A stretch of DNA of 64,000 nucleotides, from assembly GCA_030390025.1 (NCBI GenBank), contig CM059431.1, positions 121,708,001-121,772,000 of the forward strand. Direction: 5' to 3'. A program made the position numbers and the translations under genes. The notes below the pieces were generated by a model that had not been told where the DNA came from, did not search any database, and was given only the letters and a program-made list of their open reading frames with translations. This stretch comes from Squalus acanthias (taxonomy: Eukaryota). This document shows positions 1 to 64,000 of the stretch, piece by piece; within the stretch, counting starts at the first letter, position 1, and each line of letters opens with the position of its first letter.

Positions 1-1790
1 GCATAGTCCTACCTCAGCCAGCCGGCGTAGTACTTCCTGCAGCCGCTCATCATGGGCTTCCTGTGTCTTGCCTGTAATTAGTATGTCATCCAGGTAAGGC
101 TGAACTCCCGGAACACCAGCCAACAGGGTGTCCATGAACCTCTGAAAGATTGCCACAGCCGTCGACACCCCAAACTGCAGCCTTGCGGCTCGGAAAAGTC
201 CTCTGTGGGTGTTGATTGTCAATAGCTCGGCTGACTTTTCATCCAGGACCAGTTGCTGGTATGCTTGCTTGAGATCCAGCTTGGTGAACAGGGTGCCTCC
301 AGCCAGTGTTGAAAACAGCTCTGTAACTGTTGGTAAGGGATACACATCTGGTAGCACAGCAGTATTAACCGTACATCTGTAATCTCCACAGATTCGCAGG
401 CCCCCATCCTTCTTTGCAATGGGCACGATAGGGGTGGCCCAACGGGAGCTCTTCACTGGTATAAGAACCCCTTGGTTCACCAGCTTATCCAGGGTCTCAT
501 CCACCTTCTTGCGCAACGCAAAAGGAACTGGTCGCGCCTTGAAGAACTTAGGCGCTACCCCTGGGTCCACTTCGATTGAGACTGGCGGTCCCCGACAGGC
601 CCCGAGCTCACCAAAAACCTCTTCATAGTTCTCCAACATAGGCATTATGGGCTGTCGCTGTACCGTGTGTACTCCTGTCACTCCAATACCAAGGGGCTCA
701 AACCAATCTCTGCCCAGCAGGCTTGTGCCCTGCCCCGCCACCACATAAAGCGGAAGTGTGTCCTTGACTGCCCGATACTTAACTTGCACATGAATCATAC
801 CCAGCACTTGGAGTTGGGCTTGGGACCACTGCCGTAGCACGCCACTGACCTGAGCCATCACCGGGGGTTCACTTGGCCACAGCCTATTGTAAGTCTCTTC
901 ACTTATCAACGAACACGCTGAGCCTGAATCCACCTCCATGCCGAGTGGTGCCCCATTCACGATCACATTTGCTGTGTATCCCCACCGTCTGTGGTGTCGC
1001 TGCTCAGCTTCCGTGGTATACACTGTATACTCATCGTTGTCCTCCCGTGTCAGGGTGTGTGTCTGTGATGCTTGTGTTGGCTCTGCTGCAGCAGCCTGAG
1101 CTTTCTTCATGCAGACACGAGCTATGTGTCCTCTTTTCTTACAGAAATGACATACCGCTGCCACAAATTTGCATGTAGTGGCACCATGGAGAGCCCCACA
1201 GCGGAAACATTTTCTTCCTGTCTGTTTAGTTGCCTCCCTGTCACTCGCAGCATCAGCTGCGTGTGTGGTCTTGTGCACACCCTCGGCGGCCCGAGGTGGC
1301 GCTGCTTCTATACGTAGCATACCTGTGTTCATCGACGCAGCCTCTGCTGCTAAAGCCTTCTCCTCGGCCAGTCGGAACGTCAGGGCCTTGTCCGCTAACA
1401 GCTGTTTCTGCAATGCCGAGTCCAGCACTCCACACACAATCCGATCACGGTGCATATTGTCTAAATGGTCACCAAAATTACAATGTACCGAGCGTTTCCT
1501 CAACTCAGCAATGTACCTTGAAATAGATTGTCCAGGCTGTTGTTTACAATTGTGAAAATGGAAACGCTGCACAATTTCTGAGGGTTTTGGGTTGAAATGT
1601 TGCTGCAGTATTTCTATCAAGTCCCTTTAAGATCCACGTGGTCAGAGTTACAATAGCTAAACTCACGTTAGTTGCCTGGATGTTATTAGCTGGGTGGCCC
1701 GCTCGTCGCAATATCCAATATCAGATTCGTAGGTTCGCGTCTATCTCCGTCCTTCTAGAGAGTCCGACAACCGCCTCGTCGCCAGTTTTA
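1..1790 (-). mobile_element. Degraded Ty3/Gypsy LTR retrotransposon, 5' part (gag-protease-RT), running off the window start
   Basis: Manual minus-strand translation gives RT 'TINTHRGLFR..RLQFGVSTAVAIFQRFMDTLLAGVPGVQPYLDDILI' (1-220), protease 'MEVDSGS' (~920-940) and knuckles 'CFRCGALH..C / CHFCKKRGHIARVC' (~1110-1215). PBS-like TGGCGACGAG at 1784-1775. Stops and frameshifts present. Confidence 0.9.
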
Positions 1791-2839
1791 CATCTTGACC
1801 TAACATTCATTAGTCAAGGAGACAGGATGTCTTTTTACTATTTATTAAAACACTGTAATAGGACATTACATTAAGAACTGTAACAGACAGCCAAACTTCT
1901 CTCCCTGAGGTAGGGGATCCAACTTGCCTGAACTTGCCCCTCAGGCTCCAGCCCCTCCCTCTCTGTATGGCCGGGGGACTGGGTCAAAAGCAATCTCAAA
2001 ACACAACAACCACCTCCTTCTCTGGCCAACTGGGGATGGGCGATAAATACCAGCGATGCTAACAACCCAATAATGAATAAAAAATAGAGGCAGAAGTAAA
2101 TTGACCAGATGCAAACTTAACCATTTGCTGAAGACTAAAGATTCAAAGTGAACAATAGATACAATACATTTTATTTCAAGATTATTTCAGTAACTCTTCA
2201 AAAATCCTCAACATTAGTGGATTCTTTCAGGTCATTTTTGCTTCCAGATCTGTGATTTCTTTTAGACTGTGAGCTACTGGCATCCATAAAATATTTGATA
2301 CCATCTTCTTGGGCAGGTAAAGGTCATTCCCAATTGGTCAGAAGTGACATAATGATTTATAATACACATATAGACAACACAGTAAAGATAGTGGAATAAA
2401 AAGCCTGAAGTCACCTTGCTTCCAATGAAGCTTTATCATTGTTGAAAAATTATGGCTTTGGGCTGCTGCTGTACTGATTTCAGCTTTAAAGAATATGGAT
2501 GATATCTGATGCATTTTATATCCTGGATTTAGGCCTTTCATCATGTTCTACAGGCTGATGTTAACAGTATAATCCAGTAAAGCCTTTAAGCATGGGTTGG
2601 CAAACAGCTTACGATGCAAATCCACAGAATTTTGCAATGACAGAATTCTGTATAGGTATTCCATACTAACTATGAAATATTCATCTTGGGTACAGGTATC
2701 TGACTAACCTGTAAAACATGGAATAAAGTAACAAGTTCATTCAGCTGAGGGGCTCCTTTGGGGAGAGTTATCCTTATGTTATGCTTAGAACTAAAATTGA
2801 TGTTAGCCTAAAGCTCTGTCCAGAATTGTTTAAAGATAA

Positions 2840-3285
2840 AGTACAAACTTGCATTTATATAGTGCGTTTCACCATTTGAAAAGCACTTTGCAGCCAATGA
2901 ATTGCTTTTGCAGTGTTGTTACTGTTATTAAGTCAGCAAATATGGCAACCAATTTCTGAACAACAAGCCTCCCGCCTCCAATTCAGGCAATTTAAGTGGC
3001 AATCAGCCCCTTAACGATCCTCTGGGTGGCACGCTTCAATTCCTGTATCAAGATGGGCTAACTGCGGACGATTCAGCTCAAGACCCTATCTTGGCCACTT
3101 CGGAGGCTCTTTAGTGCCTAAAGTATCTGTCGAAAATCCCCCCAGTAACTCTGTCAATGTAGCACTCCCTCATGTACTGCAGTGAACAGTCAGTCTGCAC
3201 TATGAGCTCAAGTTCTAGCAGGGGACTTTGAACCCACAACCGTCTGACTCAGAGGTGAGAGAATGACCACTGAGTCAAGCTGACA
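2840..3285 (-). mobile_element. Degraded tRNA-derived Deu-domain SINE (SacSINE1-like) with an internal insertion
   Basis: Reverse complement carries a tRNA-like head (ctcagtgg...tctgagtcaga..ggttgtgggttcaaagtcc) and the tail 'cactatataaatgcaag', matching the other SINE copies. Confidence 0.7.
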
Positions 3286-3395
3286 TGACTAGAATGCATG
3301 CAGGTGTGAGCCTTTCTGATTGCAGCCCCTCCAGCAGTCAACCTGCTCTGTCGATTGCCTTGAAGGTAAACATGATGTATACGGTGAAGGTGTAT

Positions 3396-5044
3396 TGTAG
3401 AATTCGCAAAATTATCGCGATTTTATAAAATAAGAAGGAGACATAAAGTTTCGTACAAACAGCTTTATTTCAGCAGAATGCTGTCAGGTTTCAAAACGGA
3501 CACAAACAGCCTGTAAAATGGCCACCACGCCTCGTGGCAGAAAGTTCTAGACTTTCAGTGGGCAGACAAGATGGCGTTCCAATAAACATTTGTGCAAGAT
3601 CGTACAGGACTAAGCACATTTGAGATAATTGACAAGACATGATGGGTTTGCATTTTAAACATAAATACTGGAATCGGTCTCCCGGGTGCAAATAAGGGCT
3701 ATTGCACTGAGCGATCAAGGACCCATCCAAAGACATTAATATGCAAAATCCCCACGACTCTACGATGAGAGAGCCGTTTGCGGGTACTTACAGTAAGCAT
3801 TTGGAAGCCCCAAAACCCCTCCAGGGAGACTACTAGCCGGTTCCACAATGGGAGAAATATTAACGGGTACTCAGACAGTCACAAGTATCACCGAAACCCA
3901 TTAAAGTCTGAGATCACCCCATACAAGAAGTTTGAGCGCCAAAACCCTGACAAAAGATAGACATTAAGATTGGGCGGGAAAAGAGGAATTACAGCACTAT
4001 AACTGTAAGGTACAACCGTCCATCTCTCTCTTGCTGCTCTTGCTGTTTTGACTCGCTGGAAGGCTGCTGAACTTTTATTCTCTTGCCTGACGGCTCTGGA
4101 CTCTGATCCGCTAGGATCAACCTCGTGGCTTGCCGCGAAGATCTGTGAACAACTGGGCTGCGAGGCCTGGAAGCGGGCGCACCATCCCAAGAAGTCGGTA
4201 AACGGTGTTGGAACCGAAGGCCCGAGAGGAGATGAGATGAGATGAGATGAGATGAGAAGAGAAGAAGACGACAATACGCATCGCCACGGTCAGTAAGCCC
4301 CGACTGCGCCTGTAAGTCGAATAAACACTTCTTTGAATTTTATCGGCTACTCCACAACTGGCCTAGGAAGACCCTTCTTTGAGTTCTACAGACAGCTGGT
4401 GTAGGGCACAGGAAGACTCTTTTTCGAGTGGTGTCCGAACTCCGAGGGCAACACAGATCTTCATGACAGCAGACGGTCCAGCCTGCTAGCCGGAGCAGAA
4501 ACGAGTAAACAAGTGGGGTACAGAGACTCCTGATCAACACGTGGATAGTCAGGTGCTGCGGTAAAAACATCCGAGCAGAGTTTCGGAATTCTCCGAGTTA
4601 TCACGAGTGGTGAGCATGAGTCTCGATCCTACAAATCTAGATTAGGACAGGTATTGATAGGGGAGCGTTTAAGTTTTAAGGATAATTATAATGTGTGTCC
4701 CCTTTTACGATGTGTCATGCGCTCCTCGTTTCCCTAAAATTAGTTTCATAACTGTGTGTAAGATTGTACTGTCGTTAATCTGTGCTTATGACATGTATCT
4801 CGTAATCTTGAATAATATGCAATAAAGATTTTCCATTTCGCACTATTCAACCGGGTCTACCTGAGTCTTTCTCTGCATTATTGCTCTCGCACCTAAGTCC
4901 AGTGTCAGAACCGTAAGGGCGAGTGGGTCGAACCACTCACAGGTGTCTAGTGTTATCAGGCTGGCTGGAGACCAGAACAGGCAACAAGGCCTAACCCCGC
5001 ACTAGCACCCAGGCTAAGCACAGAGCCGCAGGTCACCCCTTACA
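3396..5044 (+). mobile_element. Solo LTR, family A (~1.65 kb)
   Basis: TGTAG...CCCCTTACA termini; 4-bp TSD GTAT (3392-3395/5045-5048); AATAAA near 4820; highly similar inverted copy at 18685-20323. Confidence 0.93.
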
Positions 5045-6495
5045 GTATACACAGTTATCTTTAAAGGAGTGAATACATGGGGAATAAATTTCCATGGGGT
5101 TTTTCCCAATCTGAGGAAATCCCAAAGATCTGAGTTAAATCGCATTCATGCCATTTCTCCGGTGCTTCGCGGATCTTTCCCCATAGTTACGGTAGATGAT
5201 CAGGATAGCCCCCCGCAGAAATTCAACCCCATAATCCTGAAGGAGATTAGCTCATATTGTTGTTTATGGTGTGTCATGGAAGCAGTGCTCAATTTGGAGG
5301 TACCGGTATAAGTTATGCTGAATGAAGCAGAATTTATCAGTTAACTGTTGGAAAGGCATCATTTGACTCTTGTGGAGGTGTTGATCCAGTCTGATGATAC
5401 CCTTGTTTTACTAGACTCTGAATCTGCTCATCAACCACAACTGGACTTGCAATTGATGGGGGCCGGCCACATGCATAATCATAGAATCATAGAAATATTC
5501 GGCACAAAAGGAGGCCATTTGGCCCATCGTGTGTGTAAACGTTCTCACTGGAAAGTGAGCCACCACTCCCGCAAAAACATACAGGCTACCACAACTCTCA
5601 CTCCTGGATGCAAGATTTTCCATACTTTGGCTATGATGCAGCACCCAGAATAATAGTGCCCAATCTATGTATCAAAGTATGTTAAAAAGGCCCTGAAATT
5701 ACTCAGCCATTCCAACAGACCCAGTGGGAGTCCAGTGGAACAGCCGCAAACACCTCAGGGATCGGGAAAGCCTGGCCCCAGATCGCCATCAGAGTTTCCA
5801 GCGGTCTTGTCTGAGAGAACTGCCTCCATCCACACCACACAAGGCCACTAACGGAGAGGGGGCGGGGGTGACAACAGGGACTCCCTACACCGGGGGGCCC
5901 CACTTCTTTGGCCTCAAAGAGACACGTCATAAGTTCGGAGGCTGGTAGGCCAAATTGGATAAGGCGAACCGACCTCCTGAAGGGCACGAGAGGGCCACTC
6001 CAGGGAGGTGGTCTGAACTCCTGAAGACTGTCTGGGTTTAAAAAATATTTTGGGGCCCAACTTCCATGTTTGTTTCATGGGTGGAGGGAGTGGTTTGGGC
6101 AGGGGTGCCTGATTTCTTGGCAGTTACTTCTTCCCATTGGAGAAGAAGATTAAAAAGGGAGAAGTTCCACGGCTTTAAATGCAGAAGCCTCGATATCTGG
6201 TATCACCTGAAAACGGGCCCGGTGATCCGATGTGATAGCAACCTGCACCCATTCGGAGGACTACAGGCAGCACATAAAATTTGTGCTGCCTGCTAATTAA
6301 CATGATGGCAGCATCAGCCGAGCACTGAACACGCTGCTTGAGTGGCTGAACACTCAGCAGGGGGCCCAAGTTCATGCAATTAAAGCTAGCCTGCACTACT
6401 TAAAGGCAGTCTGCACCTCTTAAAGGGGAGGTGCCTTCTGCCTGCAATAAGTGATTGAAGTGGCTGGGAGGACATTGGAGAAGAAAGTTCTAATG

Positions 6496-8844
6496 ATGGC
6501 ACAACAGGGGAGAAAACGTGCACCTAAGTTCTCCGATGCAGAACTGGAGGCCTTGGTCCACGAGGTCAACTCCAGAAGAGAGGTCCTCTTTCCACAGGGA
6601 GCCAGGAGGCTCAGTTGGTAGCACGATTAGTGTCAGCCAGTGGCTCAGTTGGTAGCCCCCTCACCTCTGAGTCAGAAGGTTTAGGGTTCAAGTCCCACAC
6701 CAGAGACTTGAGTACAAAAATCTAGGATTATATTCCAGTGCAGTACTGAGGGATTGTCTGTCATTTGGATGAGATGATAAACCGAAGCCCCGTCTGCCCT
6801 CTCAGGTGGATGTAAAAGATCCCATGACACTATTTTGAAGAAGAGCAGGGGAGTTATCCCCAGTGCCCTGGCCAATATTTATCCCTCAATCAACATAACA
6901 AAACAACAGATTAACTGGTCATTATCACATTGCTGTTTGTGGGAGCTTGCTGTGCGCAAATTGGCTGCCGCATTTCCTACATTCCATCAGTGACTACACT
7001 TCAAAAAGTACTTAATTAGCTGTAAATCACTTTGGGACATCTGATGGTCGTGAAAGGCGCTATATAAATGCAAGTCTTTCTTTCCAGGCAACAGACAAGA
7101 CTGCAGTGGGAGCAGATAGCCGATGTGGTCAATGCCAGCAGTATAGCCAGTGGACCTGGACTCAGTGCAGGAAGAAGTTTAATGACCTCACTCAAGTGGT
7201 CAAGGTGAGTGAATTCATCTTCAAGTGTCATATTCCACCATCTACACCACTAGCCTCACAAACTGCGCAATGCACCACACCCACATCACTAACCTACCAA
7301 CAATCTCTACCAAACGCAACTCACACCTCACATTCATAACTTCACCTCACCCATACACGCTTACCACTGCTGCAAACCTCACACACACATCTCACAGCTT
7401 GAACACACTGTCAGCTATTTAACCATGACAGGCACTTCACTCAAACACATTGCACCACACTCACTGACACACTCCCCTTTCTCTTGCAGGAAATGGTGGC
7501 GCATAACTGCAGGCAGCAGACCTTAACCGGTGGGGGACAGGGTCGCCTGCATCAACTCACCCCCTTGGAGGAGACGGTGCTGGCCATTCTTGCCAGGGGC
7601 ATGGCTGAGCCCGTGGCCAGCCGATGGGGCACAAAGAATACAAGATGCCTGAATTGTCTTAAATTATCCTCCTTCTCACTTCCCACTTCCCCCTCATCCT
7701 ATAATTTATTCTGATTTACAATCCGCCCGTGGTGTAAACATGCACCTCTGTCTCCAACCCACCCCCCCCCCACCCCTCACCACAACCCTACCCTAGTGCC
7801 TTTCTCATTTCAGACACCCAAGAAATCCAGCCTGCCCAGCCAATGGTTCAACATGAAGAGGAAGAGGAGAGTGAAGAAGAAGACAAAACACTGTCACTCG
7901 ATTTCACACTGCGTACTTTAGAGGATAGGTTAGACATGGGATGTGCACGTAGTGAGTCACCGAACATGAGTGGGCTGCAGCCAGGGCAGGGGGAAAGGGT
8001 AGCTCAGGTGCCAACTCCCCAGAGGGCGAGGTCGCACATGAGTTCTGCTGCACAGGACTCAGATGAAGACCTCGATGGGGTGGCCTACAGAAGAACGCTG
8101 TTGGGTATGCACAATGAAATTCTTGGTGCATTGGCAGGCCTGCCAGAAAGTCTGAATGCAATGTCAAGGAGCATGGAAGAGTCCAGCTCCAGCCTTGCAC
8201 AGGGCAGAGCTTGGAGCCCAACCTTTCCAGCATGGAAGGGCTGGACAGATCCATTACGTACTTGTGGACTCAACTATCATGCCACGTCTGATGGCCGAAG
8301 TCTCAGCTTACATTGCAGCACAAGCAGAAGCCACCGAACGTCTGAGTGCTACAATGGAAGCTCAGGCTGAAGTCATGCAAGCACAGACTGATGCCATCAT
8401 GGCTGGGTTTACCAGTGTGGAAAGGGGCTTGTAGGGTGTCACAGCAGTCCAGCAGTCTGTACTCCATCAGATTACTGGGATTGCTGAGGCGCTGCCCCAG
8501 GGGGGAGTGGCAATGGATCCATGGAGGCCGACCCTGCTGTCCTCTCTCATGATGACAGCATTTGTACTCCCACCACTGCCGCTCCGCCAGTGCCCTTGGT
8601 GTTGCCTGTCAGCCAGCCCAGACTGCTGCTGCTCCTGCCGAGGTGGTACACTCTGCAGCTGGGCCTACTTAGCCTAGAGTTTCTTGAGGTCGTCCTGCAA
8701 GTTCATCTGCAGTCTCCCCCACTGAAAGTCAGCAGCCTTCCACCAGCCATGCTGCAGACACAAGGGGTTGCACTGGGTAGGAGCACTAGGATAGGCAAAG
8801 GCACACGCAAGACAGTCACTAAGGGAATGCACAAGGGTGATTAG
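6496..8844 (+). pseudogene. Harbinger Myb/SANT-like DNA-binding protein gene, 3 exons, disrupted
   Basis: 'MAQQGRKRAPKFSDAELEALVHEVNSRREVLFP' then a SINE insertion, then 'WTQCRKKFNDLTQVVK|gtgagt' (donor after 7204). Acceptors before 7490 and 7814. Same architecture as 34216-32403. Confidence 0.85.
6610..7082 (+). mobile_element. Deu-domain tRNA SINE (SacSINE1-like) inserted in the Myb exon
   Basis: A box tggctcagttgg, B box ggttcaagtcc, Deu-type core 'ctcaggtggatgtaaaagatccca', L2-like tail 'aaggcgctatataaatgcaag'. Confidence 0.85.
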
Positions 8845-8984
8845 TTGATTTTGTGATGTAATATTGGATGGAATGTTTGCTTTGTGGTGGCTTTTATTTC
8901 AACATCGTGGCCTAGAGAACGCTATGATTCAGTAACAGAGTTAAGGTAAGGTGTGGGACTAATGTTGAATGGGGAATTGGGGCT

Positions 8985-10152
8985 GTAGTCACTCGTACCA
9001 CAAGCGGATGAGTCGCTCCCAGATATCCCAACAGAAAGGAATGTCTGGGTTGCCTCCTTTCTTCCACTTCCTCCTCCTCTTCTTCCTCCTCCCCTTCTTC
9101 CTCCTCCACTTCCTCCTCCTCTTCCTCCTCCTTCTCCTCCTCCTCCTGCTCCTGAGCTGGTGGCCATATCACTGGTGGCAAAGGCTGTGCCCTCATGATG
9201 GCCAGCTTGTGGAGGATACAGCAGACCACGATGAATCAGGACACATGCTCCGGTGAGTATTGTAGGGCTCCTCCAGAGCGGTCAAGGCATTGTAACCATT
9301 GCTTGAGCACTCCAGTGGTCTGCTCTATGATATTTTGTGTGGCACTCGTATGCATGTTGACCATGTGTGGTTGGGGTGCGGAGCGGAGTCATGAGCCAGG
9401 TTGTCAAGGGATAGCCTTGTCACCCAGTAACCACCCTCTGGTTTGTCGTGGTGGCTCAAAGACTAAGGGAACAGTGGATTGGCACTGAATAAAAGCATCA
9501 TGACTTCTGCTAGAATACTGGGCATTCACCATCTGCATATTCAGCGAGTGTTAACTTTTGCTGTTGCGGTACATCTCAGCATTTATACTGTACAGTGCCC
9601 GCAAAGCCACGTGTGGGCAGTCGCTTGCGCCATGCACATTGGGAAGTCCGCTATCCTGGCAAAGTCACATGCACGCTCCATCTGCTACTCTCTGTTCAGA
9701 GAGAAGACAATGAACTCCCCTCTCCTGGCATAAAGAGCATCTGTCACCTCTCTTATGCAGCAGTGGACGATGAACTGTGGGATGCTACAGATGTCGCCTG
9801 CTCCAGCCTGGAAGGATCCAGATGCGAAGAAATTCAGGGCCACAGTCACCTTCACAACCACTGGCAGCGCTGTCCTTGGCCGAGTGTGAGGCTGCAGGTC
9901 TGCTTGCAAGTGGTAGCAGAGTTCTGTGAGCATCTCCTTCGTAAAGCACAGACACCTCACACACTGCTCCTGGTTCAGGCTGAGGTAAGAAGATTGCTCT
10001 CGGAAGACCCTAGGTGGGTAAGGCCACCTGCTAAGAGCCCTTCTCCCCCTCTTCCTCCTCTTTCTGCGAGCAGCATGTCCTATTCTTTGCTGTCTCTGCT
10101 CCATCTCCCTGTCATGCTGCAGGCCAAGGGGGGTGACCACTAGAGCACCCAT
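8985..10152 (-). pseudogene. Harbinger (HARBI1-like) DDE transposase, disrupted
   Basis: ORF 9685-10164 'KVTVALNFFASGSFQAGAGD' is homologous to the 31215 ORF. Downstream WLLGDK-like and acidic poly-Glu tail segments are frameshifted. Confidence 0.88.
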
Positions 10153-10869
10153 AACTGGGAGCAAGTGGTCTGAGCAGAACCCTTGAAGTCAGAAGCAAGG
10201 CCTTCTCCACTTGCAGCACTACTCCCTGTCACCTCACCAACTTTAAATAACTGTAGAAAGGTCCAAAAATGTCCACAAACTTACACACAGCCAGTAGAGC
10301 CAGCAAGTTACCTGAAATTTGTTGATGATCCTATCAAATAGCGCTGGGGGAGGTCCTTCCTGCTGCTGAATGCATGTTCAGCTGTGCGAGGTTAAGATAG
10401 GGCATTAGCTCCAGCGATGACGCAGAAAATGGCTGCGCTGGCCTTAAATCGGCATTGGATACTGATTGACGTCACAATCTGCCTACTTAGCATACTTCTA
10501 GCGCACGCTCCTAATGGCCACCCTACCACCCTCACCAAGATGGTGTCCAGTGCAGCCCGCACCAGAAATGTGTGCGTGCTGCTCGGACGCCATTTTGGTC
10601 CCAATTCGGCACCCGTAGCGCCAAAACAACGGGCACTATGCCACCGAATTTCTAGGCCAGAATGTGGGTAATGCAATTGCATGCAGATTAAAAGAACTAT
10701 TGGCTTCAAGTACAAAACCAGTAAAATTCAAGCAAAAATGCAGATTGGAAGGTTTTTCCTCCACAGAATGATGGAAATGGGAAACAAGACTCCCAGGAAA
10801 AGCAGTTTATATTATGTTGACTAATATCTTAAAAAAACACAGCTTACTTTAGGAACACAACTGAAGATT

Positions 10870-11620
10870 ATAAAAATAGAGATAACTCGAGACGGTCAAT
10901 ACAGAGAGACCGAGGCTTCAAATACATACATTCCTGAAAGTGCAAGTTGAGGTAGATGAAGTCATAAAAAAGGCCAACAGCATTTTGGATTTTATAAATA
11001 GCAGCATAAACTACAAGAGGAATCAAAGTAATCATAAATTTATACAAGACTTTGATTAGGTTGTGTGCAGTTTTGGGCACTCCATTATGGAAGGGACAAT
11101 AGAGCCAGAGGGAGCATACATTTTAAATGCCTATTGGGGGCTGTTGTAAGGCGAAATACTGGGACTATTTCCACTGGAGCAGAGAAGGCTCAGAGGAAAT
11201 GTAACTGAGGATTTTACAATGATGAAGGTTTTTAATAGAGTATGTCAGGAAAGACAGTTTCTTCTGGTTGGGGAGTTAGTGACAAGCGATCACTGTGGAG
11301 CTGTGGAGGCTCAGTCGTTGAGTATATTCAAGACAGAGCTCGATAGATTTTTGAATATTAAGGGAATCAAGGGATATGGGGATAGTGCAGGAAAGTGGAG
11401 ATCAGGTAAAAGATCAGCCATGATCTTATTGAATGGCATAGCAGGCTCGAAGGGCCAAATTGCCTATTCCAGCTCCTATTTCTTATGTTCTTATGTTCTT
11501 ATGATCATCCATTTAAAATAATTGCTTAGTGAGAGAGGTTAGGATTTTTTTTTACTCAGAAGGCTTTAGGAATATGGAATGCTTTGTCACAGGAAGTAGT
11601 TGAAGCAGAGACGATTGCAT
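10870..11620 (+). mobile_element. Nested degraded CR1 LINE 3' fragments
   Basis: 'AVEAQSLSIFKTELDRFLNIKGIKGYG' and a (TTCTTATG)n tail at ~11480. Confidence 0.8.
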
Positions 11621-13114
11621 ATTTACAAAGTATTACAAGGTATTTACAGCACAGAAACAGACCCAATAGATCCATGCCAGTGTTTGTGTTCCGCATGAGC
11701 CTCCTCCCACCCTTCTTCATCTAACCCCATCAACATATCCTTCTATTCCTTTCACCCTTATGTACTTAATTAGCTTCCCCTTAAATGCAGTAAGTTTTAA
11801 GTTTTAAAACAGCCGATATTGGGTGAACCCCAACATTATACACACCTGATTCTCCTTTCCATTACAGTCAGTGAAAAGGAAAATGGGGTGGGTTATGTAA
11901 TGGGCAGTCCATCTGATATTGCCTGTTTTACACTATTGCTAAACGTTATAATTACCCCCGATATATATTTGAAGCAAATGAAGATATGGAGCATTGGAGC
12001 TGTGCAGTGGGATTAGTTTTGAAACATCCTAACAAAGTGCTGGTACAGATATATTGAACTGAATGGCCTTCTTCTGTGGTGTAAATCTCTGTGGTTCTAT
12101 GCTTCAAAAATATTTATAAAACATGCTGTTCCTGGGACTATGGGTATCATCTGTGAAATTCAAATGGACCAAGATGAATAGTGCAGGCTGCGAGGTTGGA
12201 TTAATAGCCTATGGTTTTAGCTCATTACCTGCAGGGCTCAGAGGGAAATTTCTTATAATTATGGCATTTCTTTTCTGTGAACAGTTGTCCTCAGGTGGTT
12301 TGGGGTTTTAGTTATGATAGAACAAATTTTGCATGCTCTGTGCAGAAAGTGGGCTTAATGACCATTTCTCACCCCATGCTCCCTTATGATGCTGCATCTT
12401 GTCTATCAAAACCTTTTCTTTGCTTTTGGTTAATGCCACAGCATTTTATTCTATAAACCAATGTTTTGATCTAAGGCTTAATATTTAGGCCCAGTAAACT
12501 GTAATCATCTCACAAAATGTTGCAGCATTTTAGACACAAACACTAAAACAGTGCACAAATTAACAATCCCTTTTCTTGTTCGTTCAATCAAAAGACCCAC
12601 TGTGAGATTTGTACCTGCAGCAGCCGATTATACACAAAATTATCTGGGTTGGAATTCTTAGTTGAAATGTGGCTGTGATTACAACAATTTGCCTAAAACA
12701 GGGATTTAAAAAGATATCAATTTAAATTACAAGAATAATTTGATACAAATGCGGATGAAATGGAAATTCAGTTGTTAATTACAACGTCACTAAACAAAAC
12801 AGATTTTTCTATTTTAAGCTTTCAACATAAATCAAATTTTGGGCACCAGTCAATTTGATCAGAATATTGTCTGGATGAACACACTACCCATCATCAATCT
12901 AAATTGTTCTTAACAGCTGAAGAAAAAACATTTTTAACACGTAAATAGTGTTTAAAATTAAAACGTACATGTGACTTACGCTGTGGTCATCTGAAATACA
13001 TATTAAATGGTGCAGCTTATTGAATAAAAATTCTAATTTCACCTTGTTGTTGCTCTTCCCAGAATTTTCTGCTTATTGTTAAATCTTATTTGTCTACCCA
13101 CCCCTAGCCCTTTC

Positions 13115-14045
13115 AGTGTTAGCCTTGGCTCAGTGGTAGCATTCTCAGGTCTGAGTCAGAAGGTTGTGGGTTCAAGCCCCACTCCAGAGACTTGAGCACA
13201 TAATCTGGGTTTGCACTCCCTTGCAATACTGAAGGAGTGCTGCACTGTTGCAGGTGCAGTCTTTTAGATTAGATATTAAACTGAGGTGCCATCTGCTCTC
13301 TCAGGTGGATGTAAAAGATCCCATGGCACTATTTGAAAAAGAATTGGGGAGTTGTCCTTGCCAACATTTATCCCTCATCACTAAAATAGATTATCTTGTC
13401 ATTTATCTCATTGCTGTTTGTAGAACCTTGCTGTGTACAATTTGGCTTCTCTGTTTTCCTACATTCTGGTCACCACACATTAGAAGGGATGTCAAGGCCT
13501 TGGAGAGGGTGCAGAAGAGATTTGCTAGAATGGTACCAGGGATGAGGGACTTTAGTTATGTGGAGAGACTGGAAAAGCTGGGGTTCTTCTCTTTAGAGCA
13601 GAGATGGTTCAGAGTAGGTTTGATAGAGGTGCTCCAAATCATGAATACTGTTGATAAAGTAATTAAAGAGAAATTGTTTCCAGTGGCAGAAGGGTCGGTA
13701 ACCAGATAACACAGATTTAAGGTGATTGGCAAAAGAACCAGAGGTAACATGAGGAAACTCAGCTCTGCCTGAAAGGGTGATGGAAGCAAGTTCAATCGTA
13801 ACATTCAAAAGTGCATTGGATATATACTTGAAGAGAAAATAATTGCAGGGATACAGGGAAAGAGCAGGGGAGTGGAATTAATTGGATAGCTCTACCAAAG
13901 AGCCGGCACAGGCACAATGGGCTGAATGGTCTCCTTCTGTGCTGTACACAGTGACTATTCTGCAAAAGTACTTCATCAGCTGTGAAGTGCTATGGGACAT
14001 CCTGAGGTCATGAAAAGCACTATATGAATCCAAGTTCTTTCTTAT
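13115..14045 (+). mobile_element. Deu-domain SINE interrupted by a CR1 3' fragment (~13460-13945)
   Basis: SINE head at 13126; CR1 'FWSPHIRRDVKALERVQKRFARMVPG' inside; SINE tail resumes at ~13950. Confidence 0.8.
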
Positions 14046-14383
14046 CTTCCTCATTAAACTGAGGAATGTCAATCATGAGGAATGGAATATTTTCTACTTT
14101 ATACACTTAAGGTTAGTATCATGCTCTCCCTGATGAAGTACACACTAACCAATTGCAAAGTCAGTCTCTACTCTGTTCCAACAATGTGCCTTATTTCCAA
14201 CCTTAGAGGAATATCCACTACTGCAATAGTATTACATTTTCGTCTAACACACCAACCATCTCATGTTCTTTTTGCGTACAGCTGAAGTCAGTTCTGATTT
14301 TGACAAATAGCCTAGTGGTTACTAGCAACCCAGTAGTTGTGAGCTTATTTCCCAACATGACAAGTAGTGAAATCGAATTCAAG

Positions 14384-15107
14384 GGCCTAAAAATTCAGTT
14401 GCTTTGCGCCTCCCGTTAATGCCCTAAGAGGGCGCAAACGGAGCACAAAGCAACTCGCGCCTGGGCGCGGCGTCGCCAATGCCTCCAGCGAAATTCAGCA
14501 GGAGGTTAGCAGCGGCGGTAACCGTTAGCGCTCTGTGGCGCTGCGCCGCCGGCGATGACGTCATCACCGTGCGCAGCGCCCCGCTCATGCCCCGGCCGCG
14601 ATCTTCCGTAGCCCCTCCTGAATTACCACCGGACGCTACGTTTGACGGGGTCAGGGGGGCCTACCTGCGGCCGGGGCGGCGCAAATGAAAGGGGAGGTGC
14701 CGGGCGGCCATTTTTGTTGCTGGCTGCCTGCCAGCTCCTACCCCCTCTGCCATCACCGGCCTCCTATGCAGCCCCCCCGCAGCGTGCCGGCTGCGCTCCA
14801 TGAGCCCCGCACTTTTGTTGAGTGCCAGGCTCTTTTTCCGGCACTCCGATCCCTGGTGGCCCAGCTGTGCTAGGCCCCTCCCCTTTAAGAAGGGGAGGAA
14901 GGCCTGCAGTACCGCGGCACGTAGCGCCACGATATTCACTCGCAGCGCCCCGAGAGGTAGACGGGGTGCTTCCAGTAGCACACCGCTTCCCTCTTGGGGT
15001 GCTAAAGGTGAATTTTGGTTGTGGGGGACGGTAATTTTTTCAGGGTACTAAAAGTAGCGCCCCGGCGATGTTTGCACCCCAAAGGGGCGCGACTCAATTT
15101 TTCCCCC
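14384..15107 (+). mobile_element. Harbinger-family MITE
   Basis: TIRs GGCCTAAAAATT / AATTTTTCCCCC; 3-bp TSD AAG; ends homologous to those of the 30420-34574 element; GC-rich and non-coding. Confidence 0.88.
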
Positions 15108-16084
15108 AAGGTGTTTCTTAACTTATGGGCTAGCACTTAAAAAATGATTATGAAAGCTGCCCGATTGTTTTAAAAACTCAACTGATTTACTAATATCCTC
15201 CAAGAAAGGAAACCTGCCACCCCAATCCACTCTCTACACATGATTCCAGTCCCACAATCTGTGGTCGACTCTTAATGCCCTCTGAAGTGGCCACCAAGTC
15301 ATTCAGTTGTAAAACAGCTGATACAAATATACAGAACAATAAAAGAATTGTTGAACAGACCTTTCGGCAAGGATCAAGACATTGGATTAAGAAAAGACTC
15401 AGGCAATACCAGCCCAATCGACTCTACAAAGTCCTCATCAATATCTGTTCCTGTGCTCAAGTTGGAGAGCTGTTTCTTAAGCAACAGCCTGACATAGTTG
15501 TCTTACTTCCACAACACCTCCCAGCCCCACAAGCTCCACTACCAAGAAGGATAAATCACTCTCATGAAAACACCATTACCTCCACGTTTCCATCTAAGTC
15601 ACACATGATGTTGACTTGGACATATACCATGGTTCCTCAGCAAAATACTGCGGATGCTGGAAATCCGAAATAACAACAGAAAACGCTGGAAAAACTCAGC
15701 AGGCCAGGCAGCATCCGCGGAGAGAGAAACAGAGTTAACGTTTCAGGTCGAAGACCTTTCGTCAGAACTGGAAAAAGCAGGAAATGAAATCGATTTAAAG
15801 CAAGGATAAAGCTGGGAAAAGGGGGAGGGGATGAAAGAACAAAAAGAGAGATTAAGAGACATTGAGAGACATTAAGAGATGATCAAGGCAAGAGGAGGTG
15901 TAAATGTGACAGGTTTAGGCTAAAAGAAGTGTGAAATGCACTGGCAGAATGAAGGACAGCTGCCAGCTTCGAGGAGGAAAAAAAAAAGGAGGGGGAGGGG
16001 CAAACAAAAGGGTGGATGAAAAAATAAAATATAAATGTGATAGGGGCTGAGATTATGATCTAAAATTGTTGAACTCGATCTTCC

Positions 16085-17192
16085 CCCCACGGCCGCCAAC
16101 CTCATAGTTCCCCAACCCCACACAGCCCGCTTCTACCTCCTTCCCAAGGTCCACAAACAGGACTGCCCCGGTAGACCCATCGTTTCAACCTGTTCTTGCC
16201 CCACGGAACTTATCTCTTCCTATCTCGACTCTATTTTTTCTCCCCTTGTCCAGTCTCTTCCCACCTACATCCGCGACTATTCCGAAGCCCTCCGCCACTT
16301 TAACAGTTTCCAGTTTCCTGGCCCCAACCGCCTCCTTTTCACTATGGACGTACAATCCCTCCACACCTCCATTCCCCACCAGGATGGCCTGAGGGCGCTC
16401 CGCTTCTTCCTTGAACAGAGGCCCAACCAGTTCCCATCCACCACCACCCTCCTCTGCCTGGCTGAACTTGTTCTCACATTGAACAACTTCTCCTTTGACT
16501 CCACCCATTTCCTCCAAATTAAAGGTGTTGCTATGGGTACCCGTATGGGTCCTAGCTATGCCTGCCTTTTCGTGGGATATGTGGAACACTCTTTGTTCCA
16601 GTCCTATTCGGGTCCCCTCCCTCACCTCTTTTTCCGGTACATTGATGACTGTATCGGTGCCGCCTCCTGCTCTCGCCCTGATCTAGAACATTTCATTCAC
16701 TATTCTTCCAATTTCCACCCTTCCCTCACCTTCACATGGTCCATCTCCGACTCTTCCCTTCCCTTCCTCGACTTCTCCGTCTCCATCTCTGGGGATAGGT
16801 TATTGACTAACATTCACTACAAGCCCACTGACTCCCACAGCTACCTGGACTACACTTCCTCCCACCCCGCCTCCTGTAAGGACTCTATTCCATGCTCCCA
16901 GTTTCTCCATCTCCGCCGCATCTGCTCTGACGATGCCACCTTCCATACCAGTGCTTCCGACATGTCTTCCTTTTTCCTCAACCAAGGATTCCCCTCTACT
17001 GTGGTTGACACGGCCCTCGACCGTGTCTGTTCTATCTCCCGCACTTCTGCCCTCACCCTTGCCCCTCCCTCCCGGAACCACGATAGAGTTCCCCTTGCCC
17101 TCACCTTTCACCCCACCAGCCTCCACATTCAACGGATCATCCTCCGCAAACCTACAGCCCTCTGGACTCAATATCGAGTTCAACAATTTTAG
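16085..17192 (+). pseudogene. Penelope-type reverse transcriptase fragment (GIY-YIG part deleted)
   Basis: 'RFYLLPKVHK..GRPIVS', 'MDVQSLHTSIP', 'QIKGVAMGTRMGPSYA', 'FRYIDD', 'LPFLD'. Confidence 0.92.
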
Positions 17193-17363
17193 ATCATAAT
17201 CTTAGCCCCTATCACATTTATATTTTATTTTTTCATCCACCCTTTTGTTTGCGCACCCCCCCTCTTTTTTTTTCTCCTAGAAGCTGGCAGCTGTCCTTCA
17301 TTCTGCCAGTGCATTTCACACTTCTTTTAGCCTCAACCTGTCACATTAACACCTCCTCTTGCC

Positions 17364-20300
17364 TGTAAGGGTTTTGTGTCTCAGACGGTGCTGGTGCGAG
17401 GTTAGGCCTTCGTTGCCTAATACTATTGCTTGCTCTGGTCTCCGGCCAGCCTTTTTGCAATAAGCACCTGTGAGTGGTTCGACCCACTCGCCCTTACGGT
17501 TCTAACACTGGACTTAGGTGCAGGAGCAGTAATGCAGAGAAAAACTCAAATAGACCCGGTTGAATAGTACGAAATGGAAATCTTTATTGCATAGCGTCCA
17601 GAATCATGAAGTACATGTCATAGGCGCAAATCAACAAGAGTACAAGTATACATACATTCATAAAGCTTGGTCTACGATAATGAAGAACGCACGGCACGTC
17701 GTAAAAAGGGGAACACATTATACTTTATCCTTAATAAAACCACCCTCCCTTATCAATACCTACACTACGTCTAGATTTGTAGGATCGGGAAACATGCTCA
17801 CCACTCGTGTTACTTCAGAGAATTTTAAAGTGAGGCACTCGGCTCGTTTCGCTGCAGCACCTGACTGTCACGTGTTTGGAAGGGTCTCTGTACCCCACTT
17901 GTTTATTTTCGCTTCTGCGACAAGCAGCCCAGACTCCCTGTTGTCATGAAGAAGTCGGTGGACCCAAACCGGATCGTGCAGTAACCCGTAGAATTCAGAA
18001 GAATGAGTTCTGTATTTATATTTTCGGGCGCGGTCGGGGTTTACTGACCGTGGCGGCACGTGGATTCTTCTTCTTTTCTTGTCGTTTCGTCTTGTCTTTT
18101 CGGGCCTTCGGGTCCAGACACCGTTTACCGACCCTCGGGATGGTGCACCCTGCTACTTGCCCTTGTCGGGGCGGCTCGTCCCGATTGAGCTCCACCCAAC
18201 ATTCGACCAGTGCGGCTAAAAGTCAAGAGTCAACAAAGTCCAGAGAACCACAAAAGGCTGCTCGTCCAGCAGAGCGATACCCGAGGATCAGAATAAGAGA
18301 ATAAGAGAGCGATGGACATTTGTTCACTATAGTTATAGTGCTGTGTCCCTTGTCTCCCGCTCAAATCTTAATGTTTGTCCTTTGTGCAATATTGGCGCTC
18401 AAAACTCCCAGCATGGGGCGATTCTTCTCTTTAACGGGTTTCGGTAGCACCTGAAACTGGCCAACTACCCGTTAATGTTTTCCCCATTGTTGACCCAGCC
18501 AGGATCGTATGAATCGTATCCCTGACTGGTTTTGGGGGCCCCCGAATACTTGCTTAATCACCCGTCGATGTCTCTCTCATTGTAGAGCCGTGGGGGTATT
18601 TGTGTATTGATGTGTCTGGATGGGCCTTCGATTGCCCAGTACAATGGTCCTTACTTGTGCATGAAAAATGATTCCAGCCCTTATTGTAAGGGGTGACCTG
18701 CGGCTCTGTGCTTAGCCTGGGTGCTAGTGCGAGGTTAGGCCTTGTTGCCTGTTCTGGTCTCCAGCCAGCCTGATAACACTAGACACCTGTGAGTGGTTCG
18801 ACCCGCTCGCCCTTACGGTTCTGACACTGGACTTAGGTGCGAGAGCAATAATGCAGAGAAAGACTCAGGTAGACCCGGTCGAATAGTGCGAAATGGAAAA
18901 TCTTTATTGCATATTATTCAAGATTACGAGATACATGTCAGAAGCACAGATTAACGACAGTACAATCTTACACACAGTTATGAAACTAATTTTAGGGAAA
19001 CGAGGAGCGCATGACACATCGTAAAAGGGGACACACATTATAATTATCCTTAAAACTTAAACCCTCCCCTATCAATACCTGTCCTAATCTAGATTTGTCG
19101 GATCGAGACTCATGCTCACCACTCGTGATAACTCGGAGAATTCCGAAACTCTGCCCAGATGGTTTTACCACAGCACCTGACTATCCACGTGTTGATCAGG
19201 GGTCTCTGTACCCCACTTGTTTACTCGCTTCTGCTCCGGCTAGCAGGCTGGACCGTCTGCTGTCATGAAGATCTGTGTTGTCCTCGGAGTTCCGATACTA
19301 CTCAAAGAAGAGTCTTCCTGTGCCCTACACCGGTTCGATAGAACTCGAAGAAGGGTCTCCCTAGGCCAGTTGTGGAGTAGCCGATAAAATTCGAAGATGT
19401 GTTTATTCGACTTACAGGCGCGGTCGGGGCTTACTGACCGTGGCGATGCGTATTGTCGTCTTCTTCTCTTCTCATCTCATCTCATCTCATCTCATCTCCT
19501 CTCGGGCCTTCGGTTCTAACACCGTTTACCGACTTCTCGGGATGGTGCGCCCGCTTCCAGGCCTCACAGCCCAGTTCTCCACAGATCTTCGCGGCAAGCC
19601 ACGAGGTTGATCCTAGCGGATCAGGGTCCAGAGCCGTCAGGCAAGAGAATAAAAGTTCAGCAGCCTTCCAGCGAGTCAAAGCAGCAAGGGAAAGATGGAC
19701 GGTTGTACCTTACAGTTATAGTGCTGTAATTCCTCTTTTCCCGCCCAACCTTAATGTCTATCTTTTGTCAGGGTTTTGGCGCTCAAACCTCTTGTATGGG
19801 GTGATCTCAGTCTTTAATGGGTTTCGGTGATACTTGTAACTGTCTGAGTACCCGTTAATATTTCTCCCATTGTGGAATCGGCTAGTAGTCTTCCTGGAGG
19901 GGTTTTGGGGCTTCCAAATGCTTGCTGTAAGTACCCGCAAACGGCTCTCTCATCGTAGAGTCGTGGGGATTTTGCATATTAATGTCTTTGGATGGGTCCT
20001 TGATCGCTCAGTACAATAGCCCTTATTTGCACCCGGGAGACCGATTCCAGTATTCATGTTTAAAATGCAAACCCATCATGTCTTGTCATTTATCTCAAAT
20101 GTGCTGAGTCCTGTACGATCTTGCACAAATGTTTATTGGAACGCCATCTTGTCTGCCCACTGAAAGTCTAGAACTTTCTGCCACGAGGCGTGGCGGCCAT
20201 TTTACAGGCTGTTTGTGTCCGTTTTGAAACCTGACAGCATTCTGCTGAAATAAAAGCTGTTTGTACGAAACATTATGTCTCCTTCTTATTTTATAAAATC

Positions 20301-20594
20301 GCGATAATTTTGCGAATTCTACATTATATCTTTGCTATTGTTCCAAATGCAAAACAGGTTGCATCCTGTCTTTATCAGTGTTTACCGAGTATGATCCAAT
20401 TTTATACTAAATGTTTATTCGACGCCATCTTGTCTGCCCACTGTATTTCTGGAAGCTTCTGCCATGATGCGCGGCGGCCATTTTACAGGCTTCTGTGTCC
20501 TTTATATCTTGACAGCATTTCGTTTAATAAAACTGATCAAACGAATCTGCTTCTATCTTGTTATTTTGAATCGCGATAATTGCGAAACTTTACA
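17364..20594 (-). mobile_element. Solo LTR, family B (related to A), interrupted by a family A LTR
   Basis: TGTA...TACA termini; TSD TGCC (17360-17363/20595-20598). The empty site is visible in the PLE inverted copy. Colinear similarity to family A. Confidence 0.9.
18685..20323 (-). mobile_element. Solo LTR, family A
   Basis: Reverse complement of 3396-5044; TSD TTAT (18681-18684/20324-20327). Confidence 0.93.
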
Positions 20595-22225
20595 TGCCTT
20601 GATCATCTCTTAATGTCTCTCAATTTCTCTTAATCTCTCCTTTTATTCTTTCATCCCCTCCCCCTTTTCCCAGCTTTATCCTTGCTTTAAATCTATTTCA
20701 TTTCCTGCTTTTTCCAGTTCTGACGAAAGATCTTCGACCTGAAACGTTAACTCTGTTTCTCTCTCCACGGATGCTGCCTGGCCTGCTGAGTTTTTCCAGC
20801 GTTTTCTGTTGTTATTACCATGGTTCCTTCATCATCTCTGGGTTAAATTCCTGGAATTACTTACCGAGCACCATCATCACAAGAACTGCAGTAGTTCAAG
20901 GAAAAGATCGACTAGTATTTTCTCAGAGCAACTAAAGATGGGCAATAAATGCAATCTTGACAGCGTTGCCCACATCTTAAGAATGAATTAAAAAAAACTT
21001 CTGCCATTTCAATCAGCTGTGTTTACAAACAGAGCAGAGATACACAGCTAACTGTTCTGTATCTCAACTCTGTGAGCTCAACATTTGGTGATCTGAACGT
21101 TGAAGCCTAAAAATCCATCTGGAAAATTACTGCATTGATTAACTTCACCCCTCTGCCTGCAGAAATGGGGCCATTATGTGGCTTAACCACCTAAATGTAA
21201 AATTATAGTTGTTGCTCTACATCTACATCAGGCATACAAAGTAATAGTAGTAGCTTGCATTAACATCAATTATCAAATTTAAATTAAGCTGAACATTTGC
21301 AGCAAGTGCACTTTAGACTGGTGTAAGAGGAAGATGTGCACATTGTTTTTTGGGTAAGATCCAGCAAAACGGATTTTCTGCCCGCTATCCCAACTTGAAC
21401 ATTCGATGATGACGATCACACTGGCTGGATGTTAGGCCCAGGTATATTCACCAGAATATTGCTAAGGGTCAAATGTCGTCTATCTCACAAAACCACCAAG
21501 GAAGATGGATGCATCTCTCCCACTAAAATATCAGCGAAAATGAACACAAACTTTGTTAATCACGAGGGATCATATGGACATCTATTCATTCGACAGCTCG
21601 GTGGTGATACCTAGGATTTGAACTAAGACTAAAGCTATGAATCAAATTTCTAAAACATAAATCAAGTAAATGAACAGTACTCAGTAACAATGAGTGTAAT
21701 TACAGTGATTTGCTATCCTCCTCAAAAAGGTCAAAACAAGATGCTTTTCCTGAACTACTTCTCAATTTAAAATTGATCTTTGAAACATGGCTGGCCACTT
21801 CTTACGCGGATTAACGTTATCATGGTGCCAGGGTCAGCTCAATCTCTCTTCTCGCTTTAAACTGACTGACTCCCTGAACTTATGCAGAAAAATATAAACT
21901 CACAGCCAGAAGCTCCTGTCCACAGAGGGACTATAAAGAATCATTGGCCCAGCTACCCATACAGACTCGACTCATATCTTCATCCCAGACACAGCTGTCA
22001 ATCAAAACCACAAACCCACGATATCAATCACCAAGGAGGTTTAGAATTTATGAGTTTGACTCGATTCATTGATCTGTGTCAAATATTTAAAAATACCTGC
22101 TATAAATTCTATACAGCTTGCATCAAACAGCTAACAATAACTGACCTTAACACCATGTGTGCATTATGGCCAGTAATAAAAAAAATCTAATAGATAATCT
22201 GACAAAGACAAAAACAAAATGCAAT

Positions 22226-22970
22226 GGAAAAATTGAGTCGCGCCCCCTTTGGGGCGCTAACTTCGCCAGGACGCTACTGTTAGCGCCCCGTAAAAATAAG
22301 CGCCCCCGCGCCGGAAATTGAGTGGTTGCACCCCAAAAGGGAAGCAGGGGCTACTGGAAGCACCCCGCATCCCTCTTGGGGCGCTGCGAGTCAATATCGT
22401 GGCTCTACGTGCTACAGCGCCAGGCGCTGCGGCACGTCACACCGCGGTATTGCAGGCCTTCCTCCCCTTCTTAAAGGGGAGGGGCCTTGCGCAGCACGAA
22501 CTGGGGCCCAGCTGGGCCCCCAGGGATCGAGAGTGCCGGCAAAAGAGCCCGGCACTCAAGAGAAGTGCCGGGCTCTTGGAGCGCAGCCGGCACTTCGTGG
22601 GGCTGGGGGGGGGGGCTTCACGGGGGCTGGGGACAGCAACGGGGGCAGGTGCTGGCAGGCGGCCGACAACAAAAATGGCCGCCCGCCACCTCCCCTTTAA
22701 CTAGCGCTGCCCCGGCCGCAGGTAGGCCCCCCTGACCCCGTCGGACATAGCGTCCGGCGGTAAGTCAAGGGGTGCTACCGAAGATCGCGGCCGGAGCGCG
22801 AGCGGGGCACTGCGAATGGCGATGACGTCATCGCCGGTGGCGCAGCGCCACAGGGCGCTACCGGTTAGCACCGCCGCTAACCTCCCGCTAAATTTCGCGG
22901 GAGGCGTGGGCAGCGCTGCACCCGGGCGCCAGTTGCTTTGCGAGGCGCAAACCAACTGAATTTTTCCCCC
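22226..22970 (-). mobile_element. Harbinger-family MITE, same family as 14384-15107
   Basis: Reverse-complement similarity to 14384-15107; TIR AATTTTTCCCCC ends at 22970; left TIR truncated. Confidence 0.85.
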
Positions 22971-22999
22971 TTTATTTTTGTTATTTATCATTTTTCACG

Positions 23000-23445
23000 A
23001 GTGTTAGCCTTGGCTCAGTGCTAGCGCTTTTACTACTGAGTTAGAAAGTTGTGGGTTCAATTCCCACTTTAGAGACTTAAGCAGGTCATCCAGGCTGACA
23101 CTTCAGAGCAGTACCAAGGGAAAGCTGTATTTTTGGTGGTACCATTTTTTAGATGAGATATTAAATTGAGTCCCCATCTGCCCTCTTATGTGGACATGAA
23201 AGATCCCATGGCACTGTTTGAAGAAGTGCTGTTCTCCTGGCCAACATTTATCATTCAACCAATACTGCCAATAAACAGATTTACTGCTTTTTGCTGTTTG
23301 TGGAATCTTGCTGTGGGTAAATTGGCTGCTGTGTTTCCCAAAATTACAACAGTGATTGCATTCACAAAGTATGACATTGGCTGCGAACCACCTTCGGACA
23401 TCATGAGATCATGAATGGTAAGATGGAAATGTAAGTTCTTTCTTT
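23000..23445 (+). mobile_element. Degraded Deu-domain SINE
   Basis: tRNA head 'ttggctcagtg...gggttcaattccc' and 'aaagatcccatggcact' core. Confidence 0.75.
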
Positions 23446-23984
23446 CTTGATAGGGGCATGCTCAAGGATGCCAAAGAGGACAACACTCCTTTGTTGCACT
23501 TCTTCCAAGTGCACCTCTAAAACTGCATTAAAAAACAGAACATAACTGCTCTTTCCTGCAGCCAGTTCTCCTGTTTACCTCACAACAATTAAGGTGTGCC
23601 TTTATGTAACAGCTGTAGCTATTAAGAACTGCAGCTACCTCCAATTTCCCACCGCCTGATGAATGCGAGCTCTGAACAAGCATCACATTTGCTGCTCCAT
23701 TACACTGCTGGCTTATCTTCATGAACAGAATTGTTTCCCTTCATATGTGGACCTAACTTGCATTTAACATGGAAAGAACATCCCAAGGCACATTATTGAG
23801 AGTTATGGGGGAAAAATGGATATTAGAAGGGGCTACTAAAAGCTTCATCAACATGTGGTTTTTAAGGAGGTTCTTACGGGAGGAGGAGGAGATTGAGAGT
23901 TGGAGGGGTTTAGGGAAGGAATTCCTGAGCATGAGACCTGGATGGCTGAAAGCACAGCCGCCAATGGTGGGATGAAAAGATGGG

Positions 23985-24515
23985 GAACATAAGAACATAA
24001 GAATTAGAAGCAGGAGTAGGCCATTCAATGAGATCATGGCTGATCTTCTGCCTCAACTCCATTCACTGGCTCTATCGTCATATCCCTTGATGCCTTTACT
24101 AGCCAGAAATCTATCGACATCTGTTTTGAATATTCCCAATGACTGAGCCTCCACAGCCCTCTGGGGTAGAGAATTCCAAAGATTCACCACCTTCTGTGTG
24201 AAGAAATTTCTTCTCATCTCAGTCCTGAATGGCCTACCCTTTATCCTGAGGCTGTGGCCCCTGGTTCTAGACTCCCCAGCCAAGGGAAACATTCTCCCAG
24301 CATCCACCCTATCAAGCCTTGTAATAATTTTGTATGCTTCAATGGGATCCCCTCTCATTCTTCTGAATTCAAGAGAATACAGACCTAGTTTACTCAATCT
24401 CTTCTCATACGACAGTCCCGCCATCCCAGGAATCAATCTCGTGAAACTTCATTGCACTCCCTCTATGGCAAGTATATCCTTCCTTAGGTAAGGAGACCAA
24501 AATTGTACACAGTGA
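23985..24515 (-). mobile_element. CR1 LINE 3' fragment within older L2-like sequence
   Basis: ORF 24053-24436 'LYSLEFRRMRGD..RNFFTQKVVNLWNSLP'; (aacataag) tail. Confidence 0.88.
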
Positions 24516-24715
24516 AAATGCACAATAGGCTGGAATCGGAGGAATGGAGAATTTGGGAAGACAGGTTGTAGTACTGGAGAAAGTTACAGAGATAGGGAAA
24601 AGTGAGGCCAGGGAGGGATTTAAAAACAAATGGTTGTAAATTTAAAATCTGTGGGCATTAGTGGACCAGAAGCCATCTACAAGAGGCAATATATACATAA
24701 GGAAGAAGAAAGGGT

Positions 24716-27116
24716 TGTAAGGTTTCCAAAATTTGCAGATCCTCAAAACCTAAGGAAATTAGACTTTGGAACTACCTCAGAGTGATAAAAATGCATTTGG
24801 GACTAACGTAAGGAATTTAAAACCAAAAAACAAGTTTTGGCATTTTAAACATAGAAACATAGAAACATAAAAGATAGGAGCAGGAGTAGGCCATTCGGCC
24901 CCTCGAGCCTGCTCCGCCATTCGATGAGATCATGGCTGATCATCCAAATTCAGTACCCTGTACCTGCCTTCTCCCCATATCCCTTGATACCTTTAGCTTT
25001 AAGAAATATATCTAACTCATTCTTCAATATATTTAATGACTTGGCCTCAACTACCTTCTGTGGTAGAGAATTCCACAGGTTCACCACTCTCTGGGTGAAG
25101 AAATTCTTCCTAATTTCTGTCCTAAATGGCTTACCCCTTATCCTTAGACTGTGACCCCTGGTTCTGGATTCCCCGACCATCGGGAACATCCTTCCTGCAT
25201 CTAGTTTGTCCAGACCTGTCAGAGTTTTATATGTTTCGATGAGATCCCCTCTCATTCTTCTATATTCCAGCGAGTACAAGCCCAATCGACCCAATCTCTC
25301 CTCATGTGTCATTCCTGCCATCCCAGGTATTAGCCTTGTGAATCTTCGCTGAACTCCTTCCATGGCAAGAACATCCTTCTTCAGATAAGGCGACCAAAAC
25401 TGCACACAGTACTCAAGCTGTGGTCTCACCAAGGCCCTGTACAACTGCAGCAGGACATCCCTGTTCCTATACTCAAACCTTTCGCTATGAAGGCCAACAT
25501 ACCATTTGCCTTCTTCACCGCCTGCTGCACCTGGATGCTTACCTTCAGCGACTGGTGCACAAGGACACCCAGGTCTCGTGGCACTTCCCCTTCTCCCAAT
25601 CTATTGCCATTCAGATAAAACTATGTCTGGGCCTGTAAAGGGACAAGGAGGTGGGTACAACCTCTGTAAAAGCAGTTTGGTTATTGCAGTTAATTGCACT
25701 GTCTGGGGAACCGGGATGACCTCACTCAAGCCCCAGCAGAAATTAACATTTGAACAATAGACCCAGGGAAAGAGCAGTCCCACCCAAAATACAGGCCCCA
25801 TCAAAACCGATTACAGGGCCCATCAGAAACATACATATTAAAACCCACTCAGGACCATTCTATAGAAAGACCGAGTCCAGCCAAGAAACCCAAACACAAA
25901 ATCAATCACCAGTTATCAACCAAGGAGATCGACAGGATGCAAGCCATCCCAAAAGCCATTTGACACTTACAGAGCGGTTACTGGTAACAGGCCCGCCAAA
26001 ATCAGACAATGAACTGAGCAGATTTGGCGAGTAGATAAGGCCATGTTCAATGGGTGAGATTGAAGGCCTGTTAAAAAACCAATTAACACGCTAGTAAATC
26101 GTTGCCGGTTAACGAGCCCGCCAAAACCAGACAATGAACTGAGTAGATTTGACGGGTAGATAAGGCCACTTCAATTCCATATAATTGAAGGCCCATTAAG
26201 CACTCAGGTGATCATCAGAAGAAGAAGAAGCAAGGAAGAAGACAAGCCGAGCTGGAAGCGAGTCGGCATCGCTCACCACTCAGACACACCTGAGTCCAGC
26301 TCGTGAAGATACCACCTCGACGGACCTCCAACAACGGTCCCAACACAGTCACCCGGAGCAACAAGCAGCAACAAGTTACCGACAGCTCCACGAGGTCGAC
26401 CGACACACTAGACAAGGCGTAAAACCATCGCGGAAACCAAAGGCCCCAAGAAACCAACAACTGCATATTACCCCCAACTGACCGGGTCATAGCAGGCCAC
26501 CGCGACCAACAAAGACCAACTCAAGGGAAGAAAAACCCGAAAAACCACAAGTGTCCACACTACAAACTACTCCTGACTTACCCCTGGGTAAGATTCTCCC
26601 CAAAGACTCTAAACCCTACTGCTAAACCAAAGAAATTGGGTACTCACCAGATAAATCCATAATGACATCCTACCGCATCAGCAGACTCGCGAAGACTGAC
26701 CAGATATGCAGGTGAAGTGCTCTACCGTGTACGGGGTACAGCAGACACTAACCGCCATAAAAAGCAAACCCCAAAACCGCGATTTAGCCCAACTGTCAAA
26801 GGATTGGTGAGCATTATCCCTGGTCCTTCAAAACCTAACTTAGCTAGTAAAGCGGGGTTGGGAGGGGTGAAGTATTGTTCTACTGTCATTTCCCTCGCTT
26901 GTACCGAAGTGTTCCCCACCTTTAGAGTATTAAGAGTGTTATTATTTGTGTCTTACCTTTTATTAAAGATTGAAGTTCTTTCATCAAACTCAGTTGTCTG
27001 CTGCACCTTTTGTCACAACCCCCAAATAAGTCCAAGGTCTAGAACCAAGGGAGTGGGAGAGATTCGAACCGCTCAGAAGTCAGAGGTGAAGCTGACACAA
27101 ACCACCACCCCCTACA
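24716..27116 (+). repeat. 5' LTR (contains a CR1 insertion)
   Basis: TGTAAGGTTTCC...CCCCCTACA; direct repeat of 40111-41735 once 24850-25615 is removed. Confidence 0.95.
24850..25615 (-). mobile_element. CR1 LINE 3' fragment inserted in the 5' LTR
   Basis: ORF 24950-25444 'YRALVRPQLEYCVQFWSP'; (acatagaa) tail; absent from the 3' LTR. Confidence 0.92.
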
Positions 27117-27119
27117 TAA

Positions 27120-27137
27120 TGGCGACCGCGGCAGGAC
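27120..27137 (+). promoter_or_regulatory. Primer binding site, tRNA-Arg(UCG)-type
   Basis: TGGCGACCGCGGCAGGAC lies 3 nt after the LTR and complements the recalled vertebrate tRNA-Arg(TCG) 3' end GTCCTGCCGCGGTCGCCA. Confidence 0.85.
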
Positions 27138-27190
27138 CTTGGCAAAAGGGATGTGATGCAGTGGACACTGTTTTTGAGGAGAGAACCAAG

Positions 27191-28939
27191 ATGGAGGAAA
27201 GGATTTCCTCCTATGTGTTCAAAAAGGTGAACATAACTAAGAAGTGGGTACTCAGTCTGCTACGTGCTGAACGTCCAATAGATGCTGCAGCTAAGTGGAC
27301 TGAGAGCAAAGACCACAGGAAATCTGTGGAAAAGGCCTTCTGGTTGATCTGCTCCCAGAAACAGATACAACTGTTGGACAAACGTGTTGAGATACTCAAA
27401 GCAGAACTGCAGGAGTCGGCTCAGCTGTCTCAAGCAAGGGCCCCAGCAGGGGAAACATTACTGAATGAGCTAACAGCACGAGATCAGGAAAGGAGGCAGT
27501 TAGTGGAAACGCACAGGAACAGTCAAGAGTATTTTCAGTGTCAGGTCACCGAAGCAAAAAGCAGTGAACTAGTGTTGAGGGAAGAGAACACCTGCCTTGC
27601 CAGGCAAGTAAAGGAACTAGAGGAGAGGTTAAGAGATGTCCAGGCAGCTTACAAGGTAGCAAGCTCAAGGCGGTATGAAACGGGAGAGCATGGCCCCTGC
27701 CAGAAACAAATAGAAAGTTTGAACCTTGCTCTGTCCAGAGCCAAAGACATGGTATGCCTGTTAAGCAAGGGTATGGCCCGAATGGACCTGGAAGTGCAGG
27801 GGGAAACTATTTGAACACCACCTGTGGCGCCGGGGAACGACCCAGTTGGGCAGCAGGAAGAAAGGGCGATTTGTGAGGCTGGCAGGGAGTGCACACCACC
27901 ACCTGTGGCGCCGGGTTTTGACTCGGTTTGGCAGCAGGCAGAGGTGGGCGAACCAATGCAGGAGAGGTCGGAGCCGGGGCCAATGTGCCCGGTCCGGCAG
28001 CAAAAGTTTGGCCCACCCGGAGGTGGTTGGGATCAAGGAGCCCTTGAAAGCCAATTTGTGGCTCCCCACGGTACCCAACAGCTTAGGGCTATGATAAGCC
28101 ACCTGGGCAAACTCACCCAAAAAGGGGACCCCTCAGTCCACTTCATGGAAGTGGAACATGCAGCAGGCATCAATGACTGTGATGATGCCGAGATGGCCAA
28201 AATGCTCCTGTTTTCACTGGACAGCAAAATCTACCATTCCCTTTCCGCAGAGAGTAAAAGAGGGCAGGGTGGATATGCTGCTATCAGAGAGGGAGTTCTG
28301 GAGGCCATGGGTATGAACGATGGTAGTCCTTTCTCCAGTGTGGAGAAGACTACACAGCTAGTAGGGGAGACCCCACAGGCTTTCGCAGACCGACTGTGGC
28401 CTGTGTACAGGAGTGCCTGTAACGGGGATCTCGACAGGGCTCCTCTGAATCAGGATGAGCTGGCCCACTGGCTCCGAAGTCTGGTGGCAAACAGCTTGCC
28501 ACGGATCAGAGCCAAGGCCGAGCTGTGGTTTGACCCAAGGGACCCCCGGGGCACCGAAGAGACAGTCAGACAACTGACGCTAGCTTACCGAAACGATAGG
28601 GGGACAGAAGAGCATCCACCCAAGGGGAAGGTGCATGAGTTAAAACCCAGCCAGGGTAAGAAACAGTGGCACCAGGAAGGGGGTAACCCTTCCGACACGA
28701 AGTGTAACTGCTTTGGGTGCGTGAAGAGTGGGCATTGGAGGAAGGACTGTAGGAATCCGTGGAAGGATAACTTAGGAAAGAATTCCCCAGCCCCTGCCCC
28801 AAAAGTAGAAACCCCAACCTCTCCCCACACGTTAGACTCGGTCGTAGAAGCGATTCGAGAATTGTTAACTGGCCCAGGAAAGGTAGCCACAGCCATTGGG
28901 ACAGTAACCCCATCTGCCGCACCAAACACAGACTTATGA
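27191..28939 (+). pseudogene. gag: Gag: coiled-coil N-region, capsid, CCHC knuckle; one in-frame TGA at 27812
   Basis: ORFs 26717-27814 and 27824-28939 are in the same frame; MHR-like 'TQLVGETPQAFADRL'; 'CFGCVKSGHWRKDC'. Confidence 0.88.
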
Positions 28940-30419
28940 CTAGAGCCAGCGCAGCCTGTCTACCTGTGTCCCTTGGAGTACGACGCTTGGAAGAGGCCAC
29001 TTGTTAGGATGGAGGTGGAAAAGATGAACGGGACTTATCTGCTAGATACTGGAGCCTCCAGCACCATAGTCTATTCAGAGAATCCCACAATCTCACCTCT
29101 GTCTAACGGGGTCCCGTACAGTTTAGTGGGATTCACAGGTAACGAGCAGGCTGGCTCGTTCTCCGTCCCGCTGCCCATTCATTTAGGAACACTCCACACC
29201 AAGTGGACCTGTGTCCTGATGAAATGGGAGAAAGAGGGGACGGGGATCCTGGGGGCCGACTTTATCACAGGCCACAGGATTTTAGTGGATCTGAGGGACC
29301 ACTGTCTGTGGGGAGCATGTGTGGGTAGAGAAAGTGAAGTGGCAGTCATCCCAGGGAAACAGGGCAAGGGGACCTTGTATACCCTAAAACCAAAGGAAGG
29401 TTACGACCTCAAACAAATGGTCAGTAACACTCCGGTGGAGTACCAGGCATTTGTGCAAGCACACCTCGCAGCATTTGCCACTCACAAGCACGACTGTGGG
29501 AGGGTCAACGGGGTCGAGGTTAGTGTCAGTGGAGACCCCATGATCCGACCACAGAAGCAGTATAACTTCCCCAGGGAGGCGGAAGCAGACATGGAAGCAG
29601 CCATGGCTTCCTTAGTAAAGCAGGGGGTGCTGAGACTGATAGCCACCCATGTAAACTCCCCACTTTGGCCGGTTAGAAAACCGGACAACTCCTGGAGGGC
29701 CACAGTGGACTATCGGGTACTCAACCGTAACATCCCCGCCTGTGCACCCACGGTCGCAGCCGTTGCCGACCTCATTGGAAGTATCCCAGCATCTACAACC
29801 ACCTTCACAGTGCTGGACATTTCCAACGGGTTTTGGTCCATCCCTTTAAGAAGGAGGACCAGTACAAGTTTGCCTTCACGTTTAAAGGCCTGGAACTGCC
29901 TACCCCAGGGTTTCCACAATAGCCCCAGCATTTTTCATCAATGCATGGCAAATTGTCTGAAGGGTTTTAGCTAGCCCCGGCAGTTGGTACAGTATGTGGA
30001 CGACCTGCTCCTGTTCACTGATGAAGGAGAAGAACACGGTCCACTACTGGCTGAACTGCTGGAGCTGCTCAGACACGAAGGCTTTAAGGTAAACCCTAAG
30101 AAGGTGCAGATCGGCCAACAGGAAGTTAAATTCCTAGGGCTAACTGTGCGCGCAGGGAAAAGGGCCATTGACAGAGCCAGGAGGGAAGCAGTGCAGGAGT
30201 TATCAGCCCCAAACACAGTCACAGGGGTAAGATCCTTTCTAGGACTGACTGGGTACTGCAGAGATTTTATTGAGAATTATTCAGCCACAGCGGCCCCTCT
30301 GCTCCGACTCCCACAAAGGTGTAGAGTGGGCTTGGGACGAGGGTTGCGAGGCAGCATTTGTAAAGCTCAAGAAGGATCTGCAGACCGCACCAGCTCTAGG
30401 GGCTATTGATGGGGAGAAA
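28940..30419 (+). pseudogene. pol: Pol part 1: aspartic protease and reverse transcriptase
   Basis: 'LLDTGAS', 'NSPLWPVRKPDNSWRATVDYRVLN', 'LDISNGFWSIPL', 'LPQGFHNSPSIF', 'YVDD'. Stop at 29972 and small frameshifts. Confidence 0.93.
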
Positions 30420-30929
30420 GGGGTAAAAATTCAGTTGGTTGTGCCTCCCGTATGCGCCTTAAGAGGGCGCTAATGGGGCACAAAGCCGCTAGCGCCCGGG
30501 CGCAGCGATGTTTGCGCCGCTCAGGAACTTAACTAGACATTGTGCGGCGGTGCGAAACTTTACCGCTGCGACCACCTGCGCGCGTAGATTGTGACGTCAT
30601 TCCATGGTGCAATGCCCTTGTGGCGCCCCGGAGCGGAAATTGAGTGGCACCCTCTGCCTTACCGCCTGGCGCATCCAACGACCGGAAGACTGGAACGCTA
30701 TCAATCGCTGTGGGGCTGGGGGGGCGCTATTTAAAGGGGGCCTCTTCCTGTCTTTTTCTGTGGTTGACATTTTTGCACCACTCGTTCTGAGAGAGAGAGA
30801 GATATTCGGAGAGAGAGAAAGAGAGACTTCTGCATTGAGTCAACGCTGTGTGAGGTAGTTTTGCCTACTGATCCTAACTTCGCTGGTACTTTGGTTGCTG
30901 TCCTTCATAACTTTGCTTGCAAAGAGACT

Positions 30930-32090
30930 ATGGGGGCTGCACTGATTGGGGGCGTCGTCCTGCTCCAGCTGAATCGGAGGACACAGAGACGCAGAGAGAG
31001 AGTGCCAATGATAGCCAGACGGAGGAGGGCCAACAGGCGTATGTACAGGAGAGCTTACCCTCCCAGGGTATATCGTGAACAGCTCTCCTACATTCATATG
31101 TCTGAGGAGCTGTGTTTGCGAAGGCTGTGATTCAGCAAGGAGGTGGTCACTGAGCTCTGCCAGCTGCTGCAGCCAGATCTGTAGCCTCAACTGAGGTCCA
31201 GGACGTCTCTGTCGGTGGCAGTGAAGGTCACAGTGGCTCTCAACTTCTATGCTACTGGCTCATTTCAAGCTGCTGCTGGGGACCTCGCCAATATCTCCCA
31301 GTTCGCGGTGCATTGCTGCATCCGGCAGGTCACAAATGCCCTCTTTAAAAGGAGACGAGAGTTCATCTCTTTCCCCATGACCCCAGACAAGCAGCGTGAC
31401 CGCGCTCTGGGCTTTGCGAGGATAGCGGGCTTCCCCATGGTGCAGGGCGCCATTGACTGCACGCATGTGGCTTTGCGTGCTCCACATGAGAATGCCGAGG
31501 AATTCCGGAACAGAAAGGGGTTCCATTCCTTGAATGTTCAGTTGGTCTGTGACCACAGACAGCTGATACTCGCTGTCAATGCCCACTATCCCAGCAGCTG
31601 CCACGATGCTTTCATCCTGCGCCAGACTACTGTGGCAGAACTTTTCGAGGCACCGCATCAGTCAGTTGGTTGGCTTCTCGGGGACAAGGGGTATCCATTG
31701 AGCACCTGGCTGATGACACCGCTCCGTACGCCCAACCCCCCTGCTGAGCTGCGGTACAACGAGAGCCATCAAGCTACCAGGAACATCATTGAGCGCACAA
31801 TCGGCGTGCTGAAGCAACGGTTCCGCTGTCTCGACCATTCTGGAGGAGCCCTGCAGTACTCGCCTGAGCGAGTATCCAACTTCGTAGTTGTGTGCTGCAT
31901 GTTGCATAACATGGCAATCGTCAGGACCCAGCCAATGCAACCAGGCCTTGGAGCACCACCAGAGGAGGAGGAGGATGAGGAGGAAGAGGACGAGGAGGAT
32001 GATCATCAGCAGCACCAAGGCGGGAGGGCGGCCCACAATGGTGAAACTGCAAGGGCCGTCCGTCAACGGCTGATAGCAAGCCGCTTCTAG
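30930..32090 (+). pseudogene. Harbinger DDE transposase (HARBI1-like), two in-frame stops
   Basis: 'GAIDCTHV', 'NRKGFHSLNVQLVCD', 'HDAFIL', 'WLLGDKGY', 'RNIIERTIGVLKQRFRCL'. Confidence 0.95.
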
Positions 32091-32402
32091 GGCCCCTGCT
32101 GTGGAAATGGCTTCTGCCATTGCTAACAACATCAATGAACCCAGCACGCAACCCCTAAGCCAGCAAAGGCACCAATGATTCCAAACACCAAACATGTATA
32201 TTTTGAATACAAAAACTTATTTATTTTACAAACTCTGTGTGTGTCATTTCCTCATGACAAACTCATAGAAATAAACACAAAAAAACAGTCATTAACATAA
32301 CTGGTTCTCACAACCTGGAGATAATGTCCAAAACACTAGACAAAAGTTGGACCACGAACCTCGGCCTTTAATAAAAAAATGACCAGCATTTTGTCACACC
32401 TC

Positions 32403-34216
32403 CTACTTTTTGCCCTTCAAGGGTGATTTCCTTCCCTTGCGCACTTCCCCCCTTCTAACCCTACTGCTCCTCCGTAATGGGACCTCAGTGGCTGCAGCAA
32501 GGCTGGTGGAAGGCTGCAGATTGTCAGACCCTGACACTGCAGATGCCCCTGAAGGACGGCCTCGACCAGTTCTGGGCCTGGAGGGCCCGGCTGCAGACTG
32601 CACCAACTCTGCATGGGCGGCAGCAGTCTGTCCTACAGGCGGTGGCAAGTGCAGTGGAGAAGTGACAGTGTTGGCAGCAGGAATGCTGTCAGCATGAGAG
32701 AGGACAGCAACTCCCTGCTCGCCCGACACACTGGCACTCCCACGGGGCAGCACTTCAGCATCGGGAGCAATCTGCTGGAGCACAGATTGCTGGCCTGCTG
32801 CGGCGCGGTGAGAGCCCTGGGGACATGTGAACGAACCATCAAGGTTGGCAGCAGTCAGTGCTCGCGTGGCCTCAATCTGCATGAGAGCAGTCAGAGATGG
32901 GATCACGGCAGTCAGTGACTGAATTGCAGCACTAAGCGTTAGTGTGGCATCCGCCTGTGCTACAGCGAAGTGCTCCACACTCCTTGCCAGTGACTCAATG
33001 CATTCGGGCACCCTTCCCACTGCACCCATGAGCTCAGTGTGCATGCCCACCGCCTGGGTGTTCATTTCTGCGATCAGCCGCTCCTGCTCTGCGTCCATTG
33101 CAGTAGGAGTCGCTGGCATACTCTCCCTCTGGGGAGAAGGCCCCCGTTCTTCCCTACCCCCATGGCGTTGCTGCAGCCCGCTGGGTCCTGGAGCTTCACC
33201 CTCATCAGACCCTTCCCCCCTGCTCCCCTCCAGGGAAGGCGTGTTCCCAGTGTGGGCATGGGCTTCCTCGGGAGACGGTGGCACTGATGCTCCGGCTTCC
33301 TCTTCCTCCTCGGCTGCAGCTTCACTCCCACTGGCAGCTTCAGGGCCCGTCTCCTCAGCTGGTGAATCACCATCTGAAAGCCGGGAGGTACAAGAGTGGC
33401 TTTAGCGTGAGGACAGGGTGGCAGTAAGGGAGGAATAAGTGCAGCGAGTTAGCAAGTTGGATTGAAAGTGTCAAAGGCTGGTGTTGTGAGGGACAAGTGG
33501 AAGGACAGAGGACAAAAAGGTGATGACCTTACCATTGCTGTCCAGAACGGGGTCAGCGTCTCCAGTGGCGACGGGACCGATCACCCGGCTTGCCACAATC
33601 CTGTGGACGCGCTCCTCAAGATCGCTGAGGGGTTGCAGCTGAGGCCGCCCTCCACCTGTCCGTTGCTGCTGTCTCCAATTATGCGCCAGCTTGGCCTGCA
33701 AGTAAAAGGACAGCATCTGAGTAAATATACAGCCATGGTCTTGCCTGATGTGCCTCCCATAGGTGAATAGCCCTTACTGTATGCAGCCATGGTCTTGCCT
33801 GATGTGCCTCCCATAGGTGAATAGCCCTTACAGTATGCAATGTGTGGAATGTGTGTGTGTGTTTCATGAAAGGGCCATAGGTGTTGGATGAGTGTTGTGC
33901 ATTGGGGTTTTAAGACCCTCTGGCCATAGAGTGAGGTTGAGATGGAGGGATGGAGAGGTATTGAGAAAAAGCCACTCACCCTGACGACCCGAGTGAGGTC
34001 GTTGAACTTTTTGCGGCATTGAACATGGGTCCTGGGCACCATGCTCCTGGAGGAGACGCTCTGAGCCACCTCCCTCCACACTCTTCTGTACTCGCGTGGC
34101 AAAGGCCTCCTGCCACTCTCAGGGAAGAGTATACATCTTCAGCGCTCCACCGCGCCAACCAGAGCATCCAAGGCCCGCTCGGTGAAGCGCTGAGCTCGTT
34201 CTCTCACCCTCTCCAT
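32403..34216 (-). pseudogene. Harbinger Myb/SANT-like protein gene; exons ~34216-33980, 33695-33533, 33373-32403
   Basis: 'RAQRFTERALDALVGAV...VWREVAQSV..RTHVQCRKKFNDL'; GT-AG introns (gtgagt/ttgcag, gtaagg/tttcag); basic C-terminus. Confidence 0.88.
33730..33838. repeat. 54-bp tandem duplication in the Harbinger intron
   Basis: 'cagccatggtcttgcctgatgtgcctcccataggtgaatagcccttac' starts at 33730 and 33784. Confidence 0.9.
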
Positions 34217-34577
34217 CCTTGGCAGCAAAATGGATTCACAGGTCTCTCCAGGCCGAGATTCAAGGCTGCAATGAGTAGGGTGTGGCTGGGGAGCAAGTTG
34301 GCCCCCCCGCTTTAAGAACTGGCCGGCGCCAGTGTGTCTGTGTTCCCTCGCTAACTGGCAGCGCCTGCGCTGCGCCCGCGCGCTGAGTTTGTGCCTCACT
34401 GCTCGGCCTTTGCACCTTAAGACAGTTGTGCAGCGCCTGATTTAGCGCTCCACTCACCTCCCGGGGCGGTAAAAGTGAAGTTTCCAGTCAGTGCCGATAA
34501 TTAGCGCCAGGCGCTAATTTTTGCGTCCAGACGATATTTGCTCCCCAAATGGGGCGCGACCTAATTTTTCCCCCAAA

Positions 34578-36920
34578 GAGTTTTTCCAGGAGGTGGCAGC
34601 CAGCGGGGACAGTCTGAGTGCTGTGCTGCTCCAAGAGAGGCACGACAGGCTGAGACCAGTGGTCTACTCCGCCAGGATACTCACTGATGTGGAGAAGGGC
34701 TACTCTAACTGTGAGAGGCAGCTCCTCGCCACTCACTGGGCTGTGAAAAGATCATTGATCTTCACAGGCACATCTCCCATCACCCTGCTCACCCATCACA
34801 CGCCCACCCAGATGCTCCTAGATGGGAGAATCAAAGATGGGACAGTGAGCAGTGCCCGCATTGCCCGCTGGACCCTACTTCTCTCCCAGATGGACCTAAG
34901 GGTAAAAGGTCTCTGCGAGCCGAGGCTCGCAGCCAATCTGATTTACCCAGGGAACGCCCACCGGTGTTCCATTGAAGGGGTATGGGAAGTCAACATAGGT
35001 TTTCGGGCCGGGATACACACCACAGGCCGCAAAATCTATGTGGACGGTTCGAGCACAGTATCTGCTGGAGAACGACTCAAAGGGTGTGGAGTTTATGACC
35101 CAGAGGCGGACATTGCCTTGGCCATTAAACTCCCCAGCACCATGAGCGCCCAGCAGGCTGAACTGTCTGCAGTGGTGTATGTGGTTACACACCCCGAGAA
35201 GTTCCCTACCCCATACACGATTTGCTCGGACAGCATGTTCACATGCAATTCGTGTACGGAGTACCTGGCCATCTGGTCCCGTCGCGGATACACCTCCGCT
35301 GATGGGAGACCCCTTACCATAAAGCCCCTGTTGGAGAGAATCATGGCAGCAGTGGGGGAGGAAGGGAAGGTTTTTATCCATAAGGTAAAGGCCCACTCTA
35401 AGAAAGAGCCCAAGTGGGAAAACAACCACAAGGCAGACAAGCTGGCCAAACAGGGGGCCAGAGAAGGAGTATTCTGGGACCCGTACCAAGCGGGTCCAGT
35501 AGCAGCAGTCCGGGCAAGGGGAAGCACACAGGGTGTAGCTTTGGCCCCGGAATTAAAGCAGGCCCAAGCCCAGGACACAGTCCTCAAGACTGTCCTGAAC
35601 AGGCTTGAAAAAGGGGAGAAAGTAGAGGGCCCGTACGGCGCAGTAGCCATTACCGTAAAGGAAGGCATGCTGTTCAGGGGGGAGCAGTGGGTGGTGCCAC
35701 AGCAGCACCGAAGGGAATTCCTCCAACTGGCCCATGAGCGTCCAGGAGCGGGGCATCCCGGACCTGAGACCACCTGGCAACGGGTGGAACAGACAGGATG
35801 GTGGCCAGGACTCCGGGAAGATGTCCGCGAGTTTTGTGCAGGCTGCCTAGTGTGTGCTGCTAACAACCCAGACCCCCAGAAAAGGAAGGTGTCCATGGGA
35901 CACATCAGGAGGGTAGAGGGACCATGGCAGTCGATCCAGATCGACTACATCGGGCCCCTACCCGCTGCCCAAGGAGGTTTTAAGTACTGCCCAGTCCTGG
36001 TTGATGTGTTCTCAAAGTGGGTAGAAGCATTCCCATGCCGTACGGCTACTGCATTGGGTACGGCTAGGATCCTAGTCAGGGAAATGTTCTCACGATGGGG
36101 AGTACCACAGTATGTGGAGTCCGACCAGGGGAGTCATTTTACTGGGCAGGTTATGCAAGAGACCCTCAGGGTGCTCGGCAGAGAGGGGAAATGGCACGTC
36201 GCCCACAACCCGCAGTCATCAGGTCCTGTGGAGCATTTAAACCGTACCATTAAGGAAAGGCTACGGAAGGAAACGGGAGACTCACCCAAAAGATGGGTAG
36301 AACTCTTACCGTTGGTCTTAATGGGGATCCGAGCCAGCCAGTCAAAAAGCACGGGGTATTCCCCACACGAGCTCATGACTGGCAGGGTTATGCGGACCCC
36401 CACCCATGTGCTAGCCCCGGTGCTCACGGAAGGGCAGCTCAGAGAGGTGAACCGGGACAGATTCGTCAGGAATCTGTTGGGCCACCTTAAACAGGTCCAG
36501 TGGCAGGCTGCGAGCAACATGGGAAAACAGCATCGGAGTAACCGATTGCTGCTCCAACCCCGCAATCACCACGAGTGGGAGGTGGGAGATCAGGTCATGG
36601 TTAGGAATTTTGCCCGGTTGGGGAGATTCGAACCATTGTACATGGGGCCCTACCACATTGTGGACAAGGCAAGCCCCATGGTCTATGCCATAAAGATGCC
36701 CCGCCGTACAAAGTGGTTCCATATCAACCAATGCAAGCTGTTTAAACCCGAGAAAAGGGAACAGTCAGCAAAGGTGGACCACCCCAAAGTTAGAAATCCC
36801 CAGCCAGCAGCTGTGGCAGACGCACAGGCTGCAGCAACAGGGACCGTGGCTTGTATCACATTGGGTACACTCCACCGATTATGTGGGACTCAGGCACACC
36901 CCCAGTGGCCAGAGTCCTGA
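34578..36920 (+). pseudogene. pol: Pol part 2: degenerate RNase H (tether), second RNase H, integrase
   Basis: 'EKGYSNCERQLLA'; then 'IYVDGS..SAQQAELSAV..ICSDS..HKVKAH..NHKADKLAK'; HHCC 'AH..GHPG..CLVC'; 'IDYIGPLP', 'SDQGSHF', 'SSGPVEHLN', 'GPY'. Confidence 0.95.
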
Positions 36921-37472
36921 GAAGGTCTCCTCGCACACCACAGCCTAAACTGCCGTGGTCACCGGTACATCAGTGGGTCAGCCCAAAAGGGGCTGCAACC
37001 CGAAAAGGAGTGCCCAAGGCCAGGGAGCGTTCAAAAGTTAGGGATCCCCAGCCGGCAACCTCACGCTGCGGGGAACCCACAGGACAGGACAGGGACTCAG
37101 CAGCCACACCAAAGGAGGGGACACTCCCGGGATTGTCAGGGATTCAGGGAAACCCTCAGTTGTTCTAAGAAGGACTCTCAAGTTCCTGCGGTACAGGCCA
37201 CCTTACGTCCAGGCGTACAGGCTGCTCAGAAGCTGCCCAAGGTAGAGGCCATGCAGGGATTGAGCTGGCCGTCCGGAGATGGGCGGCGAATGTACAGAGT
37301 TTTAATTTTAGGTGTTTTACAGTTTTGGTAGTTTTAGGATTTTAAGAATTCTAGTTTTAAGGATTTTAGTAAGTAAGTTTAAAGATCTCAAGAATCGATC
37401 ACCCGTCAAGCCGAAGAACCTTCTCGGGACATGGCTGTCTGTTTTGTGTGTCCCTACAGAGAGGAAATCGGC

Positions 37473-39814
37473 ATGGCAAGGGTTCTGCTCCTGCTCGCCC
37501 TGGTAGGGGTGAGCATTGGTGACCGAGGTGACATGGAGGACTCCCACATCTATGGGTGCTCATGAGAGAGAGCACCGGTCGTTACCGCAGGGGGTGGTGA
37601 GCGGGGAGTGGAGGAGCTCGCCATCTACTTCCACGAGGGAAGGTGGCCAGGGTGGCTGGGGTTCAACTCTACAAGATACTCCAGCCAGACCAGGTTCACG
37701 TACGGGGAGGCCTCCCTCCCATGCCCCAGAGTACAGGTCGTTGCCACGAGGGTCAGCGTCACCGAGGGGAAACGTGTGTGCCTTACCTGCAAGGGACGAA
37801 TTCCCCTGAACAGGTGGTGGTGGCTCAGGAAGCTAAGCAGGGACGCAGGGGACCATACAGCCGACTGGGAACGATTAGGGAACGACACCTACCGGACAAT
37901 CACAGCGACCCATGGGGGAGTGAGTGTGTGTTGGGATAAGTGGTGGGAGTCGGAACAGGGAGTCTATGTTTGTATGTGGGGGTCAGAGAAAGCCTGCCCC
38001 ACAGGCATATCCATCATCTTCTCCATACAATGGCAAGATGTCGGGGAGGGGATGGGGTGGGATTCTAGCCTACATGCATGCGCGCTCCCACACTCCCTGG
38101 TCCCAGTTAACGCCACCGAACCAGTAGCACGCCCCCGAATGCCCCTGCCCACGACCACAACCTCACAGACAGTAGTAGAGAGCGTCCTACCACCACCAAG
38201 GGACCAGAAAATGGGCTAGTACTAGTGCTGACCAAAAAGGTACTCTACCAGGGGGTACACTATGCAGTAGCTTCAGTTATATTAAACCTTACCGAGGTAC
38301 ACTTACCTAAATGGTGTCCTAAGGAGACAGAACAGCTATACCAGGCCCTGCTAAAAGAAATGTTGAGAAAATTCTATGAATTTGACTTTGCCAACATAGA
38401 CAAAGCAGAGCTGTACAAACTGCACGCAGAGCACACTATGGGCGCAGGGAGACAAAGAAGGGGAACCTGGAACGATATTTTCACTACCTACAATACAGGA
38501 TCCTCTGTAATAAATAGCCTAGATGACGTAGAGCTACAAACACAGATAAATGGTTTAAAAACCCAGTTAAGAAAGATCCTAAAGGGTGAGAACACAGTCG
38601 TAGGCTCAGAGCTACAGGAGGACCAAGCTATGACGGTCCATCTAAAAGAGATTATTGCTGAGCTAGAGAGACACGCTAAAACAGTAAATGCACTTATACG
38701 GGAGGACAGGAATGCTTCGGATCAGGCTGCACAGACTGAGGTGTGTGTGCTATATGGGGCATGGTTGCTGGGCGAGGGCCGCAGCAACCTGGAGGATTTA
38801 AAACAAGGTTTAGTCCCCTCCTGGATTAGCAACAAACACCTCGCAGCCCTCCACCCGTTCAGCAATTCACTGAGCCCGTGTCAGCTCTGCCTAGCCTCTG
38901 AAGCCTACCCAGTCCCAGTAGATTGTGGGCGTTCAAATCACACTATCATGGGGATAGTAGTGAGGATGCCGGTCATGGGTGGGACAGCCCATCCCGCACC
39001 GGTATACAGGGTGGAGAACATTGGGGTCATTCAAGGGGGTGCACACGTCCGTTTCGCAGCGGTCCCACCTTATGTCATAAAGTGGGAGCACGCTATGACA
39101 GGTACTGACCTCTCCGGGTGCTGGAGCCGGGGTTCACACATAATACTGTGTCCCCAGCACTTGAACACCTACTGTAGACCACAGTGCGGGTTTAAAGCTG
39201 CTGGCGCATGACCTATCAACTGTACCATGGAGGTAATGGCACAAGGCCATGTTCCCCCACAGGTAGCATTCATAGGGGGTGGGACATATTTTGTCACCAC
39301 AAGTACGCCCCACTACCAGCATGGACAGCATTTTTGGTGTCCGGTGAGTGACAGCAGTTTCTGCTTTAAACCCGAGGCAGAAGTTCAAGTGGCCCAGGAT
39401 CGGATTGTCCCCATTCCTGAACCCTCAACTGTTCACCTCACTGTAAGGGAAAACATTACCAACCTGCAAAACTATGTCACATTCTTCATCTATAAGATTC
39501 CTCCTCTACCCGAACACCTTACCGTCTTACTTAAAGCTGTACAGGTATCACAAAAGTATTTCTACACCCTAGAACAAAAGACACTCGAGATAGGGGCTGA
39601 GATTTCGGCCATCACGGTTCCACCCTGGTGGGACATTTTTGAAAATATAGAGGTTCCTTCCTGGATTAGGATGGCCTCCCACATCTTAGTGGCTTGCCAG
39701 CTCGGGATAGTCTTGTACTTGCTGTGTACAAAGTGTAAGGGGAAGGACAGAATGCTCCATTCCCGGCATGAGAAAGCCTGGGAAAAACATTACAATAAAG
39801 TTTACCAAGTATAA
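37473..39814 (+). pseudogene. env: Envelope glycoprotein (signal peptide, Ig-like domain, class I F-like fusogen, TM); 2 stops and 1 frameshift
   Basis: Splice acceptor 'ctgttttgtgtgtccctacag' ends 37459; 'MARVLLLLALVGVSIG'; furin site RQRR (38450-38461); heptads; Cys-rich region; TM 'HILVACQLGIVLYLLC'. Confidence 0.88.
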
Positions 39815-40098
39815 AAACAAGCCTGAATTGATTCTAAAAATAAAGAAGTTTTGTGATTGTGTGTTATTTTCTTTCTATGTATGTATTGTGGTTTTTTCCA
39901 AGTGGTGCATGGGTGTTGGACCCCCTCCGTGCTTGCTTGTGTATGTATTATTGTATCTTACCTGTATGTATTGGAACACTACACCAAAAAGGGGAATGTA
40001 TGTTTTTGGGTTTTAGTTTAGGTAATACAGGGAAAGGTTGGCTTTCGAGGATCAGGAATTTTGTCCACCCAGGACGATAATATAGTGAATTAAAGTAT

Positions 40099-40110
40099 CA
40101 AAGGGGGGAC
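40099..40110 (+). promoter_or_regulatory. Polypurine tract
   Basis: CAAAGGGGGGAC directly before the TGTA of the 3' LTR. Confidence 0.9.
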
Positions 40111-41735
40111 TGTAAGGTTTCCAAAATTTGCAGATCCCCAAAACCTAAGGAAAAAGGACTTTGGAACTACCTCAGAGTGATAAAAATGCATTTGGGCCTA
40201 ACCTAAGGAATTTAAGACCAAAAACCAAGTTTTGGCATTTTAAAACTATGTCTGGGCCTGTAAAGGGACAAGGAGGTGGGGTCGACCTCTGTAAAAGCAG
40301 TTTGGTTATTGCAGTTAATTGCACTGTCTGAGGAACCGGGATGACCTCACTCAAGCCCCAGCAGACATTAACATTTGAACAATAGACCCTGGGAGAAGAC
40401 AGTCCCACCCAAAATAACAGGCCCCATCAAAACCGATTACAGGGCCCATCAGAAACATACATATTAAAACCCACTCAGGACCATTCTATAGAAAGACCGA
40501 GTCCAGCCTAGAAACCCAAACACAAAATCAATCACCAGTGATCAACCAAGGAGATCGACAGGACGTAAGCCATCCCAAAAGCCATTTGACACTTACAGAG
40601 CGGTTACTGGTAACAGGCCCGCCAAAATCAGACAATGAACTGAGCAGATTTGGCGGGGAGATAAGGCCATGTTCAATGGGTGAGAGTGAAGGCCTGTTAA
40701 AAAACCAGTTAACAGGCTAGTAAATCCTTACCGGTTAACGAGCCCACCAAAACCAGACAATAAACTGAGTAGATTTGGCGGGTAGATAAGGCCACTTCAA
40801 TTCCGTATAATTGAAGGCCTGTTAAGCACTCAGGTAGTCATCAGAAGAAGAAGAAGCAAGGCAGAAGACAAGCCGAGCTGGAAGCGAGTCGGCATCGCTC
40901 ACCACTCAGACACACCTGAGTCCAGCTCGTGAAGCTACCACCTCGATGGACCTCCAACAACGGTCCCAACACAGTCACCCGGAGCAACAAGCAGCAACAA
41001 GTCACCAACGAGGTCGACCAACACACAAGACAAGGCCTAAAACCATCGCGGAAACCAAAGGCCCCAAGAAACCAACGACTGCATATTACCCCCAACTGAT
41101 CGGGTAATACCAGGCCACCGCGACCAACAAAGACCAACTCAAGGGAAGAAAAACCCGAAGAACCGCAAAGTTTCCACTCTGCAATCTACTCCTGACTTAC
41201 CCCTGGGTAAAATTTTCCCCAAAGACTCTAAACCCAACTGCTAAACCAAAGAAACTGGGTACTCAGCTGATAGATCCAAAATGACATCCTACCACATCAG
41301 CGGACTCGCGAAGACTGACCAGATACGCAGGTGAAGTCCTCTACCGCGTACGGGGTACGGCAGACACTAACCGCCATAAACAGCAAACCCCAAAACCGTG
41401 ATTTAGCCCAACTGTCAAAGGATTGGTGAGCATTATCCCTGGTCCTTCAAAACCTAACTTAGCTGGTAAAGTGGGGTTGGGAGGGGTGAAGTATTGTTCT
41501 ACTGTTATTTCCCTCGCTTGTACCGAAGTGTTCCCCACCTTTAGAGTATTAAGAGAGTTATTATTTGTGTCTTACCTTTTAATAAAGATTGAAGTTCTTT
41601 CATCAAACTCAGTTGTCAGCTGCACCTTTTGTCACAACCCCCAAATAAGTCCAAGATCTAGAACCAAGGGAGTGGGAGCGATTCGAACCGATCAGAAGTC
41701 AGAGGTGAAGCTGACACAAACCACCACCCCCTACA
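40111..41735 (+). repeat. 3' LTR (1625 bp)
   Basis: TG...CA; TATA-like TATAAT ~40806; AATAAA at 41581; direct repeat of the 5' LTR. Confidence 0.95.
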
Positions 41736-41739
41736 GGCT

Positions 41740-42260
41740 GCAGAATGCAAGCTTGAGAGACTCCACTGGTGACGATGTGAGGCTGAGAATAGAAGGCATT
41801 GGTAGAGATGCTCTGGCTACAATTGGATAGCTAAGAGTGGAACCAAAAGAGGGCAGTTCCACCAAGCTAGACATGAAGGAATCTTTGGAAGCGTTGGAAG
41901 AGTAGGTGGTGGTAGATATTGCCAAAACCTACAGTAAGATAAAAAATGGATAATGCATAACAGTCACCATCACAGAGAAGGCTGTTTGTGACTCTGATTA
42001 GGGTCATTTCAGTGCTGTGGCAGGGATGGAAATTTGATTGGAGGGATTAAAAAATGGAATTGCAGGAGTGATGAGCATGGATTTGTGAGGTGATAGCATA
42101 TTCAAGGTTCTTTGGAGAAGAAAGGGAGGTTGTAGATGGGGCGGTACTTGCAAGGACAGAGGGGTCGAGAGTGCTTTTTTGAGAAGTGGGTGATGAAAGC
42201 AACTTTGAAATGGAAGTGGGCAGTGCCAGCAGAGAGGAAACCATTTGCAATGCCTGAGAG
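41740..42260 (-). mobile_element. Old L2 LINE fragment
   Basis: Reverse complement resembles the RT region of the L2 at 49880-50250 (ctcgacccctctgtccttgcaa..ccgccccatct). Confidence 0.7.
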
Positions 42261-44974
42261 TGCTGAATTTATCCATATATGTTTACTGATGTGACCCTAT
42301 CTAAAAGGTAGCGCTTGATCTCCATTAGGCATGACAGCAGTGCCTACACTTCTAAAATAATTAACTGACTATGAAGCACTTTGGGATGTCCTGAGGTCAT
42401 GGAAGACACTATATAAATGCAAGTTATTCTACATTTTGCAGAAAACTATACTGGGGTCTTTAAATTTACACAAATGTAAAACAAGGAATCGACAATTTTA
42501 AAGGGACCTGAATCTGTGTTATCATTAGCCAAGTCTCTGCCCGTCTCGAATTTGTTTCATATTCATCCCTACCATGGTTACACACACCACTAGGAAGCTA
42601 GATTTTAAGTGAATTTCTTCCAGTTTGTCAATGAATAATAAGAAAACATATTTCTTCCCCTTGCTCCTTGTCAGCTGAGCTATGTCATATTGCCAATACA
42701 TTTATTTTTTGACAACTGTGTCCTACTTTGAAAGCTGATTGCTATAATGTGTTTAAATGCAATTCTTGCATAAGTGATGTTTCTTATGTTCTTAACCTGT
42801 CATTGAAATCTTGGCAAATCACCATAAAGCAGTTAATATCAGAGAATTGAGCTATTAGATGTAACCTATTTGAAGGTGACCACATAGCTATTAAAACGGC
42901 ACCTCCTTCAAACATGTTAGCAGCCACTGATAATGCTGGATTTAAATTTATAAAATGATTGCTCTTTGCAAAGTAGGACTTGTTTTTGACATTTCAGGGA
43001 ATGAATGCAAAGCATTAAGAAATGTATATAGAAATTATATCAGCCATAAGTAGCAATAAAAAAGGGTAAGAAAACCATTAGTACATAGCAGATGCACTGT
43101 AGGCAGGAGGCAGGGACTTGGTTAACTTTGGTGCATCACCAGAAAGAAAGCAGTACAACGTAGTGTAAAGCAATAGTATTACAGATGTAGTGTTATTTCT
43201 GTTATAATGCGACTTCTCTTTGGCTCCTTTTAAATAGAAGAAACATTATTTTTTTTTTAAATCATTTTTACAGTGCCTTAGCACATTTCTCAAAAAAAAA
43301 TTAACAAAGTACTTTGAAATGCAGTCATCATTTAGACAAGCAAAGCAGTCATTTGCATGGTGAGATCCCACATGAGATGAATGTTCAGCTTATCTGTTTT
43401 TTGGTAGTATTGGTTGAGAAAGGAATGTCAGTCCGGACCACCGGGCGAACTCTCTGCTCTTTTGACTAATGCCACAGGGTGTTTAACATCCATCCATAAC
43501 GCTATAATCTTGGTTTAATCTCCAAAGGACAGTGCCTCTGACAAAGCAGCGCTCCCTCACTTTTGCACTCGAGCATCAGTCTAGATTAAGTGCACAAGAT
43601 CTAGACTGAGGCTTGAACTTAGAATTCGCGGATTCAGAAGCAAGAATGATAGCAACTAAGTTAAGCTGACACTACATAAATAATGTGCTGGTGGATTTTA
43701 CTGCTGAAATTTTCTTCATTAGTACTTGGTCTACAATTGGTGATATTGGAAGCAGTATCAGATGTGGGAGGAGCTTTTTCATTCAATAGAATAAAAGATG
43801 GCCACTTGGGCCAACATTGTGCAACTACATAAAATGGGATCTGAGTAGACAACAACAGGCAAGAAGAAGTACTAGAAAGATAAAGTAACAGATGAAAGTA
43901 ACAGAGAGACAGGCAGAGAGAGACTCCCTTTGGAAAATTGGACATGTGCAGGAGAGGAAAAGCCATGGAAAGGACAGTGAGCATCTGGGAAGGAGGATTA
44001 CTGTCAGTTGACAGTGTCAGTAAGAAAGGATTTAGCATGTGCAGCAGGACTGCAAAGTAGTTTCATGAGCCCCATAAATGACTGAGAGGAAGGCACATGT
44101 GTGGTATAAATATTTTATCTTCTGATATGTCATCATACTCTGCTTGATAATACTGCAAATTTGCATATGAATTTGATATGCCAGAGCTGATTTATCCAGG
44201 TGCTACAAATCTTTCAGATATCAGCTCCTAGGTATCCAGGTATCCTAAGCATTTAATGGATGCCTATCAAACCTGAAAATTCAGTATGAAAATAAAGGCA
44301 TCTGGTCCTAAAAATAAACACCATCTATTTCCTCAGGCATCTGCTCGATCCAATGGGGTAACTTCAGGAGAAGATGTGCAGTAACCTCGAAATTTACACC
44401 AACATTTATGCCCATCTTCCCATTGGCAAGTTACACCAAAATTTCCTGAGAAGGACCAGAGTGCAAGAATAGGCAGAAATCAGGTAGAAATCAGAGTAAG
44501 CAATCTGGGCCCAAGGAAAGCACAGCCAGTCCATTAAAGCTATGAAAATTCAAGTTTGAAGCCATCATACCTTCATTTACGCACATTAGGCAATGCATTT
44601 TTTGGAAAATACAATTGTCGTAGTTTTTCCATTTTTAATGTAAGCAATTCTAATGCCACCAAAATGCATTCAAAGTGATAGAAAATGCAGTGCAGCTCTC
44701 AGTAAGTGAAAATATATATTTTTTAAACTAAGAAAAGTACTGTAAAAGTCCGTAAATGCTGACCATAGGCCCTACTGCACCTAATTCTTGTTGGCTTAAA
44801 TCTACACCAGGAAATCTGCGTTTAGACTGCTTTTGCATGGGGCATAATGACCTTCAAAGGGTTTCGACAGATGTTTTGAGGATGTGGTGCAAAAGGTCGA
44901 GGAAATTCGAGCATGGCACCTACACCCAAATTTCCTCAATCTTTTATGCCAGAAATCAGCATTATGCCATTACT

Positions 44975-45846
44975 TCGACATAGACAGGCTAAGTGAGTGG
45001 GCAAGAACATGGCAAATGGAATATAATGTGGAGAAATGTAAAGTTATCCACTTTCGTAGGAAAATAGAAAAGCAGAGTATTTTTAAATGGTGAGAGATTG
45101 GGAGTTGTTGGTGTTCAGAGGGACCTGGGTGTCCTTGTACACGAATTACTGAAAGTTAACATGCAGGTACAGCAAGCAATTAGGAAAGCAAATGGTATAT
45201 TGGCCTTTATTACAAGAGAATTTGAGTATAAAAGTAAAGACGTCTTACTGCAATTATATAGGGCCCTAATGAGACTGCACCTGGAGTATTGTGTACAGTT
45301 TTGGTCTCCTTACCTAAGGAAGGATATACTTGCCATAGAGGGAGTGCAACAAAGGTTCACCAGACTGATTCCTAGGATAGGAGTATTGTCCTATGTGGAG
45401 AGATTGAGTAGACTAGGCCTATATTCTCTAGAGTTTAGAAGAATGAGAGGTGATCTCATTGAAACATACAAAATTCTTACAGGGCATGAAAGGGTAGATG
45501 CAGGGAGGATGTTTCCCCTGGCTGGGGAGTCTAGAACCAGGGGTCACAGTCTCAGAATAAGGGGTCGGCCATTTAGGACTAAGATGAGGAGAAATTTCTT
45601 CACTCAGAGGGTGGTGAATCTTTGGAATTCTCTACCCCAGTGGACTGTGGAGGCTCAGTCGTTGAGCATATTCAAGACAGAGATCGATTGATTTTTGAAT
45701 ATTAAGGGAATCAAGGGTTATGGGGATAGTGCAGGAAAGTGGAGATGAGGTAGAAGATCAGCCATGATCTTATTGAATGGCGGAGCAGGCTCGAAGGGCC
45801 AAATGGCCTACTCCTGCTCCTATTTCTTATGTTCATATGTTATGTT
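44975..45846 (+). mobile_element. CR1 LINE 3' fragment
   Basis: ORF 45098-45691 'QRDLGVLV..LEYCVQFWSP..VVNLWNSLP'; (ttatgttc) tail. Confidence 0.92.
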
Positions 45847-48016
45847 CGGTGTAATTTAACAGGAAATTCCAAGTCACGATGTTTTTCGGAGTTGCGCCAA
45901 TCTTCCGCTGAAGTTATGAGAGCCGATCAGGACAGCTGCCGAGGAAATTCCCAGAGATTGTTTTTGTAAATATCTGTTGCCCTATATTTAAATTTTGGGG
46001 GACAGAGAAAAGCTAAGTTAAATTTATTGTGGCCTGACACTAATTTGGTTAGCTCACACACAGTAAGTAACAGTGAAGGAATCACTGTATCATAAGATAG
46101 AACAGGCATATAGCAGAATGTTATGATTTTTTTGCAGCATTTTTTTTAAAGTTACAAATATGATAATTTTGTTGCATATTTCTCTGATTGTTGTGTAGGT
46201 AACATTAATTTTAGCGATTTGGTCTGGCTCCCAAAATAAACTGACTATCCAAACTGTCTCTACCTTTCAAGCCTAATGTTTGACACAAAAACTACTGTAT
46301 CTTTAAAGTGGGCATTTTGGGCTTTGTGATGAAGCTTGAGCCTTATTCTATTTATCTTTCATTCACATTAGAAAGCATAACTTTGGAGACAAAGAGTACA
46401 GATCAAGAAGTTGTCAAAAATGTCACAGTCGACATAGGCCTGCGGATCTGCAGAAATTCTATTAAGGCCAGAAAAACAATTCCCAGCAACAAAACGATCT
46501 CTCATGTTAGAAATCCCTTGCTAAGCGAAACAATGAATAAAGAATTTCAATCGCGAGCAACACAGAGGCATGCCAATAAAACAATAATGATCATGCAACA
46601 GAAAGAATATCACATCAAAAATCACAGCCTGTGTTGTGCTGAGTTTTACAACTGACACTTGAAAAAAGCAGATCGGTGCCAAAGCTTATAGCTGCAGGTT
46701 ATAGTATGAATAAACAAAACGCAACAGAACTTTGTACTATTGACCTTGTGCTCGGAACATTTTTTTATAAGAGTTCTTTTTCACCGCCACTAAGCTTGAA
46801 TTGATGATGAAATTTTACTGACACTCATGAACAGCAACATAGCAATGGTGCAAGGAATGGAATGTCAGATATCTTGCGCTAAGATTTGCCAGACCAGAAG
46901 ACAAAGTTATTAATAACAGCTAATGGAAAATAAACTCCGAATTGTATAAAAAGATGTCTTTCATGTGGCAAACGCAATAGAGTTGTTTGTCTGTTAGAAA
47001 TTTGCAGTTAAATGTCTGAAAACAGAAAAGATAAATTCATGTTTCTCGAAACTCTGGATGCTAGTTCTAATGAAAGTCTTTATCTGATACATTAAACCAT
47101 TTTTTTCTCCTTTCAGATGCTGACAGACCCACTCTGTATTTCAAGCATTTTCTGTTTCTACTTCGAATTTCCAATGTTAATAATATTCTTTCTTTTTATC
47201 TCTCCAGTCAAATGTTACTTTAGGACCAGGGAACTACATATGATGAATAAAACTGGGCATGCTCATTTATCAAAACCAAAAGGTTTTCCAAGTTGAAATA
47301 TTTTTAAACAGTGCCTTTAGGTAGAAAATATGACAATTCAGAGGATTTGTGTGCACTTGAATCTGTGAAACAACAATAAATTCAGTGAATATTGAAGGAT
47401 ATGTGTCACTGAATTGACAACAATTTTCCACGTTTCCAGTAATATGCACAGATGACTTATCTACATTCTCCACAATTGAATGACAAATGTAATTCGTAGC
47501 TCACCATCACCTCGCAGGATTCTCAAGGTGACCTCTCTTTAAATACTGCCACAACTTCACTGCAAGTTTCCTTCAAGCTGTGTTTCAAAGCTTTCAATAT
47601 TCTGAAATATTAGCTCATTATAAGCTGGCTGTAAGCTATGTTTTAAAAAATGTTATTAATATTCTCAGTCCATTTTTATATAGCTCCCATTGTATCTGTC
47701 TTCCTATTTTCAACCATGTACCCTACCAAGGTCTCCAGAATTCTTGAGAATGCCACTTGTATTATGTGAAAAGAGGTGCACTCTCTGAGGCAGCATAGCC
47801 CCTGTGAATTGTTTAGCCAAGATAGGACTGTTCACTAATCATGTCACTCCATCTAGTGCTGTTCCTGATGTAACATGGTGACCGTCTGAGCAGCATAACA
47901 GAGAAAACCTGATAGGTCAAGGTTCAAAAAATAGATGGAGTCAGAAAAAGCAGTCATAAACACAGGCAGTACAAAGTCCTTTGTCCCCTGCCCAACAAAT
48001 GCCTACTACACTCATG

Positions 48017-48218
48017 TGAGAAGTCGCACAACACCAGGTTATAGTCCAACAGTTTTATTTGAAATCACAAGCTTTCGGAGCGCTGCTCCTTCGTCAGGTG
48101 AAGGAGCAGCGCTCCGAAAGCTTGTGATTTCAAATAAAACTGTTGGACTATAACCTGCTGTTGTGCGACTTCTCACATTTGTCCACCCCAGTCCAACACC
48201 GGCATCTCCACATCATGG
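48017..48218. mobile_element. Short Penelope-terminus insertion forming a long hairpin
   Basis: 79-bp inverted arms 48014-48092/48100-48178; TSD CTACTACACTCATG (48003-48016/48219-48232); hammerhead-type core. Confidence 0.82.
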
Positions 48219-49879
48219 CTACTACACTCATGACAGTGATCTATCTCATGCTAGTTTCACACTAGCACATCTCAGCTGAACGTACATTAGATGCTGGGAG
48301 TATTGCATAAACTTCTAAAGGACAGGCAAATATTTTTTTTATTATTTCCATGCAGCCTCCCTTGGCTAAACCTCCCAGCCTCTTCAGTGGATGGGACAAC
48401 AAGGTGCACCCATAGTAATGCAGGCTTTGGTCATTGGCAGGTTAACGAGGGAACTTCCTGCAAACCCAAACAATCTATTGTGGTCCGTAGTGGAAGTTCC
48501 CAGTGGGCACATCTCAACCCTTTTTCCGTGATGCATCTCACAGTGGATTTTGTGGCCTGTGTCTTGTGCTTACCCTTGACTAATGCCCACTTTGACAAAT
48601 ACTGCAGCAAGCTTACTGCAGTTGGAGGTTTGGAACTGGTAATCTATATAATTGAGCTAATGAAAGGCTTAAATATGCATTTAAAATGAGCTGATAATAA
48701 GATCCACCACCAATTCCTAATTTTTGTGACATCAGTCTCCAAATACATACATAAAAATGATAAACACAGATTTTTAATCTTCCTTTCTGCAACATTTGTC
48801 TCTGAAATTCTGCCAGGTGACCCAAAAGAACAATATGGATACCACCAGTTCAACTGCTAAGAAAATGCTGTTCCTTGCTGGTGCCAACAATGTTTGCCCA
48901 TCAAATAATACAGCTGAATGATTGTCATTCAGTCCCCACCAGTTAAGCCGCACATGTTTAAATCAGGTAATCGTTTAATCAGGCAATTAGCGCAAACCAA
49001 TTACCATTACTGTCAATTACAAAATGGCCGCTTAAAGTGTATTAAGCGCCCAAGCTGTTTCAAGCAGAATCAGGTGTTCATTAAGTAGTTTACATCTCAT
49101 TACAGTGTATGCAAAGTAAATTACATGACAATAACCAAACCAAGCAGTTGGTAGAGCAATTATATAAAATGGGGGTTGAGCAGACAGCAACAGGAAAGAA
49201 GAAGCACCAGAACAGATAATGAGGGATGAAAGTGATGGGTATAGCTGATCCAACTAGATTTTTATAATAGTCAATTTTATATCTTTGGTATTTGTTTGTC
49301 ATCTGCTACCTCTGTCAAGCTTCAGTGAAGTTCAGATCCCTCTGTTACTGCCTCTGCTGTTCTTATGCAGGCAATGATTGTGAGAGAAGAGAGTTACAGC
49401 AAATAAGCAATACAGATTAAAACAGAGTATGCCTTTTCTATGCAAAGTAGCAATAGCATTAAGCACAGGTTCGCTTGAAGGAACATTTTTTGGTCCCTTT
49501 CAAGGTTTTCAAGGTTCAACTACTGTCAGAACTTATTGATCAAGTAAACCGTCCAATGCATATAGCAGGCAAATCATGTTAGCACCAATGTGCCCACTAT
49601 AGGCGGTGGGGACTGGGACTGCAATATTATTGGTCAAACCTGTTGGATGTCATTAAGTTGTGCTGATAGTGTGAAGAATTACACACTTAGAAAACTTTGC
49701 ACTGCGGTTAATATTGCATAATATTACACGAGGCGTACCTTTAGACTGTGCAAAGGTGGAGTTAGAAAAGGAAGATGGTCACCCTTGTCATTCCTTACAG
49801 AAACACAGCTGGATCATAATATACAATTCGACCGTAAAAATTTAAATGTTGCTGGAAATCTTTAAAAAAATATATTTTT

Positions 49880-51412
49880 TGACCACCCAACTTCCTTTTC
49901 TGGCTCCCATGTTAGCTGACATTGTTAATGGTTCTCTCTCCTCAGGTACTATCCCACTCTTCCTCAAATCTGCCGTCATCACCCCTCTCCTCAAAAAACC
50001 AAACCTTAACCCTTCCGTCCTTGCAAACTACCGCCCCATCTCCAACCTCCCTTTCCTCTCCAAAGTCCTTGAATATGTTGTCACCTCCCAAATCTGTGCC
50101 CATCTTTCCCGCAACTCCATGCTTGAATCCCTCCAATCAGGTTTCTGCTCCTGCCACAGTACCGAAACGGCTCTCATCAAAGTCACAAATGACATCTTTT
50201 GTGACTGTGACAAAGGTAAACTATCCCTCCTCATCCTTCTTGACTAGTCTGCAGCCTTTGACACGGTTGACCACTCCATCCTTCTCCAACGCCTCTCCAC
50301 TGTCGTCCAGCTGGATGGGACTGCACTCGCCTGGTTCCATTCTTATCAATGTAATCGTAGCCAGAGAATCACCTGCAACGGCTTCTCTTCCTGCGCCCAC
50401 ATCGTTACCTCTGGTGTCCTTCCTTTATCTCATCTACATGCAGCCCCTTGGCGACATCTTCGAAAACACAGCATCGGTTTCCACATGTACGCTGACGACA
50501 CCCAGCTCTACCTCACTACATCTTCTCTCAACCCCTCCACGGTCTCTAAATTGTCAGACTGCTTGTCCAACATCCAGTTTTGGATGAGCAGAAATTTTCT
50601 CCAATTAAATATTGGGAAGATCAAAGCCATTGTTTTCATTCCCCACCACAAACTCCATTCCCTAGCCATTGACTCCATCCCTCTCCCTAACATCTGTCTG
50701 AGGCTGAACCACACGGTTCACAACCTTGGTGTCATATTTGACCCTGAAATGAGCTTCTGACCACATATCGGCAGGATAACTAAGACCGCCTTTTACCACC
50801 TCCATAACATCGCCCATCTCCGCCCTTGCCTCAGCTCATCCGTTGCTGAAACCCTCATCCATGCCTTTGTTACGTCTAGAATTGACTATTCCAACGCACT
50901 CCACTCTACCCTACGTAAACTTGAAGTCATCCAAAAATCGGTTGCCCATGTCCTAACTCGCACCAAGTCCCATTCACCCATCACCCCTGTGCTTGCTGAC
51001 CTACATTGGCTCCCGGTTAAGCAACGCCTCTATTTCAAAATTCTCATCCTTGTTTTCAAATCCCTCCATGGCCTCGCCCCTTCCTATCTCTGTAATCTCC
51101 TTCAGCCCCACAACCCCCCGAAATATCTGCGCTCCTCTAATTCTGCCCTCTTGAGCATCTTTGATTATAATCGCTCAACCATTAGTGGCTGTGCCTTCTG
51201 TTACCTCGGCCCTAAGCTCTGGAATTCCCTCCCTAAACCTCTCCATCTCTCTACCTCTCTTTCCTCCTTTAAGACGCTCCTGAAAACCTACCTCTTTGAC
51301 TAAGCTTTTGTCATCTGACCTAATTTTTATCTTATAATATGCCTGTGAAGCGCCTTGGGACATTTTACTATGTTAAAGGCGCTATATAAATACAAGTTGT
51401 TGCTGTTGTTGT
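49880..51412 (+). mobile_element. L2 LINE, RT and 3' end
   Basis: 'NYRPISNLPFLSKVLE', 'QSGF..HSTETAL', 'MYADDTQLY', 'LHWLPV'; tail 'ggcgctatataaatacaag(ttg)n'. Confidence 0.92.
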
Positions 51413-51949
51413 ATATACAAAGGCCCTAACATTATGCTGTGAGGAATTAATATTTATTCTACGCTGCACATTTTCCCAAAGTTCTGTTCAGGCAGGAAGA
51501 ATGACTTGCATGCTGTGTTTGTGTCACAACCACTGCATCACCAGTAAATCTATGAATTTCTAATGGCCAAGTAGGGTTGTAAGACATTTGTGGGGAATAT
51601 CCTCAGAGCCGCTCCCACTCTGTCACCACAACTTCTGGGCTTCTGCAGCTTTTCTACCAGAGTTACAGCAGATGAGCGGGAGAACCCTTGCAGAAATTTA
51701 CCTGTCGGCATTCACAGCATAATTTTCAGCCATTTCGATATTTTTAATGAAGATATCCAGCAACATTTTTGTTTAAGGTAGAACCCATAGATTATGATCC
51801 AGCTGTGTTTCTGTAAGGAACAACAAAGGTTCTCCTCAGAATCTAGTTCTCCCACAACTTCATGTTTGAATCTCTCAGCAGGTAAGTGCGTAGATTTTTT
51901 CCGATCGGAGGCATCCGCCCGCAGGAAGCCTCTGATCAGAAATTCAGGC

Positions 51950-54350
51950 CCATTGTCTGTGATTGTGATCTTGGTGCACTATCCCTCCTTGTCCTTTTAG
52001 ACCTCTGTGCAGCCTTTGACATGGTCGACCACACCATCCTCTTCCAAAGCCTCTTCTCCATTATCTCAGCTCAGGACTGCCCTTGCTTCCACTCTTACCT
52101 ATGCAATTGTAGTCGGAGCATCTCCAGCAATAGCTTCTCTTAGCTCAGCACCATTACTTCTGGAGTTCCCGCAAGAATCTATCCCTGGCCCCTACTCTAC
52201 ATGCTGCCCCTTGGCAACATCATCCGAAGACATGGGCCGAGATTTTTCTCACCTTGGCGGGTCCGGTGCAGCTGGTGTCGGTGGCAGGTCGCGGCCCCGC
52301 TGCTGCCTCCATCCCGCTGCCTAAAATGAACTTACCTTAATGAGGCTTATTAAGCCCGCCCAGTGCATTTCTTGGCCCAATTAGATGGAGCGGGTCTGGT
52401 GAAGTCATTCATGACACGTCTTGAGCCGGTTTCCTTAAAGGGACCATGGCCACCTTACTTTTGACGTTTGTGCTTTCAGTGTTCTACAGCATTGAAGTGT
52501 TGCAAACACTGACAATTACTGCACAGAGACGCAGGGCTACACCCAGGTTCTCCGATGACTCCCTCCATATGCTTATGGAGGGAGTCGGAGTACGCAGGAA
52601 GGTCCTCTTCCCTTCCGATGGGCGGAAGAAACCTCCCCAGTAGACCAAGACAGCCTGGTTGCACATTGCAGAGGAGGTCTCAAGCAGGGATGTGGTCAGG
52701 AGGACCTGGGTGCAGTGGCGCAAACCTTTCAATGACCTCATTAGATCAAGAAACGTGAGTACAAAGCCACACTCACCTTCATCCTGCTGTGCCTCTCATC
52801 ACATCCCCATCACTCTGCCTTCCCTACACTACTCCTGCACATCCTTACTCACACCAACTTAACTTGCAACTCCACCTATGCCCCTCTCTCTATCTGCATT
52901 ATCTCATCCCCATCTCATGAGCCACCTCTCACGCTCACCCTTATCCTAGTGCAATTATACCAACTAACAACACACAAGGGTAGCCACTTGGGTGTTTTAT
53001 CCAATGTTTATGTAAAGTTTCTATTAATGTACTGTCAAACATTGAAACCTTTATTTTCAACACTTTGTGTTCTTGGACAGATTTGTGTGCACCTTTGGAA
53101 GTGACTTAGTGAGTTGCGGTGAATGGTGAGACATAACGGTACCCCCCGTAATGGTGATGAGTGTGAAAGGAATGGTTTGGACATTGTAAGGGTGCTTTAT
53201 GGTGTTGGTGTGGGGTGGTGCCAACCTGGCACATCATTTGGCAGCCAGGGTGTACAGCGTCAAGTGAAGTAAATCTGGCCATGGTGAGGCCATCCCTGGT
53301 GTCCCAGGCAGCAATGTGCTCGGGGACTGATGCCCTCTGTCCTGCGCAGCATCAGGTGATTGCGGAGAAGGTTGGTGTTGTTGTTGGTGCTGCTGGTGTG
53401 CCTGGTGCTGCTGGTGTTGGGGGCTGGTTGTCGTCAGATTCTGAGGACCAAGGTGAAACAGTAAAAACGGTACCCATGCTGATGGAATAGATGGCAAATG
53501 AAGTTGAGATGACAAAAGCGATCTGTCAATTGTGAGAGAGTTTGTTCCAATGAGGTGACACTGAAAGGAGAGTTTGCTTCAAACACTTGCAACCTGCATA
53601 AAGCTCAATCTGTCTTCCAAATGCAGTAAGCAACAGCTTCTGTGCTTGGAAAGTGAATAGCTGTGAGGTGGGAGCTTTTATAGTACATTTCAAGCTGTCA
53701 ACTAATCAACTGATTCAATGGCCATTCAACTCCCGCCTCAGGTTAACAGAAATGGTCCATGAGCAGCGAGGACCCCGCGGGCGAGCAGTTAAAGTTAAAA
53801 GGTAAGGTTAAATAATTGCTTTAATTGGGTTGCCCGTCTCTGCAGGTTGGGTCCGATCCGAGATCACAGACACGCCATTGGGTAAAGGCGCGTTGCGGAG
53901 GGATGACAGCAGGTTCCGGACCCACTGTCAAAAAAATCAAATTTCCCACCCGACCCGCCACCAATCCCACGTGCTGACCACCCCCACCCCCCGAAAAATT
54001 CCGGCCATGGGGGTCAGCTTCCACAAGTACACTGACAATACCCAGCTCCATGTGTCTCCACCCCTCCATGCCACTGTGTTGCCAGGCTGCTTGTCCAATA
54101 TCCAGTGTAGAATGAGCTGAAATTTGCTCATGTTAAGCACTGGGTTGGGCTCACGTCATCATCTTTGACCCCACAACAAACTCTGTACACTTGCCACTAA
54201 TTCCATCCCCCACACTGGCCACTGTTTTAGGTTGAATGAGATGGTTTGCAACCTTGGCGTCCTATTTGACCCGAAACTGAGCTTCCCAACCCATATCCTC
54301 TCCATCACAAAGATCACCAACTTCCACCTACCTCCGCCTCCGTCCCTGCA
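51950..54350 (+). mobile_element. Degraded L2 RT fragment split by a Harbinger
   Basis: 'LVLLDLCAAFDMVDH' before 52234; a YADD-region homolog resumes at 54007. Confidence 0.78.
52235..54006. mobile_element. Internally deleted Harbinger element
   Basis: Termini GGCCGAGATTTT / AAAATTCCGGCC; TSD ATG; Myb remnant 'RATPRFSDDSLHMLMEGV..RRTWVQWRKPFNDL'. Confidence 0.82.
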
Positions 54351-55429
54351 TCACTAAAACAGATTGGAAGTCATTTTAACCTTGAGCGAATTTGTAAAAT
54401 GGGCGATATTGAATTAACCACCCATTACACAAGCTACCCAATTTTCCCCTCCACTAATTTCAATGGAAAGAAAAATCGGGTGTGGTGTTTTGTAGGCGGT
54501 TAATCCAATATCACCCATTTTACATCATCACCCAAACGTAATATTAATCCACATTATCTGGACATTTATCTCACTGTTGTTTGTGGCATGTTGCTGTTTG
54601 AAAGCTGGAGAGTATTTACGTCTTTTCGCAGCCTTCACTTCCGGTGAAATTTTGAATGTGTTACAAACATAGCAGATGCTTGGCAGCTGCAGGGTCCATC
54701 CCAAATTCTAGACCCAAGTAAATTATCTGTCCTACATCCGCCCTTTCACCTCACTGGAATTTCGGGGCCTGTGAGTATAAAAAAACAAGCCTACATGCAT
54801 GCAGGTACCACTGCTGAATGAGATAGTGCATATAGTCATGGTCTTACTTACAATATTGTAACAATTATTGGAATAGACTTAAATGTTAGACCATTTAATA
54901 CAACCAAATGATGTGAAGAACAAAACACCAACTTCTATTCTATAGTGCTACTCAAAAACATCTCATTGCACTTTAAGCTAAGAAGGAGAAAACATAAGAG
55001 TTAGCCAATCATTTTATGGCACTGGAGCATTACGTAAACCTTTACATAGATATACATAGAAGTTACAACGTGGAAGCAGGCTATTCAGTCCAACCAGTCC
55101 ATGCTGGGGTTTATCCTCCATGCGAGCAATTAGTACATTTACTCACCCTGTTCCCATATCCCATATCCCTTCATCCGCTTTTCCGTCATCCCCTTAATCC
55201 TCTTAAACATTTTCAACAGTCACTCTCCCGCATCCAACCATTTACCGCCCTAGTTCACAAAGGCACTGCACATGCTTCAGACCCAGTATACAGGGGCACT
55301 GCACCTCATCCACCGCCCCACACTTTCAAAGAGACACTATCCCCAATCCTCCTACTTAGTGTCTTACACTCTTTTGCCCCGCTCTCACCAGTTCAACCTG
55401 GCACACTTCTGCCCTTCCAACCTAAGTAA

Positions 55430-56850
55430 GCTGGTAATTGATGACTGTGTTGGTGCTGCTCCCTGTTCTCGCCTCGAACAAGAAAATGTAATCAACGTGG
55501 CTTCCAATTTCTACCTTTCCCTTGCCTTCACATGGTCCAACTCCAACTCTTCCGTTCCCTTCCTCGACTTCTCTATCTCCATAGGCTGTCCACCAATATC
55601 TATTATAAGCCCACCAACTCCCACAGCTACCTTGACTACACTTCCTCCCACCTCGCTTCCTGTAAGGACTCCCAGTATCTCCATCTCCATTGCATCTGGT
55701 CTGACAATGCTACCTTCCACACCTGTGCTTCCTATATGTATTCCTCTTTCCTTGACTGTGGTTGGCAGAGACCATGTCCGATCCATTTCCCGCACTTCTG
55801 CCCTCACCACTTCCCCTCCTTCCCAGACCCATGATAGGGACCCCCTTGTCCTCATCTTCCACCCCACCAGCCTCCACATTCAATGGATCATCCTCCGCCA
55901 TTTCATCACATCCAGTGCGATGCCACTACCAAACACATCTTTCCCTCCCCTCCCCTTTCAGCATTCCGAAGGGACCGTTTCTTCTGCGACACCCTGGTCC
56001 AGTCTTTCATCACCCACAACACCCTCTCACCTTCCCACGGCACTTTCCCGTGTAAGAGCAGGAGATGTAACACCTGCCCTTTTACCTCCTCCCTTCCCAC
56101 CGTCCAGGGCCCCAAACACTCCTTCCAGGTGAAACAGTGATTTGCTTGTACTTCTTTCAAGTATACTGTATTCGCTGCTCACGATGCGGCCTCCTCTAGA
56201 TTGGCGAGGCTAAATGCAGATTGGGTGATCGCTTTGCTGAACACCACTGTTTAGTCCGCAAGCGTGACCCTGAGCTTCCGGTCGCTTGTCATTTTAGCTT
56301 TGCGTCCCACTTCCACTCTGACCTCTCTGTCCTCAGCATTCTATACTGTTCCAATGAAGCTCAATGGAAGCTTGAGGTACAGCACCTCATCTTCGATTAG
56401 GCACATTACAACCTTCCGAACACAACATTGAGTTCAACAATTTCAGATCATAACCACTTCTCCCATTTTTTAGGACACCAGGTGCTGGTAATAAGTCTGC
56501 TGTTGTCATTTACAGCATCTCGAGAACCGTCTTTTGTTTCTTTACTTGTCCCATCATCACCCCATTTTCACATGTATCATCATCCCTTTTGTTATTTAAT
56601 CACTCCTGTCCTCCACCCTATCACAAACCTTCCCTTTTTTTATTTCCTCGCCGTCCCTCCCCCTGCCTTTTTCCCCAGGCTCTGTATTTGCTTATAAACT
56701 GTTAAATCCCTAACTTCTTCCCGTTCTGATGCAAGGTCATTGACCTGAAACATTAACTCCGTTTCTCTCTCCACAGACGCTGCCTGGCCTGCTGAGTATT
56801 TCCAGCATTTTCTGCTTTTTATTTTAAGATTTCCAGCATCCGCTCTATAT
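55430..56850 (+). mobile_element. Degraded Penelope-like element (RT C-terminus, GIY-YIG, 3' end)
   Basis: 'IDDCVGAA', 'YYKPTNSHSYLDY', 'CKSRRCNTC', 'YCIRCSRCGLL*IGE..RLGDRFAEH'; 3' end like 20700-20815. Confidence 0.88.
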
Positions 56851-57239
56851 TGGTTTTGTTTAAGCTGGTACTCTTCTTCTACTCTTCCCTTTTGAAGCTC
56901 GTGCTCTTCCCTCCTTTTGAGTTCATGCTAGTGCTCCCTCTCATTCCTCCCCACTATAAAACGCTGATCCCAGCTTCTGCTACTTTCCCTCTGCCGTTCA
57001 TTGCCATCCATTCCTCCCTTCTCTCTAACAGCATCCATTTACTTTACCCTTTACATAGGATTACATAGGATATATGGCACAGAAACAGGCCATTCGGCCC
57101 AACCAGTCCATGCTTCACTCGAGCCTCCTCCTGTCTTTCCTCATCTAACTCTATCAGCATAACCCTCTAATCCCTTCTCTCTCATATGCTTATCTAGCCT
57201 CCCCTTAAATGCATCTATACTATTTGCCTCAACTAATCC

Positions 57240-58379
57240 TGAAGGGATAATTACTAGTCCTAGCCCCTTTAGGGCTACCCGGATCAGGCGTATTCCTCAT
57301 ACGTTCACTTTCAACTAAAGTTTGAGGTAGCCAAAACCTAAAGACGCTTAATTGGGTCTAAAGGTCTGGACTATCTCTCCCTAAAGGAAAGGAACAACCT
57401 GAAAATGTTACCGTCATCCAGATAGCACTTTTAATAAGTTTAGCTCGACTGTAACATTCCGGATACTATGAGGGTCCGGAAAACTCCCCCAGAATTCTGC
57501 AACTCCTCACCAAATAGTGTACAGAGATTGAGTTTGCGAGTTTGATACAGAAGTCTTATGTGAGACAATTCTAAATATATATAGATTTATTAAAGAATCG
57601 ACATGCAGTTTACAGTTGGTGAGTCAATCGCAACATTAACAGTTCCAGAAAGGGAAAGCTTACAATCCTATTATCAGAGAACCTTATTTTCAAATCTTAA
57701 CTTCGCTACACTTTTACAGTTCTTAAAGTTCTATTCAGGATATCCACAATAATCAAATACCTTTGATCCCTGCGGTACAAAGAGTTGGAGACTTACAGAG
57801 CTGCCTCTGAAGCCGAGAATCGCGTTGCCCCTTTAAAGCGAGTCTACTATCCCATTTGAGAATTCAATATTTATACCCTCTTCCAGTGGCATTTCCTTTA
57901 ATGTTTTCTGCTGATGCAAGCTAATTATCTCTAGTCATTTTTCTGCTGACCTCTGCAATTCTTACTGCCAGATCAGCTGGTAGCATTACAGAATCATGTC
58001 TCCTCTCTAGGTGTTCTAAATTTACCATAAAAAATGGTGTGACGGCAGGTGTGTTTTACTTGATGTCATTTTTACGAAGGCAGATGTTTCTTACTTTTAT
58101 GTACTTCTTTACGAAGTGTAAAGTAGAACACCTTATCCAGGGTGAACCATTATTTCATTCTGAAAGGTTCAGCCTGCCGGAGCCTTTAACCTTCTGTTTC
58201 AATAAGGTTATTGATTCAGTGTCAACAACTATCTTATCTCAATAGCCAGAATGCTTTCACAGCTTTTTCATAGTTAGGTTTCTAGATTTCCAAACCCAGT
58301 TTGTCATGTTTTAGTAAGGCCGGAATTTTTTCAAAAGATAGTGTATTTTTCTGAATAGGTTATATGGCTTATTCCTTCA
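57240..58379 (-). mobile_element. Probable solo LTR of an unrelated family (1140 bp)
   Basis: Termini TGAAGGGATAA / TTATTCCTTCA (TG...CA); interrupts CR1; minus-strand TATAAAT (~57872) then AATAAA (~57588). TSD unclear. Confidence 0.7.
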
Positions 58380-58892
58380 CTCGCCCTGTGGTAGCGAGTT
58401 CCACATTCTCAGCACTCTCTGGGTAAAGAAGTTTCTTCTGAATTCCTCATTTGATTTCTTGGTGACTATCTTATATTGATGGCCTCTAGTTATGCTCTCC
58501 CCCACAACTGGAAACACTCTCTCTGTATCTACTCTATCAAAATCTTTCATAATTTTAAAGACCTCAATTAGGACACCCCTCAGCCTTCTTTTTTCTATCG
58601 AAAATAGACCCAGCTTGTACATCCTTTCCTGATAGATATACCCTTGCATTTCTGGTATCATCCTTGTAAATCTTCTCTGTACCCTCTCAGTGCCTCTATA
58701 TCCTTTTTATAATATGGCGACCAGAATTGTATGCAATACTCCAAGTGTGGTCTAACCAAGGTTCGATTCAAGTTTAGCATAACTACACTACTTTTCAATT
58801 CTATCCTTCTAGAAATAAACCCTAATGCCTGGTTTGCTTTTTTTATGGCCTTGTTAACCTGTGTCGCTACTTTTAGTGATTTGTGTATTTCT

Positions 58893-61800
58893 AACATAAG
58901 AACATAAGAAATAGGAGCAGGAGTAGCCCATGCGACCCTTCGAGCCTGCTCCGCCATTCAATGAGATCATGGCTGATCTTCTGCCTCAACTCCATTCACC
59001 AGCCCTATCGCCGTATCCCTTGATGCCTTTACTAGTCAGAAATCTATCGACTTCTGTTTTGAATATACTCAATGACTGAGCATCCACAACCCTCTGGGGT
59101 AGAGAATTCCAAAGATTCACCACCCTCTGTGTGAAGAAATTTCTTCTCGTCTCAGTCCTGAATGGCCTACCCTTTATCCTGAGGCTGTGGCCCCTGGTTC
59201 TGGACTCCCCAGGCAAGGAAGCATTCTCCCAGTATCCACCCTATCAAGCCTGGAATAATTTTGTATGCTTCAATGAGATCCCCTCTCATTCTTCTGAATT
59301 CAAGTGAATACAAGCCTAGTTTACTCAATCTCTTCTCATACGACAGTCCCGCCATCCCAGGAATCAATCTCGTGAACCTTCGTTGCACTCCTGCTATGGC
59401 AAGTATATGCCTTCCTTAGATAAGGAGACCAAAATTGTACATAGTACTCCAGGTGTGGTCTCACCAAGGCCCTATATAATTGGAGTAAGACTTCTTTACT
59501 CCTGTACTCAAACCCTATTGTAATGAAGGCCAGCATACCATTTGCCTTCCTAATGGCTTGCTGCACCTGCACATTCACTTTCAGTGACTCATGTACAAGG
59601 ACACCCAGGTCCCTTTGAGCATCTGCATTCCCCAATCTTTCACCATTTATGAAATACTCTGCCTTTCTGTTTTTTTCTACCAAAGTGGATAACTTCGCAT
59701 TTATCCACATTATATTCCATCTGCCATGTTCTCGCCCACTCACTGAGCCTGTCGAGATCCCCTTGAAGCCTCTTCACATCCTCTTCACAACTAACACTGC
59801 GCCTAGCTTTGTATCATCAGCAAATTTGGAAATGTTATATTTAGTCCCCTCATCCAAATCATTGATATAGATTGTGAATAGCTGGGGCCCAAGCACCAAT
59901 CCTTGTGGTACCCCACTAGTCATAGCCTGCTATCCTGAAAAAGACCCGTTTATCCCTACTCTTTGTTTTCTGTCTGTTAACCAATTCTCAATCCATGCTA
60001 GTATATTACCCCCAATTCCATGTGCCCTAATTTTGTTCACCAACCTCTTGTGTGGGACCTTATCGAAGGCCTTCTGAAAATCCAAATACACTATATCTAC
60101 CGGTTCCCCTTTGTCTACTCCACTAGTTACATCCTCAAAGAACTCCAATAGGTTTGTCAAACAGGATTTCCCTTTCATAAATCCATGTTGACTCTGCCCA
60201 ATCTTTCTATTAGTTTCTAAGTGCCCAGTTATTGCATCCTTTATAATAGATTTCAACATTTTCCCAACTACTGATATGAGGCTAACAGGTCTGTAGTTCC
60301 CTGTTTTTTCTCTCCCTCCTTTCTTAAATAGCGAGGTTACATTTGCTATCCTCCAATCTGCAGGAACCATTCCAGAATCTATAACATTTTAGAAGATGAC
60401 AACCAATGCGTCCACTATCCTAATGGCCACCTCTTTCAAAACCCTAGGATGTAGGTAATCCGGTCCTTGGGATTTCTTGATTTTTAGTCCCATTAATTTT
60501 GCTAGTACTGTTTTTTTACTAATAATAATTTCTTTAAGTTCCTCATTCTCGCCACACCCTTGGTTTTCTCGTATTTCTGGGAGGTTTTTTGTGTCTTCCT
60601 CCGTGAAGACAGAAACAAAGTATTTATTTTATTTCACTGCCATTTCCTCATTCCCCATTATAAATTCTACCGTCTCTGACTGTAAAGGATCTACATTTAC
60701 CTTCACCAGTCTTTTGCTTTTCACATTCCTATAGAGGCTTTTACAATCCGTTTTTATATTTTTCGCTAGTTTGTGCTCATATTCCATTTTCCCTTTCTTT
60801 ATCAAAATCTTGGTAGTCCTTAGCTGATTTCTAAAAAGATCCCAATCCTCGGGCTGACCGCTTGTTCTGGTAACTTTATAAGCTTCCTCCTTTGAAGTAA
60901 TACTAGCTTTAATTTCTTTTGTTAGCCATGGTTAGATCACTTTTCCTTTTGGGTTTTTATGCCCTAGTGGAATATATGTTTGTTGCAAATTATGCATTAT
61001 TTCCTTGAATGTTAGCCATTGTATGTCCACCTTCATACCTTTTAGTGTAGTCTCCCAATCTACCATGGCCAACTTGTCCCTCATACCCTTGTAGTTTCCT
61101 CTGTTTAGATTGAAGACCTTAGTTTCAGATTGGACTACATCACTCTCAAAGTTAATGTAAAATTCAATCATATTATGCTCACTTGTCCCTAAAGGCCCCT
61201 TTACCACAAGATTATTTTTTAGCTTTTTCTCATTACACAGTACCAGATCCAGAGTAGCCTGTTCCCTGGTTGGTTCCTCCACATACTGATCCAGGAAACC
61301 ATCTAGCATGCATTCCAAGAATTTGTCTTCCACACCATTAGTGTTAATTTGATTTGCCCAGTCAATATGTAGATTAAAGTCCACGATTATCATATTGCCC
61401 TTGTTACATGCACATGTAATTTCTTGATTGAAACTGTGCCCTACATTACCACTACTGTTTGGTGGTCTATACACAACTCCCACCAATGTTTTCCGCCCTT
61501 TACTGTTTCTTAGCTCCACCCAAACTGATTCCAGTTCTACATCACGATCTGCCGAGCCAAGATCTTGTATCTCTACCGTACCGATCTCATCCCTTGTTAA
61601 CAGCACTCCGTCACCTCCTTTTCCTTTTTGTCTGTCCTTCCTAAATGTTGAGTACCCTGGAACATTCAGTTCCCAGCTTTGGTTACCCTGCAACCATGTC
61701 TCTGTAATGGCAATTAGATCATACCCATTTACTTCTATTTGTGCCGTTTATTCATCCACCTTGTTGCAAATGCTACGTGCATTTAGATAAAGTGCCTTCA

Positions 61801-62228
61801 ACTTTGCCTGTTCAATATTTTTCTGCACTTTAACCCTCCTTACTGTTGGCCTTTGTTTCTGCTCCCTACTAGTTTTGCTGACTACTTTTCAAACTTTCAC
61901 TTCCTGCTTTGTTTCTCTCCATTCTGGATCCACACTTAGGTTCCCAGCTGCCTGACAAACTAGTTTAAATCCTTCCCAACAGCACTAGCAAACCCCCCTG
62001 TGAGGATATTGGTCCCGGTTCTGCCGAGGTGTAACCCGTCCAGCTTGTACAGGTCCCACCTTCCCCAGAATCGGTCCCAATGCCTCAGGAATTTAAATCC
62101 CTCCCTCCGACACCACCTCTCTAGCCATGCATTCATCTGGTCTATTCTCCTATTTCTGCTCTCACTAGCACATGGCACTGGGACTAATCCTGAGAATACT
62201 ACCTTTGAGGTCCTGCTTTTTAATTTAT
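58893..62228 (-). mobile_element. Long CR1 LINE (ORF1 esterase end, AP endonuclease, RT) nested in another CR1
   Basis: ORF1 'NAWLERWCRREGF..DGLHL' (SGNH-type); EN 'GVVYRPP..DFN..PTR..LDLVL..LGTSEH'; RT 'NYRPVSL..QHGF'; (aacataag) tail. Confidence 0.92.
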
Positions 62229-64000
62229 TCCACTCTGAGATCCCCTCGTTCCTCTACCCCTCCCATACTCGCACCCTCCAAGTAATAAGTGACCTCCCTA
62301 TTCTTCCTACCAAAATGTAATACCTCACATTTACCTGTCTTGAAATTTATTCTGCAAGTTTATTAATGCCTTCTTGTAATTTATTGCAGTCCTCCTCAGT
62401 ATTAACTATCCCTCCCAATTTGGTGTCATCCGCAAATTTAGAAATTGTGTTTTTGATTCCAAAGTCTAAATCGTTAATATAAATTGTGAACAACAGTGGT
62501 CCCAGCACTGATCCTTGAGGAACACCACTACCTACCTTCTGCCACTCTGAATAGCTACCCTTTACCCCTACTCTCTGCTTTCTGTCTTGAAGCCAGCTAA
62601 CTATCCATTCTGCTACTTGTCCCCTAACTCCGCATTCTCTAAGCTTATTTATTAGTCTATGATGTGTTACCTTATCGAAGGCCTTTTGAAAATCTAGATA
62701 AATTACATCTACTACATTACCCTTGTCTATTCTCCCTGTTACCTCTTCAAAAAATTCAATGAGGTTGGTCAAGCAAGACTTTCCCTTTTGAAATCCATGC
62801 TGACTATTCATTATTATATTTTTGACTTCTAGATGTTCTTCTATTTTCTCCTTTAGTAGGGATTCCATTATTTTTCCTACCACTGATGTTAAGCTGACTG
62901 GTCATGTTCTATCTCCCTTCTTAAATATAGATGTTATGTTAGCTATCCGCCAGTCCTCTGGCACTACACCTTTTTCTAATGAATTATTAACTCAAGGCTC
63001 ATAGTAACCCTATTTGATCTAAACAGCTCTAGTGTTCATGGCGCCTTCAGTCACAGGCAGCTGCTGTATAGCCTCCTCTTTACAACCCAACTCTTACTGT
63101 AACACTTGGATAACATGCGGTGCCTACATAAAACGCTTTTTATAACATGAGCCTTGCTCTAACCATTTCTTTGATATAATGTACATTGTTTATGGCTGCC
63201 TCTCTGTCACACTGCAGATACCGAAAAGTTTTGAATTGATTCTTGTATGACCTATTCCCAGGTATGATCAAACTGAATCTATTCAACAGCAGATTTAAGA
63301 AGCTGGTATTCCTTATGACAGCAAAAAAAAAAATATTTTTCAAAACAGCTTTACAAAGGAGATCACAGAGTTCAACTTTTCATTGATTTTCAAGGTTTTT
63401 AAGTCCTGCTACAGTGAAAAGTTAACCGTTTGTATGAAGCCAGTCAGGCAGCCTTTCAAACCTGAAGAAATGCTTTGAATTGCTTCAATTATTTCCTGAG
63501 CGGTGAACTCTGCAAATAAGGAGCTCTGCACTGTGCTCCCACTTCGAATCAAACCATTCTGCACAATTATCACTCGTATATTTGGACTGTTTCCAGCCCT
63601 GGTTGTGCTGGTAAGTGGAGCTTTGGAAATCAGCTGAAAGTGGTCTGGAACCACTGATTACCCTCTCCAAATCCAATCATCTGATTCCGAGGCAATTATG
63701 AATGTTTACATTTATCTGCTGTTTTCAGATCTAAAAAAATATGCTAAGCACAAGAAATAATATAGTAAACAAGTTTGTGGCAATATTTTTGGCAATCATT
63801 GGCCCAGAATTTCCTAGAACTTACACCGTGTTTGTGCCCTGATCTTCCCATTGTCAACTTACTCCGAAATTTCCTGGAAAAGTAATTTGAATACACCGCA
63901 GCAAGTATGATGGTGAATCAGGGACCTCAGAAGTGACGCAGCCAATGCTTTACCCCATCTGCATCAATCAAGCAGATCAATATTGGCTTGTTCTGAGTCA

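Follow-up and report, generated by a model that had tools for sequence, protein, structure and literature searches.

What kind of retrovirus left the provirus at positions 24716-41735 of the window (the 64,000-nucleotide stretch of the Squalus acanthias genome analysed here), and does its envelope place it among the lokiretroviruses, as the initial annotation proposed? At a probability of roughly 70%, we favour another answer: the locus would be a decayed germ-line insertion of an endogenous retrovirus (ERV) present in many copies, from a deep lineage common to sharks and rays, frogs and coelacanth, whose nearest exogenous relative is the snakehead retrovirus (SnRV). The complete provirus, the F-fold Env and the foamy-like reverse transcriptase (RT) and integrase of that first interpretation stand, but the lokiretrovirus assignment does not. 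No recognisable host gene was found in the window. The element comprises:

24716..27116, +: 5' LTR, about 1635 bp long once the foreign 766-bp insertion is left out (BLASTN against the 3' LTR)
24850..25615, no strand assigned: young high-copy 766-bp repeat within the 5' LTR, missing from the 3' LTR
27120..27137, +: primer binding site for tRNA-Arg(TCG), TGGCGACCGCGGCAGGAC, complement of the host tRNA-Arg(TCG) 3' end plus CCA
27191..28939, +: gag (from ORFs), with a coiled-coil N-terminal part, a CA-like region and one CCHC knuckle (28709-28750)
27812-27814: TGA lesion in gag
28937..28939, +: conserved in-frame TGA ending gag ahead of pro-pol, putative readthrough site
28940..30419, +: pro-pol part one, protease and RT (Pfam RVP, E 2.9e-4; RVT_1, E 1.4e-11 and 6.7e-12)
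29039-29059, +: protease motif LLDTGAS
29813-29848, +: RT motif LDISNGFWSIPL; about 12 codons past 29848 do not align to relatives
29900-29926, +: RT motif LPQGFHNSP
29972-29974: TAG lesion in RT
29993-30004, +: RT motif YVDD
near 30294-30310: frameshift in pol
30420..34576, no strand assigned: PIF/Harbinger DNA transposon at the RT/tether junction, about 4.16 kb (DDE_Tnp_4, E 2.3e-38)
31185-32090, +: PIF/Harbinger transposase ORF
32403-33401, -: second PIF/Harbinger ORF
34577..36920, +: pol part two, tether (degenerate RNase H), RNase H and integrase
35940-35963 (D, IDYIGPLP), 36117-36140 (D) and 36216-36236 (E), +: integrase motifs, in an integrase with HHCC and an SH3-like C-terminus
37431..39814, +: env, about 794 codons in unbroken copies (blastx map on P0085, 92% and 91% identity)
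37473-37520, +: Env signal peptide, then an N-terminal domain of about 215 residues (AlphaFold model uninformative for residues 1-247)
37563-37565: TGA lesion in env
within 38135-38180: frameshift in env
38201-38227, +: F2-like start, GPENGLVLV
38450-38461, +: predicted furin site RQRR, then the F1-like ectodomain
39209-39211: TGA lesion in env
39665-39727, +: Env membrane anchor
40100..40109, +: polypurine tract AAAGGGGGGA (read directly), one base ahead of the 3' LTR
40111..41735, +: 3' LTR, 1625 bp

The provirus is thus complete but broken, with primer site, polypurine tract, target duplication, gag, pro-pol and env all in place; the initial annotation had said as much, and the CCHC knuckle and the RT and integrase motifs that it listed (LDISNGFWSIPL, LPQGFHNSP, YVDD, IDYIGPLP) were all located. 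The LTRs, which begin TGTAAGG and end CCCTACA, match at 94.0% between 24716-24849 and 40111-40244 and at 94.7% between 25616-27116 and 40241-41735 (BLASTN). They differ by 75 substitutions over 1626 aligned positions (K2P 0.048; 12 gap columns), so that, at an assumed rather than measured neutral rate of 0.5-1e-9 per site per year, this copy would have integrated roughly 24-48 million years ago. Its flanks (GGGT and GGCT) agree at three of four bases, and both of the other copies examined lie between perfect 4-bp target duplications (GCTT, CAGG). The reverse complement of the primer site, with a preceding T-loop motif, occurs 435 times in the shark's own genome and never in the control, and ARAGORN finds a tRNA-Arg (tcg) at L049 1447-1521 and also in L050. 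Gag probably starts at 27191, the first ATG downstream of the primer site, and shares a single frame with pro-pol: the stop between them is a stop codon in all 11 other copies (10 TGA, 1 TAA), across which the 81-nt junction carries no indels. In BLASTP, the C-terminal (CA-NC) half of Gag hits a gammaretrovirus contig's Gag (L029; E 4.5e-9) and no foamy Gag. The second part of pol is recognised by Pfam throughout (RT_RNaseH, E 2.4e-16; RNase_H, 2.7e-19; Integrase_H2C2, 3e-19; rve, 1.1e-14).

Damage to this copy amounts to five in-frame stops and a pair of frameshifts, to which two transposon insertions were added later; the stops and frameshifts first noticed by inspection were found in gag, RT and env, and both insertions are real. 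The 766-bp repeat has 6174 first-look candidates in the same genome, and among the 40 scored, which include the window's copy, identity is 97-100% and none is more than 9 bases short of full length. The ends of the PIF/Harbinger element are good to a few bases: repeat-family contigs begin at 30420 and stop at 34576-34577, and residues 482 and 476 of the intact relative P0009 border the gap in a blastx map. The provirus itself is far from alone, since a genome search for further copies, proposed at the outset, returned a family with copies in the thousands, in many of which the env frame is open (4413 first-look LTR candidates; 40 scored copies 93-100% identical).

The nearest homologues of the element all come from sharks and rays, with Pol identities of 77% (P0009), 81% (Heptranchias perlo) and 77% (Scyliorhinus torazame), and ERVs of frogs and coelacanth reach 47-50% over the RT-tether region. 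In RT, identity to P0009 is 51-57% for frogs and coelacanth, 43% for SnRV, 33-38% for foamy viruses, 34-38% for gammaretroviruses, 26-30% for deltaretroviruses and 22-27% for Gypsy elements. A Pol tree of 29 rows and 840 columns, built without lokiretrovirus, epsilonretrovirus, ERV-L, lentivirus or published shark foamy-like ERV (FLERV) sequences, sets retroviruses apart from Gypsy (100/100), joins the window copy to P0009 (100/100) and gathers the shark, frog and coelacanth elements (81/80) outside the foamy viruses, which are monophyletic (100/100) on a stem of 1.97. At depth the tree is a trichotomy between SnRV, the shark/frog/coelacanth group and the foamy viruses plus the rest (supports 81/80, 81/84). 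AU tests allow a clade of the group with SnRV (p 0.48), and clades with foamy viruses (p 0.086) or with gamma, delta and other ERVs (p 0.061) are likewise not rejected. On its Pol sequences, the group thus appears as a deep retroviral lineage, and we leave its exact deep placement as a trichotomy.

SnRV, an exogenous fish retrovirus that Xu et al. 2018 (PMC6001957) assign to 'clade Huo', is closer in RT identity than any other exogenous virus compared. It has the RT motifs LDISNGFWSI, FAFTF, QYTW..LPQGFH and LQYVDD in common with the shark element, its Gag also carries a CCHC knuckle, and its gag and pol also occupy one frame across a stop. The two Envs are linked by a weak colinear profile match (hhalign, E 2.8e-5, 348 columns, probability 74%). 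SnRV is nevertheless a distant relative: Pol is 31-43% identical, the tRNA-Arg(TCG) primer site is missing (0 matches at up to 3 mismatches), its Env has 1042 residues, and it has a 205-aa 3' ORF absent from the shark element.

The envelope was first described as resembling the fusion (F) proteins of Mononegavirales, and in the AlphaFold model a likeness to paramyxo- and pneumovirus F holds over the whole ectodomain. The model has low overall confidence (mean pLDDT 58) with a core at 75-94; a long HRA helix follows the furin site, and HRB precedes the anchor. Foldseek (E 3.6e-10) returned 225 PDB matches at E <= 1e-3, and all those listed are paramyxo- or pneumovirus F. F proteins likewise fill all 50 top VIA-align entries (Z from 13.0 down to 9.0), where residues 258-730 of the model fall on F residues about 26-476 (8tve_A, Z 13.0, 356 residues aligned; 1ztm_B, Z 12.9). 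The F-like Env claimed from the letters alone is therefore upheld by the model; the reported absence of a CX6CC motif is borne out by the sequence, since the TM subunit has no CC doublet. Measured against F itself (PF00523; PDB 1ztm, 8tve, 3rki), the folds are alike from model residues 259-723 on F 29-476, but identity is just 8-15%, Pfam finds no match, nothing in F corresponds to the N-terminal domain and the carrier is a retrovirus. By sequence, PF00523 was detected in none of 29 members of the Env family (E <= 1), nor in a weak search of the shark's own genome, and a language-model search nevertheless puts PF00523 clusters nearest (13 of 30 hits, score 0.92). An exhaustive profile search gave 47 hits among 1.84 billion proteins, and the 10 of them that were named belong to sharks, rays and frogs only. 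F-type predicted folds also occur among epsilonretrovirus and foamy Envs in BFVD (feline foamy virus Env at rank 44, E 1.5e-4), so an F-like Env is not diagnostic of lokiretroviruses.

If the element were a lokiretrovirus or the closest sister of that group, the lineage would reach cartilaginous fishes, and there is some evidence to recommend this: besides the F fold and the neighbouring PF00523 clusters, the group lies basal among retroviruses in our trees, near the described lokiretrovirus position, and its relatives occur in Xenopus, Aquarana and Latimeria, all of them lokiretrovirus hosts too. The lokiretroviruses of Wang & Han 2020 (PMC7947760) also have the LTR-gag-pol-env layout with a dual RNase H (tether plus RH) in common with it, and in both cases the F-type Env combines coiled coils and a membrane anchor with a basic cleavage site; the integrase C-terminal core motifs (LPLVLMGIRAS...SPHELMTGRVM here, LPLVLMAIRAT...SPFEMITGRKM in lokiretroviruses) and the Env F2 motif (GPENGLVLV, GPPTGIVLQ) are much alike by eye. 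The RT, however, differs in all three motifs compared. The lokiretrovirus rows printed in the supplement read LDCAQGYWTI, LPFGYINAGHEF and SYVDDILIKS, whereas the shark element and its relatives read LDISNGFWSIPL, LPQGFHNSPSIF and QYVDDLLLF, the pattern of SnRV, foamy viruses and gammaretroviruses; because the frog relatives carry LPQG[FL]HNSP, they are not frog lokiretroviruses. Counted by eye, RT identity reaches about 33% with Loki-Xtr; for SnRV the figure is 43%. The Envs differ as well: the one lokiretrovirus Env printed with both ends has about 570 residues against 794 here, the shark Env being some 220 residues longer and opening with the extra domain, and in both printed ones F2 is short and the basic cleavage site is followed by a hydrophobic peptide, where the shark Env has a polar one after RQRR. 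Moreover, the shark element has no smc gene and its Env no PF00523 sequence match. Membership in or near the lokiretroviruses is thus not supported and we regard it as very improbable, a judgement drawn from signatures and an identity counted by eye. The accompanying statement that cartilaginous fishes were not among the reported hosts agrees with the source: its main text is silent on them, and the one Chondrichthyes row located in the supplement, Orectolobiformes, records three genomes screened and no lokiretrovirus found. Could the element instead be a recombinant, in which an ordinary retroviral gag-pol acquired an F-type env from a lokiretrovirus or a mononegavirus, so that Pol and Env have different histories? 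Mononegaviral glycoproteins are indeed among the nearest structural neighbours of Env, which has no sequence similarity to gamma-type Envs. Nevertheless, the closest relatives of Pol and of Env occur in one set of hosts (sharks and rays, then frogs), as co-inheritance predicts, Env has its weak colinear homology to SnRV, itself the nearest exogenous relative of Pol, and F-type predicted folds recur in several retroviral lineages; we therefore consider such a capture improbable.

A foamy-like ERV in the published sense (an FLERV or cartilaginous-fish EFV, sister to or basal in Spumaretrovirinae with CmiFLERV, XtrFLERV and CoeEFV.2) is an unlikely reading, yet one that deserves more weight. Among solved structures, the best relative of the integrase is that of PFV (E 6.9e-31) and the N-terminal RT piece from the window finds its best match in a foamy PR-RT (E 1.2e-22), which bears out the foamy resemblance seen at first; with the intact relative as query, however, an MLV/XMRV RT-RNase H outscores foamy RT (230 vs 195 bits). 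A clade with foamy viruses survives the AU test, but the best tree leaves the group unjoined to them. At 1.6 kb the LTRs are long, the target duplications measure 4 bp, and a weak profile match links Env to the globular domain of foamy TM (hhalign, E 4.3e-5, 132 columns, probability 69%); foamy Env (PDB 8RM0/8RM1) is itself described as F-like (PMC11468914). Both Envs place a large SU ahead of the F-like core and have a TM of more than 400 residues, but the shark Env has a plain signal peptide instead of a foamy leader peptide and no PF03408 match, and the 50 PDB entries in the VIA-align list include no foamy Env. The genome organisation is not foamy-like: Gag combines a CCHC knuckle with a gamma-like CA-NC, gag and pol form one frame across a conserved stop, the protease matches RVP and not Spuma_A9PTase (matched by five of five foamy Pols at E <= 1e-65), the primer is tRNA-Arg and not tRNA-Lys or tRNA-Asn, and only 296 nt separate env from the 3' LTR, which leaves no room for tas/bet-like 3' accessory genes. 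Among the published systems closest to ours are the shark and frog foamy-like ERVs, deep in published trees near foamy viruses and SnRV, together with the catshark ERV-Spuma.0-Sca (PMC10699275). In Aiewsakun & Katzourakis 2017 (PMC5512871), shark and frog FLERVs group and a second coelacanth lineage adjoins CmiFLERV, which is the host set of our nearest relatives (sharks, Xenopus tropicalis, coelacanth), and pol alone was detected in the ghostshark and Xenopus elements; another foamy-like ERV report detected no Gag or Env domains, whereas gag and env are described here. The shark element may be identical with these lineages, and the cartilaginous-fish EFVs of Wang, Chen & Cui 2023 may already cover this shark ERV family.

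Returning to the preferred reading, a degraded copy from a deep lineage of sharks, frogs and coelacanth, we hypothesize an orthoretrovirus-like life cycle. Reverse transcription would start from tRNA-Arg(TCG) as primer; Gag, with its CA and CCHC nucleocapsid, would be made alone, and Gag-Pro-Pol by readthrough of the conserved in-frame TGA; integration would generate the 4-bp target duplications. Env would act as a class I fusogen of the F type, as its modelled fold suggests, built from a signal peptide, the extra domain of about 215 residues at the N terminus, which may bind a receptor, an F2-like segment, the RQRR site at which furin presumably cleaves, an F1-like subunit (HRA, globular domains, HRB), the anchor and a short tail. 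Stops, frameshifts, the 766-bp repeat and the Harbinger transposon all struck the window copy after integration.

The LTR provirus at 24716-41735, delimited by LTR comparison, encodes an Env that, in its structural model, has the ectodomain fold of the F fusion proteins, with F2 strand, cleavage site, HRA, domains I-III and HRB. The features of the provirus are as follows.

24716-27116, forward strand: 5' LTR, split by a 766-bp insertion
24850-25615: discrete 766-bp repeat, inserted in the 5' LTR
27191-28939, forward strand: gag, start inferred, N-terminal part coiled-coil
27812, forward strand: TGA lesion in gag
28709-28750, forward strand: single CCHC knuckle, a motif in gag
29972, forward strand: TAG lesion in RT
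within RT, forward strand: short non-aligning stretch, a lesion
near 30300, forward strand: frameshift, a lesion in pol
about 30420-34576: probable PIF/Harbinger DNA transposon of about 4.16 kb, inserted in pol
31185-32090, forward strand: transposase ORF of that insertion (DDE_Tnp_4, E 2.3e-38)
32403-33401, reverse strand: second ORF of that insertion, 332 codons
37431-39814, forward strand: env, 91-92% onto the unbroken 794-codon frame of another copy of the same family (L040)
within env, forward strand: two TGA codons and one frameshift, lesions
40111-41735, forward strand: 3' LTR, 1625 bp

A Mononegavirales-F-like envelope had been proposed in the initial annotation, and at fold level this proposal was right. 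The Env model (AlphaFold2, 29-row alignment) has a mean pLDDT of 58 overall and reaches 75-94 in its core, at residues 250-320 and 410-660. Foldseek returned 225 matches in the PDB at E <= 1e-3, and those listed are all paramyxo- or pneumovirus F proteins, the best being hPIV3 F (1ztm_B, E 3.6e-10). The best 50 entries in VIA-align are also all F proteins, from Z 13.0 (Langya virus F, 356 residues) to 9.0, model residues ~258-730 lying on F residues ~26-476, which is the entire ectodomain; a language-model search, with a score of 0.92, retrieved clusters of PF00523 and Baculo_F. When 1.84 billion proteins were searched exhaustively with a profile, no more than 47 relatives emerged, and the ten whose names were checked all come from sharks and frogs. 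Env pieces gave nothing relevant in Pfam even at E <= 10, phmmer and profile searches of PDB sequences gave chance matches only, and pairwise BLASTP and phmmer against the Envs of snakehead retrovirus (SnRV) and 11 foamy viruses gave nothing below E 0.1. With hhalign, Env aligned weakly but colinearly with SnRV Env over 348 columns that include the cleavage site (E 2.8e-5), and with the foamy TM subunit over 132 columns (E 4.3e-5); foamy Env and SnRV Env gave nothing against each other. The top BFVD match to the model is an unnamed viral protein of 928 aa (A0A384ZVF2); rank 2 is the Env of the epsilonretrovirus walleye epidermal hyperplasia virus 1 (WEHV-1; E 9.8e-14, a predicted structure), ranks 20 and 44 are the Envs of walleye dermal sarcoma virus (WDSV) and feline foamy virus, and many mononegaviral and baculoviral F-type proteins are also present. 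An F-like fold is already published for foamy Env (PMC11468914).

The gag-pro-pol region is orthoretrovirus-like. In BLASTP, the CA-NC half of Gag is similar to Gag from a gammaretrovirus contig (E 4.5e-9) and had no match among foamy Gags, and Pfam finds RVP (weak, E 2.9e-4), RVT_1, the tether (RT_RNaseH), RNase_H, Integrase_H2C2, rve and a weak SH3 on the provirus. The gag frame terminates at a TGA and pro-pol continues without a change of frame; this codon is a stop in 11/11 other copies (10 TGA, 1 TAA), in surroundings that are free of indels. Because in-frame pro-pol follows a conserved gag stop, readthrough would be a natural route to Gag-Pro-Pol, and the one-frame layout across the stop suggests that it is the one used. 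Readthrough serves Gag-Pro-Pol expression in gamma- and epsilonretroviruses, and SnRV has the same gag/pol layout as the element, one frame across the stop.

Close homologues of both Pol and Env are found in sharks and rays only (Pristiophorus, Rhinoraja, Heptranchias, Scyliorhinus, Mustelus, Chiloscyllium and Heterodontus), and the next nearest are in frogs (Xenopus tropicalis, Aquarana, Rhinophrynus, Pelodytes and Bombina) and, for Pol, in the coelacanth. This makes an elasmobranch host likely. Retrovirus references were drawn from the IMG/VR collection, where the SnRV contig was recognised by a Pol containing the SnRV row printed in the supplement of PMC7947760, and a motif scan yielded 37 more, which length and motif B divide among foamy, gamma- and deltaretroviruses; Pfam agreed with this sorting for all nine contigs scanned. 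Scanning this collection with an intact shark Pol relative (P0009) alone found no relative, and with a closer Pol alignment SnRV was the sole one. Over RT, identity to P0009 is 51-57% for frog and coelacanth ERVs, 43% for SnRV (the highest among the exogenous viruses compared), 33-38% for foamy viruses, 34-38% for gammaretroviruses, 26-30% for deltaretroviruses and 22-27% for Gypsy elements. A maximum-likelihood Pol tree (29 rows, 840 columns, lokiretrovirus rows left out) joins the window copy to P0009 at 100/100. The tree separates the retrovirus side, window included, from seven Gypsy rows at 100/100, and the element has the features of Retroviridae, namely a Pol that groups with retroviruses, a second RNase H, env and a tRNA primer-binding site. 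The base of the tree is a trichotomy between SnRV, the shark/frog/coelacanth group (81/80), and foamy viruses with gamma/delta/other ERVs (81/84); a larger quick tree agrees. AU tests of three placements of the shark/frog/coelacanth group rejected none: p is 0.48 for a clade with SnRV, 0.086 for one with foamy viruses (a join that is absent from the best tree) and 0.061 for one with gamma/delta/ERVs. The element is placed in a lineage deep among the retroviruses, close to SnRV and to the fish and frog ERVs that are called foamy-like. Shark and frog elements of a similar kind are called 'foamy-like' and placed together in PMC5512871, and the scheme in PMC6001957 has an SnRV-related clade present in all vertebrate classes; the family most likely belongs to one or the other, a match made by description only.

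Two other homes for the element have to be weighed, and the first is the lokiretroviruses, where the initial annotation had put it. The layout of LTR, gag, pol and env with tether and RNase H is there (RT_RNaseH and RNase_H both match), but this arrangement has no discriminating power for lokiretroviruses because it is common to all retroviruses. By eye, the end of the integrase core does look alike, and so does GP..G[IL]VL, with which the F2 part begins. The RT motifs nevertheless differ: the frog lokiretrovirus rows printed in PMC7947760 (Loki-Xla, -Xtr and -Npa) read LDCAQGYWTI, LPFGYINAGHEF and SYVDDILIKS, whereas the window, compared by eye, reads LDISNGFWSIPL, LPQGFHNSPSIF and QYVDDLLLF and lacks the lokiretroviral signatures. 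Motif B of the element, like that of every relative of it from sharks, frogs and the coelacanth, is of the LPQG[FL]HNSP type, as in SnRV, foamy and gamma viruses, and RT identity to Loki-Xtr, counted by eye, is ~33%, no closer than to foamy or gamma viruses. In PMC7947760, the lokiretrovirus Env claim rests on a PF00523 sequence match (E 2.2e-7). The Envs printed there combine a short F2 part with a hydrophobic peptide that follows the basic cleavage site at once, and the single one printed in full length has ~570 residues. The Env of the element, in contrast, is 794 residues long; ~215 of these form an additional N-terminal domain, and the peptide that follows RQRR is polar. PF00523 finds no match in it at E <= 10 and matches 0/29 members of the Env family at E <= 1. 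A weak search of the assembly with PF00523 was silent, as were its controls, and this silence is no evidence of absence. With RT signatures, PF00523 and Env architecture all at odds with it, in a comparison of lokiretrovirus rows made by eye, lokiretrovirus membership is very unlikely. Since F-like Envs occur over several deep retroviral lineages, the fold cannot assign the element to the lokiretroviruses: attractive as that filing is, an F-like envelope is by itself no proof of it.

The second is the foamy viruses, which RT and integrase had been said to resemble. The best solved-structure matches to pieces of the window copy are PFV integrase and foamy PR-RT, but with the intact relative P0009 an MLV/XMRV RT-RNase H outscores foamy RT. 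Spumaretrovirinae are defined by a Gag without Cys-His knuckle and a Pol that is not made as a Gag-Pol fusion, whereas the element has a CCHC knuckle, and its gag and pro-pol share one frame across the conserved stop, a layout that would point to fused expression. Its protease is of the RVP type and not A9; PF03539 (A9-type) has no match in it at E <= 0.01 and matches 5/5 foamy Pols at E 1e-65 to 1e-91. Its primer, unlike that of foamy viruses, is tRNA-Arg, PF03408 (foamy Env) has no match in its Env or in the Env family, and the 296 nt between the env stop (39814) and the 3' LTR (40111) leave no room for the accessory genes that foamy viruses carry 3' of env. Judged from these sequence features (CCHC, gag stop, protease, primer, no accessory space), the genome is not organised as that of a foamy virus.

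In the reading that we put forward, of a deep lineage near SnRV, another deep branch of the retroviruses has a predicted F-type fusogen. This is relevant to two questions: whether the first retroviruses had an envelope of this type, and how the fusion proteins of retroviruses and mononegaviruses are connected. The groups in which F-type fusogens have been seen or predicted now number five: lokiretroviruses, foamy viruses, the shark/frog lineage, SnRV, which may be included by weak profile homology, and the epsilonretroviruses (WEHV-1 and WDSV), for which predicted-structure matches suggest it. These are deep, mostly fish-borne retroviral branches. We hypothesize that the F-type fusogen could be the ancestral retroviral envelope and not a peculiarity of lokiretroviruses, a tentative reading to which we give about one chance in three. 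If so, the short gamma-type TM would be a later replacement, and the N-terminal add-on domain would mark a bare F gaining its own receptor-binding part. For the shark/frog/coelacanth lineage, gag and env are now supplied where the published accounts consulted work from pol alone (PMC5512871 among them); a 2023 report on endogenous foamy viruses of cartilaginous fishes may already cover the family.

The provirus in the window is one old and defective copy of an elasmobranch ERV that is present in large numbers. All the motifs listed in the initial annotation are found in it. The copy is dead: a few stops and frameshifts and two insertions had been noted, and stops in gag, RT and env, frameshifts, the 766-bp repeat and the PIF/Harbinger element account for them. 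The LTRs differ by 75 substitutions over 1626 aligned positions (K2P 0.048), which implies an age of ~24-48 million years if a neutral rate of 0.5-1e-9/site/year is assumed. They start with TGTAAGG and end with CCCTACA. The provirus is flanked by GGGT and GGCT, and the two other copies examined have perfect 4-bp duplications (GCTT/GCTT and CAGG/CAGG); the family therefore makes 4-bp target duplications, one base of which has mutated at the window copy. The primer site, TGGCGACCGCGGCAGGAC, lies three bases downstream of the 5' LTR; its complement with the preceding T-loop motif occurs 435 times in the assembly and 0 times in the control, and ARAGORN identifies the matching loci as tRNA-Arg(TCG). 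Most of these 435 matches lie in big tandem arrays of tRNA-Arg(TCG) genes on one contig (C26, ~38.99-41.88 Mb, L050-L052) with a period of ~1.6 kb, the repeat unit of which also holds tRNA-Ser(GCT). The last base of the polypurine tract, AAAGGGGGGA, is one base upstream of the 3' LTR, and Rfam had no match over 23500-42500.

PIF/Harbinger elements are recognised by a DDE_Tnp_4 transposase, a second ORF, terminal inverted repeats and a 3-bp TSD. In the pol insertion, the 332-codon second ORF has no match in Pfam, and the ends, judged by eye, resemble GGGGTAAAAATT and AATTTTTCCCCC. The 766-bp repeat has 6174 first-look candidates in the assembly; the 40 copies that were scored, one of them the window's own, share 97-100% identity and depart from full length by 9 bases at most, and the repeat is therefore younger than the provirus. 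A stretch just 5' of the provirus, at 24079-24378, has 76% similarity to this repeat.

In the same assembly (3.71 Gb), a first look gave 4413 candidates for the LTR, 1083 for the gag-pol junction and 11,967 for Env, and the scored copies of all three are 81-100% identical to the window. By a simple tally, 27/77 scored Env matches have no stop in the matched part, and 12 of these 27 lie in open frames of at least 800 codons. Being very abundant, with many copies that keep env open, the family is suited to studies of ERV dynamics in elasmobranch genomes. Three LTR copies on another contig (C3295, ~244.9-271.4 kb) are evenly spaced at 12,407 bp, a regularity that points to a tandem arrangement of the provirus, LTR-internal-LTR-internal-LTR. 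In four read sets, taken as RNA by guess only, provirus contigs are low (depths 1-80) and the PIF/Harbinger repeat family reaches depths in the hundreds to thousands; a recurrent leader-to-env joint is absent from these sets. These observations have no bearing on expression, and no RNA data set is listed as carrying env. Three gene predictions from Pristiophorus and Heterodontus (P0006, P0089 and P0109, named Niban 1-like, cadherin-related 5-like and fbxo15 isoform) have Env pieces fused to host genes; ERV insertions have probably given rise to chimeric annotations here. Around the provirus, Pfam found no host gene in the 28 scanned of 30 listed flanking ORFs of at least 130 codons, and its matches there are LINE-like RT and endonuclease pieces only (RVT_1 up to E 3e-27, Exo_endo_phos_2 E 4e-8), with LINE-like fragments at 16059-17189 and 49846-50757 on the forward strand and at 59933-62901 on the reverse. 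From 50 to 64 kb of the window, GC skew is strongly negative.

Follow-up and report, generated by a model that had tools for sequence, protein, structure and literature searches.

How does a retrovirus whose envelope protein (Env) is built on a paramyxovirus-type fusion (F) protein find its target cell if it has no separate attachment protein? To our knowledge, this question has not been addressed so far. The window analyzed here (the whole 64,000-nt stretch of DNA) contains one degraded provirus from an endogenous retrovirus family of very high copy number, spanning 24716–41735 from LTR to LTR (Table 1). The closest relatives of the element point to a cartilaginous fish as its host. The two LTRs are 94.7% identical over 1504 columns (25616–27116 versus 40241–41735) and 94.0% identical between 24716–24849 and 40111–40244 (blastn). 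The ORFs 26666–27814 and 27815–28939, which include CFGCVKSGHWRKDC, belong to a single gag frame that is interrupted by a stop at 27812–27814 and whose terminal stop is in frame with pol. Searched against Pfam at E ≤ 0.1, gag gave no match except a weak coiled-coil.

The first part of pol matches RVP (E = 2.9e-4) and RVT_1 (E = 1.4e-11 and 6.7e-12) and carries an in-frame stop at 29972–29974. The pol frames end at 30409 and restart at 34518, on either side of a PIF/Harbinger-type transposon with a DDE transposase ORF on the plus strand (31185–32090; DDE_Tnp_4, E = 2.3e-38) and a second ORF on the minus strand (32403–33401). Downstream, the second part of pol matches RT_RNaseH (2.4e-16), RNase_H (2.7e-19), Integrase_H2C2 (3e-19) and rve (1.1e-14), and its best solved relatives are the integrases of PFV (E = 6.9e-31) and Ty3 (1.9e-24). 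As a rough guide only, the reverse transcriptase of a sister copy is closer among solved chains to the gammaretroviral enzyme (E = 4e-43) than to those of foamy virus (2e-35) and Ty3 (3e-31). The ORF list shows no other long ORF and no second glycoprotein ORF between integrase and the 3' LTR, in agreement with the suggestion in the earlier note that the Ig domain may replace a separate attachment protein.

Table 1. Features of the provirus and of its env gene, in window positions
Feature	Position	Strand	Basis or remark
5' LTR, TG...CA	24716..27116	+	766-bp foreign insertion inside at 24850–25615
gag	27152..28939	+	coiled-coil N-terminal part, then capsid-like part with one CCHC knuckle
pol first part, protease and reverse transcriptase	28940..30409	+	Pfam RVP, RVT_1
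Foreign insertion splitting pol, PIF/Harbinger-type DNA transposon	30470..34500		boundaries approximate
pol second part, RNase H-like tether, RNase H and integrase	34518..36920	+	Pfam
env, whole gene	37431..39814	+	blastn against uninterrupted env ORF of another copy
Signal peptide MARVLLLLALVGVSIG	37473..37520	+	direct reading; helix 16–24 predicted in full-length model
Ig-like domain, Env residues ~98–197	37722..38021	+	Pfam Ig_3 (sub-threshold), fold model, Foldseek, VIA-wide, dN/dS
Pro/Thr/Ser-rich linker	38082..38203	+	composition, sequon count; frameshift at ~38180 inside
F-like ectodomain core	38204..39427	+	F2-like strand, RQRR site, fusion peptide, long heptad-repeat helix, beta-rich domains
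Membrane-proximal heptad repeat, transmembrane anchor and short cytoplasmic tail	39428..39814	+	predicted helices 693–727, 744–792
3' LTR	40111..41735	+	purine-rich tract before it; paired with 5' LTR by blastn

From its ATG at 37431, env aligns end to end with the uninterrupted 2385-nt env ORF of another copy (blastn, 94.3% identity, one one-base gap). Damage in this copy amounts to two in-frame stops and a one-base frameshift near 38180. One stop (37563–37565) splits the signal peptide from the immunoglobulin (Ig)-like part, which is read in the plus-strand, stop-to-stop ORF 37566–38219 (...PRVQVVATRVSVTEGKRVCLTCKGRIPLNRWWWLRK...WESEQGVYVCMW...PVARPRMPLPTTTTSQT...), and the other (39209–39211) lies in the F-like core. 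The Ig part had earlier been placed in frame with the signal peptide; the frame is indeed shared, but in this copy a stop stands between the two. In that other copy (L031), env is uninterrupted and encodes 794 aa with every part in one frame: signal peptide, Ig-like region, Pro/Thr linker, F2-like strand, RQRR site, fusion peptide, heptad repeats and anchor. Other copies thus bear out the proposed joining of signal peptide, Ig domain and F-like part in a single reading frame. Past the signal peptide, the N-terminal part has nine cysteines and N-glycosylation sequons at residues 79, 151 and 227, consistent with an exposed ectodomain. The linker of an intact relative is 19/41 Pro, Thr or Ser and holds one such sequon. 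In this copy, the RQRR site, at which cleavage is predicted, maps to ~38450–38461 and the transmembrane anchor, ILV(A/V)CQLGIVLYLLC, to ~39683–39745.

In the same genome, 150 matches out of 5981 first-look candidates were scored, and each of them carries the Ig segment (81–100% identity). Relatives from other cartilaginous fishes have it as well, at 55–64% identity, the close relatives of the element being in skate, sawshark and catshark. For the Ig core, dN/dS was 0.10–0.31 in six of six between-subfamily comparisons; these estimates show the Ig core to be under purifying selection. Kept across copies and relatives with dN/dS values in this range, the segment is no chance motif. A word-indexed homologue search with a family alignment found nothing beyond the chondrichthyan relatives. 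Env-bearing fragments run into the thousands in one genome, which also contains several Env lineages that diverge deeply.

We also considered a host exon overrun by the provirus as the source of the Ig part, and rejected it: in every copy examined the segment sits between integrase and the F-like part, within one ORF. In several public gene models of sharks, parts of this env are fused to host genes; one public model (P0009) is a chimera of zinc fingers and an env fragment. Such models are a warning to annotators. None of the sequencing runs listed as holding env is recorded as RNA. Four runs whose RNA status was guessed yield contigs 90–99% like env, some covering the Ig region. Since that status was only guessed and copies of the family number in the thousands, the contigs give no information on expression.

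In the Ig-like head, the B-strand stretch RVCLTC (C120), the C-strand stretch RWWW (W128–130) and the F-strand stretch EQGVYVC (C181) follow at canonical spacing, with 61 residues between C120 and C181. Pfam Ig_3 aligns in register with all three motifs, over profile positions 2–74 of 78 and ORF residues 54–136 (37725–37973), with E = 0.0081 and 17.1 bits. Across five family members the Ig_3 E values were 0.0027–0.58 (0.0027–0.04 in four of the five) and the best scores 17.1–18.6 bits; no Ig family exceeded its Pfam threshold in these five, the curated cut-off for Ig_3 being 30 bits. An Ig-domain family profile made from a clean alignment matched no Ig chain among PDB sequences.

Folded alone, the N-terminal add-on had a mean pLDDT of 48.8, with 55–70 over the domain (model residues 70–170); in the full-length model, the N-terminal 250 residues were all below 50. 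Foldseek returned 184 matches to the domain model at E ≤ 1e-3, and all those listed were Ig V/I-set domains, including antibody and TCR V domains, basigin, Nav beta4, Dpr10 and obscurin-like-1 (target TM 0.55–0.67, rmsd ~3–4 Å). In the VIA-wide comparison with 48,161 chains, the best 50 matches were all Ig-type (Z 7.6–8.4, rmsd 2.3–3.9 Å, 84–108 residues), CD147 being the best (Z 8.4, rmsd 2.7 Å, 88 residues, 20% identity); according to the tool's note, a Z of ~8 is near the level reached by unrelated models. As predicted in this low-confidence model, the fold of the Env head is Ig-like. The V/I-set pattern that the earlier note read in the ORF thus holds up in its motif spacing and in the Ig-type fold matches, with Pfam staying below threshold. 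A protein-language-model atlas gave low scores (0.78–0.80) with several Ig families among them, to be taken as a lead only.

Might the N-terminal region nevertheless lie outside the Ig superfamily, with a chance Cys/Trp/GxYxC pattern in a beta region rich in Cys and Trp, and a model that drifted to the commonest beta-sandwich? The low mean pLDDT, the sub-threshold Pfam score, the lack of Ig chains among the PDB matches of the family profile and Z values close to the quoted background are what one would expect if so. Against this, two independent structure searches listed only Ig-type domains, the Pfam alignment covers nearly the whole profile with the B, C and F motifs in register, and the motif residues are invariant or nearly so in relatives at 55–64% identity, all of which makes a chance pattern distinctly unlikely. 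A second objection concerns the frameshift. The earlier note left a choice between a lesion private to this copy and a conserved one that would give a separate secreted Ig protein. In a junction alignment of 40 loci, the position of the one-base gap recurred in 0/39 other loci, the Ig-motif frame passes the junction into the fusion part in 17 of 29 other copies, and relatives in skate and elsewhere (P0001, P0002, P0006) read the Ig part straight into the F2-like part. The frameshift near 38180 is private decay of this copy, and hence there is one Env and no separate secreted Ig protein. Likewise, the tail VVESVLPPPRDQKMG, at which the Ig frame of this copy stops, is a frameshift product; in open-frame copies the linker leads into CPTTTKGPENGLVLV, so the LPPP once assigned to the stalk falls outside it. 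On the opposite reading, this locus or a subfamily would make a secreted Ig protein of ~260–270 aa, the F-like part being made alone or through programmed frameshifting. One-base gaps do occur within this ~130-nt stretch of the linker at no fewer than eight further loci, all of which reach the same stop ('272-aa' open frames), and the downstream 568-aa F-like frame is also open in L033 and L037. However, these gaps lie in at least five different places, as expected of independent lesions, and the gapped copies ranked high because the query held the shifted tail, an ascertainment effect. With the read-through in other copies and species, and with a stop between signal peptide and Ig part in this copy, a functional frameshift is already largely refuted and we give it almost no credence.

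What follows the head resembles paramyxo/pneumovirus F. For the full model, all 40 matches listed by Foldseek are F proteins of these viruses (E 2e-9 to 1e-5), the best with probability 1.00 over ~500 columns, and all 50 listed by VIA are F proteins (Z 8.7–12.6, 276–374 residues aligned). The region aligned to F chains comprises model residues 259–666. The VIA alignments start at model residue 257–259 and mostly at F residue 23–38 (6 and 130 in two cases), that is, at the first residues of mature F, so that Env residues ~31–256 make up an N-terminal add-on with no F counterpart. Over most of residues 250–320 and 430–660 the pLDDT is 75–95. Helices are predicted at 347–389, 396–458 and 693–727, with an anchor helix from 744, and the predicted cleavage/fusion-peptide junction consists of RQRR (residues 341–344) followed by GTWNNIFTTYNAGSSVINSL. 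Sequence profiles gave a different picture: PF00523 matched neither the window pieces nor P0005, P0001, P0002 and P0003 at E ≤ 1, none of 11 relatives at E ≤ 0.1 and none of 11 relatives (6 shared) at E ≤ 10, and a profile of 35 family members found no F chain in the PDB. As modelled, then, the rest of Env has the paramyxo/pneumovirus F fold, by fold and not by sequence. The F-like part proposed earlier is upheld by Foldseek and VIA, with the stop in its core as a further lesion.

With a probability of roughly 60%, we read Env as one type I glycoprotein in which an Ig-like, SU-like receptor-binding head is mounted on an F-type fusion machine; its cleavage, receptor binding and host origin we infer. 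In working form, the signal peptide is followed by a conserved ~65-residue N-terminal segment, an Ig-superfamily-like beta-sandwich (~98–197) and a short, probably glycosylated Pro/Thr-rich linker. Next comes a complete paramyxovirus-F-type class I fusion machine, with F2-like strand, furin-type RQRR site, fusion peptide, a pair of heptad repeats and an anchor in the membrane. If cut at RQRR, Env would yield an SU-like subunit (Ig head, linker and F2 strand) and a TM-like subunit (F1). The Ig head would be the receptor-binding part, since the element encodes only one glycoprotein and paramyxovirus F normally needs a separate attachment protein. Pneumovirus F, for its part, can attach on its own, and hence an add-on head is not logically required.

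This last point leaves some room for a real Ig-like head with another main job, such as prefusion cap or clamp, glycan or immune shield, or immunomodulatory decoy, while the F-like body attaches, as pneumovirus F does without a partner. In the viral library, herpes-, adeno- and poxviruses supply the structural neighbours of the head; these are Ig-like membrane glycoproteins, many of them known immune modulators, and the three sequons and mucin-like linker also fit such a role. Still, nothing favours it over receptor binding, selection is purifying rather than diversifying, and the head occupies the position of retroviral SU, N-terminal to the cleavage site; we regard a non-receptor role as a minority possibility, though one with some weight. 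Turning to age, the head is common to relatives in skate, sawshark and catshark and is therefore not a recent fusion. At the same place, N-terminal extensions of 120–220 residues with Ig-like traces also occur in Env lineages so distant that their F part is at most 27% identical, which makes the add-on ancient. Profile comparisons of the N-terminal part alone (A4) with P0014, P0023, P0043, P0036, P0015 and alignment A5 were non-significant (probability 0.1–1.6%), the best local alignments falling on the equivalent E-F strand motif in P0014 and A5 and across the Ig region in P0023. With hhalign, alignment A3 matched distant Envs in their F parts alone, because it included rows that ran into F. 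As to the closest host Ig gene, which the earlier note hoped to find, none was significantly similar in sequence to the head; the best lead is basigin (5xf0_A, E = 0.92 by sequence; Z 8.4 by fold), and descent of the head from a host Ig-superfamily gene is what we presume. An old viral domain would serve instead, such as a second copy of the Ig-like beta-sandwich that F itself contains, or one that came from the donor of the F-type env. This would sit well with the missing host match and with the antiquity of the add-on. Yet C...W...D/E-x-G-x-Y-x-C typifies the V/I-set domains of animals and not F domain II, and the best structural matches are cellular I/V-set domains (20–21% identity), so we consider a viral source unlikely. 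Overall, the observation in the earlier note is confirmed and its interpretation, a captured host Ig domain serving as a built-in receptor-binding or immunomodulatory module, is partly supported.

More tentatively, and as a possibility that we would not yet call probable, the F-type retroviral Envs of all vertebrates, from sharks to frogs, may share a homologous Ig-superfamily head that goes back to one host capture (a basigin-like I-set domain being the lead) several hundred million years ago; the resulting autonomous entry machine would have been usable as a retroviral env, and the shark elements would be distinct from lokiretroviruses or have been missed by RT-based screens for them. If so, a single fusion turned a partner-dependent paramyxovirus-type fusogen into an autonomous one-gene entry machine, and that autonomy let it serve as retroviral env.

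In the literature that could be searched, we found no description of an Ig-like domain and Pro/Thr linker before an F-type fusion protein. An Ig-like head ahead of F2 offers a concrete, testable answer to how an F-type Env finds its target cell, and is a clear example of a modular viral entry protein that combines a probable host-type adhesion domain with a viral fusogen. It also places abundant retroviruses with F-type Env in cartilaginous fishes, where the founding survey reported none (PMC7947760).

That survey, by Wang and Han in 2020, first described retroviruses with paramyxovirus-F-type Env, the lokiretroviruses, which RT phylogeny places as sister group to all other retroviruses (PMC7947760). 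Their Env is described as paramyxo/pneumovirus F-like, with signal peptide, basic cleavage site, fusion peptide, coiled coil and anchor; no N-terminal domain is named in its published model, and the main text makes no use of the word 'immunoglobulin' (PMC7947760). Like the shark element, lokiretroviruses are reported to have the order LTR-gag-pol-env-LTR and a degraded RNase H tether plus RNase H. The two differ in that lokiretrovirus Env matched PF00523 (E = 2.2e-7), the criterion of that study (PMC7947760), whereas the shark family has the modelled F fold with no such match. By the survey's account, 0/6 chondrichthyan genomes were positive, and its supplement gives the screened/positive counts as Carcharhiniformes 1/0, Orectolobiformes 3/0, Rajiformes 1/0 and Chimaeriformes 1/0 (PMC7947760); the relatives found here, by contrast, are in skate, sawshark and catshark. 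Xenopus tropicalis is among the lokiretrovirus-positive hosts (PMC7947760), and Env relatives of the shark element are present in that species.

Compared with paramyxo/pneumovirus F (1ztm, 3rki, 8tve, 8tvg), the shark Env shares the modelled ectodomain fold between the start of mature F2 and the region of heptad repeat B, and cleavage site, fusion peptide and anchor come in the same order. Unlike F, it has ~225 extra residues (Ig-like head and linker) before F2 and no detectable sequence similarity, and the retroelement that bears it has no gene for a separate attachment protein. The core of the gammaretroviral SU receptor-binding domain is an Ig-like beta-sandwich, and the retroviral domain shares with the shark head its position and presumed role, as an N-terminal, glycosylated head that a Pro-rich linker connects to the fusion subunit, the furin-type site lying between the two subunits. 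No retroviral SU is among the listed structural matches of the head (Foldseek, VIA-wide, viral library), and the shark Env differs from retroviral SU/TM in the canonical Ig-superfamily signature of its head and in a fusion subunit that is F-type, not retroviral TM-type.

The best structural matches of the head are the membrane-proximal Ig domains of basigin/CD147, neuroplastin and embigin (VIA-wide: 7xy8_A, Z 8.4; 4u0q_B, Z 8.2; also 9gsd_B, 7yr5_B and 2wv3_A; Foldseek, basigin-type: 6lyy_B, 3b5h_C and 7y1b_A, 22% identity). This likeness is non-significant by sequence and lies within 1 Z unit of titin, NCAM2, CD79b and TREM domains, and basigin should be taken as a pointer to the donor gene and not as evidence. 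Among the 50 matches listed from the viral structure library there is no retroviral or mononegaviral glycoprotein; the best are Ig-like glycoproteins of DNA viruses (CMV RL11/UL families, adenovirus E3 CR1, poxvirus 'hemagglutinin'). Those are stand-alone accessory proteins, whereas the Ig-like domain of the shark element is the head of a fusion protein.

The env gene of the window copy encodes one glycoprotein with a head-linker-F architecture, in which a predicted Ig-like head precedes a modelled fusion part of the paramyxovirus F type. It aligns end to end (94.3% identity, a single one-base gap) with the uninterrupted 2385-nt env ORF of L031, another member of this ERV family, whose 794-aa product is P0005. 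Three breaks interrupt the window env: an in-frame stop (37563-37565) between the signal peptide and the Ig part, a one-base frameshift at ~38180 within the linker, and a stop at 39209-39211. The earlier note had placed the Ig part in frame with the signal peptide; both do lie in one Env, although in the window copy the first stop separates them. The Ig-pattern residues it quoted are present in the window translation, whereas the 'LPPP' that it took for the end of the stalk arises from the frameshift, and the linker of open copies leads to 'CPTTTKGPENGLVLV'. Pro, Thr and Ser make up 19 of the 41 residues of that linker, which has one NAT sequon.

A conserved frameshift would instead point to a separate secreted Ig protein, and 272-aa frames do recur among genomic matches. 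They recur because every such shift ends at the same stop, and shifted copies are over-represented since the query itself included the shifted tail. At least 150 matches to the Ig ORF were scored in the same genome, at 81-100% identity (5981 first-look candidates). Of the 29 other loci fetched, 17 have an Ig-motif frame that passes the junction (16 reach the 'YQGVHY' motif and one the furin motif), and in the skate relatives P0002 and P0006 and the relative P0001 the Ig part reads on into the F2-like part. When 40 loci are aligned as DNA, no other copy shares the position of the window's gap; one-base gaps occur at five or more positions elsewhere in nine further loci, a two-base gap in one locus, and an in-frame six-base gap in another. 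Given the unique gap and the read-through in other copies and relatives, the frameshift is decay private to this copy, and the Ig domain is part of a single Env.

One-base gaps cluster in ~130 nt of the linker region (window 38082-38210), at no fewer than five places, in copies L002, L012 and L033-L040. Much of this clustering is explained by query ascertainment, and assembly indel errors or slippage may contribute. In L033 and L037, a 272-aa head frame and a 568-aa F-like frame are both still open.

That the head has an Ig-like fold is likely (probability about 0.85), judging from predicted structure. Pfam Ig_3 aligns through positions 2-74 of its 78 with residues 54-136 of the window Ig ORF (window 37725-37973), at E 0.0081 and 17.1 bits (cut-off 30); across the family, E is 0.0027-0.04 in four of five members and 0.58 in the fifth, none above threshold. 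An alignment of 15 rows, from relatives 55-96% identical, was used to model the head from Env residues 28-240. The model has eight to ten strands and is weak (mean pLDDT 48.8, 55-70 at model residues 70-170; pTM 0.51). Foldseek returned 184 PDB matches at E<=1e-3; those listed comprise V domains of antibodies and TCRs, basigin, Nav beta4, Dpr10 and obscurin-like-1 (TM 0.55-0.67 on target, rmsd ~3-4 A, ~105-110 columns). A VIA-wide structure search of 48,161 chains, which works independently of Foldseek, gave 12 chains at Z>=8, and its best 50 were all Ig-type. A fold other than Ig would be in keeping with the sub-threshold Ig_3 scores and with a search of the PDB by sequence in which the family profile of the head found no Ig chain, but the fold matches listed, all Ig-type, make it improbable.

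For the remainder of Env, fold comparison points to F. P0005 carries 'RQRR|GTWNNIF...' at residues 341-344; its long predicted helices span 347-458 and 693-727, and an anchor helix starts at 744. The full-length model has a mean pLDDT of 60.6 (75-95 over most of 250-320 and 430-660, <50 over most of 1-250). Every PDB match listed by Foldseek was an F protein of a paramyxo- or pneumovirus (RSV, hPIV3, Langya, NDV, Nipah and others; E 2e-9 to 1e-5, ~450-555 columns), and a second look with VIA gave F proteins in 50 of 50 rows (Z 8.7-12.6, 276-374 residues). All VIA alignments begin at model residue 257-259; on the F side two rows begin at 6 and 130 and most at residue 23-38, which by F numbering we take to be the start of mature F2. 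By sequence, PF00523 gave no match at E<=1 in window pieces and four close family members, at E<=0.1 in 11 relatives, or at E<=10 in 11 relatives (six shared with the previous set), and a 35-member family profile found no F chain in the PDB. The F relationship is thus one of modelled fold, without a sequence link. Among the matches listed, Foldseek and VIA agree in giving Ig-type structures for the head and F for the rest; the earlier observation is real, and its structural reading is right.

Selection was assessed in the 19 of 40 loci with an uninterrupted 213-codon N-terminal frame, using Nei-Gojobori dN/dS and four subfamilies assigned by eye from the 40-locus DNA alignment. Between subfamilies, the N-terminal part as a whole had a dN/dS of 0.16-0.32 and the Ig core one of 0.10-0.31 (below 0.35 in six of six comparisons), values that the choice of open frames biases somewhat downward. 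They indicate purifying selection on the N-terminal part.

At E<=1e-3, 46 proteins were recovered when 1.84 billion representatives were searched exhaustively. Close relatives are present in Rhinoraja longicauda, Pristiophorus japonicus and Scyliorhinus torazame. Chiloscyllium punctatum (P0014), Mustelus asterias (P0015), the frogs Pelodytes ibericus (P0023) and Mantella aurantiaca (P0043, which stands for a cluster of 16), and Xenopus tropicalis (P0034/P0064) have distant full-length Envs, with 20-31% identity across the F part; in all of these Envs 120-220 residues precede 'CP....GP..GL', the conserved start of the F2-like strand. P0014 bears the UniRef name 'Ig-like domain-containing protein'; among its nine sub-significant PDB rows, six are antibody VH domains (residues 68-145, E 0.05-0.85), and, taken alone, its N-terminal part matches Ig_3 (E 0.031) and Ig_2 (E 0.07). 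P0036 gives V-set at E 0.045. Public gene models P0009, P0011, P0013 and P0020, from sawshark and other species, fuse env fragments to host genes under names such as 'zinc finger protein ZFP2-like', 'Niban 1-like' and 'cadherin-related family member 5-like', and are probably annotation chimeras; one of them spoiled a profile search of the PDB.

Other Env lineages in the window's genome gave 83 matches to P0014 at 33-81% identity. L044, L047, L048 and other such matches represent several deeply divergent lineages, each with its own head; L044:1189-3543 (G000:C4) is an open 784-aa Env. Their heads share the motif 'LNWP.FW.RH.G....C', which aligns with 'VCWDKWWESEQGVYVC' of the window family. In a profile-profile comparison of heads the best local alignment fell exactly at this motif and was non-significant (E 0.032, probability 1.6%), so common ancestry of the heads is plausible only.

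The head may have been captured from a host. As a lead to a host donor gene, basigin ranks first in the VIA-wide fold search and by sequence, although the sequence match (top PDB row for the Ig part) is non-significant at E 0.92. The best VIA-wide chain is CD147/basigin domain 2 (7xy8_A, Z 8.4, rmsd 2.7 A, 88 residues, 20% identity), and basigin, neuroplastin and embigin recur among the best 50 (4u0q_B, 9gsd_B, 7yr5_B, 2wv3_A); titin, NCAM2, CD79b and TREM lie within 1 Z, a tie. The head might alternatively be of viral origin. In a viral structure library it is neighboured by Ig-like glycoproteins from herpes-, adeno- and poxviruses, and none of the best 50 rows there is a retroviral or mononegaviral glycoprotein. 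In the favoured reading, furin-type cleavage would yield an SU-like subunit (head, linker and F2 strand) together with a TM subunit of F1 type, the Pro/Thr linker would be glycosylated and hold the head above the trimer, and the head would bind a cell receptor, standing in for the separate attachment protein of paramyxoviruses. Less probably, the head would serve as a shield, clamp or immune modulator.

Features of the provirus in the window
Feature	Position	Description	Evidence
5' LTR	24716-27116	contains 766-bp foreign insertion	comparison with 3' LTR
3' LTR	40111-41735		comparison with 5' LTR
gag	27152-28939	between LTRs	CCHC knuckle
pol		between LTRs, after gag; order protease, RT, RNase H-like tether, RNase H, integrase	Pfam RVP, RVT_1 (protease, RT)
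PIF/Harbinger DNA transposon	30470-34500 (approx.)	splits pol	Pfam DDE_Tnp_4, E 2.3e-38
env	37431-39814	downstream of pol	

The LTRs, ~1.63 kb each, enclose gag, pol and env and are 94.7% identical over 1504 columns and 94.0% over 134 (76 mismatches in 1638 columns). Both contain a tandem duplication of a ~101-125-nt unit (25985-26210 and 40611-40836; units 74-77% identical). The 5' LTR insertion (24850-25615) has a minus-strand ORF at 24950-25600 that is 76% like nearby sequence (24079-24378 versus 24976-25275); it and the neighbouring region 24053-24448 gave no Pfam match at E<=0.1 and probably represent 3' ends from a non-LTR retrotransposon. The Harbinger insertion also holds a second 332-aa ORF on the opposite strand, and a closely similar 386-aa open transposase ORF lies directly past the truncated env of another copy (L032:4968-6128); the two families may be repeatedly nested. 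A single stop codon (28937-28939) divides gag from pol in the same frame, as in L033 ('...PNADL*LEPAQPV...'), an arrangement in two copies that suggests Gag-Pol is made by stop-codon read-through, the gamma- and epsilonretroviral mode. N-terminal gag (27152-27814) is a long predicted coiled coil ('...KELEERLRDVQAAYK...'), and Pfam matched no SMC family in gag; an SMC-like gene is reported in some lokiretroviruses.

If cartilaginous fishes evolve slowly, an age taken from LTR divergence would be too low. At the rate implied by a supplementary table of PMC7947760 (0.162 for 36.82 My), the ~4.6% divergence between the LTRs dates the insertion to roughly 10 My, on that premise probably an underestimate.

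Among solved chains, those most similar to the RT are gammaretroviral RT, followed by foamy virus and Ty3 in that order, and those most similar to the integrase are PFV, followed by Ty3; as a similarity ranking rather than a phylogeny, this order would fit a deep-branching retrovirus. A literature search outside subscription journals found nothing joining 'lokiretrovirus' and 'immunoglobulin'. In their accessible text, a preprint that deals with invertebrate Ty3/gypsy elements carrying F- and gB-type Env (10.1101/2023.10.26.564294) contains neither 'immunoglobulin' nor 'Ig-like', and a 2026 review (PMC13709493) mentions lokiretroviruses for classification only. Lokiretroviruses are retroviruses already known to have an F-like Env (PMC7947760); the Env of the window element resembles F in modelled fold and not by sequence, and has a predicted Ig-like head. 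The main text of that paper does not contain 'immunoglobulin'. The supplement of PMC7947760 lists Xenopus tropicalis as positive and none of six chondrichthyan genomes screened. New against the literature covered is a retroviral Env of the F type that, as modelled, has an Ig-like head built in; its hosts are cartilaginous fishes, a group from which elements with F-type Env had been reported absent in that screen.
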